Assembly: GCA_029061155.1 (NCBI GenBank)
Contig: JAIDSQ010000151.1
Coordinates: 1-60,499 of the forward strand
Direction of reading: 5' to 3'
Source: Clostridia bacterium
GTDB lineage: Bacteria > Bacillota > Clostridia > Christensenellales > Borkfalkiaceae
Length of the DNA stretch: 60,499 nt
Part shown: piece by piece, positions 1-60,499 of the stretch
Layout of the letters: each line of letters begins with the position of its first letter
Position numbering within the stretch: position 1 is the first letter of the stretch
The notes under the pieces: model-generated
What the model was told of the DNA's origin: nothing
Databases searched by the model: none
The model's input: the letters and a program-made list of their open reading frames with translations, nothing else
Program-made: the position numbers and the translations under genes

Positions 1-75
1 TTTATCGCCCTTTAAAAACAGCTTTCCGCCTTCTCTTCTGCAAAGACGGCATTTTGCTTCTCTGTAAGTTGCCAT
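1..75 (-). CDS. rpsD: 30S ribosomal protein S4, first 25 codons only (gene runs off the left edge)
   Basis: Reverse complement reads MATYREAKCRLCRREGGKLFLKGDK, the conserved S4 N-terminus. It lies downstream of S13-S11 as in alpha operons. Confidence 0.8.
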   Translation of the reverse strand, partial: MATYREAKCRLCRREGGKLFLKGDK

Positions 76-93
76 ATTCTTTTCTACCTCCTA

Positions 94-498
94 CTATACT
101 CTACGACGCTTGGGCGGTCTGCAACCGTTGTGGGGAATGGGGGAAACGTCGGAAATGAGTGTAATTTCCACGTCGCACGCGCCTATAGCCCTTATAGCCG
201 ACTCTCTGCCTGCGCCGGGTCCTTTTACGTAAACTTCTACACTGCGGAGGCCGTGTTCTTTTGCAGCCTTTACCGCTGTTTCTGTTGCCATCTGCGCTGC
301 AAACGGCGTGCCCTTTCTCGAACCCTTGAAGTTAAGGCTGCCCGCGCTCGACCAGGATATTACGTTACCGTTTAAATCGGTTACCGTTACGAGCGTATTG
401 TTGAAAGTGGACTGAATATGAACCTGTCCTCTGTCTACCTTTTTAAGCTCTCTGCGCTTTCTTGAAACGGTCTGCTTCTTGTTATTATTCGATGCCAT
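94..498 (-). CDS. rpsK: 30S ribosomal protein S11
   Basis: 134-aa ORF with [11 protein letters not shown] and [12 protein letters not shown] motifs; follows S13. Confidence 0.95.
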
Positions 499-509
499 AC
501 CTTACCTCC

Positions 510-884
510 TTACTTTGCGCCCTTCTTCTTGGCTACCGTGCGGCGCGGACCTTTTCTCGTCCTCGCGTTGGTTTTCGTGGACTGTCCGCGGACGGGCAAG
601 CCCTTTCTGTGACGGATACCGCGATAGCATCCGATTTCCATAAGTCTTTTGATGTTAAGCGAAACTTCGCTGCGAAGTTCGCCTTCGACCCTGTAATTGT
701 GGTCGATATATTCTCTCAGTTTTGAAACGGTCGTTTCGTCAAGATCCTTAACTCTCGTATCGGGATTGATGCCTGTTGCGGCAAGAATTTTCTGCGACGT
801 TTTAAGACCGATACCGTAAATGTAGGTGAGTCCTATCTCAATCCTCTTTTCTCTGGGTAAATCTACACCGGCAATACGTGCCAT
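510..884 (-). CDS. rpsM: 30S ribosomal protein S13
   Basis: 124-aa ORF starting [14 protein letters not shown] with a basic C-terminal tail; operon context. Confidence 0.95.
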
Positions 885-1011
885 ACGATTTATTTCCTCC
901 GTTAAAATTTTAAAGTGTATTTTTGTATGTCAACCAATCGGCGCATTCGCCTGAAAATTCGGAATGAGGCGAAACACGCAGACGGAATTGTTTTTAATGT
1001 TGTAAGACAAC

Positions 1012-1235
1012 GTTAAATATACTACGTATGTTAAATGCCTTCGGCGTTAAATGCGCTGACGCGCGTTAAATGTGCCTACTGCACGTTTAGGTAAAAGTAA
1101 TCGAAATAATTATACCTCAACATTCCGCGTTAGCGGAATATTTAACGTGAACTAAGTAAACATTTAACATTTGCGGCAACAAATATTTAACGCTTGCATA
1201 GCAAGCATTTAACATTCGCACAGCGAATATTTAGC
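1012..1235. repeat. Array of about 9 short hairpins separated by GTTAAAT (left half) and its complement ATTTAAC (right half)
   Basis: GTTAAAT at 1012, 1030, 1046 and 1065, with degenerate GTTTAGG at 1085. ATTTAAC at 1140, 1162, 1185 and 1207, with degenerate ATTTAGC at 1229. All but one of the units between them are 9-18 nt palindromes, e.g. gccttcggc, gcgctgacgcgc, gcttgcatagcaagc, attcgcacagcgaat. Confidence 0.85.
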
Positions 1236-1347
1236 CCTGTCTTTGTTTATGACTCTTGTTCTTTGAACAGATAATCATTACTTTTCCGTTTCTTTTAATA
1301 ACTTTGCATTTATCGCACATAGGCTTTACTGAAGGTCTGACTTTCAT
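1231..1347 (-). CDS. rpmJ: 50S ribosomal protein L36 (zinc-binding form)
   Basis: 38-aa ORF below the track cutoff: [38 protein letters not shown]. Confidence 0.93.
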
Positions 1348-1389
1348 TTTGAAATCCTCTCAATTTTAAAGTGATATGTTAAGTAATGC

Positions 1390-1495
1390 GGAGATACAAG
1401 CAGAGCAAGGCGCGCGAGTATTCGCGAAAGAGCGTACAAAGAAGTACGTGACTGAGCGAACACGGAGCGCAACACAGCTATGCGCCGTATATACG
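1390..1495. repeat. Copy A of a ~105-nt intergenic repeat (infA-rpmJ spacer)
   Basis: By-eye alignment with 3595-3702 and 9484-9588, sharing blocks GGAGATAC.AGCAG, CAAGGCGCGCGAGTATTCGCGAA, GCGTACA.AGAAGTACGT.ACTGAGC, CGCAAC and ATGCG.CG.ATATACG. Confidence 0.85.
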
Positions 1496-1503
1496 CGTTA
1501 CGG

Positions 1504-1725
1504 TTAGTTCTTACTGCGCCAAACGATACGCCCTTTAGTTAAGTCATACGGGCTCATTTCAAGCTTGACGTTGTCACCTTCTATAATTCTGATATAGTTC
1601 ATGCGGAGCTTACCCGAAATATAGGCGGTTATAACGTAACCGTTGGACAGTTTGACTTTGAAGTTTGCGTTGGGCAGACATTCAATGACTTTGCCTTCCG
1701 CTTCGATAACGTCGTTTTTAGACAT
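1504..1725 (-). CDS. infA: Translation initiation factor IF-1
   Basis: [26 protein letters not shown]...KGRIVWR, an S1-like IF-1. Start moved to the internal Met of the 80-aa track ORF. Confidence 0.93.
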
Positions 1726-1843
1726 AAAACCTCTGAATATGTTCACGAATTTCTTTTCTTTGAAAACAAATGCCGTGAGTTGTTTTAGTCGTAAATCGGA
1801 TTAAAGATTGAAATGAATTCAATCTTGCCGATTTTCGGCATTA

Positions 1844-2155
1844 TTATTGAGAAACTTGCTTTTCTTCCGACTGCTCGGGCTGAGGGTTATTATAGGGTTT
1901 GAGTGCGGAATATATTTCCGTGTCAAACACCTGTCTGCCGTCTGCGAACTTTGCGGAAATAATTTCCGCTTTGTCGGGCAAAAGCCGCAAGTGCTTTAAA
2001 TTTTTTTTCTTGGGCGAGGCAAGTTTTCTGAAGTTGCCGTCAACAACCCCCACCGTGCCGTCCTCAAAAATTTTTCTTATAATGTAATATCTGTCCTTGT
2101 CTCTGCCTTGAGTGCTCTGGCAAATTCCGCCGATGACAGGTATTTTAACTTTCAT
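1844..2155 (-). CDS. Small KOW-domain RNA-binding protein
   Basis: MKVKIPVIGGICQSTQGRDKDRYYII... resembles the small conserved gene found between map and infA in Firmicutes. Start chosen at MKVKIP. Confidence 0.6.
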   Translation of the reverse strand: MKVKIPVIGGICQSTQGRDKDRYYIIRKIFEDGTVGVVDGNFRKLASPKKKNLKHLRLLPDKAEIISAKFADGRQVFDTEIYSALKPYNNPQPEQSEEKQVSQ

Positions 2156-2190
2156 ATATTCTCCATTCACGCATTTTTTAAATGCTGCGA

Positions 2191-2937
2191 TTATAGAGTT
2201 AAAATCTCTACTCCGTCCTCTTTTATAAGCACGGTGTTTTCGTAGTGAGCCGAAGGTTTGCCGTCCGCCGTCGTGACCGTCCAGCCATCCGAACTGCTGA
2301 AATTGACTTTGTACGTGCCCATATTAATCATTGGTTCTATACAAATCGTCATTCCCGCTTTAAGGCGCATTCCCGTGCCCTTCCTTCCGCAGTTGGGAAC
2401 GGACGGGTCTTCGTGCATAGAACTTCCTATTCCGTGACCTGTAAGCGCCCTGACTACACCGTAGCCGTTAGCCTCGGCATGAGTCTGAACTTTGTATCCG
2501 ATATCGTAGAGGGGAGTGCCCGCCTGTAAACCTTCGATTGCTTTAAAGAAACATTCTTCGGTTACTTTGACAAGCCTTCTCTTTTCTTCGGAAACGTTGC
2601 CGATAAGAAAAGTTCTGCACGCATCGCCGTGGTATCCGTTCTTTTCCGCAGTGATATCCACGCTTACTATATCGCCGTCGACGATTACTCTGTTGGACGG
2701 AATACCGTGAACCACCACTTCGTTTACGGAAACGCACGAACTTGCAGGATAGCCCTCGTAGCCTAACTCGGAAGGATACGCGCCGCAGGAAGTTATATAT
2801 CTGTAAACGAGTTCGTCCACGTCCTTAGTGGTCATTCCCGCACGGATATTCTTACCTACGAACTCCAGCGTTTCCTTGACGATGCGGCAGCTTTCGCGCA
2901 TATATTCTATTTGCTGTTCGTTTTTGATTGTAATCAT
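2191..2937 (-). CDS. map: Type I methionine aminopeptidase
   Basis: 248 aa with the HGIP, DITA..NGYHGD, TGHGIG and ICIEPM metal-ligand blocks. Confidence 0.93.
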   Translation of the reverse strand: MITIKNEQQIEYMRESCRIVKETLEFVGKNIRAGMTTKDVDELVYRYITSCGAYPSELGYEGYPASSCVSVNEVVVHGIPSNRVIVDGDIVSVDITAEKNGYHGDACRTFLIGNVSEEKRRLVKVTEECFFKAIEGLQAGTPLYDIGYKVQTHAEANGYGVVRALTGHGIGSSMHEDPSVPNCGRKGTGMRLKAGMTICIEPMINMGTYKVNFSSSDGWTVTTADGKPSAHYENTVLIKEDGVEILTL

Positions 2938-3557
2938 TTATCAAGAACTTCGCAAACGGCTTTAAACACCTCGTCGGGATTTTTATCCCCACACACTACG
3001 GTAACCAGTTTGCCCTTGGCTTTGTAATAGTCAATGAGTGGCGCGGTATTTTTTTCGTACGTGTCAAGTCTCGTCTTAACCGTCTGAGGATTGTCGTCCG
3101 GACGAACGGTCAGTTCCTTACCGCATTTTGCGCAGGTCGTAGAGCCGTTAAGTGTCGAAACGTGATAACTTTCTCCGCACGAGCATACTCTTCTTCCGCA
3201 TATTCTGTCCATAATGAGCGAAGGGTCAACTTCGAGATTAAGACACAAATCTATGTCGGCAAAGCCGGAAAGAACTTCCGCCTGATACTGACTGCGGGGG
3301 AACCCGTCGAGGAGGTAACCGTTTTTCACGTCGCTCCAGGTAAGTCTGTCTTTGACGATTTCGCAGGTAACGGAATCGGGAACGAGCTCGCCTGCGTCCA
3401 TATAGGATTTAGCAAGCTTGCCTATTTCCGTTCCGCCCTTGATGTTAGCGCGGAATATATCGCCCGTGGAAATATGGACAATGCCGTATTTTTGAGCTAT
3501 TCTTGTCGCCTGTGTACCTTTGCCTGCGCCCGGAGCGCCGAGTAATATTATTTTCAT
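2934..3557 (-). CDS. adk: Adenylate kinase (zinc-lid form)
   Basis: P-loop GAPGAGKGTQ; lid C-x-C...C-x2-C (CSCGESYH...CAKCGKE). 4-nt overlap with map. Confidence 0.95.
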   Translation of the reverse strand: MKIILLGAPGAGKGTQATRIAQKYGIVHISTGDIFRANIKGGTEIGKLAKSYMDAGELVPDSVTCEIVKDRLTWSDVKNGYLLDGFPRSQYQAEVLSGFADIDLCLNLEVDPSLIMDRICGRRVCSCGESYHVSTLNGSTTCAKCGKELTVRPDDNPQTVKTRLDTYEKNTAPLIDYYKAKGKLVTVVCGDKNPDEVFKAVCEVLDK

Positions 3558-3594
3558 GTTATATCCTTGTTAAAGTTCGGTATAACTAAAATTC

Positions 3595-3702
3595 GGAGAT
3601 GCTAGCAGGTCAAGGCGCGTGCGGATTTGGCGAAGGCGCGTACACAGAAGTACGTAACTGAGCCAAAACGTAAACGCAACGATGAGATGCGACGCATATA
3701 CG
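3595..3702. repeat. Copy B of the ~105-nt intergenic repeat (secY-adk spacer)
   Basis: Aligns with copies A and C, with small indels relative to them. Confidence 0.8.
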
Positions 3703-3712
3703 GATTTTGCTT

Positions 3713-5086
3713 TTATTTAAGGAAACCCTTATAGTTCTTCATCATCAACTGAGACTCAAGCTGCTTATCAAGTTCCATAGCAACGGAAACTACGATGAGG
3801 ATACCCGTTGTAGAGAACACCGAGAGAAGAGCCGTATCCGTAGCTCCGAGAAGGCTGACTGCGATAAGCGACAGAAGTGACGGGATAAGTGCAACCAACG
3901 TAAGATAGATAGCGCCAAACAGAGTAATTCTGTTGGAAATCTTCTTTAAGTAGTCGGCTGTGGGTCTGCCCGGACGGATACCCTGAATGAAACCGCCGTT
4001 CTGCTGAATTGTCTTGGAAACGTCCTCGGGGTTGAACTGCATCGACTGATAGAAGAATGCAAATCCGAAGATGAGAAGACACAGCGTAAGCATATATATA
4101 AGCTGTCCGTACCAGAAGGGCGACGAGCCTGAGAACCAGTTCGTTATATTCGTTGCCGCCGTGGAATTGGGCCAGAACAAGCTTATTATCATCTGAGGGA
4201 AGGAAATGAGCGCGAACGCAAAGATAAGAGGCATAACGCCTGCGCCCGATATCTTCATGGGGATATTGGACGACTGTCCGCCGTACATTCTTCTGCCCTT
4301 GACTTGTTTAGCGTACTGGACGGGTATTCTCCTTTCCGACAAGTCGATTGCAACAATCGCCGTGAATTCGAGCACCGTTAAAATAGCAAAGCCTAAAAGC
4401 TCCCACAGAACAGCGGGATTAGCGCTATTTTCGCCGATACCGAATACCTGACCGAACTTGCCCACAATCGTAAGACCTGCGGTGGAGATGATACCTATGA
4501 AGATTATCATGGATATACCGTTGGAAACGCCGTACTCGGTAATTCTTTCGCCTATCCACATAACGAGCATGGAACCCGCGGTATAAACTACCGTTAGGAA
4601 TATACCGATAATCCAGTTTGCGCCTTCCTTGCTTACGCCGAGCGCAACGAACAGTCCGGTTTTGAAGGAACCGCTCTGCACGCCGAAGTTAACAACGATA
4701 CCGACAGCCTGCGCAATTGCAAGCAGTATGGTTACGTAACGGGTTATCTGCGCGATTTTCTTTCTGCCCTCTTCGCCCTCTTTGGAAAGGCGTTCAAGCG
4801 CGGGAATACCCACGGTTAACAGCTGAATGATAATCGACGCGTTAATGTAGGGGCTTATACCGAGCGCGAACAGCGTGGCATTTGCCAGCGAACCGCCCGT
4901 TATATCCGAAAGTATTTCAAGGAAGGAGTAGTTTCCGCTGGTGATATAATCGCTGAACGTGGAAACGGTAATTCCCGGCACAGGGATATAGCAACCGAGC
5001 CTGAATATAAGAAGAAGTAAAAGGGTTATCCAGATCTTCTTTCTTATCTCCTTGACCTTAAAACAATTTTTTATTGTTTCAAACAT
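3713..5086 (-). CDS. secY: Preprotein translocase subunit SecY
   Basis: 457-aa polytopic membrane protein, LGISPYINASIIIQLL motif, position between rplO and adk. Confidence 0.95.
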   Translation of the reverse strand: MFETIKNCFKVKEIRKKIWITLLLLLIFRLGCYIPVPGITVSTFSDYITSGNYSFLEILSDITGGSLANATLFALGISPYINASIIIQLLTVGIPALERLSKEGEEGRKKIAQITRYVTILLAIAQAVGIVVNFGVQSGSFKTGLFVALGVSKEGANWIIGIFLTVVYTAGSMLVMWIGERITEYGVSNGISMIIFIGIISTAGLTIVGKFGQVFGIGENSANPAVLWELLGFAILTVLEFTAIVAIDLSERRIPVQYAKQVKGRRMYGGQSSNIPMKISGAGVMPLIFAFALISFPQMIISLFWPNSTAATNITNWFSGSSPFWYGQLIYMLTLCLLIFGFAFFYQSMQFNPEDVSKTIQQNGGFIQGIRPGRPTADYLKKISNRITLFGAIYLTLVALIPSLLSLIAVSLLGATDTALLSVFSTTGILIVVSVAMELDKQLESQLMMKNYKGFLK

Positions 5087-5118
5087 TTTGTGACCTCTGA
5101 ATGTTTTCTTGCGAAAAC

Positions 5119-5143
5119 GTTAAATGCTCAAAGAGTATTTAAC
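5119..5143. repeat. Single GTTAAAT-N11-ATTTAAC stem-loop in the rplO-secY spacer
   Basis: gttaaatgctcaaagagtatttaac, built on the same heptamer pair as the 1012-1235 array. Confidence 0.7.
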
Positions 5144-5160
5144 AGCGTTTACTTAACCGA

Positions 5161-5610
5161 TTACTCAGTTACTTCCACTTTTCCGCCGGCTTTTTCAATT
5201 GCAGCTTTAGCTGTTTCCGAGAACTTAACTGCCTTTACGGTAAGGGCAACTTTAAGTTCGCCTGCGCCGAGCACTTTAAGTCCTGCGGAGTTTTTAACTT
5301 CTTTTGCAAGGTTGTTTGCAGCTACGTAATCGAAGTCTACAACAGTACCCTTGGGAAGTTTTTCAAGCTGGCTTAAATTGATAATCGTATAGTTTTTTGC
5401 CCACTTATTGTGGAAACCGCGCTTAGGTACGCGTCTTGCTATGGGCATCTGACCGCCTTCAAAGCCGGGACGTACGCCGCCGCCCGAACGCGCCCACTGT
5501 CCTTTATGTCCCTTACACGACGTCTTGCCGTGACCGGAACCTATACCTCTGCCTAACCTTTTTACGCGGGAGGTCGAGCCCTCTGCGGGCGATAAAGTAT
5601 CTATTCTCAT
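5161..5610 (-). CDS. rplO: 50S ribosomal protein L15
   Basis: 149 aa, Gly/Arg-rich N-terminus GRGIGSGHGKTS.KGHKGQ. Confidence 0.95.
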   Translation of the reverse strand: MRIDTLSPAEGSTSRVKRLGRGIGSGHGKTSCKGHKGQWARSGGGVRPGFEGGQMPIARRVPKRGFHNKWAKNYTIINLSQLEKLPKGTVVDFDYVAANNLAKEVKNSAGLKVLGAGELKVALTVKAVKFSETAKAAIEKAGGKVEVTE

Positions 5611-5616
5611 AATTAC

Positions 5617-5796
5617 TTATTCTCCTACCTTTTCTGCTTTGAGAAGGTAACCAACCTTTTTGATCTGTCCCATCACTGCGGGGGTTTCTTCAAAGGTTTT
5701 TGTACTTCCTATTTTTCTAAGTCCCAACGCCTGAACGGTAGCTTTTACCGTCTTGGTTTCGTTGGAAACGCTTTTAACTAACGTTACCTTTATCAT
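5617..5796 (-). CDS. rpmD: 50S ribosomal protein L30
   Basis: 59-aa ORF below the track cutoff: MIKVTLVKSVSNETKTVKATVQALGLRKIGSTKTFEETPAVMGQIKKVGYLLKAEKVGE. Confidence 0.9.
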   Translation of the reverse strand: MIKVTLVKSVSNETKTVKATVQALGLRKIGSTKTFEETPAVMGQIKKVGYLLKAEKVGE

Positions 5797-5807
5797 AACT
5801 ACCTCCG

Positions 5808-6338
5808 TTAAAGTGACAATTCTTCCACATCAATTCCGCGCGCCTTAGCAACGTCCTCGGGGGACATAAGCTCGAACAAGCCGCAAACGGCTGCCTTGAC
5901 GCAGTTGATGGGGTTGGACGTGCCGTGGGATTTGGTTCTTACGTCCTTAACTCCTGCGGCCTCCATAACGGCACGGACGGGACCGCCCGCGATAACGCCG
6001 GTACCTTCGGCTGCGGGCATCATAAGTACGGAGCCTCTGCCGAACACGCCTAATACGTTGTGGGGAATGGAAGTACCTTTCAGGCTAACCTTGCGCATAC
6101 TCTTTTTAGCCTGCGCGGTTGCTTTTTCTATTGCCTCGGGGACTTCTTTGCTCTTGCCCATTCCGTAGCCTACAGAGCCGTTTCCGTCGCCTACGACTAC
6201 AAGCGCCGCAAAACGCATATTTCTACCGCCTTTAACGGTCTTGGAAACTCTGTTTACCTGAATGAGCTTTTTGATTAAGCCGTCGTCCTCCTGCCTTCTT
6301 ACGTTTCTTCTTGCAGGTCTTTCTTTCTTTTCTTCCAT
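5808..6338 (-). CDS. rpsE: 30S ribosomal protein S5
   Basis: 176 aa, [12 protein letters not shown] and [11 protein letters not shown] motifs. Confidence 0.95.
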
Positions 6339-6348
6339 AATAAGCTCC

Positions 6349-6735
6349 TTAGAAATTAAGTCCGGCTTCTCTTGCGCCGTCTGCTACAGCCTGAACACGA
6401 CCCGTGTAAAGATAACCGCCTCTGTCAAACACAGCCTCTTTAATACCCTTGGCGAGCGCCTTTTCTGCGGCAGCTTTGCCTACTACCTTGGCAGCCTCGG
6501 TCTTGGTCATATCCTTAATTTGCGCCTTGACTTCCTTTTCCATGGTGGAAGCCGAACAAACCGTTACGCCCTTATCGTCGTCGATAAGCTGTACGTAAAT
6601 GTGGTTAAGACTCCTGTATACGCTGATACGGGGAGCTTCGGCAGTGCCTGAAACCTTTCTCACGCCGTTAACCTTTTTTCTTACTCTGGCGTGACGGCGC
6701 TGTCTTTCCTTGTTTTTATCAATTTTATTAATCAT
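6349..6735 (-). CDS. rplR: 50S ribosomal protein L18
   Basis: 128 aa, [10 protein letters not shown]-terminus and FDRGGY.Y.GRV C-terminus. Confidence 0.93.
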
Positions 6736-6796
6736 AATTTTACCTCAAGCAATTAACCGCAATTGCGGTATATCCTTCGCGTACCTTGTACGGAAA

Positions 6797-7345
6797 TTAT
6801 TTCTTGCCCTTGCCTCCCGTCTTGCCTTCCTTGCGCTCAATCACTTCATCGCTGTACGCAATGCCGTAACCGTGGTAAGGTTCGGGAGTTCTGAGTTTAC
6901 GAATGTTGGCAGCCGTCTGTCCTACGAGAGTCTTATCAATGCCCGAAACAACAATTTCGGTAACCGAAGGACATTCAAGCTTAACGCCTGCGGGCTCAAC
7001 AAAGTCTACGGGGTGTGAAAAACCGATGTTCAGAACAACTTTGTTGCCCTGTTTTGCGACCTTCCAGCCGACGCCGTTTACTTTCAAAGTCTTTTTATAG
7101 CCGTCCGTAACGCCAACTACCATATTGTGAAGGAGCGCGCGGTACAGTCCGTGCTTTGCGTTGGTATCGGCAGCGTTGCCCGTCGTTAAAACGTGAGCCT
7201 CCGCGCCTTCTACCTTAATATCGATTTCGCCTACAACTTTCTGAGTAAGCGTACCCTTAGCGCCTTTGACCGTCAAAAGTCCGTTCTCGAACGTTACGGT
7301 CACTCCTGCGGGGATTGCAACGGGTAATTTACCTATTCTTGACAT
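6797..7345 (-). CDS. rplF: 50S ribosomal protein L6
   Basis: 182 aa, MSRIGK.P...P.GV start, PEPYHGYGI near the C-terminus. Confidence 0.95.
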   Translation of the reverse strand: MSRIGKLPVAIPAGVTVTFENGLLTVKGAKGTLTQKVVGEIDIKVEGAEAHVLTTGNAADTNAKHGLYRALLHNMVVGVTDGYKKTLKVNGVGWKVAKQGNKVVLNIGFSHPVDFVEPAGVKLECPSVTEIVVSGIDKTLVGQTAANIRKLRTPEPYHGYGIAYSDEVIERKEGKTGGKGKK

Positions 7346-7360
7346 ACTTAAATTACCTCC

Positions 7361-7753
7361 TTACCAGATATAGCAAAGCACTTCGCCGCCAACGTTAGCC
7401 GCCTTTGCCTGCTTATCCGTCATTATTCCTTTATTCGTGGAAAGAACGGCAATACCCAGTCCGTTTAAAACCTTGGGCATGGTATCAACCGCCGCATAGG
7501 CGCGAAGTCCGGGCTTGGAAACTCTCTTGAGTCCGTTGATAACCGAACGTCCCTTTCCTACATATTTAAGGGTGAGAACAAGCTTACCGTTATAACCGTC
7601 TTCAACAAGCTTAACGTCGGAAACGTAACCTTCTTTAAGCATTATATCGGCGATAGCTTTCTTCATATTGGATGAAGGGATCTCAACCGTGTCTTTGTTA
7701 ACCATAATCGCATTCCTGATGCGAGTGAGCATATCTGCTATAGGATCTGTCAT
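7361..7753 (-). CDS. rpsH: 30S ribosomal protein S8
   Basis: 130 aa, [15 protein letters not shown] start, GGEVLCYIW end. Confidence 0.95.
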
Positions 7754-7771
7754 AACTTAATTACCTCTCTC

Positions 7772-7957
7772 TTACCAACTCGATTTTCTGACGCCGGGAA
7801 TTTGTCCCTTGTAAGCAAGGTTTCTGAAACAGATACGGCAAACTCCGTACTTTCTGAGAACCGCGTGGGGTCTTCCGCAGATGGAACATCTCGTATATGC
7901 TCTCGTGGAGTATTTAGCAGGTTTCTGCTGCTTATTAATCATTGCTTTCTTTGCCAT
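7772..7957 (-). CDS. rpsN: 30S ribosomal protein S14, short type Z (zinc-binding)
   Basis: 61 aa with CSICGRP...CRIC. Confidence 0.93.
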
Positions 7958-7968
7958 AATCTTTCTCC

Positions 7969-8523
7969 TTACTTCTTAAAGGGCATACCCATAGCCCTTA
8001 AAAGCTCTCTGGCTTCTTCATCCGTCTTAGCGGTGGTAACGAAGCAGATATCCATACCTCTTATCTTCTCAACCTGGTCGTACTGGATTTCGGGGAAGAT
8101 AAGCTGTTCTTTAATACCCATACAGTAGTTGCCCTTTCCGTCGAAACTGTTGGAGGGAACGCCTCTGAAGTCGCGCACGCGGGGAAGTGCAATGGATACG
8201 AACTTATCATAGAAATCATACATCATCTTGCCGCGGAGAGTAACTTTAAGACCGATTGTCATTCCTTCACGAACCTTGAAGTTCGCAACAGACTTTTTAG
8301 CCTTGCAGGTTACGGGCTGCTGACCTGTGATTTGCTTGAGTTCGTTCTGCGCCATCTGAATGGATTTTGCGTTGTCCTTTATATCGCCGAGTCCCGTGCT
8401 TATTACGATTTTAACAAGCTTGGGAACCTGCATAGGATTCTTATAATTGAATTTCTTGATGAGTGCGGGAACAACTTCTTTTTCGTAATTTTCAACAACT
8501 CTCGTCTTATATTCCTTAGCCAT
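7969..8523 (-). CDS. rplE: 50S ribosomal protein L5
   Basis: 184 aa; spc operon position between L24 and S14; FRG.P..SFDG.GNY motif. Confidence 0.95.
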
Positions 8524-8534
8524 GTTGTTCCTCC

Positions 8535-8954
8535 TTACTCTGCCTTATCGGGCGTCTCGGCGGCGTCCTCTTTCTTGGCACGCTTTCTGACACGCTTTTT
8601 AGGCTCTTCCTTCTTAGCGGTCTTGCCTGCCTTGCCTGCGTAAGCCTTATCAAGCACTGCGCCGCACTTTGCGCATACTCTGTGCTTAACTTCGCCTTCC
8701 ACATTGTACTTCACGCGGATTGCTTTTGAGCACGAAGGGCAGATAACCATTACGTTGGACGCGTCCAAAGGAGCCTCAATTTCAGCTATCTTGGAAACTT
8801 CGTTTGCCTTTCTTGCCTTCTGCGATTTCTTGTGAATGTTTACACCTTCTACAGTTACCGTTCCGTTCTTGGGAGACGTTGCAATTACCTTGCCCTGCTT
8901 GCCCGCATACTTACCGGTGATAACCAAAACATTATCATTCAATTTTACGTTCAT
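8535..8954 (-). CDS. rplX: 50S ribosomal protein L24, with four Cys at the beta-hairpin turns and a Lys-rich C-terminal tail
   Basis: 139 aa with a KOW N-terminus ([15 protein letters not shown]). ICPSCSK...VCAKCG replaces the usual Cys-free hairpins, and a ~36-aa K/A/E tail follows. Confidence 0.9.
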
Positions 8955-8967
8955 AGCTTATCTCCTA

Positions 8968-9336
8968 TTAAAGAACTTCGGGTGCGAGAGATATTATCTT
9001 CATATAGTTCTTCTCTCTGAGTTCTCTTGCAATCGGTCCAAAGATACGCGTTCCGCGGGGTTCCTGATTGTTACCGATTATTACTGCGGCGTTGTCATCG
9101 AATCTGATGTACGTGCCGTCGTCGCGTCTGATGCCTTTTGATGTACGCACGATTACCGCTTTTACTACTTCGCCTTTCTTAACGGCGCCGCCGGGGTTAG
9201 CCGTCTTGACGGAGCATACGATAACGTCGCCGATGTTCGCGGTCTTTCTGAACGAACCGCCGAGCACCTTAATACACATAAGCTCTTTTGCACCGCTGTT
9301 GTCTGCGGCCTTGAGCCTTGTCTGAGGTTGTATCAT
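8968..9336 (-). CDS. rplN: 50S ribosomal protein L14
   Basis: 122 aa, MIQ.QT.L..ADNSGAK start. Confidence 0.95.
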
Positions 9337-9483
9337 AAATTTACTCCTTTAAATTTGAACTTACAACATTGTTCGCAGAGGATTGCGCCGTACCCACATA
9401 AGCGAGGGGAGTATCCCGCTCTCCATTGGGCGCAGGAACACAATCGTGCCTATCCATATTTCTTGCTGTTTTACAGAAACTTT

Positions 9484-9588
9484 GAAGATACGAGCAGAAC
9501 GAGGCGCGCGAGTATTCACGAGGGAGCGTACACGGAAGTACGTGACCGAGGGAACACGGAGCGCAACAAAGTTATGCGACGTATATGC
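9484..9588. repeat. Copy C of the ~105-nt intergenic repeat (rpsQ-rplN spacer)
   Basis: Aligns with copies A and B. Like them, it starts a few nt after the stop codon of the upstream minus-strand gene. Confidence 0.85.
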
Positions 9589-9599
9589 AAAGTTTGCTA

Positions 9600-9857
9600 T
9601 TACTTAGCTTTTTCGATAATTTCAGCTACGCGCCAGTTCTTGTCTTTGGACAACTTGCGCGTTTCAACTATTCTTACCGTATCGCCTTCGCCGCACTCGT
9701 TCTTTTCGTCGTGCGCCTTAAAGCGGGTTGTCTTTGTTATTGTCTTTTTATAGAGGGGGTGTTTGCGGTTTTCTCTGACTGCAACGACTACCGTCTTGTC
9801 CATTTTGTCGGAAATAACAATTCCCACTCTTTCTTTACGGAGATTTCTTTCTTCCAT
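9600..9857 (-). CDS. rpsQ: 30S ribosomal protein S17
   Basis: [25 protein letters not shown]... Start moved to the internal Met so the gene no longer overlaps rpmC. Confidence 0.92.
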
Positions 9858-9867
9858 TTTGTTCTCC

Positions 9868-10062
9868 TTACGCCTTCTGCTGTCTTGCACGGATAACCGT
9901 GTTAACGCGGGCGATATCCTTTTTAACGAGGTTTATCGACAGGGGGTTCTCAAGCTGACCGCTTGCATGACGGAAACGAAGATTGAACAGCTCGGTTTTA
10001 AGCTCTTTGAGCTTTTTATCGAGTTCTTCGTCGCTTAAATTAACTATTTCCTTAGCCTTCAT
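9868..10062 (-). CDS. rpmC: 50S ribosomal protein L29
   Basis: [22 protein letters not shown]... The ATG at 10062 is preceded by GAAGGCGG. The track ORF starts at an upstream GTG. Confidence 0.9.
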
Positions 10063-10486
10063 TAGCTTCACCGCCTTCTGCTTCTTTCTTTACAAACTTG
10101 CACTTAATGGGAAGTTTGTGACTTGCAAGACGCATAGCCTCCCTTGCAACGTCCTCGGCAACGCCCGCCATTTCAAACATTACTCTGCCGGGTTTAACTA
10201 CCGCTACCCAGTACTCAACCGAGCCTTTACCTGAACCCATACGGGTTTCGGCGGGCTTTTTGGTGATGGGTTTATGAGGGAAAATATCTATCCAGACTTT
10301 ACCGCCACGCTTGATGAATCTCGTCATCGCGATACGCGCAGCCTCTATCTGGTTGGATGTTATCCATGCGCACTCTTCGGCAACGAGTCCGTACTCGCCG
10401 TAAGCAATCTTATTGCCCTTCTGAGCCGTACCCTTCATTCTGCCGCGGTGCTGTCTTCTTCTTTTTACTCTCTTAGGGATTAACAT
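10052..10486 (-). CDS. rplP: 50S ribosomal protein L16
   Basis: 144 aa, [18 protein letters not shown] start. Confidence 0.95.
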
Positions 10487-10487
10487 A

Positions 10488-11159
10488 TTATTCTTCGCCT
10501 CCGTCCGAGATTATCAGCTTTTTGCCGCCGGTAAGGACTTCACCCTTATAAATCCAGCACTTGATGCCCAGAACGCCGAACGTTGTATGAGCCTCTGCAA
10601 AGCCGTAATCTATATCTGCACGTATCGTTTGAAGGGGAATGGAACCGTCATGATAGCTTTCGCTGCCTGCGATTTCTCTTCCGTCAAGTCTGCCGCCGAC
10701 GGTGATTTTAACACCTTTTACGCCCGTCTTGGAAACTTTTGCAATCTGCTGTTTAACAGCCCTTCTGTAAGATACACGCTTTTCAAGCTGGGATGCTACC
10801 GCCTCCGCAACCAACTGCGCGTCCTGATCGATTTTGTCAACCTTTCTGACGTTTATGATTATTGCCTTACCCTTTGTGAGTTTGGCAAGATCCTTCTTTA
10901 TAACTTCAATCTCAGCGCCTGCCTTACCGATAAGCACGCCGGGTCTGCCGGTATAGATACCTATTTCGACCTTGTTAGCCGCTCTTATAATGGTAATTTT
11001 GCTGATAGCCGCGTCGTAATACTTCTTCTTGATGAAGGTACGGATTTCATTGTCTTCTTTGAGGTTGGCGCCGAAAGACTTCTTGTCGGCATACCACTGG
11101 GTATCCCAAGGCTTTATAACGCCTACTCTTAAACCATGAGGATTAACTTTCTGTCCCAT
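10488..11159 (-). CDS. rpsC: 30S ribosomal protein S3
   Basis: 223 aa, [13 protein letters not shown] start, KH domain. Confidence 0.95.
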
Positions 11160-11169
11160 ATTCTTCTCC

Positions 11170-11565
11170 TTAAACCTTCTTTGCGTCGAGTATTACGGTA
11201 ATGTGGCTCGTTCTCTTCAGGATTGCATGACCGCGGCCTTTGGAAACGGGCTGCATTCTCTTCAAATGAGGACCGCCGTCCGCGAACGCTTCGGCAACGA
11301 TGAGGTCGCCTCTGTCCATACCGTTGTTATGTTCTGCATTTGCCGCAGCGGAAAGAAGTACTTTCTTAACTTCCAGACTTCCGCCCTTGTTGCAATAGGT
11401 GAGAATAGCCTCCGCCTCTTCAACCGACTTTCCGCGGATAAGAGCGAGAACCGTTCTTACCTTGTAAGGGGAAAGTCTTAAATACTTTGCCGTTGCGTAA
11501 GGACGCTTATCCTTGGTGGCGGCAATTCTTTCAATTTTCTTATTCATATTGCTTGCCATAATCAA
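11170..11565 (-). CDS. rplV: 50S ribosomal protein L22 (exact start ambiguous among the first Met codons)
   Basis: 131 aa, A.AKYLRLSPYKVR..L.LIRGK motif. Confidence 0.92.
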   Translation of the reverse strand: MIMASNMNKKIERIAATKDKRPYATAKYLRLSPYKVRTVLALIRGKSVEEAEAILTYCNKGGSLEVKKVLLSAAANAEHNNGMDRGDLIVAEAFADGGPHLKRMQPVSKGRGHAILKRTSHITVILDAKKV

Positions 11566-11570
11566 ACTCC

Positions 11571-11843
11571 TTACTTCTTGGCGGTTTTAGCCGCGTGTCC
11601 CTTGAATGTTCTGGTGGGAGCGAACTCGCCGAGCTTGCAGCCAACCATATCTTCGGTTACGTATACGGGAACGTGCTTTCTTCCGTCGTAAACCGCAATT
11701 GTGTGTCCTACCATCTGGGGGAATATCGTTGTCGCGCGCGACCAGGTCTTAACGACTTTCTTCTCGCCGGCAGCGTTCATCGCCTCAATTCTTGCCATAA
11801 GTCTTTCTTCGGCATAAGGGCCTTTCTTAACGCTTCTTGACAT
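11571..11843 (-). CDS. rpsS: 30S ribosomal protein S19
   Basis: 90 aa, [10 protein letters not shown] start, [16 protein letters not shown]. Confidence 0.95.
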
Positions 11844-11856
11844 TTTCTATTCCTCC

Positions 11857-12684
11857 TTAATTAATTCTCTTCAAGATAAACTTGGAAGTAGGATTCTTCT
11901 TCTTTCTCGTCTTGTAGCCGAGCGCAGGCTTGCCCCAAGGGGTCATAGGACCTGCATGTCCGACAGGGCTCTTACCTTCACCACCGCCGTGAGGGTGATC
12001 GCAAGGGTTCATGACGGAACCTCTTACCGTAGGCTTAACGCCGAGATATCTCGTCTTGCCGGCCTTGCCGAGGTGGATAATTTCGTGTTCGACGTTGCCC
12101 ACCTGACCGATAGTAGCCTTGCACTTTAACGAAACGAGTCTCATTTCGCCCGAAGGCATTCTGAGCGTTGCGTAAGCACCTTCCTTAGCCATTATCTGAG
12201 CGGAAATACCCGCAGCCCTTGCTATCTGGGCGCCCCTGCCGGGCTGAAGCTCAATCGCGTGAACGATTGTACCTACGGGAATGTCCGCAAGCGCGAGGCA
12301 GTTGCCCGCCTTGATATCAGCGCCGGTACCCGAAAGAACCTTGTCGCCGACCGTAAGACCTACGGGTGCGAGAATGTACTTCTTTTCGCCGTCCGCATAC
12401 GCTAAGAGTGCGATGTGCGCCGACCTGTTGGGATCGTACTGAATACTCTTGACCGTTGCGGGGATACCGTCCTTATTGCGCTTGAAGTCGATAATTCTGT
12501 ATTTTGTTCTGTTTCCGCCGCCGATGTGACGTACGGTTATTTTGCCCTGATTGTTTCTGCCGCCCGTCTTGCGCTTATCGTGGAGCAAGCTTCTTTCGGG
12601 CTTGTCGCCCGTCAGCTCCGTATATGCGCTTACCGTCATAAAACGGCGCGCCGGCGAAGTGGGTCTATACCTTTTTACTGCCAT
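11857..12684 (-). CDS. rplB: 50S ribosomal protein L2
   Basis: 275 aa, GGG.R.KYR..DFKR and [17 protein letters not shown] motifs. Confidence 0.96.
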
Positions 12685-12696
12685 TTTCTTTTCTCC

Positions 12697-12987
12697 TTAC
12701 GATAACGAGTTGAAGAACTCAATCGCCTTAGAGTCAGCCGTAAGCTGAACGATTGCCTTCTTGTAGTCGGGTGTGTAACCTTCGTTTCTACCCATTCTTT
12801 TGAGCTTGCCGTGGCAGTTAACGGTGTTGACGCTCTTTACGTCTACCCCGAAAAGCTTTTCAACCGCAAGCTTAATCTGAGTCTTGTTTGCCGATTTAGC
12901 TACTACGAAAGTGTACTTTTTATCGGCTATTCCGTCATATCCCTTTTCAGTGAGAAGGGGTCTTATGATAATATCTTCCGCTACCAT
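12697..12987 (-). CDS. rplW: 50S ribosomal protein L23
   Basis: 96 aa, I.RPLLTEK and V..VNT motifs; position between L4 and L2. Confidence 0.93.
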
Positions 12988-13613
12988 TACTCTCCGTAGA
13001 CCTCCTCTATTTTCTCAACCGCCGCCTTGGTGAGAACCACTTTGGCATTGGCAACCACTTCGTATGTGGATATCTGCTGTACGGGCAGTGTGGAAAGCTT
13101 TTGAATGTTGCTTGCCGCACGGATTACCTTTATATCGTCGTTATCCATAACAACAACAGCCGTCTTGTCAAGCTTTAAAGCTTTCTGGAAAGCTACCATT
13201 TCCTTGGTCTTGCCTTCCTTTACGGAAAGGCTGTCGATTACTACAAGCTCGCCGTCGGCAACTTTCTTGGAAAGTGCGGACACAAGCGCCGCAGCCTTGG
13301 CTTTCTTGTTCATATCCTTGGAGAAGTCGCGGCTCTTGGGTGCGAATACTACGCCGCCCTTAATCCACTGGGGAGCTCTTATAGATCCCTGACGGGCATT
13401 ACCTGTTCCCTTCTGTCTCCAGGGCTTTCTGCCGCCGCCCCTTACTTCCGTACGGGTGAGGGTTGATTTCGTACCCTGTCTTTCGTTGGCAAGTCTTGTT
13501 ACTATCGCCTGATGAATGAGCGGTTCGTTGTATTCTGCACCGAATACCTTCTCACTCAGCTCCATCGTTCCGGCTTCTTTGCCGTCCATTTTGTAAACTG
13601 TAATTTTAGGCAT
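12987..13613 (-). CDS. rplD: 50S ribosomal protein L4
   Basis: 208 aa, [27 protein letters not shown] motif. Confidence 0.95.
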
Positions 13614-13624
13614 CTCTCTACTCC

Positions 13625-14254
13625 TTATTTAACGGTGTCGTTAATCGTAACGACGCTTCCGTTCGGGCCGGGAACCGAGCCTTTGATAAGCAGGCAGTTT
13701 CTTTCAACGTCAACTTTGACAATCTCGAGATTCTGAATAGTTACGTTTTCAACACCGTACTGTCCTGCTAAGTGTTTGTTCTTGAATACTCTCGAAGGCG
13801 AGCTGTTTGCACCCATTGAACCGGGTTCTCTGTGTACGGGGCCAACGCCGTGCGTTTCCTTGAGTCTGTGCTGGTTCCAGCGCTTGATAACGCCCGAATA
13901 GCCGTGACCTTTTGTGACGCCGTGAACGTCTACCTTGTCGCCTGCGGCGAACACGTCCGCCTTAACCTCTTTGCCTACCTCATAGGAAGAAAGGTCTGCA
14001 AGTCTGAATTCTTTCATTACTTTGCAGGGTTTAACGCCTGCTTTCTTGTACTGACCGAGTTCAGGCTTTGAAAGCGCCTTTTCCTTTGCCTCGTCAAAAC
14101 CGAGTTTCAAAGCGGCATAGCCGTCTTTTTCAACAGTTTTGATTTGCACCACGGGGCAGGGACCCGCCTCGATGACGGTTACGGGAATGACTTTCCCTTC
14201 CGGAGTAAAAATCTGAGTCATCCCAGCTTTACGTCCGATGATTGCTTTATTCAT
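13625..14254 (-). CDS. rplC: 50S ribosomal protein L3
   Basis: 209 aa, [10 protein letters not shown] start, [15 protein letters not shown] motif. Confidence 0.95.
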
Positions 14255-14372
14255 TGATAAAGTTCCTCCAAAATATTTTTCTCAGATATCGCGTCTTGCC
14301 GTTGCGCCGTCCTGCCGTCGTCGTAAGCCGTAGAATATCTATATATTAATAATGTTATAGTGCCTTGCCTGA

Positions 14373-14672
14373 TCAAAGCTTGATTTTGATATCAACGCCT
14401 GCGGGAAGGTGAACGGTGTCCAAAAGCTTTGCATTGGGCGTGTAGATATCGATAATTCTCTTATAAGTTCTCTGCTCGAACTGTTCGCGGCTGTCCTTGT
14501 ATTTGTGGGGCGAGCGGAGAATTGTAACTATCTCTCTTTCTGTGGGAAGGGGAATGGGTCCCGAAATTTTCGCACCGCTCTTTTTCATCGTGTCGACAAT
14601 GCGCGCCGCTGCGAGGTCTACGAGTTCGTGGTCGTATGCCGCAAGCTTAATTCTGATTTTCTGTCCTGCCAT
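14373..14672 (-). CDS. rpsJ: 30S ribosomal protein S10
   Basis: 99 aa, KIRIKL.AYDH..VD and GPIPLPT motifs; first gene of the operon. Confidence 0.95.
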
Positions 14673-14900
14673 TTTGTTACTCCTTTTTATACTAACAATT
14701 TTGTATTCGTATCAACTTAACCGTGTGTATCGCAACTTTACTCATAAAAAAACAGCTGCGGTTAGTCGCAGGGATCATGCCCTACATTTGTCAGCGTAAA
14801 TTATCTGTTCCGCCAGCTTTGCGGATTTTGCAGTAACTTCACGCGTCGTCCCTATAAACATGGTCAACAGGCACACTGCCCTTATATGACACGCTAATTT

Positions 14901-14929
14901 ATTATAAAGGCTTGTCAATATAAAGTCAA
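14901..14929 (-). promoter_or_regulatory. Sigma-A type promoter of the S10 operon (TTGACT-17 nt-TATAAT)
   Basis: On the minus strand, TTGACT (14924-14929), a 17-nt spacer, then TATAAT (14901-14906). It lies about 230 nt upstream of the rpsJ ATG. Confidence 0.7.
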
Positions 14930-14995
14930 CGAAATTAACGCCCTTTTTTACAATTTTTTACCATAATTTTTGACATTATTTTATTAATATAAACT

Positions 14996-15025
14996 ACCGC
15001 CCGACGTGAAATCACATCGGGCGGT
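14996..15025 (-). terminator. 9-bp GC-rich hairpin directly after the stop of the 15033-15527 gene
   Basis: accgcccga-N12-tcgggcggt. The U-tract on the minus strand is weak. Confidence 0.5.
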
Positions 15026-15032
15026 ATACTAT

Positions 15033-15527
15033 TTAATTTTCTACTGTAATTTCGCGCTCGAAAGTTTTTCCTCCGTCCCTCGTCTTCCACCAATCACCGT
15101 TTTGATCACGGTAGTCGTCGCTCCATTCACTGCTTTGCGTTAAAATAAATACGTTTCCCTCTTCATCCTTTGCCGTTAAAGATTTCTGCTTTTTCCCTCC
15201 AAAGTAATACATTACGCAAAACATAATGATACCGAACGGACCGATAAGTATAATTAGAGACACTATAAGCAACACGGTACTTAATGCGCCAGATTTTATA
15301 CTGTTTTTGCGGTATGACATATTTAAAAAAATCGAAATAAACAATAATATAAAATAACAAATTGCCATTATTACAGTCGCAGTAATATTTATTTTGTCAG
15401 AACCTCCAAACAAATAGGAAAACAAATAATATACTGCAATTACCCAAAGAACCACTGAAATAAGAAATAAAATTAAGCTTGCTGCTAATTTTTTCTTACA
15501 CGTATTTTTTATCACTTTCATTTCCAT
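15033..15527 (-). CDS. Hypothetical membrane protein (about 4 TM helices plus an acidic, Trp-rich C-terminal tail)
   Basis: 164-aa ORF, visibly AT-rich, hydrophobic N-terminal two thirds. Tail reads SEWSDDYRDQNGDWWKTRDGGKTFE. No family recognised. Confidence 0.6.
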   Translation of the reverse strand: MEMKVIKNTCKKKLAASLILFLISVVLWVIAVYYLFSYLFGGSDKINITATVIMAICYFILLFISIFLNMSYRKNSIKSGALSTVLLIVSLIILIGPFGIIMFCVMYYFGGKKQKSLTAKDEEGNVFILTQSSEWSDDYRDQNGDWWKTRDGGKTFEREITVEN

Positions 15528-15586
15528 ATCTCCTTGTAAAAATATACTGTCTGTATTATATCCTGTAATTGTATAAATTTGTATAG

Positions 15587-15625
15587 TTTCCTACAATGTG
15601 TAGGAAATAAACAAAATGTAGGAAA
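15587..15625. promoter_or_regulatory. Candidate operator: palindrome TTTCCTACA-atg-TGTAGGAAA plus a third TGTAGGAAA half-site
   Basis: Perfect 9-bp inverted repeat at 15587-15607 and a direct copy at 15617-25. It sits in the divergent spacer between the membrane protein and the XRE gene. Confidence 0.55.
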
Positions 15626-15645
15626 TTACATTTAAAATTTTATCA

Positions 15646-15852
15646 ATGACCAACAATTACGCAGGAAAAATAATTAAAGAACTAAGGCTTGAAGAGGGTA
15701 TTTCGCAACGCGAGCTCGGCAACCGCCTTAATGTTTGCAATCAGACGGTAAGCTTTTGGGAAAGCGGACAGAGAGAACCCGACCTGGATACGCTTTTGAA
15801 AATAGCGAAATATTTTCAGGTTTCGACAGACTTCCTGCTCGGCAACGAATAA
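15646..15852 (+). CDS. XRE-family helix-turn-helix transcriptional regulator
   Basis: 68 aa; IKELRLEEGISQRELGNRLNVCNQTVSFWESGQREP is a classic Cro/C1 HTH. Confidence 0.85.
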   Translation: MTNNYAGKIIKELRLEEGISQRELGNRLNVCNQTVSFWESGQREPDLDTLLKIAKYFQVSTDFLLGNE

Positions 15853-15992
15853 CCCGCCCCAGTGCAACAGTGCGCTAAGGCGGGTTCTAATTATAGTTAT
15901 GCAATAATTTTTCTTTTCCCTCTTGAAATTGCGAAATTTTATAGTATAATTGTATTAATAACCGTTTTAACGGGATAAGGGGACAATATATT

Positions 15993-18041
15993 ATGAATTT
16001 TACGGCTAAGGAAATAAAGAACGTCGCCGTCATAGGACACAGCGGCGAGGGTAAAACAACGCTTTGCGAGGCTATGCTTTTCAACGGCGGAGTTATCGAC
16101 AGAATGGGCAAGACCGAAGACGGCACTACCGTTATGGACTATGACGAGCTTGAAAAGGCAAAAAAGCTTTCAATCTACACTTCGGTTTCATACCTTTTAT
16201 GGAAGGGTTACAAAATTAACCTTCTTGATTTACCAGGCTTTTACGACTTCGAGGGCGAGCGCCATGAAGGACTTGCAGCCTGTGCGGGCGCAATTCTAGT
16301 AATAGGCGCCAACGGCGTACTTCCTATCGGTGCGGAAAGCGTAGTCGAATACTGTCTGCGCCTCGGCAAACCGCTTATCATATTCATTAACGGAATGGAT
16401 AAAGCCAACGCGGACTACACCGGCACACTTCACGCGCTCAATGAAAAGTACGCGGGCAAGCTTGCGCCCATACAACTTCCCGTTATGGCTGAAGGCAAGA
16501 TGACGGGCTACGTCAACGTAATTCAGGAAAGGTGCTACAAATTCTCCACGCAGGGACCTCAGGAAGTGCCCGTGCCCAAAAACCTTGTAGACGCCATGAA
16601 CGAAATGCAGGCAAGCCTTATGGAAACGGCGGCTGAAAACGACGAAATTCTTCTGGATAAATACTTCAACGACGGCAAACTTTCCAAAGAGGACGCCGTT
16701 CACGGAATAAGAAAAGGTATTGCAACAGGCAACGTAATACCCGTAATGGCGGGCAGCGCACTTCAGAACAGGGGCGTTATAAACCTTCTGGACGAAATTA
16801 TAAGATATATGCCCGCCGCCAACGAAAGAAAGAACACGCTTGCGACCGACCTTCTCGCTGACGACGTTGTAAACGTTGTGCGCGACCCCGACGGCGCGTT
16901 TGCCGCACAGGTATTCAAGACCGTTTACGACCCCTATTCGGGCAAGCTCAACTATATCAAAGTTTTCCGCGGAACGCTCAAATCTGGAATGACCGTTTAC
17001 AATTCCAACACCGACACCGAGGAGCGCATAGGACAGATATTTATGCTCCGCGGTAAAAAGTGCGAGCTTGTAACCGAACTTGTTGCGGGAGATATAGGCG
17101 CAATCAATAAGCTTTCGGCAACCGACACAGGCAACACTCTTTGCGCCGTCGGCACCAATCTGCGGTTCGACCCCATTCACTTCCCCAAGCCCTCTTTATC
17201 TCTTGCCGTTAACGCGGTAAACAAGGGCGAAGAGGACAAAATGTTCTCTGGCTTTAACAAGATGACCGAGGAAGATTACACATTCTCGATAGAAAAGCGC
17301 GCGGAAACGGGCGAACTTGTATTGAGCGGACAGGGCGAAGTTCATCTTGAAGTACTCGCCAAAAAGCTTAAGGCGCGCTACGGCATAGAAGTTAAACTTA
17401 CCGAACCGCGTATTCCCTACCGCGAGACTATACGCGCCGTTGCAAGCGCCGAAGGCAAGCACAAAAAGCAGTCGGGCGGACACGGACAGTACGGACACTG
17501 CAAAGTGCGTTTCGAGCCGTGCGAGGAAGAATTCGTATTCGGCGACGAAGTCGTGGGCGGAGCAGTTCCCAAGCAGTATATACCCGCGGTTGAAAAGGGC
17601 TTAAAGGAATGTATGTCGCGCGGCGTGCTTGCAGATTACCCCGTGACGGGCGTTAAGGCTGTTTTATACGACGGCAGTTACCACGACGTGGACTCTTCGG
17701 AAATGGCGTTCAAGGCGGCGGCTGCGCTCGCGTTCAAAGAGGGAATCAAGAACGCAAAGCCCGTGCTTTTGGAGCCTGTCGTAAAACTCAAAGTAGCCGT
17801 CAAGGGCGAATACCTCGGCGGAGTTATGGGCGACATATCCAAGAGGCGCGGAAGAATTTCGGACAGTCACACGGAGGGCGAAATCACTACGGTTATAGCC
17901 GAAGTTCCCCTTTCGGAAATTGCCAAGTACTCGACCGATTTAAGGGGTCTCACCCGCGGACAGGGCAAGTTCACTTCTGAATTTTTGCGCTACGAGGAAG
18001 TCCCTCCCCAGCTCGCCGAAAAGATAATAACTAAAAACTAA
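15993..18041 (+). CDS. Elongation factor G paralog (EF-G II-like translational GTPase) with non-canonical G motifs
   Basis: 682 aa with EF-G domain order through the C-terminus. G1 is GHSGEGKT, G3 is DLPGFYDF (Phe where EF-G/EF-Tu have the catalytic His), and G4 is NGMD instead of NKxD. Confidence 0.85.
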   Translation: MNFTAKEIKNVAVIGHSGEGKTTLCEAMLFNGGVIDRMGKTEDGTTVMDYDELEKAKKLSIYTSVSYLLWKGYKINLLDLPGFYDFEGERHEGLAACAGAILVIGANGVLPIGAESVVEYCLRLGKPLIIFINGMDKANADYTGTLHALNEKYAGKLAPIQLPVMAEGKMTGYVNVIQERCYKFSTQGPQEVPVPKNLVDAMNEMQASLMETAAENDEILLDKYFNDGKLSKEDAVHGIRKGIATGNVIPVMAGSALQNRGVINLLDEIIRYMPAANERKNTLATDLLADDVVNVVRDPDGAFAAQVFKTVYDPYSGKLNYIKVFRGTLKSGMTVYNSNTDTEERIGQIFMLRGKKCELVTELVAGDIGAINKLSATDTGNTLCAVGTNLRFDPIHFPKPSLSLAVNAVNKGEEDKMFSGFNKMTEEDYTFSIEKRAETGELVLSGQGEVHLEVLAKKLKARYGIEVKLTEPRIPYRETIRAVASAEGKHKKQSGGHGQYGHCKVRFEPCEEEFVFGDEVVGGAVPKQYIPAVEKGLKECMSRGVLADYPVTGVKAVLYDGSYHDVDSSEMAFKAAAALAFKEGIKNAKPVLLEPVVKLKVAVKGEYLGGVMGDISKRRGRISDSHTEGEITTVIAEVPLSEIAKYSTDLRGLTRGQGKFTSEFLRYEEVPPQLAEKIITKN

Positions 18042-18052
18042 AACACATTATA

Positions 18053-18078
18053 AAAGCCTTCCTTTATAGGAAGGCTTT
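18053..18078. terminator. Bidirectional intrinsic terminator between the convergent EF-G paralog and patB-like genes
   Basis: aaagccttcc-tttata-ggaaggcttt, flanked by A/T runs. Confidence 0.75.
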
Positions 18079-18081
18079 ATT

Positions 18082-19248
18082 TTATTTATTTATATATCCC
18101 TTAACGCCCCTTTCAAACCTTTCAAGTCCGTCTAAAAGCCGCGCCCGCGGACAGGCGAGATTTATCCTGACGAAGGTTTTGCCGTTGCCGCGGTACTGGT
18201 TGCCCGCCGTAACGTAAAGCCCCGTCGTCTTTCTTATATACGAACACAGCTCCTCCGCGTCCGAACATATAGCCGAGCAGTCCAGCCATAAAAGATAAGT
18301 TGCGCTGCGTTTTACTACGGTAATTTTTGAAAGTTTTTTATTGATAAATTCAACCGCCGTTTTTGCGTTTGCGGAAATATATTCCCTCAGCTCGTCAAGC
18401 CACTGTCCGCCCTGAGTGAACGCCGCAACCGTTCCTTCAATCGCAAAGGCGTTTGGTTCGGCGACCTCGTCGCTGTTCAAGCCCCTCACTATTTTGTCGC
18501 GCAAAAATTCGTCGGGAACAATTACCGCCGCGCCTTGCAGCCCCGCAAGGTTGAAAGACTTGCTTGCCGAAACGCAGGTTACGCTCATTTTGGCGCAGTC
18601 TTCGTTTACGTTTGCAAAGGGTACGTAACTTATATCAGGTTCGGTAAGATCGCAGTGAATTTCGTCCGACAGAACGGTTACGCCGTACTTTTTACACAGC
18701 GCCCCAATCCTTTCAAGCTCTTCCCTCTTCCACACTCTGCCCGCGGGATTGTGCGGGTTGCAAAGTATCATCATCGTGGTAAGCGGGTCGGAAAGCTTTT
18801 GTTCGAGGTCGACAAAGTCCATAGAGTATTCGCCGTTTGAATATGCAAGCCTGTTTTCAAGCACGTGCCTGCCGGTGTTTTCTACCGAATGGAAAAATAT
18901 ATCGTATACGGGCGTCTGAATTACAACATTGTCGCCCGCGTTGGTTATTCTTTTAACCGCGCTCGTTATCGCGGGAATTACGCCCGTGCAAAAGCACAGC
19001 CACTCTTCTTTAATGTAAAGTCCGTGCCTTTTCTTCCACCAGTTTGCAACGGCTTTGTACCAGGCGTCGGGAACAATCTGATACCCGAACACCCCAGTAT
19101 CGAGTTTTTTCCGAAGGGCGGATATAACCTCGGGCGCCGCCTTGAAATCCATATCGGCAACCCACATGGGAAGTTCGCCGTCATCAACGTCCCACTTTAA
19201 AGAATTAGTGCCCCGTCTTTCGACAAGCTCGTCGAAGTCGTACTTCAT
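18082..19248 (-). CDS. PLP-dependent C-S lyase / aminotransferase, MalY/PatB family (cystathionine beta-lyase-like)
   Basis: 388 aa, RRGTNSLKWD N-terminus, NPHNP and SASKSFNLAGL (PLP lysine) motifs. Confidence 0.85.
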   Translation of the reverse strand: MKYDFDELVERRGTNSLKWDVDDGELPMWVADMDFKAAPEVISALRKKLDTGVFGYQIVPDAWYKAVANWWKKRHGLYIKEEWLCFCTGVIPAITSAVKRITNAGDNVVIQTPVYDIFFHSVENTGRHVLENRLAYSNGEYSMDFVDLEQKLSDPLTTMMILCNPHNPAGRVWKREELERIGALCKKYGVTVLSDEIHCDLTEPDISYVPFANVNEDCAKMSVTCVSASKSFNLAGLQGAAVIVPDEFLRDKIVRGLNSDEVAEPNAFAIEGTVAAFTQGGQWLDELREYISANAKTAVEFINKKLSKITVVKRSATYLLWLDCSAICSDAEELCSYIRKTTGLYVTAGNQYRGNGKTFVRINLACPRARLLDGLERFERGVKGYINK

Positions 19249-20090
19249 GCAACCTCCTTACAGATGATGACCGTCTTTGTAGGGTCTACTTTATCGGGTT
19301 CTATAATAAGCTCGTCAATGTGGTCTGCGCGGATAGTTCCGCCCGAAGGGTTTAAAACGCTGTCAACCTTGCCGCGGATATCCGCCTCCACCGTCGAATA
19401 CTCGAATGCAAGCGTGGTGTTTATAAGACGGCAGTTGACAAGCTTTAAATTCCTGATATAGCATAAGCCCTGCAAGCTTTCAATGGTGCAGTTTATAAGC
19501 GTTAAATTTTGTGCGTTCCAGCCGAGGTATTCGCCCGAAATAAAGGAATCGTACACAGTAACGTTTTTACTGTTCCAGAAACTGTCCTTGGAAAGAAGTT
19601 TGGAATTTCTTATGGTAACATTCTCCGCACCGTCAAAGCAGTAGTCGCCAGTAAGCGTGAAGTTATCGCACGCCACGCCCTTGCAGTTCATAGCAAAATA
19701 GGGTCCGTGCGCCGTAACGTTTTTAAGGGTGATATCCTCGCAGTTCCAGAACGTTTCCAAAGCGTTGGGCATGTTGACGTTTTCAAGCCTTATCCCGCTT
19801 GAACGGCGGAAAGTCTTGGGCGCCTCGATAACGCCGTTTGTGAAGGTTATGTTGTGCGTGTACCAGATACCCGCGCGCGCCGTATCAAACAGCGTGCAGT
19901 CCTTCGCCGTTATATTCTCCGAATACCATAAGGGGTACTTCCACCTGAATATGCTGTTTTCAAGCTGAATGTTTTTACTCTCTTTAAGGGGGGATTCGCC
20001 GTCCGCGAACGTGCCCTCCACTATATACAAATCACGTGCGTGAAACAGAGCGCGTTCACCCGTGTAATATCCTCTTATAAGTTTTTCCAT
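19245..20090 (-). CDS. DUF3737-family protein (predicted right-handed beta-helix)
   Basis: 281 aa with repetitive N-x-T/V-containing beta-helix rungs. The GERALF...SPLKESKNI..ENS start is typical of DUF3737. Confidence 0.65.
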   Translation of the reverse strand: MEKLIRGYYTGERALFHARDLYIVEGTFADGESPLKESKNIQLENSIFRWKYPLWYSENITAKDCTLFDTARAGIWYTHNITFTNGVIEAPKTFRRSSGIRLENVNMPNALETFWNCEDITLKNVTAHGPYFAMNCKGVACDNFTLTGDYCFDGAENVTIRNSKLLSKDSFWNSKNVTVYDSFISGEYLGWNAQNLTLINCTIESLQGLCYIRNLKLVNCRLINTTLAFEYSTVEADIRGKVDSVLNPSGGTIRADHIDELIIEPDKVDPTKTVIICKEVA

Positions 20091-21353
20091 TTAAAGCTCC
20101 TTTGCGTAGACCCTCGTAATTTTCGTATAGCCGTTTTTCATAAGTTCGTCTATCTGGAATTTAAGATTTTTCTTCATAGGCTGAACGGTCGTCACAACGC
20201 CCGTCTCGCGTAAAAGCTGCGCCTGACGGAATACCTCAATCTTCTTCTCCGCGCTTACGCCCTTTTCAATCAGATAGGCAACGCCGTCTTCGGTAAGCTT
20301 AAGTTCGCCCTTGCCGATATCATTTAAAATTGTGACTATTCTTTCAAACCCGATGGAAAAGCCCACGGCGCTTGTTTTAACGCCCGAGAACTTTTCAATC
20401 ATTTCGTCGTAGCGCCCTCCGCCAGCAACGGACGAAGAAAAGCCGTCGACCGAAACTTCAAATATAGGTCCCGTATAGTACCCCATTCCGCGGACAAGCG
20501 CGGGGTCGAATACGATATGCGCCTTATTGCGCGTAGTCACCGTGCAGCAGTCTATAATTTCGGCAAGTCCCGAAACGACTTCATTATCTACACATCCGAC
20601 GCTGTTGCAGAAGTCGGTACAGCTTATCCCTTCCGCGCTGTTCTTATAAATTCCGAGGTAGCCCTTTACAACGTTTTGGGAATAACCCTTTGCGACAAGC
20701 TCGTTTCCCACGCCTTCGTAGCCTATTTTATCGAGCTTGTCCAAAGAAATTAAAACGGAAGGAACGTCTTCAGCCGTAAAGCCTGCCTTTAAAGCCGCAG
20801 CCGTTAAAATGCGCCTGTCGTTTATGTGAACGGTGATGTTCGGGTTATCGCATTGTGAAAATATTTGCGCAAGCATATCGGTGGTTGCGGTAATAAGTTC
20901 TATTTCGGCAAAGTTTGTGTTATCGCCAAGAATATCTATATCGCACTGCACGAACTGGCGGAAACGCCCCTTCTGCGGGTTGTCCGCGCGCCACACACTG
21001 CCTATCTGCATTGCCTTGAATGGCGATAAAAGCTTTGCGCCGTTGTTTGCGTAAAACCTTGCAAGGGGCACGGTCAAATCGTAACGCATACCGCAGTCGG
21101 CAAGCTCCTTGCCCGAAACCTTGGCGCGCTCAAGCTCCGCCCCCCTCTTCATTACTTTGAAAATGAGTTTCTCGTTCTCTCCGCCCTGCTTGGAGGTGAG
21201 ATTTTCTATATGCTCCATAACGGGCGTTTCAATCTCTTCAAAACCGTATTTTGAATATGCCTGCCTGATTTCGGTAAGCAGCTTTTGCCTAAGCCTCATT
21301 TCCGAAGGCGTAATATCGCACATTCCCTTGACGGGTATCTTTACAAAGCCCAT
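20091..21353 (-). CDS. hisS: Histidine--tRNA ligase
   Basis: 420 aa, class II aaRS motifs (RYDLTVPLAR, FRQF.QCDIDILG, GGGRYD) plus an anticodon-binding C-terminus. Confidence 0.9.
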   Translation of the reverse strand: MGFVKIPVKGMCDITPSEMRLRQKLLTEIRQAYSKYGFEEIETPVMEHIENLTSKQGGENEKLIFKVMKRGAELERAKVSGKELADCGMRYDLTVPLARFYANNGAKLLSPFKAMQIGSVWRADNPQKGRFRQFVQCDIDILGDNTNFAEIELITATTDMLAQIFSQCDNPNITVHINDRRILTAAALKAGFTAEDVPSVLISLDKLDKIGYEGVGNELVAKGYSQNVVKGYLGIYKNSAEGISCTDFCNSVGCVDNEVVSGLAEIIDCCTVTTRNKAHIVFDPALVRGMGYYTGPIFEVSVDGFSSSVAGGGRYDEMIEKFSGVKTSAVGFSIGFERIVTILNDIGKGELKLTEDGVAYLIEKGVSAEKKIEVFRQAQLLRETGVVTTVQPMKKNLKFQIDELMKNGYTKITRVYAKEL

Positions 21354-21385
21354 AATCTGCTCCTCTTTAATTTACATTCGTTAGC

Positions 21386-21414
21386 ATTATATCACAATGA
21401 AAAATAAACTTCAA
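21386..21414 (-). promoter_or_regulatory. hisS promoter (TTGAAG-17 nt-TATAAT with TGn extension)
   Basis: On the minus strand, TTGAAG (21409-14), a 17-nt spacer, then tgaTATAAT (21386-91). The leader is only about 30 nt, so there is no room for a T-box. Confidence 0.6.
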
Positions 21415-21649
21415 TTAAAATTAATATAAAAAAATTACCACGCGGCTTACCCGCGCGGCTGGCATAAGGTATTTAATTAAGCACTCGATAAAATTTCACA
21501 TTGTTTATCTTGCCATATCAAGCCATCTTTTTGTAGTTTAGTGCGATATATAGTCTTTGTTATATATACTTTATTTTCATTACATAGTTGATGTCATTTT
21601 CACGGTATCAAATCGATTGCTTTTAAACAAAAAATATGGTACAGTATCT

Positions 21650-21737
21650 TTGCGACACATTTGAATAGTCCTAATGTTAAGGAGTGGCATAGGTAAAAAT
21701 GTACACTCTCGCCTTAATATTAGGAAATGTGTCGCAA
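21650..21737. other. 88-nt extended imperfect hairpin (13-bp perfect outer stem)
   Basis: ttgcgacacattt (21650-62) pairs with aaatgtgtcgcaa (21725-37). The inner arms cctaatgttaagg and ccttaatattagg match 12 of 13, and gagtg/cactc pairs at the tip. Confidence 0.75.
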
Positions 21738-21800
21738 CATTGAGGGGTGCGTTTTTCGGCGTGTTTCTCAATGGAACACGTCTTTTTTATTGGAGTTATT

Positions 21801-22478
21801 ATGTTATATGAAAAGAAAAGAATAATAACACATAGGTCAATTTGGCTTATACTATTGTTGTTAGGAATTATTATACCGACTATTATTGCATATGCACCGC
21901 CCAAAGATGTAGAAATTATAGACGATAACGGCTACATCATTAACTATTACGAATCACTTAATGAAACAAATTGCGAAATTGAAGTTATATTCAATACTAA
22001 TGTTGACTCCGGATATATTACGGTTGCTTTTTATGACGATAACGACAAATTACTTTCAAAAGAAGAAAAACATTTTTACGGTTACGGTAACACTCTTTCG
22101 TCAACCTTCTTTATAGACGGAAAAGTTGACAGTTATGAAATCTTGGATTACAACAATATCAGTGTTTCAAATGATGCAGAATTTATTGCGATACAACTTT
22201 TTATCTATGCCGATATATTCATTTTTTCGTTTTTTATTGCATCGTTATTATTGTCTTATAAAACATACAAATACAACGATTTCGATATAATTATATATGC
22301 GGGCTGGTATCATCATTATTTAAAAGTAAACGGAACAAAAATGGACGAACATAACACCTTAATATCTTTTACAGCAATTCCATTATCGTGCACATTAGAT
22401 GACGGAACTGAACTTAACGCTACAATCACAAAGTCAAATAGAATTTCATTAAAAATAAACAATCAACTATATACATAA
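21801..22478 (+). CDS. Hypothetical two-TM membrane protein
   Basis: Start set at MLYEKKR, with GGAG 5-9 nt upstream. One TM lies near the N-terminus and a second near residue 150. Very AT-rich; no family recognised. Confidence 0.6.
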   Translation: MLYEKKRIITHRSIWLILLLLGIIIPTIIAYAPPKDVEIIDDNGYIINYYESLNETNCEIEVIFNTNVDSGYITVAFYDDNDKLLSKEEKHFYGYGNTLSSTFFIDGKVDSYEILDYNNISVSNDAEFIAIQLFIYADIFIFSFFIASLLLSYKTYKYNDFDIIIYAGWYHHYLKVNGTKMDEHNTLISFTAIPLSCTLDDGTELNATITKSNRISLKINNQLYT

Positions 22479-22492
22479 AAGGTAATATAATT

Positions 22493-22930
22493 ATGGACGA
22501 TAAATATTTTACTATAAAAGAATATCCCGAAGATGTCTATTGTGCCGTTGGACAGATTATTCAACATTCACAAGAATGGGAACAGGAATATAAGCGACTT
22601 GCTTTAATGTGCAATATTCCTGTAAAAAAAGTAACTAAATCCTCACTCAACAAATTAAATGATGCGTTAAAAAAGCTTAATTATATCAGCCAAGAGGACT
22701 ACAAAAAATTAAAAACAGTTATTGATATAAGAAACTATATAAATCACAGCTTTTACTTAATAGATTTTCAAAAATCGTACGATAGCTATGAACAAAGGCT
22801 TAAAACATTAGAATATAAATTAAACTCTGCACAGTTTTTAATTTTTGAGGCTACTGATTTTATCGACAATATTATAGATAAATTACAAGGTAGCAGTATT
22901 ATGCGTCCAAATATTTTAGACAAAACTTAA
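22493..22930 (+). CDS. Hypothetical small helical protein with an R-x4-H (HEPN-like) motif
   Basis: 145 aa; IDIRNYINHSF fits the Rx4-6H HEPN RNase signature. Size and helical character are HEPN-like. It starts 14 nt after the preceding gene. Confidence 0.5.
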   Translation: MDDKYFTIKEYPEDVYCAVGQIIQHSQEWEQEYKRLALMCNIPVKKVTKSSLNKLNDALKKLNYISQEDYKKLKTVIDIRNYINHSFYLIDFQKSYDSYEQRLKTLEYKLNSAQFLIFEATDFIDNIIDKLQGSSIMRPNILDKT

Positions 22931-22937
22931 TTAAAAC

Positions 22938-22970
22938 AAAATCTCTCGGATAGCTGATCCGAGAGATTTT
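22938..22970. terminator. Bidirectional intrinsic terminator between the HEPN-like gene and the convergent ttcA-like gene
   Basis: aaaatctctcgga-tagctga-tccgagagatttt. Confidence 0.8.
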
Positions 22971-22978
22971 ACATTTAT

Positions 22979-23815
22979 TTAATAATCGTCGGTAAAGCGG
23001 TGTCTTACGTCGTCCTTGTCCTTGTAGGCTATGACCGTCTTGAGGCTGACGTTTTCAACGCTCCTGAAAATATTCTGCTCGATACCCGCGTCCTCGCTTT
23101 CAAGCTTTCTTATAAGTTCTTTAACTTTAAGCCGTTTGCCCGCGTCCCCCTTCGCCTGATGCTCGGTAAACTTGCAAGCGCACTGCAAAAATTTAAGTCC
23201 GCAATAGTCACGCCACGCTTTTACGTGCTCTTCGCGTATTAAATACATGGGGCGGATAAGTTCCATCCCCTCGAAGTTTGCGCTTTTAAGCTTGGGCATC
23301 ATGGTCTGCATCTGCCCGCCGTACAGCATGCCCATAACTATGGTTTCGATAACGTCGTCATAGTGGTGCCCGAGCGCGATTTTATTACAGCCCAAGTCCT
23401 TTGCCCTGTGGTAAAGATGTCCGCGTCTCATTCGCGCGCAGATATAGCAGGGCGACTTTTCAATGTTTAAAACGCTGTCGAAAATATCCGTCTCGAAAAT
23501 TTCAACAGGTATATTCAGCGCTTTTGCATTGCTTTCGATAAGTTGCCTGTTTTCCTCTTTATAGCCGGGGTCCATTACGAGAAATATAATCTCGAAGGGA
23601 ATTTTATTGTGGCGCTTTAGTTCCTGAAAGAGTTTCGCCATTAAAAAGGAATCCTTTCCGCCCGAAATACACACGGCAATTTTGTCGTTGGGCTGAATAA
23701 GCTCGTACTCCTTTATCGCCTTGGTAAACCGCGAAAACAGCTTTTTATGGAACTTTTTTTTAATGCTGTCCTCGGCGCGCTTTGCTATATCGACTATCTC
23801 GTAATTCTCTTCCAT
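22979..23815 (-). CDS. ttcA: PP-loop ATPase, TtcA-family tRNA 2-thiolation protein
   Basis: 278 aa, SGGKDS PP-loop (CISGGKDS), CYICARMRRG and CACKF cysteine motifs. Confidence 0.75.
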   Translation of the reverse strand: MEENYEIVDIAKRAEDSIKKKFHKKLFSRFTKAIKEYELIQPNDKIAVCISGGKDSFLMAKLFQELKRHNKIPFEIIFLVMDPGYKEENRQLIESNAKALNIPVEIFETDIFDSVLNIEKSPCYICARMRRGHLYHRAKDLGCNKIALGHHYDDVIETIVMGMLYGGQMQTMMPKLKSANFEGMELIRPMYLIREEHVKAWRDYCGLKFLQCACKFTEHQAKGDAGKRLKVKELIRKLESEDAGIEQNIFRSVENVSLKTVIAYKDKDDVRHRFTDDY

Positions 23816-23816
23816 T

Positions 23817-24515
23817 TCAATCTTCCGTATAACTATATTTAGTTAATTGCTTTATAACTTCGCCCGCCATAATAAGTCCGACTACGGGCGGAACAAATGG
23901 CGTACTGCCCGTAATATCCGCCGCTGATTTTTTGGGCTGTTCCCTGGAATAGACGACTTTTACGCCGCTTATGCCGCGTTTACCAAGTTCCCTGCGCATA
24001 ACCCTTGCAAGCGGGCAGACCGAAGTTTTGCTTATATCTGCAACTTCAAAGGCGGTCGGGTCAACCTTGTTGCCCGCTCCCATTGCGCTGATTACAGGCA
24101 CGCCGCTTTTCTTTGCTTTTTCGATTATGGCGATTTTACCCGCAACGGTGTCAATCGCGTCTACAACGTAGTCGTAAAGAGTAAAGTCGAACTCTTCCGC
24201 CGTCTCGGGCAGAAAGAAAGTTTTATGCGCGGTAACTTTGCACTGCGGGTTAATGTCGGCAATGCGCTCGGCGGCAACGTCCACCTTATCCCTGCCAACC
24301 GTGGAACGTGTAGCTATTATCTGACGGTTGATGTTGGAAAGGCAAACCTTGTCTTTGTCGATTACATCTATTGCACCCACGCCCGCGCGGGCAAGCGCCT
24401 CCACGACGTAACCGCCGACTCCGCCGACGCCGAACACCGCAACGCGGCTTTTTGAAAGGCGCTCTACGCTGTCTTTACCGAAAACAAGTTCCGTCCTTGA
24501 AAATTGAGTTTCCAT
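23817..24515 (-). CDS. tcdA: ThiF-family tRNA threonylcarbamoyladenosine dehydratase
   Basis: 232 aa, VFGVGGVGGYVVEALARAGVG Rossmann motif, TcdA-like length. Confidence 0.75.
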   Translation of the reverse strand: METQFSRTELVFGKDSVERLSKSRVAVFGVGGVGGYVVEALARAGVGAIDVIDKDKVCLSNINRQIIATRSTVGRDKVDVAAERIADINPQCKVTAHKTFFLPETAEEFDFTLYDYVVDAIDTVAGKIAIIEKAKKSGVPVISAMGAGNKVDPTAFEVADISKTSVCPLARVMRRELGKRGISGVKVVYSREQPKKSAADITGSTPFVPPVVGLIMAGEVIKQLTKYSYTED

Positions 24516-24521
24516 ATATAT

Positions 24522-25169
24522 TTACCAAATAAAGTTAGCTTTCGCCTGTTCGCCGTTGTCTATCAGAATGTCCTGCGCAGTCATTGACTTGTTTATGACG
24601 GTCACAAAATACGCCCACTCCGCAATCTCTTCGGGCTGCGCCCACTTGGGGATAAGCGTTTCAGCCATAATTTGTTGCCACAAAGAAGGGTCGTTCATAA
24701 CATGTTCGTTAAGCTCGGTACGCACCCCGCCGGGGGAAAGGCTGTTTGCCGTCGCGCCGTACTTTGCTATGCGCAGAGCTACGTTTTTCATATATGCAAT
24801 AAGTCCGCCCTTGCTTGCCGAATATTCGGGAAATTCCGCGCCTGTGTGCGCGCTTGCCGAGGCAATGAAAAGGACGCTCTTTATATTTTTACTGAAGGCA
24901 TATTTTTCGGTGACACGCATACTGCCTTTCAGATTGACGTCAATATCCCTGCCCGAATTCTGCACGCCCGCGTTGTTTATAACAATATCAAAGCCCGAAA
25001 TATCGGGAAGTTCGTCCGAAAAAACGTCGGCTATGTAATGAGTATAGTTTTTCTCGTCTATGGACGAAGGCAGAATATCGATACCCGCAACTTCGTGACC
25101 GCAAGCCAAAAATTTTTGTGCAATCGCCCTGCCTATCCCCTTACTCGTTCCCGTTATCAGAACTTTCAT
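24522..25169 (-). CDS. Short-chain dehydrogenase/reductase (SDR) family oxidoreductase
   Basis: 215 aa, TGTSKGIGRA cofactor motif, NNAG, Y-x3-K (YSASK). Confidence 0.8.
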   Translation of the reverse strand: MKVLITGTSKGIGRAIAQKFLACGHEVAGIDILPSSIDEKNYTHYIADVFSDELPDISGFDIVINNAGVQNSGRDIDVNLKGSMRVTEKYAFSKNIKSVLFIASASAHTGAEFPEYSASKGGLIAYMKNVALRIAKYGATANSLSPGGVRTELNEHVMNDPSLWQQIMAETLIPKWAQPEEIAEWAYFVTVINKSMTAQDILIDNGEQAKANFIW

Positions 25170-25911
25170 TTTGAGTTCTCCTTAACATTAAATACTGCCC
25201 GCCTACGCCGTTTTTCTTCCACCTTCTTGTAATCACAAAACCGGGATAGAAGAACAGCCCCTCGCATAAAAGTTCGACAAGCATACCGGTGGCGGCGCAT
25301 GTTAAGCATTGCACTATCGTCCAGCCGAAGAAAAAATGACTTACCAAAAGCGCAAATATCAGGTTGTCCGCAAACTGCCCGACCGCCGTCGAAACGTAAG
25401 CGCGCATAACGTAAGCGCAAAGTCCGTCGGGGTTTTTCTTAAACAGCTTGCCTATGCCGAAGTTTGAAAGATTGTTTATTATTGCCGACGCCAGAAACGC
25501 AACGGTACTTCCCAAAACGACGTACCAAGTTCCGCCGAATGTAGCGTTCAGCGCGCCGTTTATTATCTCCTCGCTGCCCTCAACATAACTTTCGCCCCAC
25601 TCTCCGGGGATAAGACTTCCCAAAAACAGCAACAGGCAGAAAAAGAGGTTAACGGCAATTGCAAGCACGGTTATCTCGGTTGCCGCCTTGGGGCCGAAAT
25701 GCTTGGTCAGAATATCCATTGTAAAGAACGCGAACCAGGAAACAATTATTCCGCAGTCGAGCGCAAGCCAGTCGACCGATATCAATATACTTTTATTGGC
25801 TAAGAGGTTCATGCTGAACACCGACAGTATGAACAGCGCCAAAACATACGAAGGAACGCATTTTAAAAGCGTGCAAAATTCACTGAATTCTTTTTTGATC
25901 TTTTGTTTCAA
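25141..25911 (-). CDS. yhhQ: Queuosine-precursor transporter (YhhQ/VUT, DUF165 family)
   Basis: Polytopic membrane protein. Start set at the TTG at 25911, preceded by GGGGG. The track ORF extends artificially through the riboswitch. A preQ1 riboswitch lies upstream. Confidence 0.75.
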   Translation of the reverse strand: MKQKIKKEFSEFCTLLKCVPSYVLALFILSVFSMNLLANKSILISVDWLALDCGIIVSWFAFFTMDILTKHFGPKAATEITVLAIAVNLFFCLLLFLGSLIPGEWGESYVEGSEEIINGALNATFGGTWYVVLGSTVAFLASAIINNLSNFGIGKLFKKNPDGLCAYVMRAYVSTAVGQFADNLIFALLVSHFFFGWTIVQCLTCAATGMLVELLCEGLFFYPGFVITRRWKKNGVGGQYLMLRRTQNESSDNGNE

Positions 25912-25946
25912 AATTAATTGCCCCCGCAATATTACGTGGCGAAAGA

Positions 25947-25968
25947 CAAAAAAGGGCGCAAAGCGCCC
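25947..25968 (-). terminator. Riboswitch expression-platform terminator
   Basis: On the minus strand, gggcgctttgcgccc followed by TTTTTT. Confidence 0.75.
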
Positions 25969-25975
25969 ATCCTTT

Positions 25976-26016
25976 CCATAGTTTTTTTTATAGACAGGAT
26001 GGTTACGAACTGTCTT
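25976..26016 (-). promoter_or_regulatory. preQ1-I riboswitch aptamer
   Basis: The minus strand reads AGACAGUUCGUAACCAUCCUGUCUAUAAAAAAAACUAUGG. P1 is GACAG/CUGUC, the loop starts UUC, and an A-rich tail ends in CUA. AUGG can pair with the loop CCAU to form P2. The layout matches the B. subtilis queC aptamer. Confidence 0.75.
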
Positions 26017-26027
26017 TCGTTTATCTG

Positions 26028-26056
26028 AATATACCATTAATTTAAGTCAATGTCAA
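26028..26056 (-). promoter_or_regulatory. Promoter of the riboswitch-yhhQ unit (TTGACA-17 nt-TATATT)
   Basis: On the minus strand, TTGACA (26051-56), a 17-nt spacer, then TATATT (26028-33), about 12 nt before the aptamer. Confidence 0.65.
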
Positions 26057-26158
26057 ACTAAAAAGGTGTGAAAAACAAAATACGCAATATGCAATAAGTT
26101 TTTTCATTGGTAATCCCCTTCTATTTGAGCGAGTCGCTGAATTCTTTCAACGACTCGC

Positions 26159-26734
26159 TTAAATAGGTCTTAAATTTTTATTAAGCCTGTCCACTATCCA
26201 GGCAAGCCGCTTTTGCTTGCCCGCATCCGTCTTTGCATCAAAGTATGCGCGGGCGTAGGTTTTCTTTACCGATAACGGCATAGCCTGAAAATTAGTGTTC
26301 GCAGGCTCATATTCCTGAAGCAATGATGAAAGAACGGCGATTGCTTCCTCGCCGAGAGACATTAAATCGGGTGCGTCCCACTGACCGTTCTTCTTGGCTT
26401 CCTCTATCTTTTCTCTGCCGAAATCGGTCATAAGTCCGCGCTCTTCGAGACTCTTGACTATCGCCTTGTTTTTATCCGACCACTTACTTTTCGCCCTGCG
26501 CTCGGCAAAATATTTCTTATAAGCTTTATCGTCAACGCTCTGCACCTGTCCGTCGATCCAGCCGAAGCACAGAGCTTCTTCAAGCGCCTCTTCCGCCTTT
26601 ATAGTTTTCGGACCGCCGCTCTTCCCAAATAACAACCAAACGCCATCGCTTGACTTACTGTTTTCTGAAAGCCACTTTCTGAATTCTTCTCTGTCGACAA
26701 ACGTAAGTATTTCGCTCATATCAAACATTCCCAA
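26159..26734 (-). CDS. YdeI/OmpD-associated family protein
   Basis: 191 aa, F..REEFRKWL...DGVWL...EALCFGWIDG pattern typical of YdeI. Confidence 0.65.
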   Translation of the reverse strand: MGMFDMSEILTFVDREEFRKWLSENSKSSDGVWLLFGKSGGPKTIKAEEALEEALCFGWIDGQVQSVDDKAYKKYFAERRAKSKWSDKNKAIVKSLEERGLMTDFGREKIEEAKKNGQWDAPDLMSLGEEAIAVLSSLLQEYEPANTNFQAMPLSVKKTYARAYFDAKTDAGKQKRLAWIVDRLNKNLRPI

Positions 26735-27497
26735 CGTCTATGTATTTTTCTGTTTTGCTCTGCTCGTAAACTTGCTTGCCGATAATCGTTATCGCCTTTT
26801 GCGGGCAGTTGGAAAAGCAGCGGTAACACATCGTACACTTGCCATTGAATATAACCTTACCGCCCTCAATTCGGATATTTTTCATAGGGCAGACAGAGGC
26901 GCACAGACCGCAGGCAACGCACTTATCTCCGTCCGCCTTTACTCCGTCATAATACTTTTTGGTTTTATTTGGAAAATACAATCTCTGTCCGAACAGCCCC
27001 GCAACATGATAGAAAAAGCCCAACCCCTCTTTCGGGTATTTTCCGCTTTTGATATTATCTGCGGCTTTAACGATTTTTTCCTCCGCTTGTTTAATCAGTT
27101 CACGGTTTTTATCAAGCGGCTTTTTAAGCAACTTGGAGTCGCCTATGCAGTCGGGCATTTTCAAATGCAGACCGCCGATAACCTTTGCCCCGTATTTTTT
27201 AAACAGCCTCGCCGAACAGCCCGCGCCGTCACCGCTGAATAAGCCCATAGTTGCAATTATAAAAATGCGTTTACCCCGCCATATGCCGCGGTTAAGCTTT
27301 ATAAAGTCTCTTACGATTTTCGGCAAGTTCGAATATTGAACGGGATAGGCAAACACTATTTCGTCCGTATTTTTGACCGCGTCCGTTGCCGCAGGGTCTT
27401 CTATCGGCAGCGCCCGCGCACTCCCTTCAAAAGCTTTTAAAAACTTTTCTATACAATACTTCGTATTGCCCGTTCCGCTGAAATATACTCCGACCAT
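26721..27497 (-). CDS. EFR1-family ferredoxin (flavodoxin-like domain plus 2x[4Fe-4S])
   Basis: 258 aa, YFSGTGNTKY N-terminus, CVACGLCASVCP and CTMCYRCFSNCP clusters. Confidence 0.75.
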   Translation of the reverse strand: MVGVYFSGTGNTKYCIEKFLKAFEGSARALPIEDPAATDAVKNTDEIVFAYPVQYSNLPKIVRDFIKLNRGIWRGKRIFIIATMGLFSGDGAGCSARLFKKYGAKVIGGLHLKMPDCIGDSKLLKKPLDKNRELIKQAEEKIVKAADNIKSGKYPKEGLGFFYHVAGLFGQRLYFPNKTKKYYDGVKADGDKCVACGLCASVCPMKNIRIEGGKVIFNGKCTMCYRCFSNCPQKAITIIGKQVYEQSKTEKYIDVGNV

Positions 27498-27513
27498 TTT
27501 ACTTCTCCCGCTG

Positions 27514-28434
27514 TTATTCCGCTTTTTCTATCTCGATGCCGAGCACGCCGTATTTTTGTTCCTGTTCTATTGAATAGTATTTGTACATGCTTTTCACTGC
27601 CTCGTCGACAGTCATATTCCCGCTTCCCGTTTTATCGAACAAATGCGAAGAGAACAGAGCTTTAAAACTGTCAAAATGGTGAAGGGCGGTGACTATGGCA
27701 TAGATAAATTCGGTATTGTCCTGTCCACGGAAGAAAAATATCGTATCTCCCACGTTTATCTTTTTGCGTTTTTCGTCGTAAAGGCGTATTTCAACAGTCT
27801 TTTGCCCGCTCCTGATATTTTCAAACGGCTCGTCCGCAAGGTGCATTACGGTTAAGCCTTCAAGCTCCAAATCGTTTTCCGCAACAAACTTTGCAAAATC
27901 TTCGACAAGTTCCTGATTATCCCCGGTTATCATTCCGTAAGCTTTAAGATAAATGTTATAGTCCTCCTCGCCGAAACAGCAAAATTCGACCGTGATATTG
28001 TAAACGGGATTTTCCGCCATCCACCCCAAAACGTTATTAAGCGCGATAAACGCGGCTTTCATTTTAGGAAAACCGTATGCGCCCGTAGATATTGCGGGGA
28101 ATGAAATGCTGCGGATACCCTTCGCTTTTGCAAGCTCTAAAGAATTAATGTAGCAATTACGTAAAAAGTCCGTATCCGTTTCAATGCCCTGATATACAGG
28201 CCCCACAGTATGAATTATATAGCGTGCTTTAAGATTATAGCCTTTGGTAATTTTAGCCTCGCCCGTTTCGCAACCGCCGAGAGTTTTACACTCGTTATAC
28301 AGTTCTCTTCCCGCGGCGCGGTGAATTGCTCCGTCAACTCCGCCTCCGCCGAGCAAAGACTTGTTTGCCGCGTTAACTATGCACTCGCAGTCCGACTTTG
28401 TAATATCTCCCAATACTATTTTTATACCGCTCAT
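27514..28434 (-). CDS. Macro domain (ADP-ribose-binding / O-acetyl-ADP-ribose deacetylase-like) fused to a C-terminal ASCH domain
   Basis: The N-terminus GDIT...IVNAAN..LLGGGGVDGAIH is a macro domain. The C-terminus IRSGQKTVEIRLYDEKRKKINVGD...GVLGIEI is ASCH-like. Confidence 0.75.
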   Translation of the reverse strand: MSGIKIVLGDITKSDCECIVNAANKSLLGGGGVDGAIHRAAGRELYNECKTLGGCETGEAKITKGYNLKARYIIHTVGPVYQGIETDTDFLRNCYINSLELAKAKGIRSISFPAISTGAYGFPKMKAAFIALNNVLGWMAENPVYNITVEFCCFGEEDYNIYLKAYGMITGDNQELVEDFAKFVAENDLELEGLTVMHLADEPFENIRSGQKTVEIRLYDEKRKKINVGDTIFFFRGQDNTEFIYAIVTALHHFDSFKALFSSHLFDKTGSGNMTVDEAVKSMYKYYSIEQEQKYGVLGIEIEKAE

Positions 28435-28599
28435 ATTTCATTCCCCTGATTTATACGATTTAGTTTATTTAATTATAAAATATATATTAATTTCCGTCAA
28501 GACTATCAGGCGCTTTCTTTTATTTGTAACGTTACAGATATTATGAAGACGCAATTGCTTTTTTGGCACTATTTTGGCATAATAAGATTATAATCTTTA

Positions 28600-30465
28600 A
28601 TGGTTTTTACTATGGCAGACAATTCACGGAAAATATTTAACAAAAAGGCGGCAAAGATAATTTTATGCGCCGCATTATATATCGCGCTTATACTTTTCAC
28701 GGGCAGTCTTTTCCTTTTAAGCGCGAATTACCAAAATGTCTATGAAAGCCCTACGGTTAGCGGAGGAAAAGCTGATTTTAAAGGAATAGAGATTTCTTCG
28801 CGCAGCGTTCCGTGCACTCTGACAGGCGAATGGGAATTTTTTTACAACCGCTGGATTGTTACCGACGGAGACGACGGACAAGCCGACGGAATGATAAACC
28901 TGCCCGCACTGTGGACGGGCCGCGACTTCGGAAACGGAAAACTTCCCAAATACGGTTACGCCTCCTACCGTCTTGTTTTGGAAAACGTTCAACCCGATAT
29001 CTATATAACCGTTTTCAGACACAATTCCGACGTTGCCTATCGGGTTTTTATTAACGGTCAACTCAACGTGCGCAGCGGTACCGTATCAAAAGATATCCGC
29101 GAGACAAAAGTTTCGGGCAGATACGACCAGAAAATTGCCTTTCACACTGACGGAAACCCGATAGAAATTGTAATCGAGCTGTCCGCCTGCACAAACGGCG
29201 GCTTTAACGTTTCACCCTGGCTGAACTACGACTGGAGCGGTGAAGTCACCTACGGGTCGCGCCTACGTTCCTTCACGCTTATTGCACTGGGTATTTCCTC
29301 CGCCGCCGTCGGCGTAAGTATTCTGACATACCTGTTTTTTAAGTATAAACGTGATATCACCGTCCCCGCGCTAATACTTACGCTGTTTATCCATTTTATC
29401 TGCAGTAAAGATATTATGTATGTATTCGCCCTGCCCTTTACTTTGACGAGAATTGTCGCGTTTTTCTCCGCCGCGGCAACGTTTATTGTATTTATCCTGC
29501 ATATGCGGCGGAACGGAATTGTCTACAATAAAACGGAATTATTAATTACAGGTATCTCGGCGGCGGTATTCACGGTTTTGCTTTTTACCCTATACGGTAC
29601 TCCGTATGCGCCCATTGCCGCGCTCCTTCTCATTATTACAGGTAGCCTGCACTTAATTCCCCTATCGTGCGCAAACAAACTGACTAATGCACAGCGCGTA
29701 CTATACAGCGTGTTTTTAACGTTGATTTTAATAATACTCATTGCCGAGCTTTGCGACGGACTTGGGCTGATAGTGTTCGGCATAGAGTTCTATTTTTCGA
29801 TAGTGTTAATGTTTATTATCGCTTGCTTTACTATACTCTGGCTTTGGAAAATAGCAACCGCCGCGCGTACGGCAGTCCGCGTAAGCGAGTTGGAATGCGA
29901 ACTCTTTTCAGCAAGAAACAAAGCGCTTAAAGCTCAGATAAAACCGCATTTCGTTTTCAACTCTTTAACGGCTATTCAGGCGCGTTACCGCAAAGGACTT
30001 ACCGATGGCGATAAAGCAATCGAACAGTTTGCAAGGCATATGCGACTTATTACCGACAGCGACAGCAAGGAAACGATAACCTTCGACGAAGAAGTGCGCA
30101 ACGTTTTAAACTACTTCGAGCTTGAAAATCTGCGTGCAGGCGGAAAGCTGAAACTTTTACTTGATTTAGACTTTAACGACTTTTCAATTCCCGTACTTTC
30201 CCTTCAACCCCTCGTCGAAAACGCCGTACGGCACGGCAACCTCAATGCTGTCGACGGTTTTATTCAGCTTTCGTCTGTAAAGAAAAACAATACGGCGGTG
30301 GTTACGGTAAGCGACAACGGACAGGGCTTTGACACCGCGTCCGTACACGAGGGCGTCGGGCTTGAAAATACGCGCAAACGGCTTGAACTTATAGGCGGCA
30401 AAATGAACGTAATAAGCTCGCCCGACTGCGGCACGCAGGTTATTATAGAAATTCCTTTGGAGTAA
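28600..30465 (+). CDS. Sensor histidine kinase: 7TMR-DISM-type extracellular and 7-TM modules plus a LytS/YehU-type His_kinase-HATPase core
   Basis: 621 aa. N-terminal TM, then an extracytoplasmic domain (GEWEFFYNRWIV...YASYRL), multiple TMs, KPHFVFNSLTAIQ (H-box) and a GxGL ATPase motif. Confidence 0.8.
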   Translation: MVFTMADNSRKIFNKKAAKIILCAALYIALILFTGSLFLLSANYQNVYESPTVSGGKADFKGIEISSRSVPCTLTGEWEFFYNRWIVTDGDDGQADGMINLPALWTGRDFGNGKLPKYGYASYRLVLENVQPDIYITVFRHNSDVAYRVFINGQLNVRSGTVSKDIRETKVSGRYDQKIAFHTDGNPIEIVIELSACTNGGFNVSPWLNYDWSGEVTYGSRLRSFTLIALGISSAAVGVSILTYLFFKYKRDITVPALILTLFIHFICSKDIMYVFALPFTLTRIVAFFSAAATFIVFILHMRRNGIVYNKTELLITGISAAVFTVLLFTLYGTPYAPIAALLLIITGSLHLIPLSCANKLTNAQRVLYSVFLTLILIILIAELCDGLGLIVFGIEFYFSIVLMFIIACFTILWLWKIATAARTAVRVSELECELFSARNKALKAQIKPHFVFNSLTAIQARYRKGLTDGDKAIEQFARHMRLITDSDSKETITFDEEVRNVLNYFELENLRAGGKLKLLLDLDFNDFSIPVLSLQPLVENAVRHGNLNAVDGFIQLSSVKKNNTAVVTVSDNGQGFDTASVHEGVGLENTRKRLELIGGKMNVISSPDCGTQVIIEIPLE

Positions 30466-30468
30466 AAA

Positions 30469-31251
30469 ATGAAAATTATCGTAGTGGACGACGAGTTATC
30501 GGCTCTGAATACGTTTTTACCGAACGTCGTCGACAGTTTAAACGTGGAATGTAAGATGTTTATGAACGCTCCGCGCTCGGCGCTCGAATACGTGCGGATA
30601 AATAAGGTGGACGCCGCTTTTCTGGACATTAAAATGCCGGAAATCGACGGTATCGACCTTGCCGAAAGAATGCTTGATTTAAATCCCGAAATCAAAATCG
30701 TCTTTATAAGCGCGTACGCGAAGGACGAAGAACAAATCAGAAAAAAGCTCAACGGACGAGTTGCGGGCTTTTGCCATAAACCCTACCGCAAAGAAACGCT
30801 TTCGGCATTGATTGCGGGATTCGGGCAAAAAGACAAGCCCGAAATCTTTTTGAAAACTTTCGACGCGTTCGATTTGTTTATAAACGGAGTGGCGGTTGAT
30901 TTCTCCTCGCGCAAAGCCAAAGAACTGCTTGCCCTTCTGACCGACGCGCGCGGCTCGTACGTTTCTATGGATACGGCAATAGGCAACCTTTGGGCGGATA
31001 AGCCCGCAGACTTAGGCAAAAGACTTTACCGCGACGCCGTTTGCAGGCTAAGGCTTACGCTTAAAGAAAAGGGTGCTGAAGAGCTTGTAACCTTTGAGCG
31101 GGCGCGTACGGTTATCAATACAGGCGCGGCAACCTGCGATATGTGGGACTTTATAAAAAACGGCGGAATATTTTCAGGCAGATATATGCCGCAATACGAT
31201 TGGTCGATAATAACCGAATCCATGCTCGAACAACTGAAAAATAAAAAGTAA
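30469..31251 (+). CDS. Response regulator, SAPR-type (REC plus winged-helix/BTAD-like output)
   Basis: 260 aa, MKIIVVDDE...LDIKMPEIDG receiver. The C-terminus FDLFINGVAVDFSSRKAKELLALL is a SARP-like DNA-binding region. Confidence 0.75.
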   Translation: MKIIVVDDELSALNTFLPNVVDSLNVECKMFMNAPRSALEYVRINKVDAAFLDIKMPEIDGIDLAERMLDLNPEIKIVFISAYAKDEEQIRKKLNGRVAGFCHKPYRKETLSALIAGFGQKDKPEIFLKTFDAFDLFINGVAVDFSSRKAKELLALLTDARGSYVSMDTAIGNLWADKPADLGKRLYRDAVCRLRLTLKEKGAEELVTFERARTVINTGAATCDMWDFIKNGGIFSGRYMPQYDWSIITESMLEQLKNKK

Positions 31252-31262
31252 AAAAAATTATA

Positions 31263-31294
31263 AAGCGGCGGACAAAACTGTCCGCCGCTTTTTC
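31263..31294. terminator. Bidirectional intrinsic terminator
   Basis: aagcggcggac-aaaact-gtccgccgctt followed by TTT. Confidence 0.8.
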
Positions 31295-31309
31295 ATTATC
31301 TGTAAGTGT

Positions 31310-34132
31310 TCAGATGAGGTATTTTACAGTATAATTGTCGGTATCCGTGTCCCAGCCATAGCCTTTTTGTATATTGTTCCAGCTGCTTGCCGACCCGTGA
31401 TAACTTATTTCCGTCAAGCTGCTGCAACCGTTGAAACAATTATTACCGATAATAGTTAACGTGCTTTGAATTACAATTTTCGTCAACCCAACACAATCCC
31501 TGAACGCACCGTTACCTATTGTCAGTTGGCTTAACGGGAAGGTTATGTTCGTCAGTTTTTTGCAGTTTCTGAACGCATAAAGTCCTATATCCGTAATGCT
31601 ATCGGGCAAATTAATGCTTGTAAGATTAATGCAGTTATCGAAAGCACTCTCCCCTATACTTGTTATGCCGTCGGGAAGAGTTACGTTTTTCAAAGCGGAA
31701 AAATCCGCAAATGCATTGTCGAAAATACTGTCCCCACTCGTAATTTCAACCGTTTCCAACGTAGATTTAGGCATAAAGCTTATTGCGTTTGCGGGAATAG
31801 TTGCATTTTTAATGGCACAGCCCTCAAACGCAGCCACTCCTATCATAATCACGCTGTCGGGGATAGTTATACCCTCTAACTTCGTGCGATATGCAAAAAC
31901 GCTGTCCGCGATGCCTACTGTATCACTTCTTAATGAAAGAGTTATCTTAGAATTATCATAATATACCGCCCACTTATCGGCATACATCACTCCGTTTTCT
32001 TTGGGCAAGGCGCTGCCCGTGAACGCGTTTTCGCCTATATACATTACGCTGTCGGGTACGGTTATGCCGGTTAATTTATTGAAGTCGGCGAACGCCGAAC
32101 CCGCAATACCTTTAGTGCCGTTTCTTAAAGAAACGCTTGTTACGGAAATACTTCCGCCCACAGCCCAATTGCCTACGTATCTGACTCCGTTTTCAACCTG
32201 TATTACTTCGTTGCAATTGCGGAATGCGCCGCTGCCTATACTCGTAACACTGTCGGGAATATTTATGCTTGCCAAGGAAGTGCAGCCGTTGAACGCGCTG
32301 CTGCCTATACTTGTAACGCCGTCGGGAAGAACCACGTTTGTCAAGGAAGTGCAACCGTAGAACGCGTTGTTGCCTATGCCCGTAACTCCGTCCTGAATAA
32401 TCACTTCCGTCAGAGTATTGCAACCGTAGAACGCACCGCTGCCGATACCTGTTATCTGATTGCCTCCGTAAGTAGTCGGAATAAGTATTTGAGTATCCGT
32501 ACACGTACCTATTCCCGTAACTGTCGAACCCGAGTATGTCAAGCCCTGTGAAGACTGTTGAGCCGCGCCGCACTGCGTACAGGCTCTGTTGCTGAAAGTA
32601 TGGGGAAGGGTGTCACCGTACTCGAATGTCGCCATTCCCATTTCGCCGCAGTAGACGCAGGATTTATAATAAAGTGCTTTTGTCGCGCATGTCGCCGCCG
32701 TTTTGAAATATTCGTCCTCGGCTTTTTCCTGCGTGAAGGAATGTCCAGTCCTTGTGTGGTTTTCGTCGGCTATAGTATTCGTTTGGGTACAGTTGTCGCA
32801 AGTCGCGGTTTTCGTGCCGTCCATTGTACAAGTCGCGTCGTTGTTGTAATTGTAATGAGTGAAACTGTGTCCGTTTGCCTCGCCGTACTCAAAGGTTGCC
32901 GCGGTATCCGCCTTACCGCATCCCGAGCAGGATTTATAATATACGGCTTTTTGCGTACACGTCGCCGCCGTTTTTAAGTAGTCCGTTTCAGCTTTTTCCT
33001 GCGTATAGGAATGTTCCGTCATTGTGTGGTCTTTATCGGCTATAGTATCCGTTTGGGTGCAGTTGTCGCAAGTTGCGGTTTTCGTGCCGTCCGCCGTACA
33101 GGTTGCGTCGTTATTGTAAACGTAATGAATAAAACTGTGTCCGTTCGCCTCGCCGTATTTAAAAGTTATTGTATCCGCCTCACCGCACCACAAGCAGGAA
33201 TAGTAATATTCGGCTTTTACAGTGCAGGTCGCCGCCGTTTTTAAATATCTGTCCTCGGCTACTTTCTCTGTAAATCTGTGTCCTTTGGCAACGCCGTATT
33301 CAAAAGTATCGTTTCCCTTTTCACGGCACTCCCCGCAGGACACGTAATAAACGGCTTTATCCGTACACGTTGCGGCGCTTTTAAGATATTCGTCGTTGGT
33401 TGATTTAAGAGTATAAGAATGACCTTTCGCTACGCCGTACTCAAAAGTCGCCGTTCCCTTTTCGCCGCATTCCGAGCAGGATTTATAATAAACGGCTTTT
33501 TCTGTACACGTCGCCGCCGTTTTTAAGTAGTCCGTTTCGGCTTTTTCCTGCGTGAATGTGTGCGCCGTCATTTTATGGGTCTCGTCGGCTATAGTGTCCT
33601 TTTGGGTACAGTTTTCGCAGGTCGCGGTCTTCGTGCCGTTTGCCGTACAGGACGCGTCGTTATTGTAAACGTAATGAATAAAACTGTGCTCGGCAGTATC
33701 TCCGTACTCAAAGGTTGCCGTACCTGTTTCACCGCATTCCGAACAGGACTTGTAATAAACGGCTTTCTTCGTACACGTTGCGGCGGATTTCAGATATTTT
33801 TCCTGTGCGCTTTCCTGAACATAGGAGTGTGCGGCAGTTTCTCCGTACTCAAAAGTTTCCGTACCCGTTTCACCGCATTTCGAGCAGGACTTGTAATATA
33901 CTGCTTTTGTGGTGCAGGTTGCCTCCGTCTTTAAATATTTTTCATCCGTAACTTCAATATAATTATGCGTATGCGAATCATCGTTCGGTTTATCCGGTTT
34001 CTCTACATTATTGGGAATATCCGGCCCGTCGCCGCCGTCAGGGGTTGAATCGCACGCGGCGAATAAGCTTAAGCACACCGCCGCACAAATCAGCAAAATT
34101 GTGCCAAATAATAATTTCAGTTTCTTTTTCAT
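31310..34132 (-). CDS. Large surface lipoprotein: about 10 tandem Cys-containing modules followed by BspA-type leucine-rich repeats
   Basis: 940 aa, signal peptide with ...LFAAC lipobox. Repeated YLK.AATCT.KAVYYKSCS.CGE.GT.TFEYG modules alternate with NNDA.CT..GTKTATC.NCTQ modules. The C-terminal half has ..IP..VT.IG..AF..C..L LRR_5-like units. Confidence 0.8.
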   Translation of the reverse strand: MKKKLKLLFGTILLICAAVCLSLFAACDSTPDGGDGPDIPNNVEKPDKPNDDSHTHNYIEVTDEKYLKTEATCTTKAVYYKSCSKCGETGTETFEYGETAAHSYVQESAQEKYLKSAATCTKKAVYYKSCSECGETGTATFEYGDTAEHSFIHYVYNNDASCTANGTKTATCENCTQKDTIADETHKMTAHTFTQEKAETDYLKTAATCTEKAVYYKSCSECGEKGTATFEYGVAKGHSYTLKSTNDEYLKSAATCTDKAVYYVSCGECREKGNDTFEYGVAKGHRFTEKVAEDRYLKTAATCTVKAEYYYSCLWCGEADTITFKYGEANGHSFIHYVYNNDATCTADGTKTATCDNCTQTDTIADKDHTMTEHSYTQEKAETDYLKTAATCTQKAVYYKSCSGCGKADTAATFEYGEANGHSFTHYNYNNDATCTMDGTKTATCDNCTQTNTIADENHTRTGHSFTQEKAEDEYFKTAATCATKALYYKSCVYCGEMGMATFEYGDTLPHTFSNRACTQCGAAQQSSQGLTYSGSTVTGIGTCTDTQILIPTTYGGNQITGIGSGAFYGCNTLTEVIIQDGVTGIGNNAFYGCTSLTNVVLPDGVTSIGSSAFNGCTSLASINIPDSVTSIGSGAFRNCNEVIQVENGVRYVGNWAVGGSISVTSVSLRNGTKGIAGSAFADFNKLTGITVPDSVMYIGENAFTGSALPKENGVMYADKWAVYYDNSKITLSLRSDTVGIADSVFAYRTKLEGITIPDSVIMIGVAAFEGCAIKNATIPANAISFMPKSTLETVEITSGDSIFDNAFADFSALKNVTLPDGITSIGESAFDNCINLTSINLPDSITDIGLYAFRNCKKLTNITFPLSQLTIGNGAFRDCVGLTKIVIQSTLTIIGNNCFNGCSSLTEISYHGSASSWNNIQKGYGWDTDTDNYTVKYLI
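32575..33964 (-). repeat. Intragenic tandem repeats encoding the Cys modules
   Basis: Nucleotide-level reiteration is visible, for example ggatttataataaa/tacggctttt...gtacacgtcgccgccgtttttaagtagtccgtttc recurring several times. Confidence 0.8.
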
Positions 34133-34272
34133 AGAAATCTCCCGATTTTCGGCATAAGCCGTTTATGTCAGAAAATTCTATCACCCGCCGCGCCAAAATT
34201 CCGCCAAACCCAAACGTTCGTTACAAAATATTTGATACTTTAATGCTGCCGACGCTCCTTGAATTTAATTGA

Positions 34273-35043
34273 TTATTCTCCGTATTTTATTGACAGCATA
34301 GCCTCGGTATCGACCGCCCACTCGTATTGCGGCAGATATCTTGCGGCAAAAATTCCGCCGCTTTTTAAAATATCCCAATAGTCGCACTCGGCGCGTTCGA
34401 CGTCGATAATCGCCCGCGCGCGTTCAAAGCGCACAAGCCGCTCTATACCGTTTTGCTGCAACGTAAGGCGCAGTCTGCACACCGCGTCGCGGTAAAGCAC
34501 TTTTCCGTGGTCATAGTCCTTATCCGCCCAAAGACAGTCGACGGCGGTTTCCATCTGAACGTAAGAACCGTTTGCGTCAGTCAAAAGCGCCAAAAGCTCT
34601 TTTGCTTTTGAAGAACTGAATTGCACCGCTTTTCCGTTAACGAATAAATCAAAGGCGTTAAAGGTTTTTATAAAGATTTTCGGCTTTATGTTAACTGAAC
34701 TTATAATTTCGTTGAAATTTGCGCTGTCAAAAGGCTTATCCAGAAAACCTGCAAGATTGCCTCCCAAATGCTTTTTAATTTGTTCTTTGTCCTGCCTGTA
34801 TCCCGAAACGATAATTATTTTAATGTTTCCGTCTGCCTCAATCATTTTTTTGGCTAAAGTTATACCGTCGACTTTAGGCATTTTTACGTCAAGTACGGCA
34901 ATATCGACTTTTTCTTTTCTTACGTAGTCAAGTGCGGCAAACGGGTCATCCTTAAACATTTTATACTCAATTTCACTATCAAGAACAATCGGCAGGAAAG
35001 TGTTCAGCGCCGCCAATTCATCATCGAGTACGATTATTTTCAA
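34273..35043 (-). CDS. Response regulator, SAPR-type, paralog of 30469-31251
   Basis: 256 aa, alignable end to end with the other regulator (MKIIVLDDELAALNTFLP..., KAKELLALLTDA.GSYV, LYRDAVCRLRLTL). Confidence 0.75.
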   Translation of the reverse strand: MKIIVLDDELAALNTFLPIVLDSEIEYKMFKDDPFAALDYVRKEKVDIAVLDVKMPKVDGITLAKKMIEADGNIKIIIVSGYRQDKEQIKKHLGGNLAGFLDKPFDSANFNEIISSVNIKPKIFIKTFNAFDLFVNGKAVQFSSSKAKELLALLTDANGSYVQMETAVDCLWADKDYDHGKVLYRDAVCRLRLTLQQNGIERLVRFERARAIIDVERAECDYWDILKSGGIFAARYLPQYEWAVDTEAMLSIKYGE

Positions 35044-36926
35044 CTGTTGTCCTCCTTAACGGGAATAACGACGGTTACGCGCGTTCCCTTGCCCTTATTA
35101 CTTTGTATTTCAACTTCCGCACCAAGAAGTTGTTTAAACCTCTCGCACGAATTTTTTATCCCCACTCCGCTTTGCGGCTGCCCGACATCAAAACCTATAC
35201 CGTTGTCCGCAATTTCTACTTTTACCGCGTTTTCGATACGCTCGCTCGAAATTTTTATATGGCCGCCCTTTACAGACTGCGTGTCCGCATATTTTACCGC
35301 GTTTTCCACAAAAGGCTGCAGGGAAAGCGACGGTACGGAAAAATTCCTTTCGTTTAGGTCTAACAGCAAATTCAACGCTCCGTCCGCACGCAGATTTTCA
35401 AGGTCGAAATAATTGAGCACGTTTTGTATTTCCGCATTAAATGCAATCAAGTCCCCGCCCTCCGACGCGTCAATATTTGAACGCAGATGCCGTGCAAAAT
35501 TCTGCAGCGCTACGTCGCCCTCTCCCAAATCCTTATGATACCGTGATTGAATTGCGGTAAGCGAATTGAAAATGAAATGCGGTTTTATCTGTGCCGCAAG
35601 CGTGCGCAGCTTTGTCCGTTCGACTTCGCGTTCAAGCTCGTTCATACGGATAAGCTTTCTTGCAAGATTGTATAGCCGTAAAAACGCCACTACGCTTTGG
35701 GCAAAGATAACGAGAGCAAGCAAGCCCGCAAAGATATATTCCATACCGAACGCAAGCAGTCCCGCGCCGTCTATGATTTCAAAAGTCAAAATGCAGATTG
35801 TAAGAAGATATATCAACAAATAAACAGTTTTGAATTTGGGCTGAATTTTCTTGCTTGCCGCCAGATTATACAGCGGAAACAGAGAAACAAACAGAAATAT
35901 TATTGCGGGAATAACGGTATAAACCGTTCCGTACAGTGCGCCGTATGCAATTGCCGACACCCCGCCTGCCGCCGCATAGGCAATCAAAAAATTTTTATTA
36001 AGACCGTCGCTCAGCTTTAATATATGTACGACAAATACCGCCGCGGTGAGTATGCCCGTAATCAGCGCGGGAATACATACCGCGCCGTAGCCGTAAAGCC
36101 CTATGGCTTTGGTCACGTCCTTACTGAAAAAGAAATGCAGGCACAGCGTTCCTATAAGAACGGGCAGGGTAAAATCTCTGTCGTAACGCATAAAGCCGAG
36201 CGTCATTATAAGAGCCGCGAAGAAAGTACCGGCAACAAGTCCGAGCATAACGACTACGAACCTTTCTATAAAAACCCAGTATGCCGACGGAGTCATTCTC
36301 TGACTGAGGCTCGGCGCGTGCGTAAGCCCTCCCGTTGCCGTATAGCCCGTCTCTATTACTATCGTTATGTCGCCGCCGTCCGAAATGCAATAGTCCACCC
36401 TCTCGGCGTTGCCCGAAGAAGTTTCACTGCCGTCCTTTGAAACGGTGCCGCTGACCGAACAGAGTTTACCGTTTACGAACATACGCAGTGCGACAACGGA
36501 GTTATCGGCAAAGCACGTAACGACTTCACCCGCAGGAAAATTTTTAACCGTCAGCCGGTATGAGGCAAAACCCGAGCGCGGAAGTTTTTCCCCGCCGACG
36601 GTTAACCCCGTCCACCTGCCGGGTACGGAAAGATATCCGTCGTTTTCCCCTTCGCCGCCGTCGGTTATTATCCAACGGTTGTAAAAAAATTCCCACTCGC
36701 CCGAAAGCGTGCGCGCGGTAAGTCTGCGGCTGCGGTTCAAATCTATTCCGCCGTAATCGACTGCGCCTTGAAAAACGCGCGGGGTATCATAAATTTCCTG
36801 ATAAAACACATTGAACGTGAAGATTGCGGCGACGAAAACGCAATAAAAGATGACTAACGAAAGAAATACGGAAAATGATTTAACCGAAATTTTATCTTTA
36901 AAAAGCCTTGCCGCCATAATCTTCAC
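35040..36926 (-). CDS. Sensor histidine kinase, paralog of 28600-30465
   Basis: 628 aa with the same architecture (SGEWEFFYNRWIITDG, KPHFIFNSLTAIQ). 4-nt overlap with its response regulator. Confidence 0.8.
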   Translation of the reverse strand: MKIMAARLFKDKISVKSFSVFLSLVIFYCVFVAAIFTFNVFYQEIYDTPRVFQGAVDYGGIDLNRSRRLTARTLSGEWEFFYNRWIITDGGEGENDGYLSVPGRWTGLTVGGEKLPRSGFASYRLTVKNFPAGEVVTCFADNSVVALRMFVNGKLCSVSGTVSKDGSETSSGNAERVDYCISDGGDITIVIETGYTATGGLTHAPSLSQRMTPSAYWVFIERFVVVMLGLVAGTFFAALIMTLGFMRYDRDFTLPVLIGTLCLHFFFSKDVTKAIGLYGYGAVCIPALITGILTAAVFVVHILKLSDGLNKNFLIAYAAAGGVSAIAYGALYGTVYTVIPAIIFLFVSLFPLYNLAASKKIQPKFKTVYLLIYLLTICILTFEIIDGAGLLAFGMEYIFAGLLALVIFAQSVVAFLRLYNLARKLIRMNELEREVERTKLRTLAAQIKPHFIFNSLTAIQSRYHKDLGEGDVALQNFARHLRSNIDASEGGDLIAFNAEIQNVLNYFDLENLRADGALNLLLDLNERNFSVPSLSLQPFVENAVKYADTQSVKGGHIKISSERIENAVKVEIADNGIGFDVGQPQSGVGIKNSCERFKQLLGAEVEIQSNKGKGTRVTVVIPVKEDNS

Positions 36927-37090
36927 CGTTCGTAGAAACTATTTGTATTTTATCATTTTCACCTCTTTATTTCAAGCAAAAGAATATTCCCGTCGACCAT
37001 TAATCTTTTGGCAAAACCTTCCGTTTTAACGCTTTTTTTACGGTGCCTTTGTTATAATGCAGAAAATTGTTATTACAAAAAGGAGATTTT

Positions 37091-38269
37091 ATGAAAGGCA
37101 AGTTTTTTTTAAGTTTAGTATGTGCTGCTGCCGTTTGCTTTACTGCGGCAGGCTTGGCGGGCTGTGCAGGTAACAACGACAGCGACAACACGGCGGAACC
37201 TCCCACCGAAGGCTTGGAATACACCCTCAACGACGACGGCAAAAGCTACAGCGTGACAGGCATAGGTTCGGCAACCGATACAAAAATCGTTATTTCTGCA
37301 GAGTACGAAGGAAAGCCCGTAACGGATATCGGCAAGTCGGCATTTGCGGAAAATCAAAGCATTACCAGCGTTACCGTCCCCGACAGCGTAACGGTTATAA
37401 AAACCAGCGCTTTTGCGGACTGCTCTTCTTTGAAAGAAGTTAAACTTTCCTACGGGCTTGAGGAACTGTGGCAGAGCGTTTTCTATAATTGCAGTGCGCT
37501 TGAGAACGTAGTTTTACCGGACAGCCTTATGTCTGTCGGCGCAGGCTGTTTCTCCGACTCCGACGGCAGCAAACTGAAAAACTTCCGTTACACCGAGCAG
37601 GAAGGCGTACTGTACGTGGGTACGGCGCGCAACCCCTATCACGCTCTCGTTGGTATGGCGACTAAGGGCGCCACGACCGCTTTCACCGTACATAAGGACA
37701 CTAAAGTTATTGCCACCGGCGCGTTCGAAAACAATCGCAATACTTTGCAGAATATTTTTTTCCCGCAGGAACTGACCGGAATAAACGTGCCCCGCTCTTT
37801 ATTCAACAATCTGTTAAGAACAGGCAAATTCAATGTTAATTCGGCGAACGGCTATTATTTGGGCACTGCGCCCCAATCGGGCAACAAAGGCAATCCGTAC
37901 GTAGCGCTTATCGACGCCGCTTCTGCCGGGTTTGCACTTAAAGACGGAGTAAAAATCATCGCCGGCGACGGACTTAGAGCTAATACACAAAACAGCTTTG
38001 CCACGCAAACCGAAATAGTTATTCCCGACGGCATTGACAGTATCGGCGAATACGCCTTTTTAGGATTTGACAAGCTTGAAAAAATTACTCTCCCGTCAAG
38101 CCTCACCATTCTGTCCCGCCACTTATTCGACAAGTGCTCCGCGCTTACGGATATTACATTTAAAGGCACGAAAGCGCAGTGGAACGCAATTAAAAAATCG
38201 TCAAATTGGGACGTGAATACTGCCGACTACACAATTCACTGCACCGACGGCGATATCGCAAAAGCATAA
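37091..38269 (+). CDS. BspA-type leucine-rich-repeat lipoprotein
   Basis: Start set at MKGKFF, with AGGAG upstream. Lipobox LAGC. LRR_5-like units (SAFA.N.S.TSVT.PDSVT.I..SAF..C). Confidence 0.8.
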   Translation: MKGKFFLSLVCAAAVCFTAAGLAGCAGNNDSDNTAEPPTEGLEYTLNDDGKSYSVTGIGSATDTKIVISAEYEGKPVTDIGKSAFAENQSITSVTVPDSVTVIKTSAFADCSSLKEVKLSYGLEELWQSVFYNCSALENVVLPDSLMSVGAGCFSDSDGSKLKNFRYTEQEGVLYVGTARNPYHALVGMATKGATTAFTVHKDTKVIATGAFENNRNTLQNIFFPQELTGINVPRSLFNNLLRTGKFNVNSANGYYLGTAPQSGNKGNPYVALIDAASAGFALKDGVKIIAGDGLRANTQNSFATQTEIVIPDGIDSIGEYAFLGFDKLEKITLPSSLTILSRHLFDKCSALTDITFKGTKAQWNAIKKSSNWDVNTADYTIHCTDGDIAKA

Positions 38270-38302
38270 ATTTTAATTACGCCGCCACATATACTAACTA
38301 AT

Positions 38303-38331
38303 AAAGCCGCAGTTTGTAAAACTGCGGCTTT
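38303..38331. terminator. Bidirectional intrinsic terminator
   Basis: aaagccgcagtt-tgtaa-aactgcggcttt. Confidence 0.8.
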
Positions 38332-38338
38332 ATTATCA

Positions 38339-39076
38339 TCACTTATCTAATTTAGAATATTGCTCGTCCGATACAGGCTCCAACCATTCGTTAGAAGTGT
38401 TTACGCCGGGGCACTCTACGGCAATGTGAGTAAACCAGCTGTCCGCCGCCGCGCCGTGCCAATGCTTTACGCCGACAGAGATATATACAACGTCGCCAGG
38501 TTTTAACGCCTGCGCGGGTTTCCCCCATTCCTGATACCAGCCGCATCCGTCGGTACACAAAAGAATTTGCCCGCCTCCTTTCTCGGCTTTATGAATATGC
38601 CAGTTGTTGCGGCACTTAGGCTCGAAAGTTACGTTTGCCATAAACACCGTTTCTTTGGGATTCGTAAGCGGTTTTAAGTAAGAGTTGCCGATAAAATATT
38701 TTGCATACGCCGTGTTGGGTTCACCGAGTCCGAACAGTCCGCCGAACTTACCGTCGTCGTCTTTATAAACTTCTTTCGCCATACGGAAGGCAGCCCAGGC
38801 ATTGGGCCACCCCGCGTAAAATGCAACGTGGGTTAAACGCTCCGCCATTTCCGTTTTGGTTACGCCGTTTGCCTTTGCCGTTTGCAAATGATATTGAAAA
38901 GAACTGTCTATAAGCCCTTTCGACACAAGTGTTGTTACCGTAAGCATAGAGCGGGTTTTAAGAGAAAGCGCGTCGCCCGACCAGACCTCTCCGAATAATA
39001 CGTCGTCGTTAAGCTGTGCAAATTTAGGGGCAAATTCCCCGAGAGAATCGCGTCCTGCCGTCTGTTTGATTTTCAT
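38339..39076 (-). CDS. Carboxymuconolactone decarboxylase (CMD/AhpD-like) domain fused to a cupin domain
   Basis: 245 aa. The N-terminal half (LTHVAFYAGWPNAWAA) is CMD-like. The C-terminal half (WHIH...GDVVYISVGVKHWHGA) is cupin-like. Confidence 0.7.
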   Translation of the reverse strand: MKIKQTAGRDSLGEFAPKFAQLNDDVLFGEVWSGDALSLKTRSMLTVTTLVSKGLIDSSFQYHLQTAKANGVTKTEMAERLTHVAFYAGWPNAWAAFRMAKEVYKDDDGKFGGLFGLGEPNTAYAKYFIGNSYLKPLTNPKETVFMANVTFEPKCRNNWHIHKAEKGGGQILLCTDGCGWYQEWGKPAQALKPGDVVYISVGVKHWHGAAADSWFTHIAVECPGVNTSNEWLEPVSDEQYSKLDK

Positions 39077-39086
39077 AAATTACTCC

Positions 39087-39416
39087 TTATTTTCTTATAA
39101 ATTTTCTATCGCGTTCGGGCGCGCTGTCGTCCGAAACGTATCTTTCGACCTTCATGTGCAAATCGTACTTTTCGCGCAATGCAACGATTTGCTTCATTAA
39201 CGGTAAACCGTGATGAACGTCGAGAGCGTTCTGGTCTTGCCAACTGTCTATCAAAAGCACACTTTCGCTATCGTCAATTGGCAGAAAATACTCGTACCGC
39301 AGATTGCCATTCTCGTTTCGGATAGCCTGCACTAATCCCGACGAAATCATTTCCTTTGCAAATTTAACCGCATTGCCGTTCTGACCGCCGTAATAAATAT
39401 TGACCGTAATTGCCAT
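39087..39416 (-). CDS. ABM-domain (antibiotic-biosynthesis-monooxygenase-like) protein
   Basis: 109 aa with ferredoxin-like ABM length and pattern (YEYF...D.W.DQ.ALD.H). Confidence 0.6.
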   Translation of the reverse strand: MAITVNIYYGGQNGNAVKFAKEMISSGLVQAIRNENGNLRYEYFLPIDDSESVLLIDSWQDQNALDVHHGLPLMKQIVALREKYDLHMKVERYVSDDSAPERDRKFIRK

Positions 39417-39426
39417 AATCGTTTAC

Positions 39427-40953
39427 CTAATTCATTTGTCCGATAAGAGTGCCGACGTTATTACCGCTTATACGCTCACCAGATTTCCAATTTGCCGTAG
39501 GGGCTAAGCTATGCAAGTTGGTTGCACTCGAGCCCATAGGACTGCTTGCCGAAGTGCAGAACGGAATTATCGTCTTGCCCGAAAAATCGTAACTTTCAAG
39601 GAACGTATAAATAATTTTGGGCGCTTGACCGTGCCATATAGGGTAACCTATAAATATGACGTCGTACTGTTCTATGTTATAAACGCTTCCGCTGATTTCG
39701 GGGCGGGCGGAACTGTCCGCCTGTTCTCTGTCGGCTCTGCAATTTGTATAATATTTTAAGTCGTCTGCGGTGTACGGAACGGCAGGCGTTATCCTGTAAA
39801 GGAACGAATTGCTTACCTGACTTTGTACTGATTCCGCAACGCCTTTCGTCGTATCCGTACACGAGAAATATGCAATCAGAACTTTTGTATCGTCGGGCGT
39901 TGCGGACGTACCCGCATACACAAGCTGCACATCTCGGTTGCCGTAATTCCACATAGACGAGCTTTTTTCGATAGCGTTCCATTCCATTTCCATCCCCGCG
40001 TAGTTAATCTTCGTAATCGTGCTTTCGTTAATAAATGAAATGCCGATTTTCGTAACCGACTTCGGTATATTTAATTCGGTTATTCCTCTCGTTCTCTGGA
40101 AGGAACGCGCTTCCAGTACCTTTACCCCGTCGGGAATGTTAGGATTGCTTGCACCGCGCACGAGCGTTTGCGTTGCACTTTCTATCAGGTGTCCGTTTTC
40201 GCTGCGGTAAGTAGTATTGCCGCTTGCAACCGTAAAGCTTATAACCGAGCAGTTATTGAACGCACTGTTGCCGATAGCCGTCACTCCCTTTGGAATAGTG
40301 ATATTTTTAAGCGCCGAGCAAGCAGAGAACGCGTTGTTTCCGATAGTTGTTAAAGCGCTGTTAGCCCCGACATATACCACACCCAATTGTCTGCAACCGT
40401 AAAAAGTATTCTGTCCTATTTCCGTAATTGTATCGGGAATTGTAACAGAAGTAAAGGCTTTTTGAGCAAAAGCGCCCGTACCGTGATGACCCTGAATTTT
40501 TGTTACGGGCAACCCTTCGTGTTCGGCGGGAATAACGACAATAGTTTCTTCTCCCACGTCCGTAACCGTATAGGTATTGCCCTCTTTTTCAAACGTAAGA
40601 CTTGCCGTGCTGTCTGGCAACTGGGCTTCCGCTTCCCACCCCGCATAAAGCGTAATATTGTCATTTACCCTGTCGGTATCGAAGTTCCACTCGGTATCGT
40701 TCTCTTTAAACCAACCCGTAAGATAGTATCCTTCTTTTATAGGCGTTTGAGGACGGACCGCTGGATTGCCTTCGCGTATCCTTTGGCTTTCAACCGCACT
40801 GCCGCCGCGGCTGTCGAAAGTTACGGTATAGTATGTTCCCTTATCTTCACCGCCCCCGCCATTGGCGTCCGTATTGCCGTTGCAGCCGGTAAATGCAAAG
40901 AGCAAACACATTATGCTGGCAATAAGAATGTAAAATATATTTTTACTTTTCAT
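39427..40953 (-). CDS. Lipoprotein: Listeria-Bacteroides repeat plus BspA-type LRR plus C-terminal flavodoxin-like domain
   Basis: 508 aa, lipobox FTGC. YTVTFDSRGGS...GYYLTGWF...ITLYAGW repeat, LRR_5 units, and the C-terminus VLIAYFSCTDTTKGVAE...FIGYPIWHGQAPKII..FLE...GKTIIPFCTS. Confidence 0.8.
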   Translation of the reverse strand: MKSKNIFYILIASIMCLLFAFTGCNGNTDANGGGGEDKGTYYTVTFDSRGGSAVESQRIREGNPAVRPQTPIKEGYYLTGWFKENDTEWNFDTDRVNDNITLYAGWEAEAQLPDSTASLTFEKEGNTYTVTDVGEETIVVIPAEHEGLPVTKIQGHHGTGAFAQKAFTSVTIPDTITEIGQNTFYGCRQLGVVYVGANSALTTIGNNAFSACSALKNITIPKGVTAIGNSAFNNCSVISFTVASGNTTYRSENGHLIESATQTLVRGASNPNIPDGVKVLEARSFQRTRGITELNIPKSVTKIGISFINESTITKINYAGMEMEWNAIEKSSSMWNYGNRDVQLVYAGTSATPDDTKVLIAYFSCTDTTKGVAESVQSQVSNSFLYRITPAVPYTADDLKYYTNCRADREQADSSARPEISGSVYNIEQYDVIFIGYPIWHGQAPKIIYTFLESYDFSGKTIIPFCTSASSPMGSSATNLHSLAPTANWKSGERISGNNVGTLIGQMN

Positions 40954-40974
40954 AATGCTTCTCCTGAATGTTTT

Positions 40975-41517
40975 TTACTTCTTTCCGAACGACATACATT
41001 TACCGATTACCGCACCCGTTTTCAGATACTGATAAGTAGGCATTTCAAACAACACAGGTTTCAGTTTGTCGTAGTCAATTTTTCCGTCATCACGCAAAAT
41101 CTCTTCATTCGCATAGGTGTTTGATATTGTCAAGATGAAGTTATCAAAACCTTTCGTTTCGTAATTATCCTCGACAACACACTCCATAGAAAGCGGCGAC
41201 TTTGCGATAATAGGTGCACCCTTTACCCCCGTTTCAAAACCGAAAACGTCCGACTTATCAACCTTCATTCCGCTTACGCAACCGACGTAATCTGCTTTAT
41301 CCAAAAGTGCTTCGTCTACGATATTTACCGAAAGCACTTTGTTTTGCTTGATTCCCGCATTGATGTAATGGGGCTTTGCAAGGCTGACCATAATATGGTC
41401 GTGTCCCATAATTCCCAAGTGCCCTACGAGCGTCCAAGTGGGTTTACCGTCCCAGAACGTGCCGACAACGACAAGCGGCGTGGGATACAGCGCCAGAACC
41501 GAGCCCAAATTTTTCAT
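40975..41517 (-). CDS. Flavin reductase family protein (FMN-binding split barrel)
   Basis: 180 aa, LYPTP.V.VGT...P....V.H.G pattern, no signal peptide. Confidence 0.7.
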   Translation of the reverse strand: MKNLGSVLALYPTPLVVVGTFWDGKPTWTLVGHLGIMGHDHIMVSLAKPHYINAGIKQNKVLSVNIVDEALLDKADYVGCVSGMKVDKSDVFGFETGVKGAPIIAKSPLSMECVVEDNYETKGFDNFILTISNTYANEEILRDDGKIDYDKLKPVLFEMPTYQYLKTGAVIGKCMSFGKK

Positions 41518-41527
41518 ATATTACTCC

Positions 41528-41737
41528 TTAATTCTTTTTAATTTCGTGTATCAGGTAATCAATTTGCTGTATTGATTTTTCCTGTTCGTGAACGGCGTCC
41601 AATATGCGATATCTGCTCTTTTTCAGAACGTCAATTTGCCTTTCTATGTTTCCGCCGCTCGCATTAAATTTTATTACTTCGCTTTCCGTCAGGCCTATTT
41701 CAGTCAAGTATTGTGTTAAACTTTCTCCGTATTGCAT
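41528..41737 (-). CDS. Small hypothetical helical protein (69 aa)
   Basis: Start set at MQYGESL. The longer 147-aa track ORF would overlap the upstream DUF4405 gene extensively. Confidence 0.4.
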   Translation of the reverse strand: MQYGESLTQYLTEIGLTESEVIKFNASGGNIERQIDVLKKSRYRILDAVHEQEKSIQQIDYLIHEIKKN

Positions 41738-42429
41738 AGTACACCCTTCTTCTTTTTTGATAAAATTTGTAAGCCTTTGTTTGAGTAATAGCCTAATGCC
41801 CCGAACAGGCAAATCACGCAAACGTAGTCGAACAAAAACTTCATTACGGATTCGCCGTATTGCAGGAATTTGAAATGTGTAGTTAAGAACATTTCTTCCC
41901 ACATCGCTCTCTGCACGAATACCACAATTCCGTAAACGGCAAGCCCCAAAAACACCGCTCTCAAAATCCACTTAACTGCAATTCCCGCTTTATCAGACAA
42001 CTTTATTCTTTTCGCCAAGCCGATAAATAATGAGAAATGAAGTCCCAGATGCAGAGACATAAATATGAAAGTCCACATCGTCGCAAACAAGTGTAGCTGT
42101 CTGCCCGTCATTATGTCGCCGTTTATATTCAGCGGCAAAAAGATTTCGGCGGATATGAGCATTGCACTTGCAATATTACAAGCCATTAATACCCATAAAA
42201 GGATATTGACAACGAGCTTATAAATTCGGGTAGCCGTGTACTTGCCTTTGAACAAATTTTTATACCAACGCAAATTCAAGCTGTTATGAATAAGAAAAAG
42301 TACTAATACGCTGATACCCATCCACTCATGCTGCGTTTCACCGAACAGGTGATACCCCATTAAACATATCAGCAAAGCGGTCATAGCCAAGTCAATTAAA
42401 ATCTTGACTGCAAGTAATGTCTTTTTCAT
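41716..42429 (-). CDS. DUF4405-family integral membrane protein
   Basis: 237 aa; the opening LIDL.MT.LLI.LMGYHL.GE..HEW.GI..LVLF.IHN.LN..WYKNLFKGKYT is typical of DUF4405. His residues lie in the TM helices. Confidence 0.7.
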   Translation of the reverse strand: MKKTLLAVKILIDLAMTALLICLMGYHLFGETQHEWMGISVLVLFLIHNSLNLRWYKNLFKGKYTATRIYKLVVNILLWVLMACNIASAMLISAEIFLPLNINGDIMTGRQLHLFATMWTFIFMSLHLGLHFSLFIGLAKRIKLSDKAGIAVKWILRAVFLGLAVYGIVVFVQRAMWEEMFLTTHFKFLQYGESVMKFLFDYVCVICLFGALGYYSNKGLQILSKKKKGVLCNTEKV

Positions 42430-43859
42430 TGCGTTACACCGTTTCGGGCAAGCCAGCCGGCTACGTCAGAAGAAAGCGAACTCCCGCCCGAATAATGAAT
42501 AGATAAACCTTCTGTGAGCGGCGAATTGGGTGCGAGCTTTGCAATAGCCGTAAGGCTCTGTCCGAATCTGCCGCCGCCGTGCGAACAGAACGGCATAATG
42601 GTTTTGCCCGATAAATCGTATTCTTCCAGAAAAGATGCTATAGGCATAGGGATTGACGCCCACCAATTCGGATAACCTAAAATTACCGTATCGTATTCTT
42701 CGATGTTATCTATCTTATTTTTGATTTCAGGTCTTGCCTGCGCCTTTTGGTCGCGCTGTGCCTGATCAAGTACGGTATTGTAATTTGTCGAATAAGGCTT
42801 GACAAGCTCTATTTCAAAGAGATATGCGCCAGTTTGTCTTTGAATTTCTCTTGCAACTCCGCGTGTATTTCCACCCCAGGAGAAGTATACAATAAGTATC
42901 TTTCCGCCCGTTGCGGCGTGGAGTCCTCCGCCCGTTACTACGTTTCCGACAACCGCACTGCCGTTTCTTACAAGGCGAAGCCCTACGGCAAAACTAACGC
43001 TCGTTGCGGCAAGCGACGCCCTGTATGCGCTTCTCGTATGCTTGCCGAAGTCGTTCCAACCGCCGCCGCGATTGACGCGCAAAGTACCCGTACTTGCGCC
43101 CGTCGGATCGGTCTGCTCTTCCGTCGAATACTCGCCGTAATAATCCCAACACCACTCTCCGACGTTACCATGCATATTGTATAAGCCCCATTTATTGGGC
43201 GAAAAACTGTTTACCGCAACGGTAGTTTGACGGTATAAGCCCGGCTTTGTTTCGAGCGCACCCTGATTGAAGTAGTTATCTTCGATGCCGTAAGGGTAAT
43301 GGCCGTAAAAGTTGCAAGTATCAGCGCCAGGCACTTTCTCGGTATTGAACGGCGTGTACGTTCCCGCACGGCACGCAAATTCCCATTCGGCTTCGGTAGG
43401 TAATCTGTATCCGTCCGCTTGCCTGTTCCAAGTTACGTTTTCGCCTTCTATCGTATAAACGGGGGTAATATTTTCCGCTTCACTTCTTGCATTGCAGTAA
43501 CGCAAAGCGTCGTACCACGAAATGTTTTCTACAGGTAAATTTTCTCCTTTGAAATTGCTCGGATTGCTGTTCATGACCGAAGTATATTCCGCTTGCGAAA
43601 CCTCATAGGGACTGATATAAAAATCGCTTACCGTTACGGTGTGCTTTGTTTCGTCATCTCCGCGCCATTCTTCACTCTCGGAACTTCCCATAGAAAAGGT
43701 CCCGCCGTTGATTTTAACCATACCCTGAGCATTTGTTACAGGCGGCGCATCTCCGTCGCCGTTACCGCCTATCCACTCGTCAGGCGCATTTTGACCGCAA
43801 CCCGCAAAACACAATATACACAATATTAATGTTAAAAATATACCGAATATTTTTTTCAC
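42426..43859 (-). CDS. Lipoprotein: FGE/SUMF1-type (sulfatase-modifying-factor fold) domain fused to a C-terminal flavodoxin-like domain
   Basis: Start set at the GTG at 43859, with AAGGAG 7 nt upstream, giving (M)KKIFGIFLTLILCILCFAGC. The FGE-like block includes ISWYDA..YCN and RV.RGGGW...RSAYR...GLRLVR. The flavodoxin block includes ILIVYFSWGGNT and LGYPNWW. Confidence 0.75.
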   Translation of the reverse strand: MKKIFGIFLTLILCILCFAGCGQNAPDEWIGGNGDGDAPPVTNAQGMVKINGGTFSMGSSESEEWRGDDETKHTVTVSDFYISPYEVSQAEYTSVMNSNPSNFKGENLPVENISWYDALRYCNARSEAENITPVYTIEGENVTWNRQADGYRLPTEAEWEFACRAGTYTPFNTEKVPGADTCNFYGHYPYGIEDNYFNQGALETKPGLYRQTTVAVNSFSPNKWGLYNMHGNVGEWCWDYYGEYSTEEQTDPTGASTGTLRVNRGGGWNDFGKHTRSAYRASLAATSVSFAVGLRLVRNGSAVVGNVVTGGGLHAATGGKILIVYFSWGGNTRGVAREIQRQTGAYLFEIELVKPYSTNYNTVLDQAQRDQKAQARPEIKNKIDNIEEYDTVILGYPNWWASIPMPIASFLEEYDLSGKTIMPFCSHGGGRFGQSLTAIAKLAPNSPLTEGLSIHYSGGSSLSSDVAGWLARNGVTQ

Positions 43860-43863
43860 CGGT

Positions 43864-44472
43864 TTACTCCTTGTTAAACCCAAGTCCCGCAACATAGCTG
43901 TCTATAGAGCTTTGAGATGCACTGCCCGAAAGTTTTGTACCGTCTAGCCAAGTGGCTTTGCTTGCCGAACCGTGCAAATTTTTTGCGCTGTTGCCAACGC
44001 CGCTTCCGCCCGAAGTACAGAACGGAATTATCGTCTTGCCCTCAAAGTCATAGCTTTCAAGGAAGGTATAAATAATCTTCGGCGCTTCCGCCCACCAAAT
44101 GGGATAACCGAGAAATACTATATCGTACCCGTCCATATTTTGCACGCTGCCGCTGATTTCAGGACGCGCCGAGCTGTCGTTTTGTTCTTTGGTCGAGCGG
44201 CTGTCTCTATTGCCGTAATTTAAGTCCGCCGAAGTATAAGGCTGTGCAGGCGTAATTGCGTACAGTGTACCGCCAGTAGACACCGCTATTTTTTCGGCAA
44301 CGCCCTTTGTTGTGTTCGTGCAAGAAAAGTATGCAACAAGCACTTTACCATCCGTGCCTTCGGGTATTTTATCCGTATTTCCGTCTTCTGTGCAACCGAC
44401 AAAACCAAAACATATACAAAGTATTGTGGCAATTCCTAAAAGTACTGAAATGAAGGTTTTCTTATTTCTCAT
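43864..44472 (-). CDS. Flavodoxin-like lipoprotein
   Basis: 202 aa, signal peptide with lipobox FVGC, VLVAYFSCTNTTKGVAE...FLGYPIWWAEAPKII. Confidence 0.8.
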   Translation of the reverse strand: MRNKKTFISVLLGIATILCICFGFVGCTEDGNTDKIPEGTDGKVLVAYFSCTNTTKGVAEKIAVSTGGTLYAITPAQPYTSADLNYGNRDSRSTKEQNDSSARPEISGSVQNMDGYDIVFLGYPIWWAEAPKIIYTFLESYDFEGKTIIPFCTSGGSGVGNSAKNLHGSASKATWLDGTKLSGSASQSSIDSYVAGLGFNKE

Positions 44473-44563
44473 GCAAAACTCCTTTTACAAAAAAACAGTG
44501 CGCAAAAACCTTTTCGGTTCTTACACACTAATTATACTTGATTTGCATTATTATGTAAAATAC

Positions 44564-45460
44564 TTATTTTTTATCGTTTATCATAACTGATTTGCATTTT
44601 ATAAAATCTATAAACTTTAACACGCAAGCTGACACGATTTGATTTTTCTTCCATACAAGCACGCTCGTCTGTTCTATTTTCGGATAGAGCGGACGGAAAT
44701 TTAATTCAGGATGATTGTAAAGTTGTACCGCACCGTCTATCGTTACTGCACAGCCCATTCCTTTGGATACGAGCATAGCCGCATTGTACAAAAGGTTTAC
44801 CGTAAGATAGATATTCTTTTCGTTATAATACTCTCCGAACCAGGACGAAAACATCGATTGGTTAACGGCGCGGTTGCTTATGAAAATTTTTCGGTCTTTC
44901 AGATCTTCCGCCGTAACGTATTGTTTTTTGCACAGGGGGCATTTCGACGGAACTATAACTCCCCAGGTATCTTTTACGGGCAGGCGGATAAATTCATATT
45001 TTGAAAAGTCTGTAGGTTCAAGCAAAATTCCTATATCGAGCAATCCCTTATCAAGCTGTTCTTTCGTCCCGTCCGCATTGCCTGAAATTATTTCAAACCG
45101 CACGTCGGGATAGTCTTCGCGGAACTCGTTTATAAGATCGGCTAAATACGAGCTCGCCGCCGTTTCGCCCATACCGATTGAGATTACGCCGCTTAAAGAA
45201 GTAAGCCCGTTTGCAAATTCCTGTTCTGTCTTTTCGGTTAACTCGATAATTTCCTGCGCCTTTTGGCGAAGATATAAACCCTCGTCCGTAAGCGTTATAT
45301 TGCGTTTACCGCGAATAAAGAGTTTTGCACCAAGCTCCTCTTCAAGTTGCATAAGCTGACGGGAAAGAGCGGGTTGAGATATATGCAATATTTCCGCCGC
45401 TTTGGTGATGTTTTCTTCCCTTGCAACAATGAGAAAGTATTTCAATACTCTGTTTTCCAT
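44564..45460 (-). CDS. LysR-family transcriptional regulator
   Basis: 298 aa, N-terminal HTH (L.YFL.VAREENITKAAE.LHISQPALSRQL..LEEELG..LF.R). Confidence 0.9.
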   Translation of the reverse strand: MENRVLKYFLIVAREENITKAAEILHISQPALSRQLMQLEEELGAKLFIRGKRNITLTDEGLYLRQKAQEIIELTEKTEQEFANGLTSLSGVISIGMGETAASSYLADLINEFREDYPDVRFEIISGNADGTKEQLDKGLLDIGILLEPTDFSKYEFIRLPVKDTWGVIVPSKCPLCKKQYVTAEDLKDRKIFISNRAVNQSMFSSWFGEYYNEKNIYLTVNLLYNAAMLVSKGMGCAVTIDGAVQLYNHPELNFRPLYPKIEQTSVLVWKKNQIVSACVLKFIDFIKCKSVMINDKK

Positions 45461-45547
45461 AAATACCCCTTTTGTATGATGCTGCCGTTATTATGCATAT
45501 AGATTATAACATAAACATCACGGTGTTGCAACGGACTATTTGCTTTT

Positions 45548-45700
45548 TTATTTTTTATTGCCCTGCATCTCAGTCTTTTCCTGTTTTTCGCGTTCTTCGT
45601 TTTTTTGGATAAGCCGTTGAATAAATAACTTGTCCTCTTCGGTAAGAAGGGTTTTAACGTCTTTTTCTGCCTGTTTCCGTAAATATTTTTTTATATTCAT
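45548..45700 (-). CDS. Possible small ORF (50 aa, charged, helical)
   Basis: ATG..TAA ORF: MNIKKYLRKQAEKDVKTLLTEEDKLFIQRLIQKNEEREKQEKTEMQGNKK. Weak RBS and no homology recognised. Confidence 0.25.
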   Translation of the reverse strand: MNIKKYLRKQAEKDVKTLLTEEDKLFIQRLIQKNEEREKQEKTEMQGNKK

Positions 45701-45950
45701 TTGCAAATATCCCAACCTTCAGTCGCACTTATGATTGACTTTTTTCTTTTGTAAGAATGTGGTTGCAACCCCGAACTTGTCATGAAATGGGTTGGGCACG
45801 AGTTTGACGCGGACGTCAAGACTTCGCGCGTGGACAGGGGCTATACAACCTATTCGCAGGAGTACATCCTGCAAGAAATTAACAAAATAGACTATGAACT
45901 GTAAATGACGCACAAACACACCTGTTTTGGGCTGAAATCGGGCAAAAAGC

Positions 45951-45971
45951 ACTTCCCAATTACTTCCCAAA
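45951..45971 (+). repeat. Tandem decamer ACTTCCCAA(T/A)
   Basis: acttcccaatt followed by acttcccaaa, just before hairpin 45981-46012. Compare the tandem at 50120-50141. Confidence 0.6.
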
Positions 45972-45980
45972 CATAACAAA

Positions 45981-46012
45981 ACGGGAGAAATTTTGTGAAT
46001 TCCTCCCGTTTT
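45981..46012. terminator. Hairpin with flanking A/T runs at the left edge of the AT-rich islet
   Basis: acgggagaa-attttgtga-attcctcccgt followed by ttt. Confidence 0.55.
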
Positions 46013-46180
46013 GATGCGTGTATTGACCAAAACTCCTCTTTTTAGTGGGTATTAAGATAGGCAGTTGAACAAAAAGCCTTTTTTTCAAATACTGCAAAAA
46101 ACAGTCTTATAGCTTATAATCTAGTTTCTTTTATACTTTTTCAAATTTATTGATTCGACAAAATGCTATGCGGAAAACAA

Positions 46181-47116
46181 TTAAAGCCATTCGGGCAAAG
46201 TAGATAGACTTATCAGTCTTTGCCTTTGCTCATCATCTTCTTCTCTCAATGCAAATTGTGATAACTTTAAAATAATATGTTTCAACTTTTCAAAAGTTTC
46301 TTTATTATATTTTATTGAACCGGAATATAATTGATTAAGTAATGCCATTTCCTTTCTTATAAATATTGATGGGATTACCCAATCGGATATATCTTCCCAT
46401 TCATCAATTAAACCATTTTTCCTTTTCACCGCCGTCAAAGCTTTATCACAATGTCCTTTGCAACAAGCATACGCATCAACATATTCATTGCTATTTAAAT
46501 TTTCCAATAAAACTATTATGGCTTTATTATCATGCAAATGCTCTTTAAGTAAGTCTTTACCGCAATATTCACACAACAAAGGCTCATATTTATCAAAAAT
46601 AATTGACGGCTCATTTTTTCGTGTTTTTGCCAATTCTTTTTTATAGCTCTCAGGGAAAAAGCGTTTAATTATACCATTCTTTTTTGCTTTAATAAGTTCA
46701 GTTTCAATTCTCTCGTTACTAAATATCTCAATTTTACGCCCTTTCTTTTTAAACGCATCTAATTTATTATTAAGCCCCGAAGAAGGTAGCGTGGAGTAAA
46801 ACCCAATAAACCCATCAACGCTATGTTGCTCCATTCTATCACTAATATTCTCTTCGTCTACAGAATTAACAGCTTGCCCAGAATGAGCTTTGTGTTTACA
46901 GCTTATCAACCATTTAAAATCTGCAGAAGATAACGCACCAAATTGATGCTCTACGGCAATCAAATCTTTGCCGTCATCTGCGCCCCTATTGGGCTCCGAA
47001 ACAATTTCAAAATGCAACACTTCCGAAAAAAATTCTCTTGCAAACAATTCAAAAGAATCTTGATCGCCATTTCCGGTATTAGCAGGCGGAATTTCCTTAA
47101 AATCTAATAAAGCCAT
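46181..47116 (-). CDS. Mrr-like (PD-(D/E)xK) restriction-endonuclease-fold N-terminal domain fused to an uncharacterised Cys-rich C-terminal domain
   Basis: 311 aa. GADDGKDLIAVEH...WLISCKHKAHSG...VDGFIGFYSTLPSSG follows the Mrr_cat layout. The C-terminal half carries CEYCGK...CCKGHC. AT-rich. Confidence 0.6.
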   Translation of the reverse strand: MALLDFKEIPPANTGNGDQDSFELFAREFFSEVLHFEIVSEPNRGADDGKDLIAVEHQFGALSSADFKWLISCKHKAHSGQAVNSVDEENISDRMEQHSVDGFIGFYSTLPSSGLNNKLDAFKKKGRKIEIFSNERIETELIKAKKNGIIKRFFPESYKKELAKTRKNEPSIIFDKYEPLLCEYCGKDLLKEHLHDNKAIIVLLENLNSNEYVDAYACCKGHCDKALTAVKRKNGLIDEWEDISDWVIPSIFIRKEMALLNQLYSGSIKYNKETFEKLKHIILKLSQFALREEDDEQRQRLISLSTLPEWL

Positions 47117-47174
47117 ATTTTATTTCTCCTTAATTTTTTTCAACATACGGCACAACATCTTTAATTACAATATT

Positions 47175-49745
47175 TTATTTCGTGTCAGATAAATAAGCTT
47201 CCAGCATAATTATATGCCTAACCTCTAACTCGTTTATAAAGTCTTCCATGAAATCAAAATCAATTTGACCGTCTTTTGTGGGTAACTGAATTTTGTCGTT
47301 TTTTATCTTCTCCCAAGAACACATATTTTCATATCCAAACTTCTTATTTAAGAAACAGAGGGCATTTGCTAAAAATAGCCCTTGTCTATCGGATATAACA
47401 AACTTCGGTTTTAATGAAAATACACGTGCGTGTGTAACCATTTTATAATTGAAATTGCGGTAAAAAGCAAAACCGAACATATCTACGGTAATTGTTTTTG
47501 TTTCGAAAACTTTAGCCGTAATATCTGTTTTACCTAAAATCCCGTTATTTGTTAATCCTGCAGTTATTACATAATCGCCGCATCCGTTTATGTGTGTTTT
47601 TTGTATATCAAAATCCCCATTGCTGCTTGTAAACAATTCTTCCAATTCATATTCTCCCCACTTAACACTTTGTAGCTTTTCATTAAGTTTAGTAGATATT
47701 CCGCCTAGGCTGTCATCCTCTTGATTATAACCCTTCAATACGGAAGAAACTTCCCACGAAAGATAATCGCTTACAGTTTTTTTAAAATCTTCAAGCGTCG
47801 GTTTAGTGTCTATCGGGGCGACTTGATTCCAGTCTGCGCCGTTTTCGGGATCAATATTTCCTTCGTAATATTCGTTTTCAGTAAAAATATTCAGTTTAGA
47901 TTTTCCGAAACGCACCAAATCCACTATTTCTTGGTAACGCTCTTTCGCTCTGTCAGTATCTCTCAAATTACAACTTGCTTTTTTACGGTTTGTTCTCGTA
48001 TATCCGTCGTTAGAAAAATCAATAAATTTGACCGTATCGTCTTTTTGGTGAGTTTCTCCTACGCGGAAAACATATATATTTGGATGAACGCTTGACTTGC
48101 CTATAAACAAGTCCTCAGGCATTTTTATACTTGCAAGCAAAGTGTTGTGCTTCAATATTTTTTTGTTGTATTCAATTGCTTTGCCCGAGCCCGCCGAGTT
48201 CTGTATGATAATTGCAGCATAGCCCTTATTCATCATAGAAAGAGCTCGCTCGACAAATATCATTCCCTTGCCTTCTGATGAATAAGGGGGATTAAGAACA
48301 AATGCCGTTGCCGGGAACTTTTTGTCTGTGTCGCCAAATCCGTAATTACCGTCAAAATCTTTTAACGAGTCTTTGTTCAAAATGTTTGAGCTACCGTCAC
48401 CCATCAAAATCATATTAAGTATCGCAAGCATATATACGCTTGGAAGAATTTCTAATCCAAGCAGTTGATTAGCTTTAATCGCGGCCGATTTTTTTGCAAA
48501 TTCATCGGGCGATTTTATTTTATTCTTAGCATCAATAAGCATTTCGTTCATCGATGCAACAAGAAGACCCGCCGAACCCGTAGCAAAGTCCCACACATAA
48601 GAATCTTTGTCTATGCGCGCAAGCTTTGCCAAAAGTGTAGCTATGTAAGACGGCGTTAAAACAACATCATTTAGCTTGTCTTGTGAAAAGCCAAGCCAAT
48701 TATACATTTCGTTAAACAGTTTACCAGTAAAGTCAGTTGTTAAGCCTATTTTATAGTAAATGCCCAAATCGTCTACAATCTTTGTAAATACTCGCTTTAA
48801 TTGACTTTCGCCGTTTTCCACCTTATTTATATTTTCATTAGTAAGCGTATTTTCAAGTGTACGAACAATTAAATCCTTCTTTGTTTGAGGTATCTTTTTT
48901 TCCTTTAGAAAACCTTTAATTTTGCGCAAAATTATATCGCCGTCGCGGTTTCCGTCTTCGGTGGAAGATTTTAAATCTGACTTATCAAGAATTGGAACTT
49001 TATTTGGTATTCCAATTGTTGCAATAATCGACGCGGCAACAAGATAAACGCGGTCGTTTTCTCCAAGTCCTTTTTCATTTTGATATATGTCATTATTCAG
49101 TTTTACAAGGCTTGCGTCGATTTCGCGTTCACGCTGCTCTTTCAGTTTGTCAATTTCTTCTTGCGTTAATTGCAAGCGCTTAACTTTTTCAATAAACTCG
49201 TCAAAATTCTCTTTTTTGAGAAATGAAAAATCGCTATATTCTCCAACTTCTTGTCCTATACCAAAATTACTTTTAGATACAAAATATACACTGATTTTAT
49301 GTTGCAGTATTCCTCTTTCGTCTTTATAGCCAGTCATACCAATAGCAATAATGTCGGTATAACTTGTATAGTGCATAATAGCATTTGCGTAATGCACTGC
49401 GCCGTTTACAGCATATGAATTAATGTTTTTAAAGTCAGGAGTGTTCTTTGCTGTTTTATTTGCTACCTTTCCATCATCGTTTAATTTAATCAACTTATCC
49501 TTATAGCCTTTATATTCTATTAAAATAGGATAGTCAACTAAATTTTTGTCACGTAGTAATAGTTTAGCGTCAGGGCGATTGCCGCCAACTCCGCCATTTT
49601 TAGAAGCATAATCGTTGAGTGCTTGATCTATCGCTGTATTTAGCGATTCCTGTTCTAATTTGTAATCCAACCCGTATGATTTAAGCCATCCATTTGCTAA
49701 ATCAGCAATATTGGGCTCAACTGATTGAATAGTTGCTTTTGCCAT
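47175..49745 (-). CDS. Single-chain Type IIG-like restriction-modification-specificity enzyme (PD-ExK nuclease plus gamma-class N6-adenine methyltransferase plus one HsdS-type TRD)
   Basis: Start set at MAKATIQ, with AGGAG upstream. RPDAKLL...ILIEYKG is a PD..ExK motif, VWDFATGSAGLL is motif I, and VLNPPYS is motif IV. The C-terminal ~190 aa resembles a Type I S-subunit target-recognition domain. Confidence 0.7.
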   Translation of the reverse strand: MAKATIQSVEPNIADLANGWLKSYGLDYKLEQESLNTAIDQALNDYASKNGGVGGNRPDAKLLLRDKNLVDYPILIEYKGYKDKLIKLNDDGKVANKTAKNTPDFKNINSYAVNGAVHYANAIMHYTSYTDIIAIGMTGYKDERGILQHKISVYFVSKSNFGIGQEVGEYSDFSFLKKENFDEFIEKVKRLQLTQEEIDKLKEQREREIDASLVKLNNDIYQNEKGLGENDRVYLVAASIIATIGIPNKVPILDKSDLKSSTEDGNRDGDIILRKIKGFLKEKKIPQTKKDLIVRTLENTLTNENINKVENGESQLKRVFTKIVDDLGIYYKIGLTTDFTGKLFNEMYNWLGFSQDKLNDVVLTPSYIATLLAKLARIDKDSYVWDFATGSAGLLVASMNEMLIDAKNKIKSPDEFAKKSAAIKANQLLGLEILPSVYMLAILNMILMGDGSSNILNKDSLKDFDGNYGFGDTDKKFPATAFVLNPPYSSEGKGMIFVERALSMMNKGYAAIIIQNSAGSGKAIEYNKKILKHNTLLASIKMPEDLFIGKSSVHPNIYVFRVGETHQKDDTVKFIDFSNDGYTRTNRKKASCNLRDTDRAKERYQEIVDLVRFGKSKLNIFTENEYYEGNIDPENGADWNQVAPIDTKPTLEDFKKTVSDYLSWEVSSVLKGYNQEDDSLGGISTKLNEKLQSVKWGEYELEELFTSSNGDFDIQKTHINGCGDYVITAGLTNNGILGKTDITAKVFETKTITVDMFGFAFYRNFNYKMVTHARVFSLKPKFVISDRQGLFLANALCFLNKKFGYENMCSWEKIKNDKIQLPTKDGQIDFDFMEDFINELEVRHIIMLEAYLSDTK

Positions 49746-50090
49746 TTTCTGCACTCCTAAACACAAATTCGTATAATTATAATAACATAATTTCCGCAAA
49801 AATCATAGTTTTTCGACACATAGTTTCAAATAATATAACAAAATGTAACTTATCTATTGTTTTATGAAACTACATTCACGCATTTAGACGACTGAATTCT
49901 GTGAAAATGTCATAATTTTAGGACATTTTCAACATCCCAACACATTCAAGTCTGACAAGGAGGGGCATATAGGTCAGCTTCGCAAAGCTGTGTTGAACTA
50001 AAATTATCGTGCTATTTTTGGCATAAAAAAAGACCGACCGCGTAAATGTTACAAACTTACACGAGCGGTTTTTGCCCTTTTTTGCCTAAA

Positions 50091-50116
50091 ATAGCCCGTT
50101 TTTAGGGCTATTTTTT
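50091..50116. terminator. Intrinsic terminator downstream of the ABC operon (usable on both strands)
   Basis: atagccc-gttttta-gggctat followed by ttttt, with aaaa on the other side. Confidence 0.65.
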
Positions 50117-50119
50117 GAT

Positions 50120-50141
50120 TTGCACCCAAATTGCACCCAAA
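50120..50141 (+). repeat. Perfect tandem 11-mer TTGCACCCAAA x2
   Basis: ttgcacccaaattgcacccaaa, directly after hairpin 50091-50116. Confidence 0.7.
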
Positions 50142-50205
50142 ATTTTAAAGGCTAAAACGTTGCACTAATATGCAAGGGACCAATAATCCTTTTGCTATAT
50201 GCGCT

Positions 50206-50958
50206 TTATACCAAACTTGTTTTATTCAGTATTACGTTACTAACTGCGCCGAGACCTACTGCAAATAACGCTCCGCCCGCAAGCGTCATAATTACGTGTA
50301 TGAAGTTTGCGTTGAGCGGCGTCATCATAGGTATCATCATAAACATAAACGCACCAACACCGAGCGACAGAAGTATTGAGAGCCATGTGCGCTGTTTTGC
50401 TACGACTGCGAAAGTTAAGAATACCGAGACAAACACCGCAACAAGGAATATTTTAGCAAGCATACAAGCGAATATTCCGCCCGCATTGAAGCCTTCCATT
50501 GTGAAAGGAAGTCCCGCAATTGCGCCGCCTAACATGGCGCCGACAAAGAACGCAAGCATCATTATCGCACCGCCGACAAAGCATACGAGCGTTTTAGAAA
50601 AAACGTAGTCAACCTTTTTCGAACGTACTGTAAACAAGTTCTTTGCGTAACCGCTTCTGAAATCTTCCGCCGTGAATACGCACACAAGCACCGAAATCAG
50701 AAAGTACAGCAAATTCATATTGCACATAGTTGTCAGGTCCATTGACATACCCGCACTTTCGCCGCCGCTGACGGAGCTTATAGCCCGCCAAACGTTCGTG
50801 AACATTGCACCGCCTTCTTCCGCCCCGCCCATCGTGGAAGTCATTACGAGAATGAGGATAGGCATTGCAAGGCTTACTCCCGCCATTATGTAAACAAGCG
50901 GCATTGTGAACATTCTTTTAAAGTCCACCTTGAGCATACTCTTTATTCTTTTTAACAT
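50206..50958 (-). CDS. ABC-2-type transporter permease
   Basis: 250 aa, about 6 TM, immediately downstream of an ABC ATPase. Confidence 0.75.
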   Translation of the reverse strand: MLKRIKSMLKVDFKRMFTMPLVYIMAGVSLAMPILILVMTSTMGGAEEGGAMFTNVWRAISSVSGGESAGMSMDLTTMCNMNLLYFLISVLVCVFTAEDFRSGYAKNLFTVRSKKVDYVFSKTLVCFVGGAIMMLAFFVGAMLGGAIAGLPFTMEGFNAGGIFACMLAKIFLVAVFVSVFLTFAVVAKQRTWLSILLSLGVGAFMFMMIPMMTPLNANFIHVIMTLAGGALFAVGLGAVSNVILNKTSLV

Positions 50959-50959
50959 T

Positions 50960-51862
50960 TCAGCGCCCCTCCTTCATTAAGTCGATATAGTATTCTTCCA
51001 GACCGATCTTGCTAGTTTTGATTTCCGTAACGGCGATATTGAGTTCGTTATACAGATAAGAAACAACGTTTTCGGCTTTCACCGCGTCATATATGCGGAT
51101 GTATTCTTCTTCGTCCGTCTCGACGCGGGCATATCTGCGTTCGAGAACGGCTCTTGCCTCTTCCATGTTTTTGGCTTTAAGCGCGACGTAAGTACGGCAG
51201 TTTGCATTGAGTTCTTCGGCAGTCATTTCGGCTATCATTCTGCCGCCGCGCACTATTCCGTAGTGCGTTGCTATCTTTTCCAGTTCGCCGAGTATGTGCG
51301 ACGAGATAACAACCGTACAGTTATAATTTTTGGTAACGTCCGTTAAGACTTCGCGCATTATTCTCATACCGTCGGCGTCCAAGCCGTTGATAGGCTCGTC
51401 GAGAATTAAAAGCGTGGGATTGCCGAGAAGTGCAAACGCAATGCCTATACGCTGTTTCATACCGAGCGAACAGTTCTTGAACTTATTGCTTGCCGAGCCT
51501 TCCATGTGAACGACTTTTAAAACTTTCCGCACTTCTTCTTCGGCGTTCTCTATTCCGAGATTTGCCGCCTGAAGCATCATATTGTTCCATACGCTGTAGT
51601 TGGGGAAACAACCGGGCTGTTCGATAAGTACGCCTATTTTTGACCTCGTATCCGGGTCCTTGTAGTCCTTTCCAAACAGCTTCACCTCGCCACCGCTCGG
51701 AAGTATAAGTCCGCAGATTATCTTTTCGGTTGTGGATTTGCCCGAACCGTTCTCGCCGATAAAGCCGTATATTGCGCCCTGAGGAACGGTCATATTCAAG
51801 CCGTTCAACGCCTGCTTCTGACCGAAGTTTTTAGATAAATTTCTTATTTCTATTGCGTTCAT
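50960..51862 (-). CDS. ABC transporter ATP-binding protein
   Basis: 300 aa, Walker A GENGSGKST, signature SLGMKQR, Walker B LLILDEP. Confidence 0.9.
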   Translation of the reverse strand: MNAIEIRNLSKNFGQKQALNGLNMTVPQGAIYGFIGENGSGKSTTEKIICGLILPSGGEVKLFGKDYKDPDTRSKIGVLIEQPGCFPNYSVWNNMMLQAANLGIENAEEEVRKVLKVVHMEGSASNKFKNCSLGMKQRIGIAFALLGNPTLLILDEPINGLDADGMRIMREVLTDVTKNYNCTVVISSHILGELEKIATHYGIVRGGRMIAEMTAEELNANCRTYVALKAKNMEEARAVLERRYARVETDEEEYIRIYDAVKAENVVSYLYNELNIAVTEIKTSKIGLEEYYIDLMKEGR

Positions 51863-51872
51863 ATTACACCTC

Positions 51873-52694
51873 TTAATAACAGTCCCTCTTGTTGAGAATC
51901 AGCGTTCCCAAAACGTTGTAGACAACCGCCCAGACAACCGAGTTCATAAGGCAGATAAACAAAGTCAAAGCGTTGGATGTCAGGCAGGCGTACACCGACG
52001 AGCCGTAAAGGAAGATATTGAGTGCGGGCGTATTGCCTATAACCGCCGCAGCGCCTATTACGGGAATACCCGTACCGAGCACGAAGCAAAGAGCGATTGA
52101 TATGCCGAACTTACTGCGGAAGATTACGTTGATAAACGTGTACAGGCTCGCCCAGCCCAGGCTCATAATCATCTTGCCGAGTATGGCGCATATAAGCGAA
52201 CCTGCGTTGATAGTAAACGGCAACCCCGTACCTGCACCAGCAATCATTCCGCCGATAAGATATGTTCCGCACATACAAACCATGGAAAACGCACCGAGCA
52301 GGGACTTTGAAATCATATAATCCTCTTTCTTCGAGTGCGTGGTGAAAAGCTGTTTTACATAGCCGCTCTTGTAGTCGTGTCCGATGAAAATGGAAATCAT
52401 TATTCCGCCGAAAATGAATACCATATTCATATTCGCATAGTCGCCCATATCATTTATGATATACAACGGCTTACTTGCGGCGATAATCTGCCAAGCGTTA
52501 CTGAACATACCTGCCGTTTCGCCTTCGCCGCCCATAGCGCCCATTGATACAAGTGCAGGAATTAAAGCGGCTATTACAAGGAAGATATAGAGTAGCGGCG
52601 TATGGAACAGACGGTAGAAGTCCACGCCGAGCATACCCTTAAGCCTTTTGAAAAAACTCGGTTTTTCAAACTGTAACATTGCTACGTTTTCCAT
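51873..52694 (-). CDS. ABC-2-type transporter permease
   Basis: 273 aa, about 6 TM, paralogous in layout to 50206-50958. Confidence 0.75.
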   Translation of the reverse strand: MENVAMLQFEKPSFFKRLKGMLGVDFYRLFHTPLLYIFLVIAALIPALVSMGAMGGEGETAGMFSNAWQIIAASKPLYIINDMGDYANMNMVFIFGGIMISIFIGHDYKSGYVKQLFTTHSKKEDYMISKSLLGAFSMVCMCGTYLIGGMIAGAGTGLPFTINAGSLICAILGKMIMSLGWASLYTFINVIFRSKFGISIALCFVLGTGIPVIGAAAVIGNTPALNIFLYGSSVYACLTSNALTLFICLMNSVVWAVVYNVLGTLILNKRDCY

Positions 52695-52696
52695 AA

Positions 52697-53599
52697 TTAT
52701 GCTTCCTCCTTGTTACTCATAAGTTCGATATAATACTCTTCCAGACCGACTTTATTTTTGGCAATTTCACTCACAACGTGCCCATTTTTAAGTAAGTGTC
52801 TGACTATTGCTTCGGTGTCGTCAACGTCGTATACGCGGATATAGTCCTCTTCCTCTCTGACGTTGTAGAACATATCGCGTAAAACTGCTTTTGCCCCCTG
52901 CATATCCTTGACTTTCAATGAAACGAACGTGCGCGAACGCGAATCCATTGCCTCGGCGGAAAGCTCCTGAATGAGCTTACCTTGACGAATAATGCCGTAG
53001 TGGGTTGCTATCTTTTCAAGCTCGCCGAGTATGTGCGACGAGATGAGAACGGTACAGCCCAAGTTCTGCGTAATGTCTACTATGATTTCGCGCATAATTC
53101 TCATACCGTCCGTATCCAGTCCGTTTATTGGTTCGTCCAGAATGAGAAGCGCGGGATTGCCGAGAAGCGCCATTGCAATGCCTATTCGCTGTTTCATACC
53201 GAGAGAGCAGCTTTTGAATTTGATTTTTGCGTTATCTTCCATACGCACAATTTTAAGTACACGGTTGATTTCTTCCTCGCGGTTCTGAATACCCAGATTA
53301 AGCGCCTGCATCATCAGATTTGCGTGGACGCTGGAATTGGGGAAGCAGCCGGCGCTTTCTATAAGCGCCCCTACTCTTGCGCGGACTCCCGCGTCCGTAT
53401 AAGGTTTGCCGAACAGTTTTATTTCGCCTTTATCGGGAACAAGGTGTCCGCAGATAAGTTTTTCGGTAGTCGACTTGCCCGAACCGTTTTCGCCGATAAA
53501 GCCGTATATCGCTCCGACGGGAACGGTCATAGAAAGGTTATCCACCGCATACATTCCGCGGAAACTTTTTGTCAAGCCTCTTATTTCTATTGCGTTCAT
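52697..53599 (-). CDS. ABC transporter ATP-binding protein (paralog of 50960-51862)
   Basis: 300 aa, same motifs, alignable end to end with the other ATPase. Confidence 0.9.
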   Translation of the reverse strand: MNAIEIRGLTKSFRGMYAVDNLSMTVPVGAIYGFIGENGSGKSTTEKLICGHLVPDKGEIKLFGKPYTDAGVRARVGALIESAGCFPNSSVHANLMMQALNLGIQNREEEINRVLKIVRMEDNAKIKFKSCSLGMKQRIGIAMALLGNPALLILDEPINGLDTDGMRIMREIIVDITQNLGCTVLISSHILGELEKIATHYGIIRQGKLIQELSAEAMDSRSRTFVSLKVKDMQGAKAVLRDMFYNVREEEDYIRVYDVDDTEAIVRHLLKNGHVVSEIAKNKVGLEEYYIELMSNKEEA

Positions 53600-53650
53600 T
53601 TCTATCCTCCTGTTTGTTACAGTTATATTTTAATTAATTTTTTCACCAAA

Positions 53651-53697
53651 CACCACAACACAAAAACCAAATTGTGTCGGTTTCTGAAAAATTTTTA
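53651..53697 (-). promoter_or_regulatory. Operator/promoter cassette copy 1 (ACAACACA-N10-TGTGTCGG)
   Basis: caccacaacacaaaaaccaaattgtgtcggtttctgaaaaattttta, 52-98 nt upstream of the ABC ATPase start. Near-identical to 56546-56593. Confidence 0.75.
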
Positions 53698-54336
53698 GTC
53701 TTTTTCAAATCCGTTAAAACCGCAAATGCGTAAGTATATTTTGTGATTAAGTAATTTATCGGCTATGAGTGTTACGAAAAACACAGCACTTCCCGCCATA
53801 GCTATCATAATATCTTCCATTGTATCGGCAAGAGGGGATTTACCCAAAGCAACGGATTCCAAAACACGCTGTGCGTCTCCGCCCGTAACTGCGTCGGCTA
53901 AATATTCCCAAACTTCCCAAAGCGCCGCAATTCCCATTGTGAAAGCAAAGATGATCAGCATAAAACCAATCGGATTTAATTTGGTGCCGTTCCATCTTAA
54001 CATAAAAACGAATATTACAAGGCTGCACACAAAACCGAATATCCCGTGCATAATCAAGTCCCAACACAGAACCTTGTCGTATAAGCCCAATGCGCTTCCT
54101 AAACCGCAGGCTGAAAATACGAACACCGCAGAAATAACCGATAAGATAAGCGGCAACGGTTTTTTTGAAATTACTCCGTAAACCGGAAACGCAAACGGCA
54201 GTAAAGACGAAACCAATAATTCAAGATACATTGTTGCCTTACCGCCGTCAATAACGGCATAAATAATACATAGTCCAACCGAAATCAGTTCCGATATTAT
54301 CCCCGGTAACCATTGAATAAGATTTTTTACTTTCAT
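53695..54336 (-). CDS. Hypothetical polytopic membrane protein
   Basis: 213 aa, about 6 TM, WDLIMHG.FGF and WEVWEY motifs. Family not confidently recognised. Confidence 0.6.
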   Translation of the reverse strand: MKVKNLIQWLPGIISELISVGLCIIYAVIDGGKATMYLELLVSSLLPFAFPVYGVISKKPLPLILSVISAVFVFSACGLGSALGLYDKVLCWDLIMHGIFGFVCSLVIFVFMLRWNGTKLNPIGFMLIIFAFTMGIAALWEVWEYLADAVTGGDAQRVLESVALGKSPLADTMEDIMIAMAGSAVFFVTLIADKLLNHKIYLRICGFNGFEKD

Positions 54337-54350
54337 TTGTACCTCTTAAA

Positions 54351-55910
54351 TTACAGTAACGGTGAAAATACTTTTACCATTGCGCGGACAAATCTTTGCC
54401 ATAAGTTTTCTTTCAACATGCCGCTGCCGACTTGTATAGACTTTGCCTGCGTATCAAAAATATCTTTCTTTATATCTTCCAAAACCTTATGCTTGTATAT
54501 CCATACGCCGTTTTCGAAATGATGTACGAGCGAACGGTAGTCCATATTTATTGTCCCCACGATAGCCGTTTCATCGTCGGAAAGGTAGGTTTTGGCATGA
54601 ACAAATCCGCTTTCGTATTCATAGATGTTTACGCCCGCTTTCAAAAGAAGTGCATAATGGCTGCGCGTCATTAAAAATACCAGTTTCTTGTCGGGGATAT
54701 GCGGCGTTATTATACGGACGTCCACACCGCGCATAGCTGTATTTTCAAGAGTCTGAATAAGCTCATTGTCTATAATCAGATAGGGCGTAGTTATATAAAC
54801 GTACCGCTTTGCCTGGTTCAGCATATTGAGTATAGCGGTTTTTGCGACCTGCCTTTCGTATATCGGTTTGGGACCGTCCCCGAACGGAATACAATATCCG
54901 TCCTGCTTACAGACCTCGTTTCCAAAATAATCGGCAAAGTTGTCTTCGGCTTTCTTGTCGTTTAAACCGTAGTCTATTAAGAACAATCTTGTCAGTTCGT
55001 TTACCGCTTCGCCCTGCATACGCAAGCCCGCGTCCTTCCAATGCCCGAAGCGTTCAATGCGGTTTATGTATTCGTCGGCAATATTTACGCCGCCCGTATA
55101 ACCCACTTTGCCGTCAATAACCGTTATTTTCCTATGGCTGCGGTTATTGAACTCATTGTTGGCTTGCCCCCGAAGGCGCGAGAACGGAACTGCTTTTATC
55201 CCGAGTTTTCTTAGCTGTTTATGGTAACTGCCGGGCAAAGTCATCATACAGCCGATATCGTCATAGACAACGCGCACTTCAACGCCGCTCTTTGCTTTCT
55301 TTTTGAGTATTTCTAAAATCGTGTTCCAGAATAGTCCGCCCTCTATTATGAAGTATTCCATAAAGATAAACTTTTCGGCTTTTTTCAGATCCTCGACCAT
55401 AGCTGCGAACAAATTTTCGCCGAGCGGGAAATACCGTATATCGGTATTTGCATAAATGTGGGAATCTGACAGCTTCTTTAAAATGGCGGCTTGCGAAACG
55501 ATTATTTCATCCTGCGAACTTAATTGTGCAAGCAGACCCGTATCGTCTTTTTTTATGCGCTGTTTTGTCAGCCTGTCCATCCTCTTGATCTGCTTTTTGT
55601 TCAGCTTGCGCGAATAGAACATAAAATAAAGCATAAAACCGACAATGGGAATAAGCATAACGAAAAACAGCCACGGCAATTTATAGTCTGGATTATCTTT
55701 GCGGTTTATAATTGCTATCGCAACGCCGAACTGTGTGGCGACCACGGCAAAATAGAAGTACGGGACGTATATCGTAATAAACGACATTACCGCAATTACG
55801 GCAAGCGTTTCCAACACTACAAGAAAAATTGCAACGATATAGCGGAACGGAATATAATTTATTTCCCGTCCCGTATTTTTTATCGGGTCGACTATGATTT
55901 TCTTTTTCAT
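54351..55910 (-). CDS. cls: Cardiolipin synthase
   Basis: 519 aa, two N-terminal TMs and two HKD motifs (HRKITVIDG, HAKTYLSDD). Confidence 0.9.
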   Translation of the reverse strand: MKKKIIVDPIKNTGREINYIPFRYIVAIFLVVLETLAVIAVMSFITIYVPYFYFAVVATQFGVAIAIINRKDNPDYKLPWLFFVMLIPIVGFMLYFMFYSRKLNKKQIKRMDRLTKQRIKKDDTGLLAQLSSQDEIIVSQAAILKKLSDSHIYANTDIRYFPLGENLFAAMVEDLKKAEKFIFMEYFIIEGGLFWNTILEILKKKAKSGVEVRVVYDDIGCMMTLPGSYHKQLRKLGIKAVPFSRLRGQANNEFNNRSHRKITVIDGKVGYTGGVNIADEYINRIERFGHWKDAGLRMQGEAVNELTRLFLIDYGLNDKKAEDNFADYFGNEVCKQDGYCIPFGDGPKPIYERQVAKTAILNMLNQAKRYVYITTPYLIIDNELIQTLENTAMRGVDVRIITPHIPDKKLVFLMTRSHYALLLKAGVNIYEYESGFVHAKTYLSDDETAIVGTINMDYRSLVHHFENGVWIYKHKVLEDIKKDIFDTQAKSIQVGSGMLKENLWQRFVRAMVKVFSPLL

Positions 55911-55912
55911 AG

Positions 55913-56494
55913 TTAATTATTATTTTCTTCGGTAACTTCCACAGTGTACTTTCCGTCAAGCCCTTTTGACTTCAAAAACTCGTTGAACTCGCGGGATAGC
56001 TCTTCGGCGGAATAGGTGTGAACCGCAACATTCGGAACACCGTACTTTGCTTCGTCAATTTGCTTGCGCACTTTTTCATTACTTTCTTTTGCACCTTTTT
56101 TGATATTTTCTATAACAAGCTTTACTTTTGCCTTAAAGCCTTTGGTGTGTAAAAACTCGGTAAATTCGGGATTTGCTTCCGCCGACTGACGTTTCATTTC
56201 TTCAAAAAATGCTTTGTCGGCTTCTCTCTGCTTGCGGGCGCTTTCCGCCATGTTTGCAAATGCGACTTTGAATTTAGCCGCTATGCCTTTGGTGTGGCAG
56301 AATTCCTCAAATTGCTTGCTGATTTCCTCGTAATTATTAGTGTTTTGTTCCATTGTTTTTAATCTCCTTATCTGAATAATTTTATTATTTCTTTCGGCGT
56401 GGGCAAGCAGGATTTTCCACCGCTCCTCGCCCGTAGCCGATAAAAATTCGTTAAAGTCCTTTTCCGTCAAAGCCGCAAATTCATTTTCTTTCAT
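55913..56494 (-). CDS. Hypothetical soluble protein with four (D/E)F.EF(L/C)..(K/T)G repeats
   Basis: 193 aa with DFNEFLSATG, FEEFCHTKGIAAKFKV, FTEFLHTKGFKAKVKL and FNEFLKSKGLDGKYTV. No family recognised. Confidence 0.6.
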   Translation of the reverse strand: MKENEFAALTEKDFNEFLSATGEERWKILLAHAERNNKIIQIRRLKTMEQNTNNYEEISKQFEEFCHTKGIAAKFKVAFANMAESARKQREADKAFFEEMKRQSAEANPEFTEFLHTKGFKAKVKLVIENIKKGAKESNEKVRKQIDEAKYGVPNVAVHTYSAEELSREFNEFLKSKGLDGKYTVEVTEENNN

Positions 56495-56545
56495 AGTACA
56501 CTCCTGTCTGTTTACACTTATAGCTTAACCTGCATTTTTCAAAAA

Positions 56546-56593
56546 CACCACAACACAAAAAACAATATGTGTCGGTTTCTGAAAAATTTTTAA
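56546..56593 (-). promoter_or_regulatory. Operator/promoter cassette copy 2
   Basis: caccacaacacaaaaaacaatatgtgtcggtttctgaaaaattttta, 52-99 nt upstream of the 55913-56494 start. Confidence 0.75.
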
Positions 56594-57798
56594 TTCGCAA
56601 ACGACTTTATTTCTTCAATGATTGTGTTCATAAGTAAGTCGACTTTCTTACGTTCGCTCTCACCGCAAACGAACATACTCGATATGGTAGTTTCACCTTT
56701 GAAAGAAGATACCGCGATTTGAAAGCAAGGGGCTTTATTCAGTCCGCTGTAACCGACAGCGTTCACTACGGTTGTTCCGTCGAATTTGAGTTTGTTTTCG
56801 TCGAGCTTGCCTAAGTTGGTATAATCGCTGTACGCGCTCGTATTCATTCCGCCGTAAAGTTTCAAAAACTTTTCAAGCGTTGATTTTTCATATTTGGACA
56901 CAAGCAACGTCGGACCTGCAATATCGTTTTTAGTTTTCTTTTGCTTGTTCATAGCTCGGTTTACAACTGTTAAACTTTCGGCAAAGGTTTTGCTTAACGG
57001 CAGTTTAACGTTCAGATTATAAGTTCCCGTAAGATTTGCAATTCCCGTTTCGCTGCCCGCATACTTGCGTAAATCAACTGTACAGGGAATATTGATTTTC
57101 TTTTTGGAATACAGTTTACTGATTGCTCTGCCGTAGGCTGTTAGGAATACGTCGTTAAGCGTAGCACCTTGTTTTTTAGCGGCGGCGTGTACCTTTGCCA
57201 TTATTTCGGACGAAATTGAGCGTTCCACAATATGGATTTGCTCGTTTACGCTCTTTTCATAGACCTGCGTGTTCTTATATCCGCCAAGCATTGAAAACAG
57301 CATTTTTACTGTATCGCCCGATTTCAATTTCAAATTTTTCGTAAGATTTGAAAACTCTCTGTTCATAAGTGCGGAATAATCGCTGTCAACATTGGCGTTA
57401 TAAAAATCGCAGAGCAGATAAATTAGTTTCTTAAATCCGCTTCCGTCGCAAATCAAGTGACTGACGGTAATGATAAGAAAGTTCTTTGATAAAGTAAATT
57501 TTATCAATCTTTCAGCAGAATTAAGCGACTCGGTTAAAAGACTTGTTCTGTTTGCCGTGTCGTCAATTACAAGCAAATCTTTTTCCGTAAACGAATTGTT
57601 TTCTACAAATACATTTCTTTTGCTGTCGTAACGGCACTTCAGAAGCGGGAATACTTCTAACAGTCTATCAAGAGCGGCGGCAAGTCTTTTTACGTCTAAC
57701 GCGTTTTCAAACTCAATGAATTCGTGAATGAACGGCTCATGATACTTTGTGTTTATATACTGCATTAAATCAAGCGGTTGAACTTCGTACTCTTTCAT
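56590..57798 (-). CDS. Stand-alone condensation-domain-like / HxxxD acyltransferase
   Basis: 402 aa. VSHLICDGSG matches the HxxxDG catalytic motif of NRPS C-domain, PapA5 and WS-DGAT type acyltransferases. Confidence 0.6.
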   Translation of the reverse strand: MKEYEVQPLDLMQYINTKYHEPFIHEFIEFENALDVKRLAAALDRLLEVFPLLKCRYDSKRNVFVENNSFTEKDLLVIDDTANRTSLLTESLNSAERLIKFTLSKNFLIITVSHLICDGSGFKKLIYLLCDFYNANVDSDYSALMNREFSNLTKNLKLKSGDTVKMLFSMLGGYKNTQVYEKSVNEQIHIVERSISSEIMAKVHAAAKKQGATLNDVFLTAYGRAISKLYSKKKINIPCTVDLRKYAGSETGIANLTGTYNLNVKLPLSKTFAESLTVVNRAMNKQKKTKNDIAGPTLLVSKYEKSTLEKFLKLYGGMNTSAYSDYTNLGKLDENKLKFDGTTVVNAVGYSGLNKAPCFQIAVSSFKGETTISSMFVCGESERKKVDLLMNTIIEEIKSFAN

Positions 57799-57847
57799 AA
57801 CGTCATCTCCTTTTTACAAGTTAATTATAAATGGATTTCGACATGAA

Positions 57848-57886
57848 AACCACAACACAAAAAACGATATGTGTTGTTTTCTGATT
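57848..57886. promoter_or_regulatory. Operator copy 3, a perfect palindrome ACAACACA-N10-TGTGTTGT, in the divergent spacer next to the TetR gene
   Basis: aaccacaacacaaaaaacgatatgtgttgttttctga. It lies 50-88 nt upstream of the 56590-57798 start and abuts the -35 of the tetR promoter. Confidence 0.75.
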
Positions 57887-57913
57887 GATATTTTAAAATT
57901 ATTTTGATATAAT
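57885..57913 (+). promoter_or_regulatory. TetR-gene promoter (TTGATA-17 nt-TGaTATAAT), implying a leaderless mRNA
   Basis: TTGATA at 57885-90, a 17-nt spacer, TATAAT at 57908-13. The ATG at 57920 is only 6 nt after the -10, and there is no Shine-Dalgarno sequence. Confidence 0.6.
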
Positions 57914-57919
57914 ATAACC

Positions 57920-58513
57920 ATGAACAGATCGGAATCGAAATTTCAAAATACGGCGAATAAAATGGGCAGTGCATTTATATCTTTGTTAGAGAGCAAAGAG
58001 TTTGCCGATATAACCATTATGGATATTTGCAAGGCTGCGGGCGTAAACCGCTCAACCTTTTATGCTCACTACGATAACACCTACGACCTTTTAAAAGAAA
58101 CTTATCAGGGAATGATAAACAACTTTTTAACGGAATGTACCTTTGACGATCCCGTAGATTTATCGGATTGGCGTAAACTGAATAAAGACGATTTGAACTT
58201 TATTACGCCGAAATATCTTTTGCCGTATCTGAAATATATACAAACGCATAAACGGCTTTTCAGAATTTATGCCGAAAACGCCAGCGCTTTTGAAGCTAAT
58301 GAAATGGACAACTATATGATTGATAATTTTTTTGTTCCTATCTATGCAAAACACGGCGTAACCGATAAAAAGCTTATCTACTATATGCAGAAGTATTTTC
58401 TCAAAGGAATAGACGCCATTATCAACGAGTGGGTTAGAGGCGACTGTGAAGACGATATTCTGTTTATCTGCGAAATCATAACCTACTGCGTCAGACCGAA
58501 CGCCATAAATTAA
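57920..58513 (+). CDS. TetR/AcrR-family transcriptional regulator
   Basis: 197 aa; FADITIMDICKAAGVNRSTFYAHYDN is a TetR HTH. Confidence 0.88.
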   Translation: MNRSESKFQNTANKMGSAFISLLESKEFADITIMDICKAAGVNRSTFYAHYDNTYDLLKETYQGMINNFLTECTFDDPVDLSDWRKLNKDDLNFITPKYLLPYLKYIQTHKRLFRIYAENASAFEANEMDNYMIDNFFVPIYAKHGVTDKKLIYYMQKYFLKGIDAIINEWVRGDCEDDILFICEIITYCVRPNAIN

Positions 58514-58526
58514 AGGAACGGCAACA

Positions 58527-59540
58527 ATGAAAATACTCAAAAAAATTATATCGTGGCTTGCAAACCCGAAAATCTGGATTTTGATACCGTTATTAATTAT
58601 TGCAATAGCCGCGCTTATATTGGGAACGGTGCTTTTAATTCCGGGCGGCATTTCGGGATATGAGATTGCGGGCTATATTTTACTCGGAATATGCGGCATC
58701 TGTACCGCTTACTTTATTTACGGAATTGTCCGCATTAAGGATGACATTAAAGCCAAAATTCTGAAATATGCGGAAAAGCACAAATTTCTGGATAAGCTTA
58801 TCCACGATTACGGCTTCCGTACGATTACATTTTCAATCGGTTCGTTTATAATCAATCTTGCATTCGCCGTATATAACGGCGCAATAGCTTTAGGGTTGGT
58901 ATTATCGCCCGAATACGGTTCTTCAATGTCTATCTGGTTCTGGGCTTTGACGGCTTACTATTTAATCCTGATTATTTTGCGCGGGAGCATTTTGCTTTAC
59001 CACCAAAAAAGAAGAAAAGCCGACCCGCAAGGTCAGCCTGAAACCATAACTTGCGTACGCGATACAAAGGTCTACGGCATATGCGGTATTCTTTTATTAC
59101 TGCTTCCTCTCTGCCTTTCCTTCGCCGTTTTGCAAATGGTGTCTGAGGACGCAGCCTTCGTCCACTCGGGGATAACAATTTACGTTTATGCAATTTACGC
59201 GTTCTATAAAATTATCGCTTCAATTTGCAATTTCGTAAAAGCGGGCAAGAGAGACGAAATGACCGTAAGGGCTTCAAGAAATATCAACCTTGCCGACGCG
59301 CTGGTTTCCATTCTTGCCCTGCAAACCGCAATGTTCCGCGAATTTAACGCAGATAACCCCGAAGCGTTAAATCCAGCTTTAATGAATGCGGTAACGGGCG
59401 CAGTAGTCTGCGCGCTGACCGTTGCTATCGGTGTATATATGTTAGTAATTGCGACCCTGCGGATTAAAAAGTTGAAACAAGAAGAAGGATTAACACACAA
59501 TGAACAAAGTGAAGATAACGGTACTCAAAACCACCTTTGA
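58527..59540 (+). CDS. Hypothetical polytopic membrane protein
   Basis: 337 aa, about 7-8 TM segments, no family recognised. Confidence 0.6.
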   Translation: MKILKKIISWLANPKIWILIPLLIIAIAALILGTVLLIPGGISGYEIAGYILLGICGICTAYFIYGIVRIKDDIKAKILKYAEKHKFLDKLIHDYGFRTITFSIGSFIINLAFAVYNGAIALGLVLSPEYGSSMSIWFWALTAYYLILIILRGSILLYHQKRRKADPQGQPETITCVRDTKVYGICGILLLLLPLCLSFAVLQMVSEDAAFVHSGITIYVYAIYAFYKIIASICNFVKAGKRDEMTVRASRNINLADALVSILALQTAMFREFNADNPEALNPALMNAVTGAVVCALTVAIGVYMLVIATLRIKKLKQEEGLTHNEQSEDNGTQNHL

Positions 59541-59844
59541 CGAAGAATTGGCAAAGGAATACGGCGCAGAAAATCTAACCGCTTGCCCTATGCATACGGT
59601 AGGACAGGTATTTTATGCCGACTATGCAAAACCCGACGGATTTTGCGACGAAGCGTGGAAAGCAATCTATCAGTACGTTTTCGCTCTTGCTCACGGAGCG
59701 GGCAATAACGTTTTCTATTACGGTGATTGGATAAGAACGCCTGGCGTTGCAATATGCAGTTGCAACGACGGGTTACGTCCCGTAATTTTCAAACTCGAAG
59801 CAACGGACATACCGTCAACGCTCGACTATGTTCCCATTAGATAA
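59500..59844 (+). CDS. TIGR04076-family small Cys-containing protein
   Basis: 114 aa. MNKVKITVLKT...CPMH.VGQ.F...PDGFC..AW pattern typical of TIGR04076. Confidence 0.6.
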   Translation: MNKVKITVLKTTFDEELAKEYGAENLTACPMHTVGQVFYADYAKPDGFCDEAWKAIYQYVFALAHGAGNNVFYYGDWIRTPGVAICSCNDGLRPVIFKLEATDIPSTLDYVPIR

Positions 59845-59886
59845 TCTACATGTTATTCGATGTACTGGAATTACACCAATTGATTG

Positions 59887-59918
59887 AAAAAAGGAAGTTC
59901 AAACGAGCTTCCTTTTTT
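59887..59918 (+). terminator. Intrinsic terminator
   Basis: aaaaaaggaag-ttcaaacgag-cttcctttttt. Confidence 0.8.
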
Positions 59919-59973
59919 AATTACTTTCGACAAACAAAGACAAAAAATTATATAAACAAATGTTTGTTTTTTC

Positions 59974-60002
59974 TTGACTTGCCGCTACCATTGTGATAGA
60001 AT
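59974..60002 (+). promoter_or_regulatory. Near-consensus sigma-A promoter (TTGACT-17 nt-TGaTAGAAT)
   Basis: TTGACT at 59974-79, a 17-nt spacer, TAGAAT at 59997-60002 preceded by TGa. Confidence 0.65.
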
Positions 60003-60008
60003 ACGTAT

Positions 60009-60499
60009 TGTACCAAGATATAGTAACGAGTGGTACTGTACCCTTTGAATAGGGTAAGGGTTCTGCGGTGGACGTACGGGGCATTATCCATTAAGCGCAG
60101 AAAGTTTTTTGAACGGAAAAAGACCGTTCTTGCCTTAGCTTGCGATTTTGAACGCGAGGTGTTTTTGTTGTACGCTTTTTTAGGGTTCCCGAAAAAGATT
60201 GCGAAGTAAGATTTTTGGGGAATAGGAACGGCAACGGTGCAAAGTTGCCGCCGCCTTTAAGCGTGCGGCATAAAGCACAAGTTTGCCGTGACGACGTGAG
60301 CCGTGATAGGCTTTTGTTGTTGTACAATTTTTTACGACAACAAATTGTGTGCAGCCGGAGTTATCCGAGATTCCCATGAGGATGCGAAAGTCGGATAGTG
60401 TTGAGGGTTAATTTCAGCATACAAAAAATTTCATAGAATGGCTAACCACCATAGAGCAAATTAAGGTTGCTAAACACGGTTAAGTCGGTGATTACGTTG
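60009..60499 (+). other. ORF-free, hairpin-dense transcript region (candidate structured ncRNA or long leader), truncated by the window edge
   Basis: No plus-strand ORF of 60 aa or more. Successive stems include gtacca/tggtac, taccct/agggta, ttctgcg/cgcagaa, gaacgg/ccgttc, ttcccgaaaaa/tttttggggaa, cggcaac/gttgccg, cggca/tgccg and ttgttgt/acaacaa. Confidence 0.4.

Follow-up and report, generated by a model that had tools for sequence, protein, structure and literature searches.

In Listeria monocytogenes, flavin-based extracellular electron transfer involves the lipoprotein PplA, FmnB/ApbE, Ndh2 and EetA/B; PplA bears covalent FMN on FMN_bind domains, and electrons travel via quinone and EetA/B, not via a cytochrome b. 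A different arrangement is found in E. coli MsrPQ, where a cytosolic oxidoreductase, a haem-b membrane protein and an extracytoplasmic redox protein act in series, the feeding of the haem protein MsrQ by a cytosolic NADH oxidoreductase being an established precedent (PMC12525009). DUF4405 membrane proteins are treated by Huang et al. (2024, mSystems, PMC11334425), who describe a purified Oscillospiraceae homologue that binds haem b, link the family to gene clusters for exported, ApbE-flavinylated Flavodoxin_4 proteins and contrast exported flavodoxins, which are flavinylated, with cytosolic ones, which are not. Since haem b binding by that homologue and the Flavodoxin_4 link are both published there, a DUF4405-to-exported-flavodoxin design is not new in outline.

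The window analysed here (the whole stretch of DNA, 60,499 nucleotides, from a gut bacterium) contains at 38339-45460 nine genes, all on the minus strand: a LysR gene and an eight-gene operon with intergenic gaps of -22 to +21 nt, separated by a 91-nt spacer. The operon encodes three lipobox proteins ending in Flavodoxin_4, a DUF4405 protein, a 69-aa protein, a flavin reductase (Flavin_Reduct), an ABM-domain protein and a CMD-cupin fusion. A previous sequence-only reading had described the genes as co-oriented, which they are; the domains in its parts list were found by Pfam, with DUF4405 below its gathering score, and an FGE-sulfatase-like domain and the 69-aa gene had escaped it. It seems probable that the LysR-headed operon is a transmembrane electron-transfer module, in which electrons would pass from cytoplasmic flavin to the haems of DUF4405 and on to surface flavodoxins holding non-covalent FMN. 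The core of this idea, a route from the cytoplasm through a His-bearing membrane protein to surface-tethered flavodoxins, was already in the same reading and is supported by gene linkage, natural fusions and published biochemistry.

Like the Listeria PplA system, the locus would have a Gram-positive lipoprotein and a surface flavin as last protein-bound carrier, whereas its domain is Flavodoxin_4 instead of FMN_bind and no ApbE was found in the window. With the clusters of Huang et al. (PMC11334425) it has in common the membrane family (six TM helices, conserved central His, homologues with PF14358), the extracytoplasmic Flavodoxin_4 fold, Firmicutes/Clostridia hosts and the presumed electron direction. 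It differs from the clusters described there in that the window lacks apbE and none of its three flavodoxin domains has the flavinylation insert, its exported flavodoxins being of the unflavinylated type; its further conserved partners are an FGE-like-flavodoxin lipoprotein, Flavin_Reduct, the 69-aa protein resembling a MerR tail, and CMD-cupin. The logic of MsrPQ is the same, although DUF4405 has no detectable MsrQ similarity, the acceptor would be a flavodoxin domain, not the molybdoenzyme MsrP, and two haems are implied against the single b-type haem of MsrQ (PMC12525009). The locus is thus set apart by the lack of the usual covalent flavin attachment, the FGE-like-flavodoxin partner and the linked cytoplasmic flavin reductase.

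The LysR-family regulator (298 aa, 44564..45460, minus strand; HTH_1 E=3e-22, LysR_substrate E=9e-33) lies upstream of the operon, co-oriented with it, and reached no NCBIfam equivalog cut-off. Among related loci, about half have a LysR gene no more than 7 kb from DUF4405; of 51 such genes, 42 share its strand. The spacer holds a candidate operon promoter recognised by consensus match (44496..44559, minus strand), TTTACA-17-TATAAT, which fits at 11 of 12 positions and is the best promoter-like match of the region; a 15-bp hairpin with a T-run, terminator-like, follows it. A related locus, L001, has the identical nine-gene order with a DUF4405 84% identical to that of the window, and its spacer is 89% identical with both promoter hexamers unchanged; because the order recurs there, the nine-gene arrangement is not due to chance.

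The DUF4405-type protein (237 aa, 41716..42429, minus strand) is a putative six-TM di-haem b cytochrome whose start overlaps the preceding stop (ATGA). It scores 17.4 bits, below the Pfam gathering score of 26.7, and its homologues carry PF14358. His34, His48, His113, His127 and His131 are invariant in 55 DUF4405 sequences, TM2 and TM4 each carrying a pair with a spacing of 14 residues; the AF2 model (pLDDT 91) places His34/His48 on helix 31-51 and His113/His127 on helix 106-130, in line with the histidines read earlier in TM helices. About 18 Lys/Arg residues are found at the two termini and in loops 2 and 4, compared with two in the remaining loops, and therefore both termini should be cytoplasmic. 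Taken with the positive-inside rule, the model suggests that His48/His127 hold the inner haem and His34/His113 the outer one. Haem b binding itself was demonstrated in the homologue and is putative in the window protein, which has the His motif; such a four-His, two-haem motif implies electron transfer. Like the low Pfam score, two results weigh against the proposal: comparing the DUF4405 profile with E. coli MsrQ, HyaC and YodB gave no significant similarity, and a Foldseek comparison of the model with solved structures returned none resembling it.

The co-occurrence of DUF4405 with exported Flavodoxin_4 proteins, proposed as a test by the sequence-only reading, turned out strongly positive: Flavodoxin_4 genes are present at 73 of 86 DUF4405 loci (lipobox forms at 63), their density falls about 30-fold from 0.82/kb within 500 bp of DUF4405 to 0.028/kb at 7-10 kb, and of 160 such genes 156 share its orientation. 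Reverse look-ups recovered DUF4405 in five of five cases, three started from FGE-flavodoxin and two from flavin reductase homologues (~68% identity), both of the latter loci also containing Flavodoxin_4. Natural fusions point the same way. Among the 10 longest DUF4405 relatives scanned, eight have an extra domain after DUF4405 (Flavodoxin_4 alone in five, FMN_bind in one, FGE-sulfatase in two, one of these with Flavodoxin_4) and two have none; a seventh TM helix was seen in all five fusion sequences inspected, so that a TM helix after the cytoplasmic C-terminus takes the place of the signal peptide. Triple fusions of DUF4405, FGE and Flavodoxin_4 number nine among the best 120 of more than 7,400 FGE-flavodoxin homologues, and the flavinylation motif is absent from the flavodoxin domain of the two inspected (P0141, P0131).

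These data bear on the possibility of a generic LysR-controlled detoxification island, in which the exported flavodoxins act alone, whether by scavenging or binding flavin or by reducing quinones in the manner of WrbA with external reductants, and DUF4405 is an unrelated membrane protein of the same regulon. The genes around DUF4405 vary greatly from locus to locus and its commonest other neighbours include typical cytoplasmic detoxification enzymes (aldo-keto reductase at 36 loci, CMD and/or cupin genes at about 35, FMN_red at 17, Fe-ADH at 16, MerR at 16), as such an island would have it. We nevertheless regard it as unlikely, given that DUF4405 is fused to Flavodoxin_4, FMN_bind or FGE-flavodoxin in many proteins, that Flavodoxin_4 genes are concentrated right beside it and not island-wide, and that its haem motif implies electron transfer.

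On the cytoplasmic side, the flavin reductase (180 aa, 40975..41517, minus strand; PF01613 E=3e-14) has no signal peptide. Flavin_Reduct density is 0.098/kb within 500 bp of DUF4405 against 0.003/kb at 7-10 kb, and gene linkage makes the enzyme a candidate electron donor. Against this, the gene lies within 6 kb of DUF4405 in only 15 of 57 complete loci, FMN_red or a cytoplasmic Flavodoxin_4 stands in its stead at other loci, 21 loci have no such gene, and fusions of DUF4405 to a reductase were not found. Flavin_Reduct (PF01613) is not known to be related to Fre. Between DUF4405 and the reductase, in L001 as in the window, lies a conserved cytoplasmic protein (69 aa, 41528..41737, minus strand) that has no family of its own in Pfam or NCBIfam; small MerR_1-like proteins in related loci contain its equivalent as their C-terminal half (it aligned with MerR_1-annotated neighbours of LysR in L088 and L089). 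The cytoplasmic ABM-domain protein (109 aa, 39087..39416, minus strand; PF03992 E=1e-10) is linked to DUF4405 solely in the closest relatives, three loci in all. The cytoplasmic CMD (PcaC-like)-cupin fusion (245 aa, 38339..39076, minus strand; CMD E=3e-20, Cupin_2 E=3e-4) has a cupin half resembling NF049940 with a score below its cut-off. Pfam thus finds the flavin reductase, ABM and CMD-cupin of the earlier reading, with Flavin_Reduct as possible donor; ABM and CMD-cupin are linked cytoplasmic genes that the proposed chain does not include.

In the proposed module, a cytoplasmic flavoprotein, here the Flavin_Reduct enzyme, would receive electrons from NAD(P)H and reduce the inner haem of DUF4405; the outer haem would then reduce the non-covalent FMN of Flavodoxin_4 domains that lipid anchors keep at the external membrane surface. 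The terminal acceptor, which could be a soluble oxidant, an electrophile, or a surface or host molecule, would be bound or acted upon by the FGE-like domain and the LRR/Listeria-Bacteroides modules. Sequence fixes no direction, and low-potential flavodoxins could in principle donate, so that surface flavodoxins might take external electrons and pass them through DUF4405 to cytoplasmic flavoproteins. We consider this reversal quite improbable: the Listeria system exports electrons, and a flavin reductase normally runs from NAD(P)H to flavin. Additionally, the sources on published relatives and analogues (DUF4405/ApbE clusters, MsrQ) describe electron export in every case (PMC11334425, PMC12525009).

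The FMN-binding loops of the three window domains (YFSCTNTTKG, YFSWGGNTRG, YFSCTDTTKG) are conserved relative to 3KLB, a Bacteroides fragilis flavoprotein that scores best among the solved relatives of the 202-aa protein across the entire domain (E=1.7e-50), has the same FMN-site loops as that protein and holds its FMN non-covalently, as described by Huang et al. (PMC11334425). Unlike the 202-aa protein, 3KLB has no lipoprotein leader, since the domain begins at residue 3 of its 162. Its relatives 4ICI and 4J8P are likewise structural-genomics Flavodoxin_4 structures. If the published system were present unchanged, an ApbE from elsewhere in the genome would attach flavin covalently to the window domains; in-cluster apbE is not required, ApbE is encoded at 12 of 86 related loci, and 38 of these 86 have the D-x-x-[ST]-[SG]-[AP]-S insert in at least one Flavodoxin_4. 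This is very improbable here: the insert and motif were sought in all three window domains and found in none (in the 202-aa protein no insert stands directly after strand beta-1), the loops are like those of non-covalent 3KLB, the 60-kb window has no apbE, and 30 loci, the two closest relatives included, have plain lipoprotein forms only. The module would thus, unlike published DUF4405 systems, do without ApbE-attached flavin, its FMN being presumably non-covalent. Counting against the module, Sec-type signal peptides imply export of the unfolded apoprotein, and neither ApbE nor a recognisable flavin exporter for loading FMN outside the cell was found in the window.

The first lipoprotein (202 aa, 43864..44472, minus strand) is a single Flavodoxin_4 domain (PF12682 E=3e-57; NF005501, 211 bits against a cut-off of 198) with the signal peptide MRNKKTFISVLLGIATILCICFGFVG before the lipobox Cys. 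The 508-aa lipoprotein (39427..40953, minus strand), with MKSKNIFYILIASIMCLLFAFTG before the Cys, combines a Listeria-Bacteroides repeat (Flg_new E=2e-16), BspA-type LRRs (LRR_5 E=6e-27) and Flavodoxin_4 (PF12682 E=1.5e-43), in agreement with the surface modules seen earlier; LRR and Flavodoxin_4 are also fused in L001, L002, L006, L010 and L011, and we take Flg_new and LRR_5 both to be cell-surface modules. The lipoboxes FVGC, FAGC and FTGC, as first read, each follow a Lys/Arg-rich n-region and a hydrophobic stretch of 15-19 residues, and good RBS sequences precede the starts yielding these canonical peptides; export and FMN loading are predicted. That the signal peptides are start-codon artefacts of cytoplasmic proteins can practically be dismissed, since, although the middle gene's ORF extends too far when begun at its first ATG, RBS sequences support the lipobox-yielding starts, all 55 aligned FGE-flavodoxin sequences keep the lipobox Cys, lipobox forms recur at 63 loci, fusions swap the signal peptide for a TM helix, and Flg_new and LRR_5 sit on one of the flavodoxin chains.

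The middle lipoprotein (42426..43859, minus strand, ORF to 43895; signal peptide MKKIFGIFLTLILCILCFAG before the Cys) has its likeliest start at GTG 43859, seven nt past AAGGAG, which gives 477 aa instead of the 478 first proposed; the lengths of 202 and 508 aa stand. Its ORF (42426-43895) matches FGE-sulfatase (E=2e-45) over the N-terminal two thirds and Flavodoxin_4 (E=4e-25), so that the C-terminal flavodoxin domain holds for all three proteins, whereas the PFCTS motif reads PFCSH in this one. The best PDB matches of the FGE-like domain are T. denticola TvpA (2Y3C) and bacterial FGEs; with this fold (TvpA, PorK/GldK, PvdO) it shares the scaffold motifs RLPTEAEWE, GNVxEW and RGG[GS]W. Unlike in FGE, both catalytic cysteines are replaced, one by the invariant Asp282 and the other by a variable residue; in contrast to variable TvpA, this domain type is strongly conserved and always precedes a flavodoxin domain. 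An AF2 model of the whole protein was poor (pLDDT 60). This lipoprotein is most probably the immediate partner of DUF4405, because its gene and that of DUF4405 overlap at the latter's start codon, and elsewhere the two are fused via the seventh TM helix. With more than 7,400 homologues at E<=1e-10, the best 120 all at least 61% identical, the FGE-like-flavodoxin is a conserved, uncharacterised and very widespread partner protein.

The cluster occupies positions 38339–45460 of the minus strand, where nine co-oriented genes run, in transcription order, from a LysR regulator (44564–45460) to a CMD and cupin fusion (38339–39076). Between them lie the genes for a 202-aa protein made of a signal peptide and a single Flavodoxin_4 domain (43864–44472), a protein joining an FGE-sulfatase-like domain to Flavodoxin_4 (ORF 42426–43895; FGE-flavodoxin), a DUF4405-like membrane protein (41716–42429), a 69-aa product (41528–41737), a Flavin_Reduct protein (40975–41517), a 508-aa protein with a Listeria-Bacteroides repeat, BspA-type LRRs and Flavodoxin_4 (39427–40953) and an ABM protein (39087–39416), all on the minus strand and, except for the 69-aa ORF, assigned by Pfam/NCBIfam. 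The LysR gene is followed by a spacer of 91 nt; beyond it, neighbouring genes overlap by up to 22 nt or are separated by up to 21 nt, so that the eight downstream genes look like a single operon. The 202-aa gene has an AAAGGAG 7 nt ahead of its ATG, and for the FGE-flavodoxin gene an AAGGAG at the end of the upstream gene stands 7 nt before GTG 43859, which is most likely its start codon; the leader would then read MKKIFGIFLTLILCILCFAG, followed by C. The leaders of the three flavodoxin proteins comprise a short Lys/Arg n-region, a hydrophobic core of 15–19 residues and a lipobox (MRNKK...FVGC, MKK...FAGC and MKSK...FTGC), as read from the sequence of predicted signal peptidase II substrates, and the lipobox cysteine of the FGE-flavodoxin protein is invariant in 55 homologues. 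The sequence-only reading had described a co-oriented cluster with three lipobox flavodoxin proteins, which Pfam, NCBIfam and the DNA itself bear out; the parts it named are present, and it left out the FGE-like domain and the 69-aa gene. Additionally, the spacer (44473–44563) is 89% identical to that of L001, a related locus whose DUF4405 protein has 84% identity to the window's, and both carry the same TTTACA-17-TATAAT hexamers, a candidate promoter by consensus match. The -10 element and the ribosome binding site are separated by a 15-bp hairpin with a T-run, which could be a LysR terminator, a leader structure or an operator.

The association of these genes was followed in 80 loci around DUF4405 relatives (one genome per species), belonging to Lachnospiraceae, Oscillospiraceae, Christensenellales, Treponema, Brachyspira and 'Mollicutes' MAGs, in which ORFs were called and searched with the window proteins and domains; the counts refer to 86 loci, including the window. 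A Flavodoxin_4 gene was found in 73 of the 86 loci and its lipobox form in 63, confirming the co-occurrence of DUF4405 with Flavodoxin_4 predicted to be exported, which the sequence-only reading had proposed as a check, and in 54 the gene lies within 300 bp of DUF4405. Flavodoxin_4 density falls from 0.82 per kb within 500 bp of DUF4405 to 0.028 per kb at 7–10 kb, and 156 of 160 Flavodoxin_4 genes are on the same strand as DUF4405. The Flavin_Reduct, FGE-flavodoxin, CMD, cupin and 69-aa genes show the same decay away from DUF4405. L001 has a nine-gene order identical to that of the window, and a more distant locus (L002, DUF4405 50% identical) keeps LysR, the flavodoxin fusions, DUF4405 and Flavin_Reduct, with an esterase and LRRs as fused modules. 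Conversely, reverse look-ups with three FGE-flavodoxin and two flavin reductase seeds (the latter about 68% identical) all led to genes beside DUF4405 or fused to it (5/5). A rival explanation, which we consider unlikely, is an independent detoxification island in which DUF4405 would only share the regulon. It draws on an unbiased clustering of the neighbours, where LysR (39 loci), aldo-keto reductases (36), CMD/cupin (35), FMN_red (17), MerR (16), RibD_C (16), Fe-ADH (16) and DUF362 (13) recur, which suggests a regulon responding to a redox-active or electrophilic compound; against the rival stand the fusions of DUF4405 with flavodoxin domains described below, the crowding of Flavodoxin_4 genes right beside DUF4405 and the four-His motif of that protein. 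The 69-aa protein aligns with the C-terminal half of MerR_1-annotated proteins of 118–129 aa that follow LysR in many loci (for example 5834–6190 in L088 and 6836–7225 in L089), and the copies of the window and L001 have no HTH and are placed after DUF4405. By this comparison of sequences, these two copies appear to have lost the HTH and moved behind DUF4405.

The three flavodoxin domains are clear members of Flavodoxin_4 (PF12682), with 192.8, 88.7 and 148.4 bits for the 202-, 489 (477)- and 508-residue proteins respectively (gathering score 24). The 202-aa protein matches PDB 3KLB over the whole domain (E = 1.7e-50); Huang et al. (2024; PMC11334425) describe 3KLB as a Bacteroides fragilis Flavodoxin_4 with non-covalent FMN. 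The phosphate loop of the 202-aa protein after beta-1 (YFSCTNTTKG against YFSCSGVTKA in 3KLB), its aromatic loop (GYPIWWAEAP against GFPVWWYIAP) and its third FMN-site loop (PFCTSGGSG against PFATSGGSG) are closely similar, and the corresponding loops are YFSCTDTTKG, GYPIWHGQAP and PFCTSASS in the domain of the 508-aa protein and YFSWGGNTRG, GYPNWWASIP and PFCSHGGG in that of the FGE-flavodoxin protein. As judged from these alignments the FMN-site loops are kept in all three, and by analogy with 3KLB their FMN would be non-covalent. Flavodoxin_4 proteins associated with ApbE are described by Huang et al. as having an insert between beta-1 and alpha-1 with the flavinylated Ser/Thr, and the same authors set flavinylated extracytosolic members of the family apart from unflavinylated cytosolic ones. 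Such inserts occur in related loci (...DVDAVTSPSV..., DAVSSASL and DTVAGASRV, for instance), where 43 Flavodoxin_4 proteins carry D-x-x-[ST]-[SG]-[AP]-S; at least one domain with a flavinylation-like motif is present in 38 of the 86 loci and ApbE is encoded in 12. None of the three window domains has the insert or the motif. An HMM made from 10 ApbE hits in the loci matched 12 loci and nothing in the 60.5-kb window, whose 40 other ORFs also showed no ApbE when searched with Pfam. Cryptic flavinylation, by an ApbE encoded elsewhere in the genome, is the next of the rival explanations and is considered improbable; the frequency of the motif among the relatives speaks for it and these absences against it. 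In 30 of the 86 loci, among them the window, L001 and L006 (its closest relatives), the flavodoxin lipoproteins are all of the plain type. A 'GSAS' near the C-terminus of the 202-aa protein was considered as a flavinylation site and rejected, being neither conserved in orthologues nor at the insert position. A third Flavodoxin_4 subtype was also observed in L002, L010, L018, L022, L023, L035, L083 and L084, with an insert after beta-1 (...MPDNVD(D/N)STVVI(G/N)GETLGNTQY...) at the same position as the flavinylation insert and without the [SG]-A-S core; from its sequence it may be a degenerate or alternative flavinylation site.

The DUF4405 protein of the window scores 17.4 bits against PF14358, below the gathering threshold (26.7). 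A database search gave 80 relatives, and PF14358 is present in most of those with 30–52% identity; one relative bears a UniRef name starting with 'Flavinylation-'. A profile of 55 relatives recovered 5,657 representative proteins, and an exact look-up of the window protein in assemblies gave no match. His34, His48, His113, His127 and His131 are invariant in the alignment of 55 sequences. The AlphaFold2 model (pLDDT 91, pTM 0.87) comprises six long helices and places His34 and His48 on helix 31–51 and His113 and His127 on helix 106–130, the members of each pair being 14 residues apart, so that the six-TM, four-central-His organisation of the family is present. Such a spacing on both helices is the classic way to bind two stacked bis-His b haems, known in cytochrome b and NOX/FRD-type proteins. 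The outer haem would be held by His34/His113 and the inner one by His48/His127. Haem b spectra are reported by Huang et al. (2024; PMC11334425) for a purified Oscillospiraceae DUF4405 (MBD5117352.1), a homologue from which haem binding in the window protein is taken by analogy. The N-terminus, loops 2 and 4 and the C-terminus together carry about 18 Lys and Arg residues and the other loops 2, a bias by which both termini should be cytoplasmic. The most conserved stretch (W55-Y56-x-x-L-F-x-G-K-Y-x-x-x-R68) is on a predicted cytoplasmic loop and may, speculatively, be a docking or flavin site. Foldseek of the model against the PDB gave no match at E ≤ 0.001, and hhalign of the DUF4405 profile found no detectable homology with E. 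coli MsrQ (probability 0.2) and nothing significant with E. coli HyaC and YodB, so the relation to these proteins is one of functional analogy only.

On the cytoplasmic side, the Flavin_Reduct protein is devoid of a signal peptide and is a candidate electron donor by its linkage. Among the 57 loci with at least 5 kb on both sides of DUF4405, Flavin_Reduct is within 6 kb of it in 15, FMN_red in 11 and a leaderless Flavodoxin_4 in 19, with at least one of the three in 36. No DUF4405-Flavin_Reduct fusion was seen among the top 120 flavin reductase homologues. The varied reductase genes and the lack of a fusion indicate that the donor is probably interchangeable. The direction of electron flow would be outward by analogy with MsrQ, which is reduced by a cytosolic NADH oxidoreductase through a bound FMN and in turn supplies electrons to periplasmic MsrP (PMC12525009). 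An inward flow is the rival explanation on this point and is considered unlikely: the published relatives and analogues (DUF4405/ApbE clusters and MsrQ) are all described as electron exporters, although flavodoxins have low potentials and could in principle act as donors.

The FGE-like domain of the FGE-flavodoxin protein scores 156 bits against PF03781 with the full-length model covered and has the FGE-sulfatase fold, with PDB matches to FGEs at E of about 1e-18 to 1e-20. Among solved structures the closest are those of Treponema denticola TvpA, which serves as a scaffold for ligand binding, of FGEs from bacteria and human, and of PorK. The cysteine of the GGSFLC motif in chain 6S07, which we take to be Thermomonospora curvata FGE and its first of two catalytic cysteines, aligns with Asp282 of the window protein, a residue invariant in the family, and five residues beyond there is a variable Thr or Met. 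A role as a true formylglycine-generating enzyme is therefore rejected, because the catalytic, copper-binding Cys pair is missing. The family is large (7,417 homologues at E ≤ 1e-10) and the best 120 are all at least 61% identical, which argues for a constrained function. AlphaFold2 gave no usable domain geometry (pLDDT 60) from an input of 55 mutually too similar homologues. A tentative proposal, which we consider rather doubtful in this full form, is that DUF4405 and the FGE-flavodoxin lipoprotein would constitute an unrecognised ApbE-independent extracytoplasmic oxidoreductase common in gut Clostridia, spirochaetes and relatives; its cysteine-less FGE-like domain, driven by a surface flavodoxin with non-covalent FMN, would be a new terminal module for catalysis or substrate capture, and the remaining flavodoxin lipoproteins, for instance the one with LRRs, would be alternative heads on the same cytochrome. 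In a related locus from an uncultured 'Mollicutes' MAG (L008, 8545–10738), the FGE-flavodoxin protein P0081 is 88% identical to that of the window and the adjacent DUF4405 only 44%; this locus also encodes ApbE and a motif-bearing Flavodoxin_4, suggesting module exchange between ApbE-dependent and ApbE-independent versions.

Gene fusions connect these domains directly. In ten of the longest proteins recovered with the DUF4405 profile, Pfam showed that DUF4405 is followed by Flavodoxin_4 alone in five, FMN_bind in one, FGE-sulfatase in two (one also with Flavodoxin_4, the other with an N-terminal MerR_1) and no extra domain in two. Five sequences were inspected, and in these DUF4405 is linked by a stretch rich in lysine and a seventh hydrophobic helix to the flavodoxin domain, which is motif-bearing in those DUF4405-Flavodoxin_4 fusions. 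Triple fusions (DUF4405, TM, FGE and Flavodoxin_4) number nine among the best 120 of the 7,417 FGE-flavodoxin relatives, and two of them, P0141 and P0131, have a plain flavodoxin domain (FFTWGGNTKG and FFSWGGNTRG). The seventh helix occupies the place of the lipoprotein signal peptide of the window protein, as expected if the DUF4405 C-terminus is inside the cell and the FGE-flavodoxin part outside, and the ATGA overlap of the two window genes points to a split form of the fusion. A cytoplasmic location of the flavodoxin domains, the weakest of the rivals and very unlikely, has the lipobox leaders and the position of the seventh helix against it. Another relative, P0368 (424 aa), combines MerR_1, DUF4405 and the beginning of an FGE-sulfatase domain in one predicted product; it may be a genuine fusion of a regulator with a membrane protein or else an artefact of gene calling or assembly.

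To our knowledge, gut anaerobes have few known ways to do redox chemistry outside the cytoplasm. In the known flavin-based routes, covalent attachment by ApbE keeps the flavin from being lost. The window and at least 29 related loci pair a putative DUF4405 cytochrome with flavodoxin domains that are predicted to be exported and have no flavinylation site. The reading that we favour, and consider fairly probable, is a route from the cytoplasm through DUF4405 to surface flavodoxin proteins; these would be exported and lipidated and would load FMN outside the cell, Flavin_Reduct would serve as donor, and the FGE-like and LRR modules would be the acceptor-facing ends. If true, covalent attachment is not obligatory for extracytoplasmic flavoproteins, and FMN delivery and retention become the question. 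The FGE-like and flavodoxin family, sometimes fused to the cytochrome, would be a specific candidate for a new enzyme on the surface of abundant gut bacteria, one open to direct study with recombinant proteins. The extracytoplasmic flavin redox chain imagined in the sequence-only reading is thus correct in outline and not new, as the DUF4405 and flavinylated Flavodoxin_4 system of Huang et al. (2024) is the same in outline. Compared with the flavinylated class of that study, the window has neither the insert and motif nor apbE in its 60.5 kb, and it adds conserved components that the passages of it consulted do not mention; nor do those of the papers searched that name Flavodoxin_4/PF12682, or FGE-sulfatase together with flavodoxin. 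The parts of the Listeria-type FLEET system (the FMN_bind lipoprotein PplA, FmnB/ApbE, Ndh2 and EetA/EetB) are not matched: FMN_bind, Ndh2-like and EetA/B-like families are absent from the 50 window ORFs in Pfam, as is ApbE by HMM.

Elsewhere the window carries ordinary chromosomal genes (the S10/spc ribosomal-protein operon, SecY, Adk, Map, EF-G and HisRS among others), with no recognisable flavin transporter and no tRNA genes found in it; an Rfam scan of 37000–47000 gave no riboswitch or other RNA family, and one sub-threshold sRNA match (E = 0.96) was dismissed. The region is present in only one public sequencing run, of gut-metagenome DNA, and its ribosomal proteins, EF-G and SecY are singletons at 90% identity clustering. 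The nearest loci are from MAGs of uncultured Clostridia, 'Mollicutes' and Anaeroplasmataceae, and the host, taken to be an uncultured Firmicute (Bacillota) of the gut, is assumed to have a single membrane. Directly upstream of LysR, a stretch at 46181–49799 (minus strand) with a GC content of 0.34–0.36, against about 0.45 elsewhere, holds a 311-aa ORF without a Pfam family and an 874-aa fused N6_Mtase and Methylase_S, a single-chain restriction-modification-type enzyme, and looks like an inserted island. On the other side, 28600–38269 contains paralogous His_kinase (PF06580)/response-regulator pairs at 28600–31251 (plus strand) and 34273–36926 (minus strand), which flank a 940-aa BspA-type LRR protein (31310–34132), and a 400-aa LRR_5 lipoprotein (37067–38269, plus strand) that abuts the cluster, which is thus embedded among surface LRR proteins. 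At a distance of about 11 kb from the cluster, an EFR1-like Flavodoxin_5 and 4Fe-4S protein (26721–27497) and a Vut_1 'vitamin uptake transporter' (25141–26037) are encoded on the minus strand. Near the window end, a stand-alone Condensation-domain protein of 402 aa (56590–57798, minus strand) lies beside a TetR gene.

Follow-up and report, generated by a model that had tools for sequence, protein, structure and literature searches.

[quoted passage not shown] Residues D334 and Q355 of MspJI both proved essential by mutagenesis (PMC2938202). EcoKMrr comprises an N-terminal winged helix and a C-terminal nuclease. DpnI, a Type IIM enzyme, starts with its PD-(D/E)xK nuclease and ends in a small accessory domain, a winged helix that reads G6mATC (PMC12707154). 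Furthermore, Type IV systems located within restriction-modification (RM) or BREX operons, such as TgvAB, BrxU and HEC-05/06, act as complements (PMC11411939; bioRxiv 10.1101/2024.01.29.577857), and seven of nine genes chosen purely for such embedding proved to be defensive (bioRxiv 10.1101/2024.01.29.577857).

The gene studied here is encoded in a stretch of 60,499 nucleotides from a Clostridia bacterium (the window; contig JAIDSQ010000151.1). A previous sequence-only reading had proposed it as a candidate new defence gene, and the term candidate is still apt, as literature searches found no experiment on any family member. Homologs recur in RM, defence and mobile-element contexts, and no characterised family accommodates the protein. 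Sequence, predicted structure and genomic context point to a well-supported candidate single-gene defence nuclease, very probably directed against phages or plasmids. The features of the locus are collected in Table 1.

Table 1. Features of the candidate gene and its surroundings (positions in the window)
Feature	Position	Strand	Description
Terminator-like hairpin	45977..46013	-	16 pairs and T-rich tail, inverted repeat I2, ~170 nt past the candidate stop codon
Candidate gene	46181..47116	-	ATG start, 311 aa; predicted two-domain protein, Mrr-type nuclease and Cys4 zinc/helical domain
C-terminal domain	46184..46621	-	Residues 166-311; Cys4 site and helical tail
N-terminal nuclease domain	46637..47116	-	Residues 1-160; predicted PD-(D/E)xK of Mrr_cat type
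58-nt spacer	47117..47174	-	Ribosome-binding site AAGGAG of the candidate gene, 8 nt before its ATG
Type IIG/IIB restriction-modification-specificity fusion	47175..49799	-	874 aa, upstream of the candidate gene and co-oriented
Promoter-like site	49802..49829	-	TTGAAA-16-TATGAT, 10/12 matches, immediately ahead of the Type IIG gene

The candidate gene lies in a low-GC islet of approximately 4 kb, which it shares with the Type IIG gene and which is flanked by LysR regulator, flavodoxin and ABC-2 transporter genes. The GC content is 0.33-0.37 over 46-50 kb and ~0.41-0.49 in the flanks, bearing out the earlier description of a visibly AT-rich gene. The open reading frame, its co-orientation with the Type IIG gene at a distance of 58 nt and the motifs reported earlier were likewise all present, the translation containing GADDGKDLIAVEH, WLISCKHK, VDGFIGFYSTLPSSG, CEYCGK and CCKGHC. 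Scanning of the islet borders revealed neither a tRNA nor convincing flanking direct repeats, and no integrase was found within the window. Because the spacer lacks a terminator-like hairpin, the two genes are most likely co-transcribed as a two-gene cassette, and the hairpin downstream of the candidate gene is the probable end of both this operon and the low-GC islet. The promoter-like site is a weak, consensus-only match, such sites being no more numerous in the region than in shuffles. A 103-aa ORF (45719..46030) overlapping the terminator hairpin has no family match and was set aside as probably spurious.

PADLOC analysis of the islet left the candidate protein without any model match and agreed with the initial assignment of the neighbouring gene as a Type IIG enzyme, whose product covers the REase_MTase_IIG profile end to end (E 1.9e-236) and also matches Specificity_II (E 1.4e-69); in Pfam it matches N6_Mtase and Methylase_S. 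The protein exhibits a BcgI-like R-M part (residues ~19-699) and a single TRD (~705-873), and its true start is probably M19, near position 49745. The R-M part shares 87-88% identity over ~690 aa with separate R-M subunits adjoining close homologs of the candidate gene. The pairing seen in the window represents a single cassette inherited jointly by a few close relatives, and no family-wide partnership.

The N-terminal domain of the candidate protein is predicted to be an Mrr-type PD-(D/E)xK nuclease, as the sequence-only reading had claimed. Its own match to Pfam Mrr_cat (PF04471; E 0.011, 16.3 bits) falls below the 21-bit gathering threshold, but many full-length homologs with 44-47% identity to it carry a precomputed PF04471 match, and scores as high as 32 bits occur in relatives whose tails differ. 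The AlphaFold2 model of the protein (mean pLDDT 87.7) places helices at residues 21-33 and 91-97 and strands at 37-40, 52-59, 64-74 and 102-107 and, together with Foldseek, reveals the alpha-beta-beta-beta-alpha-beta restriction-endonuclease fold. The best Foldseek matches of the head were the nuclease domains of the modification-dependent enzymes AspBHI (4oc8, E 2.3e-5) and MspJI (4f0p, E 2.3e-4), followed by the Mrr-like AF1548 (1y88), all with a probability of 1.00; the sequence identity to AspBHI and MspJI was only 11-19%. Weaker matches included the N-terminal nuclease of Avs4, Mus81 and a poxvirus resolvase.

An alignment of 40 diverse sequences revealed invariant residues throughout the head: F22-E23 in helix 1, G45-x-D47-x-G49-x-D51, E56, S72-C73-K74-H75, G102-F103 and F106-Y107-S108-T109. 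The acidic loop, the S-C-K motif and the stretch resembling G-h-h-x-T noted earlier are therefore all conserved, and the features of the gene exceed what chance would produce. The catalytic constellation appears complete, with E23, D51 and K74 invariant and correctly placed and an invariant serine (S72) at the (D/E/Q) position of the xK motif. Located near S72, E56 could stand in for the canonical residue, and catalysis may proceed via E56 or E23. Moreover, the D51-X20-S72-x-K74 spacing equals that of D334...Q355-A-K357 in MspJI (PMC2938202). The same head, at ~50% identity, is joined elsewhere to a TPR protein tail and, in a 1045-aa protein, to a region with weak nSTAND3/NPHP3_N matches, the STAND and TPR matches alike lying below the Pfam thresholds; these differently tailed relatives gave no PADLOC match. 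Among the proteins listed by a search with the head only, all of at most 280 aa, none carried a reader or sensor domain. One head-only relative bears the source name 'Holliday junction resolvase-like'.

The C-terminal half forms a conserved alpha/beta module that ends in a helical tail and is predicted to bind zinc through a Cys4 site. Modelled alone (pLDDT 87.7, pTM 0.79), it exhibits a zinc-knuckle hairpin, C182-x2-C185, which pairs with C219-x3-C223 where a strand passes into a helix; three beta strands, one helix and a three-helix tail come next. The four cysteines C182, C185, C219 and C223 are invariant in the 40-sequence alignment, as are D224, W240, P249, N261 and R300. The zinc site previously suggested from CEYCGK and CCKGHC thus holds as a conserved CxxC...Cx3C arrangement, but C218 and H222 of CCKGHC are not conserved and have no place in it. 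The domain has a net acidic charge (median -3) and diverges more strongly than the head, the mean identity being 40% vs 57%.

In agreement with the earlier statement that the C-terminal half fits no family, the domain had no Pfam match, and neither the PDB profile search (best E 0.24) nor Foldseek against the PDB (best E 1.9) and BFVD (best E 0.11) gave a significant match. Pfam, PDB sequence and Foldseek searches revealed no recognisable modified-base reader (SRA, PUA/EVE/YTH, winged helix, DUF3427, McrB-N and similar). Several weak Foldseek matches to GIY-YIG/I-TevI (E 0.2-5, TM ~0.25) suggested a degenerate GIY-YIG fold, which we rejected as unsupported, the GIY/YIG tyrosines, Arg and Glu having no invariant counterparts. 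A homology search with this domain only retrieved just 16 short proteins, none of which disclosed a new fusion partner; the known full-length homologs were also not returned, so the search suggests only weakly that the domain occurs in no other architecture and is confined to this family. Its description as 'sensor-like' is putative, and the domain may still be a new type of modified-base reader.

The homology search returned more than 1000 full-length homologs, and the family comprises more than 1000 sequence clusters in many phyla, including Bacillota, Pseudomonadota, Bacteroidota, Cyanobacteria and Patescibacteria. Its distribution is sparse and patchy (165 matches, in many phyla, among 185,579 species genomes), and its members bear no other names than "restriction endonuclease" and "hypothetical protein". 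The candidate protein matched no family of PADLOC-DB v2.0.0, including the HEC/PDC candidates, or of NCBIfam 20.0 at E values up to 1, and whole-protein searches yielded no significant match among PHROGs or PDB sequences. No profile from Pfam, PADLOC, NCBIfam or the PDB sequences thus assigns the complete protein to a family already characterised. Clustering of 664 neighbours from 79 loci revealed no conserved partner gene, since the largest cluster was present in 8 of the 79 loci and at variable positions.

The neighbourhood survey revealed homologs clearly linked to RM, defence and mobile-element loci in unrelated genomes, as the sequence-only reading would predict of a defence gene; this association is a locus-by-locus observation, and any enrichment an estimate from these loci. 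The family recurs in RM operons of four unrelated types. A BcgI-like (Type IIB/IIG) R-M(+S) system precedes the gene in the window and in loci L081, L094 and L005, the cassette of the last two consisting of R-M, S and the homolog with no separate HsdR-like gene. In a Type II system two methyltransferases and REase_II (E 9.5e-209) are followed by the homolog; in a Type III system the homolog lies between mod (MTase_III, 3.5e-178) and res (REase_III, 1.9e-176), with gaps of 2 and 13 nt; and in a Type I system it follows HsdS-HsdR. Single-seed phmmer searches for RM genes found few across the 79 loci; RM linkage is therefore strong within the close clade and for some remote homologs, though not universal.

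Other defence islands were also occupied. In C. perfringens the gene order is SIR2, homolog, SIR2_2 and HD; elsewhere the homolog follows an SLFN helicase, NUDIX-PRTase, RT and TIR, precedes a gene for a 1009-aa SIR2_2 protein, or has a TIR gene directly downstream. Among mobile elements, homologs were found in the T4SS region of an ICE with Shedu close by, beside a serine recombinase at a prophage end, on a 4.9-kb MOBQ plasmid, and on an S. meliloti plasmid beside an integrase, TrlF ATPase and AbiE. P0027, the cluster with the highest abundance (302 blocks of the collection), is situated among the T4SS genes of a conjugative element. The second of two prophage moron positions is that of P2-EC67 Z-region ORF1, from a P2-like E. 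coli prophage, which is 40% identical to the candidate protein and has its own promoter between tail genes G and FI; the depositors labelled it 'putative lysogenic conversion protein' (GenBank AJ512685.1; protein CAD54909.1 / WP_057075509.1). In P2 this slot holds the phage-exclusion gene Z/fun (PMC3091744). A literature search covering the P2-EC67 gene, its accessions and Mrr-plus-zinc single-gene systems found no characterisation. In Methylocaldum the homolog is solitary in the chromosome, and some loci have housekeeping neighbours only (e.g. RNR, DnaE), which argues against a defence role.

We tentatively favour the reading that the candidate protein is a stand-alone endonuclease with a defence role, borne by mobile DNA. 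It would cleave incoming phage or plasmid DNA and, in the mechanism that we prefer, do so as a Type IV-like, modification-dependent enzyme. Target discrimination would then fall to the C-terminal domain, which would probably detect some property of DNA that the host lacks, for instance a hypermodified base, and which may in addition bring about oligomerisation. Phages able to evade the accompanying RM system, itself blocked by modification, would in this way still be restricted. The gene has no obligate partner and needs no cognate methyltransferase, being solitary or methyltransferase-free in several loci. Any modification dependence is not on simple m6A or general 5mC, because the host islands encode m6A/m4C methyltransferases and, in L107, a C5 methyltransferase. 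Against the Type IV-like model, the C-terminal domain is unlike the known modified-base readers (SRA, PUA/EVE, winged helix) or solved folds, its acidic charge is atypical of a DNA-binding module, the nuclease motif has Ser in place of the canonical E/Q, and the TPR and weakly STAND-like tails found on the same head constitute an architecture typical of triggered effectors and not of Type IV enzymes.

These last observations bear on the strongest alternative, which we consider unlikely although it merits serious attention: a triggered (abortive-infection or 'guard') nuclease, auto-inhibited by its acidic zinc/helical domain, that would degrade DNA indiscriminately once released. The cue could be a phage protein, e.g. 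an anti-restriction DNA mimic, or the lost activity of the neighbouring RM enzyme, by analogy with PrrC/EcoprrI and with PARIS sensing Ocr. Homologs do occupy the slot of PrrC within RM operons, between hsdS and hsdR or mod and res (PrrC: PMC12707154), SIR2/TIR abortive-type effectors are frequent neighbours, and the Avs4 nuclease is among the weaker structural matches of the head. The alternative tails on heads of ~50% identity, and a C-terminal domain that is acidic and has diverged further than the head has, as expected for an arms-race sensor, are consistent with such a mechanism. However, specific masking by an RM enzyme cannot be general, because RM partners of four unrelated types occur and RM genes are absent altogether from many loci. 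Moreover, the candidate protein possesses neither a PrrC-type ABC ATPase sensing module, nor any other NTPase, nor a known ligand-binding domain, and the sub-threshold STAND/TPR matches weaken the comparison of tails. The narrower proposal, that the C-terminal domain is a new infection sensor locking the head until a phage anti-restriction factor appears or the host RM system fails, seems to us distinctly improbable. If it were true, the family would constitute an 'RM guard' made of one polypeptide and of wide occurrence, reaching from Clostridia to E. coli prophages and serving as a minimal functional analogue of PrrC/PARIS that needs no ATPase.

More doubtful still is a nuclease that works for the mobile element carrying it and not for host defence, through inter-element competition or exclusion, post-segregational stabilisation, or recombination and processing in transfer or integration. 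The position of cluster P0027 among conjugative T4SS genes, the copies borne by plasmids, small or conjugative, or adjoining integrase or recombinase genes, and the resolvase-like matches of the head (Mus81, poxvirus resolvase and the name of the head-only relative) would suit such a role. It is opposed by the lack of a link to any one element type or recombinase, by the residence of homologs in chromosomal RM operons and, in one case, alone in a chromosome, and by the P2 position, a moron slot that the phage can dispense with and that is known to house an exclusion gene (PMC3091744). Inter-element competition is, besides, mechanistically a defence function and overlaps with the stand-alone endonuclease that we prefer. 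Finally, an auxiliary or alternative cleavage subunit recruited for target recognition by the methyltransferase/specificity complex of the neighbouring RM system is very improbable: the co-oriented, tightly spaced and probably co-transcribed arrangement in several loci and the R-M, S and homolog cassettes of L094 and L005 would fit it, but each neighbouring system has its own nuclease (Type IIG/BcgI-like R-M, REase_II, REase_III or HsdR), the RM partners are mutually unrelated, and many homologs have no nearby methyltransferase.

If the stand-alone defence endonuclease is confirmed, a widespread single-gene system carried by prophages, ICEs and plasmids would be added to the bacterial defence catalogue, and a new zinc-binding domain, either DNA-reading or infection-sensing, would be defined. 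The nesting in four types of RM operon provides a test case for layered restriction, whether by modification-blocked plus modification-dependent enzymes or by RM plus guard. The ortholog of the P2-like E. coli prophage offers a tractable model whose confirmation would settle the open AJ512685.1 annotation. As PADLOC v2 and NCBIfam miss the family, it is under-represented in inventories of defence genes from gut Clostridia and from enterobacterial prophages.

Compared with known systems, the candidate protein shares with MspJI and AspBHI the Mrr-type core, the D-X20-xxK spacing and the combination of two domains in a single polypeptide. It differs from them in its reversed order, with the nuclease at the N-terminus, and in its S-C-K instead of Q/E-A-K motif; the MspJI-family layout is thus matched in the nuclease domain only, the partner of the nuclease being a Cys4 zinc/helical domain with no similarity to SRA in Foldseek searches of the PDB and BFVD. 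With EcoKMrr (PF04471) it shares motifs of the catalytic domain, namely the helix-1 FE, GxDxGxD, xxK and a subsequent G-h-h-h-T strand, although its own score for PF04471 stays below the gathering threshold, as well as a location beside RM genes, mrr itself lying in variable defence regions (PMC12707154); however, it lacks a winged helix and carries its nuclease first. It resembles DpnI in domain order and in size (~250-310 aa; PMC12707154), whereas PDB sequence and Foldseek searches revealed no likeness to the DpnI winged helix in fold or sequence. Like the defence genes for TgvAB, BrxU, HEC-05/06 and PrrC, which lie in RM, BREX or Hma operons, the candidate family is nested co-directionally in RM operons (PMC11411939; bioRxiv 10.1101/2024.01.29.577857; PMC12707154), but the products of the former are either GmrSD-like proteins (DUF262/DUF1524 HNH) or anticodon nucleases with an ABC ATPase, in which both the Mrr-type head and the zinc domain are absent. 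The PrrC/RloC guards, which join an ABC-ATPase N-domain to an anticodon-nuclease C-domain, have genomic position alone in common with the ATPase-free, PD-(D/E)xK-headed candidate. Among the phage-exclusion morons Z/fun, old and tin of P2, the E. coli ortholog occupies the slot of Z/fun, an equivalence that is positional only.

The target protein combines an Mrr-type nuclease head (residues 1-160) with a Cys4 C-terminal domain (residues 166-311), and it is encoded where the sequence-only reading had placed it, with all the motifs quoted there present in the translation. The upstream gene had been described as a Type IIG enzyme on the same strand, 58 nt away, and this assignment was confirmed by a nearly end-to-end match to the PADLOC Type IIG restriction-methyltransferase model (E 1.9e-236), followed by a specificity module (PADLOC E 1.4e-69), and by Pfam matches to N6_Mtase and Methylase_S. 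Within the 58-nt spacer, which has no terminator, a strong ribosome-binding site (AAGGAG) precedes the target ATG by 8 nt, and a 16-bp hairpin with a T-rich tail is located ~170 nt 3' of the target stop. The AT-richness noted for the target gene extends over 46-50 kb of the window, where the GC content is 0.33-0.37 compared with ~0.41-0.49 on both flanks, which encode a LysR regulator, a flavodoxin and ABC-2 transporter components. The target and Type IIG genes constitute a two-gene, low-GC islet of ~4 kb that is probably organized as a single operon; no flanking repeats, tRNA or integrase explaining its arrival were found in the window.

Features of the window and gene contexts of target homologs in other genomes (L and P numbers denote homolog loci and a homolog cluster, respectively)
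Locus	Position	Strand	Feature or gene order
Window	46181-47116	-	Target ORF, ATG start, 311 aa
Window	47175-49799	-	Type IIG ORF, upstream of target, 874 aa
Window	15033-15527	-	164-aa ORF, third low-GC patch
Window	15993-18041		EF-G paralogue
Window	21747-22930	+	Second low-GC islet, 243-aa and 145-aa ORFs
Window	37067-38269	+	Lipoprotein
Window	39427-40953	-	Lipoprotein
Window	42426-43895	-	Lipoprotein
Window	43864-44472	-	Lipoprotein, Flavodoxin_4 confirmed
Window, L081-84, L094-96, L005			BcgI-like R-M protein, specificity subunit, target
L081; L094; L005	4825-7955; 251-3468; 6741-9982		Unfused counterparts of the window Type IIG
L081 (also L082-L084)	8999-12508		1169-aa protein
L085			Integrase, HTH, N6_N4 MTase, Dam-type MTase, Type II REase (PADLOC E 9.5e-209), target
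L087, L107			Type III Mod (E 3.5e-178), target, Type III Res (E 1.9e-176); gaps 2 and 13 nt
L087; L107	5331-6053; 3836-4558		DUF4391 protein
L001			Type I HsdS, HsdR, target
Clostridium perfringens			SIR2, target, SIR2_2, HD
L110			SLFN-type helicase, NUDIX-PRTase, reverse transcriptase, TIR, target, PDC-M30A candidate
L016			Target, 1009-aa SIR2_2 protein
L011, L030, L031			Directly upstream of target: HerA/STAND-like, DEAD+UvrD, SMC-like ATPases
P0027 (most abundant cluster)			Amid T4SS genes of Firmicute conjugative element; Shedu gene nearby
L088 (and L089-L093)	4612-8897		507-, 209- and 237-aa ORFs flanking target homolog
L108			Prophage end, adjoining large serine recombinase
Acinetobacter MOBQ plasmid, 4.9 kb			Target homolog, one of five genes
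Sinorhizobium plasmid			Adjoining integrase, TrlF-type ATPase, caspase-family protein, AbiE
Methylocaldum			Solitary, long intergenic spacers
L059, L064			Housekeeping neighbours

Elsewhere in the window, the GC content falls to 0.29 at 22-23 kb in a second low-GC islet, bordered by a histidyl-tRNA-synthetase-like gene on one side and a PP-loop ATPase on the other. Its 243-aa ORF has no Pfam match, its 145-aa ORF is borderline HepT-like (HEPN RNase toxin; 23.0 bits, cut-off 23.5), and the two may form an MntA/HepT-type toxin-antitoxin or defence pair. A third low-GC patch (GC 0.35 at 15-16 kb), whose 164-aa ORF has no Pfam match either, is situated directly upstream of an EF-G paralogue. Furthermore, fusion of lipoproteins to flavodoxin-like domains is a repeated, unusual theme: several of the neighbouring lipoproteins carry a leucine-rich-repeat-like or FGE-sulfatase-like N-terminal part and a C-terminal flavodoxin-like domain.

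The Pfam Mrr_cat match of the target itself is sub-threshold (E 0.011, residues 19-90); more than 1000 homologs of ~300-320 aa align over their full length, many with a precomputed PF04471 match. In an alignment of 40 sequences, down to 44% identity, the invariant head residues are E23, G45, D47, G49, D51, E56, W69, L70, S72, C73, K74, H75, G102-F103 and F106-Y107-S108-T109, with E23 located in the first helix and preceded by a near-invariant F22. The AlphaFold2 model generated from this alignment (mean pLDDT 87.7) exhibits the alpha-beta-beta-beta-alpha-beta restriction-endonuclease core, and Foldseek retrieved from the PDB AspBHI (E 2.3e-5) and MspJI (E 2.3e-4 to 5.9e-4), together with the Mrr-like protein AF1548, Mus81, EcoT38I and, more weakly, the Avs4 N-terminal nuclease. 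Mutagenesis has established that the MspJI catalytic residues D334 and Q355, the latter in the (Q/E)AK motif, are essential (PMC2938202), and their 20-residue spacing is kept in D51...S72-C73-K74 of the target. Whereas Mrr-type enzymes carry Gln or Glu at the motif position, the target has an invariant Ser, its sole deviation, for which the invariant E56 and E23 may compensate. These findings bear out the earlier proposal: the head belongs to the Mrr_cat / PD-(D/E)xK superfamily, with the expected fold, a borderline profile match and a catalytic motif that differs at one position.

When 1.84 billion representative proteins were searched exhaustively, 1007 relatives were identified at E <=0.001. 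In addition to those matching over their full length, dozens of relatives share only residues 1-160 with the target (~45-57% identity), within proteins of 164-1045 aa; one carries TPR repeats, the 1045-aa one gave weak nSTAND3/NPHP3_N matches, and no PADLOC model matched these differently tailed proteins. A head-only search added many 160-280-aa proteins whose short tails are diverse, with no recognisable modified-DNA reader among them. Matches in the head-only and C-terminal-only searches were all below ~280 aa, with the known 300-320-aa full-length homologs missing from the output, and the absence of other architectures there is not to be over-read. Judging from sequence comparison, the head is a module shuffled widely among proteins, as is typical of defence effectors.

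The possible zinc site suggested from the CEYCGK and CCKGHC motifs of the C-terminal domain stood in its essentials, as C182-x2-C185 and C219-x3-C223 provide four invariant cysteines, but the first Cys and the His of CCKGHC are not conserved. D224, W240, P249, N261 and R300 are also invariant. Modelled alone, residues 166-311 (pLDDT 87.7, pTM 0.79) comprise a short CxxC hairpin, two long strands, a helix beginning directly after C219, a third strand and a three-helix tail, and the predicted geometry fits a structural Cys4 zinc site. As anticipated, this half could not be assigned to a family: it had no Pfam match, a best E of 0.24 in a profile search of PDB sequences, and best Foldseek E values of 1.9 in the PDB and 0.11 in BFVD. 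GIY-YIG gave scattered weak matches and was rejected, since no conserved catalytic residues support it. The C-terminal-only search retrieved short proteins alone, which are likely to be fragments or products of split genes, and revealed no other fusion partners, full-length homologs being likewise missing; on present evidence, the domain would be specific to the target family. Mean pairwise identity is 40% in this domain versus 57% in the head, and the domain is net acidic (median charge -3).

Target relatives are encoded in 165 of 185,579 species (one genome per species), distributed among Bacillota, Pseudomonadota, Bacteroidota, Cyanobacteria, Verrucomicrobiota, Acidobacteriota, Patescibacteria and other phyla, a sparse, patchy spread as expected of mobile accessory genes. 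Clustering of 664 neighbour ORFs from 79 loci revealed no conserved partner gene, the largest cluster being present at 8 loci in variable positions. Neighbour tallies comprise RM, defence and mobile functions (ResIII, Methylase_S, HSDR_N, SIR2_2, TIR_2, RVT_1, HNH, AIPR, KwaB, IS110, recombinases) mixed with housekeeping genes. The neighbourhood census envisaged in the sequence-only reading was more informative at loci annotated gene by gene, where it yielded RM, SIR2/TIR/RT, prophage, ICE and plasmid contexts, along with some housekeeping or solitary loci, and homologs are nested in four unrelated RM types.

The BcgI-like R-M, specificity and target genes are one co-inherited cassette, with R-M proteins 87-91% identical between loci, followed 3' of the target by a TIR protein or by a 1169-aa unknown plus SIR2 and Fic; the L081 cassette rides an element with an integrase and Mob_Pre. 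The 1169-aa protein, directly downstream of the target's closest homolog and preceding the SIR2/Fic genes on this integrative mobilisable element, has no Pfam or PADLOC match and is another uncharacterised defence-island candidate. In the window version, the R-M protein and the specificity module, the latter a single TRD, form one polypeptide. This natural fusion is 87-88% identical over its first ~699 residues to the relatives' separate BcgI-like R-M subunits, and its last ~170 residues, the TRD, show only ~37-38% identity to one of the two halves of the two-TRD specificity subunits that the relatives encode separately. It looks like a recent gene fusion with a TRD swap, which would alter recognition specificity, and the enzyme presumably acts as a homodimer on a symmetric bipartite site.

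The Type III loci are flanked by an HKD-Snf2 helicase (PADLOC C3a139, E 1.9e-215), a DUF4391 protein, a PDC-S15 candidate and further methyltransferases, and the conserved placement of the DUF4391 protein between helicase and mod suggests a larger composite helicase and Type III system with the target nested inside. In the Firmicute conjugative element of L088-L093, the three conserved ORFs around the homolog match nothing in Pfam or PADLOC, and the stretch sits between a VirB4-like ATPase and an NlpC/P60 hydrolase.

The sole phage match to the target was ORF1 of the 'proviral Z-region' of the E. coli P2-like prophage P2-EC67 (AJ512685.1; 40% identity, full length), which has its own annotated promoter, is flanked by inverted repeats and was labelled 'putative lysogenic conversion protein' by its depositors. 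In E. coli genomes, ORF1 has the tail-fibre assembly gene (G) on one side and the tail sheath gene (FI) on the other, a slot that in P2 houses the phage-exclusion gene Z/fun, and the P2 Z-region is known as a location of horizontally acquired genes (PMC3091744). The full locus is present in 5 of 5426 complete E. coli genomes, 1671 of which match at least part of the prophage sequence. Orthologs at >=90% identity, all annotated solely as 'restriction endonuclease', occur in Cronobacter, Raoultella, Serratia, Morganella, Citrobacter and E. albertii; we found no literature characterising ORF1.

Phage or plasmid defence is the best-supported reading of the target and quite probably its role, given the intact nuclease, the lack of an obligate partner, the nesting in four unrelated RM types, the SIR2/TIR/RT company and the prophage, ICE and plasmid cargo positions, which uphold the original proposal of a candidate defence gene. 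Published work supports inferring defence from embedding: seven of nine candidates that Payne and colleagues picked solely for nesting in defence operons were protective (bioRxiv 10.1101/2024.01.29.577857), and the Type IV system TgvAB complements the Type I RM operon in which it is nested (PMC11411939).

As for mechanism, we tentatively favour a Type IV-like enzyme, a possibility falling a little short of probable, because the head is closest to modification-dependent enzymes of the Mrr/MspJI type, a nuclease that stands alone and is apparently constitutive must have a built-in means of sparing host DNA, and Type IV is the class best documented riding with modification-blocked RM systems. Against this, the C-terminal domain is acidic and resembles no known reader. 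Since islands hosting target homologs encode m6A/m4C methyltransferases and sometimes a C5 methyltransferase, any modification dependence would have to aim elsewhere, e.g., at hypermodified bases. The main rival, which we consider rather unlikely, is a triggered effector with the C-terminal domain as auto-inhibitory sensor. It would fit the PrrC-like position within RM operons (PrrC: PMC12707154), the occurrence of the head in combination with TPR and STAND-like tails and the faster evolution of the acidic tail; however, the target contains no NTPase module, and it is implausible that one protein would interact specifically with four unrelated RM types. Less likely still is a nuclease serving the mobile element itself, and an auxiliary RM subunit is very improbable because every neighbouring RM system has its own nuclease and many homologs lack a nearby methyltransferase.

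Defence candidates pairing an uncharacterised nuclease with an unknown domain are common, and there is no sign yet of a mechanism beyond known categories; the target family is broad and coherent, escapes current annotation tools, occupies an unusual nested position and offers a ready E. coli model. The target matched neither PADLOC v2.0.0 nor NCBIfam models, consistent with its description as uncharacterised. The defining reader domains of the MspJI, EcoKMrr and DpnI families are absent, so the whole protein falls outside them, and, unlike PrrC-type guards, it has no ATPase and a different type of nuclease, and therefore is not one of these. By comparison with these systems, the target is a candidate single-polypeptide nuclease defence or Type IV-like protein with a previously undescribed, putative zinc-binding partner domain.
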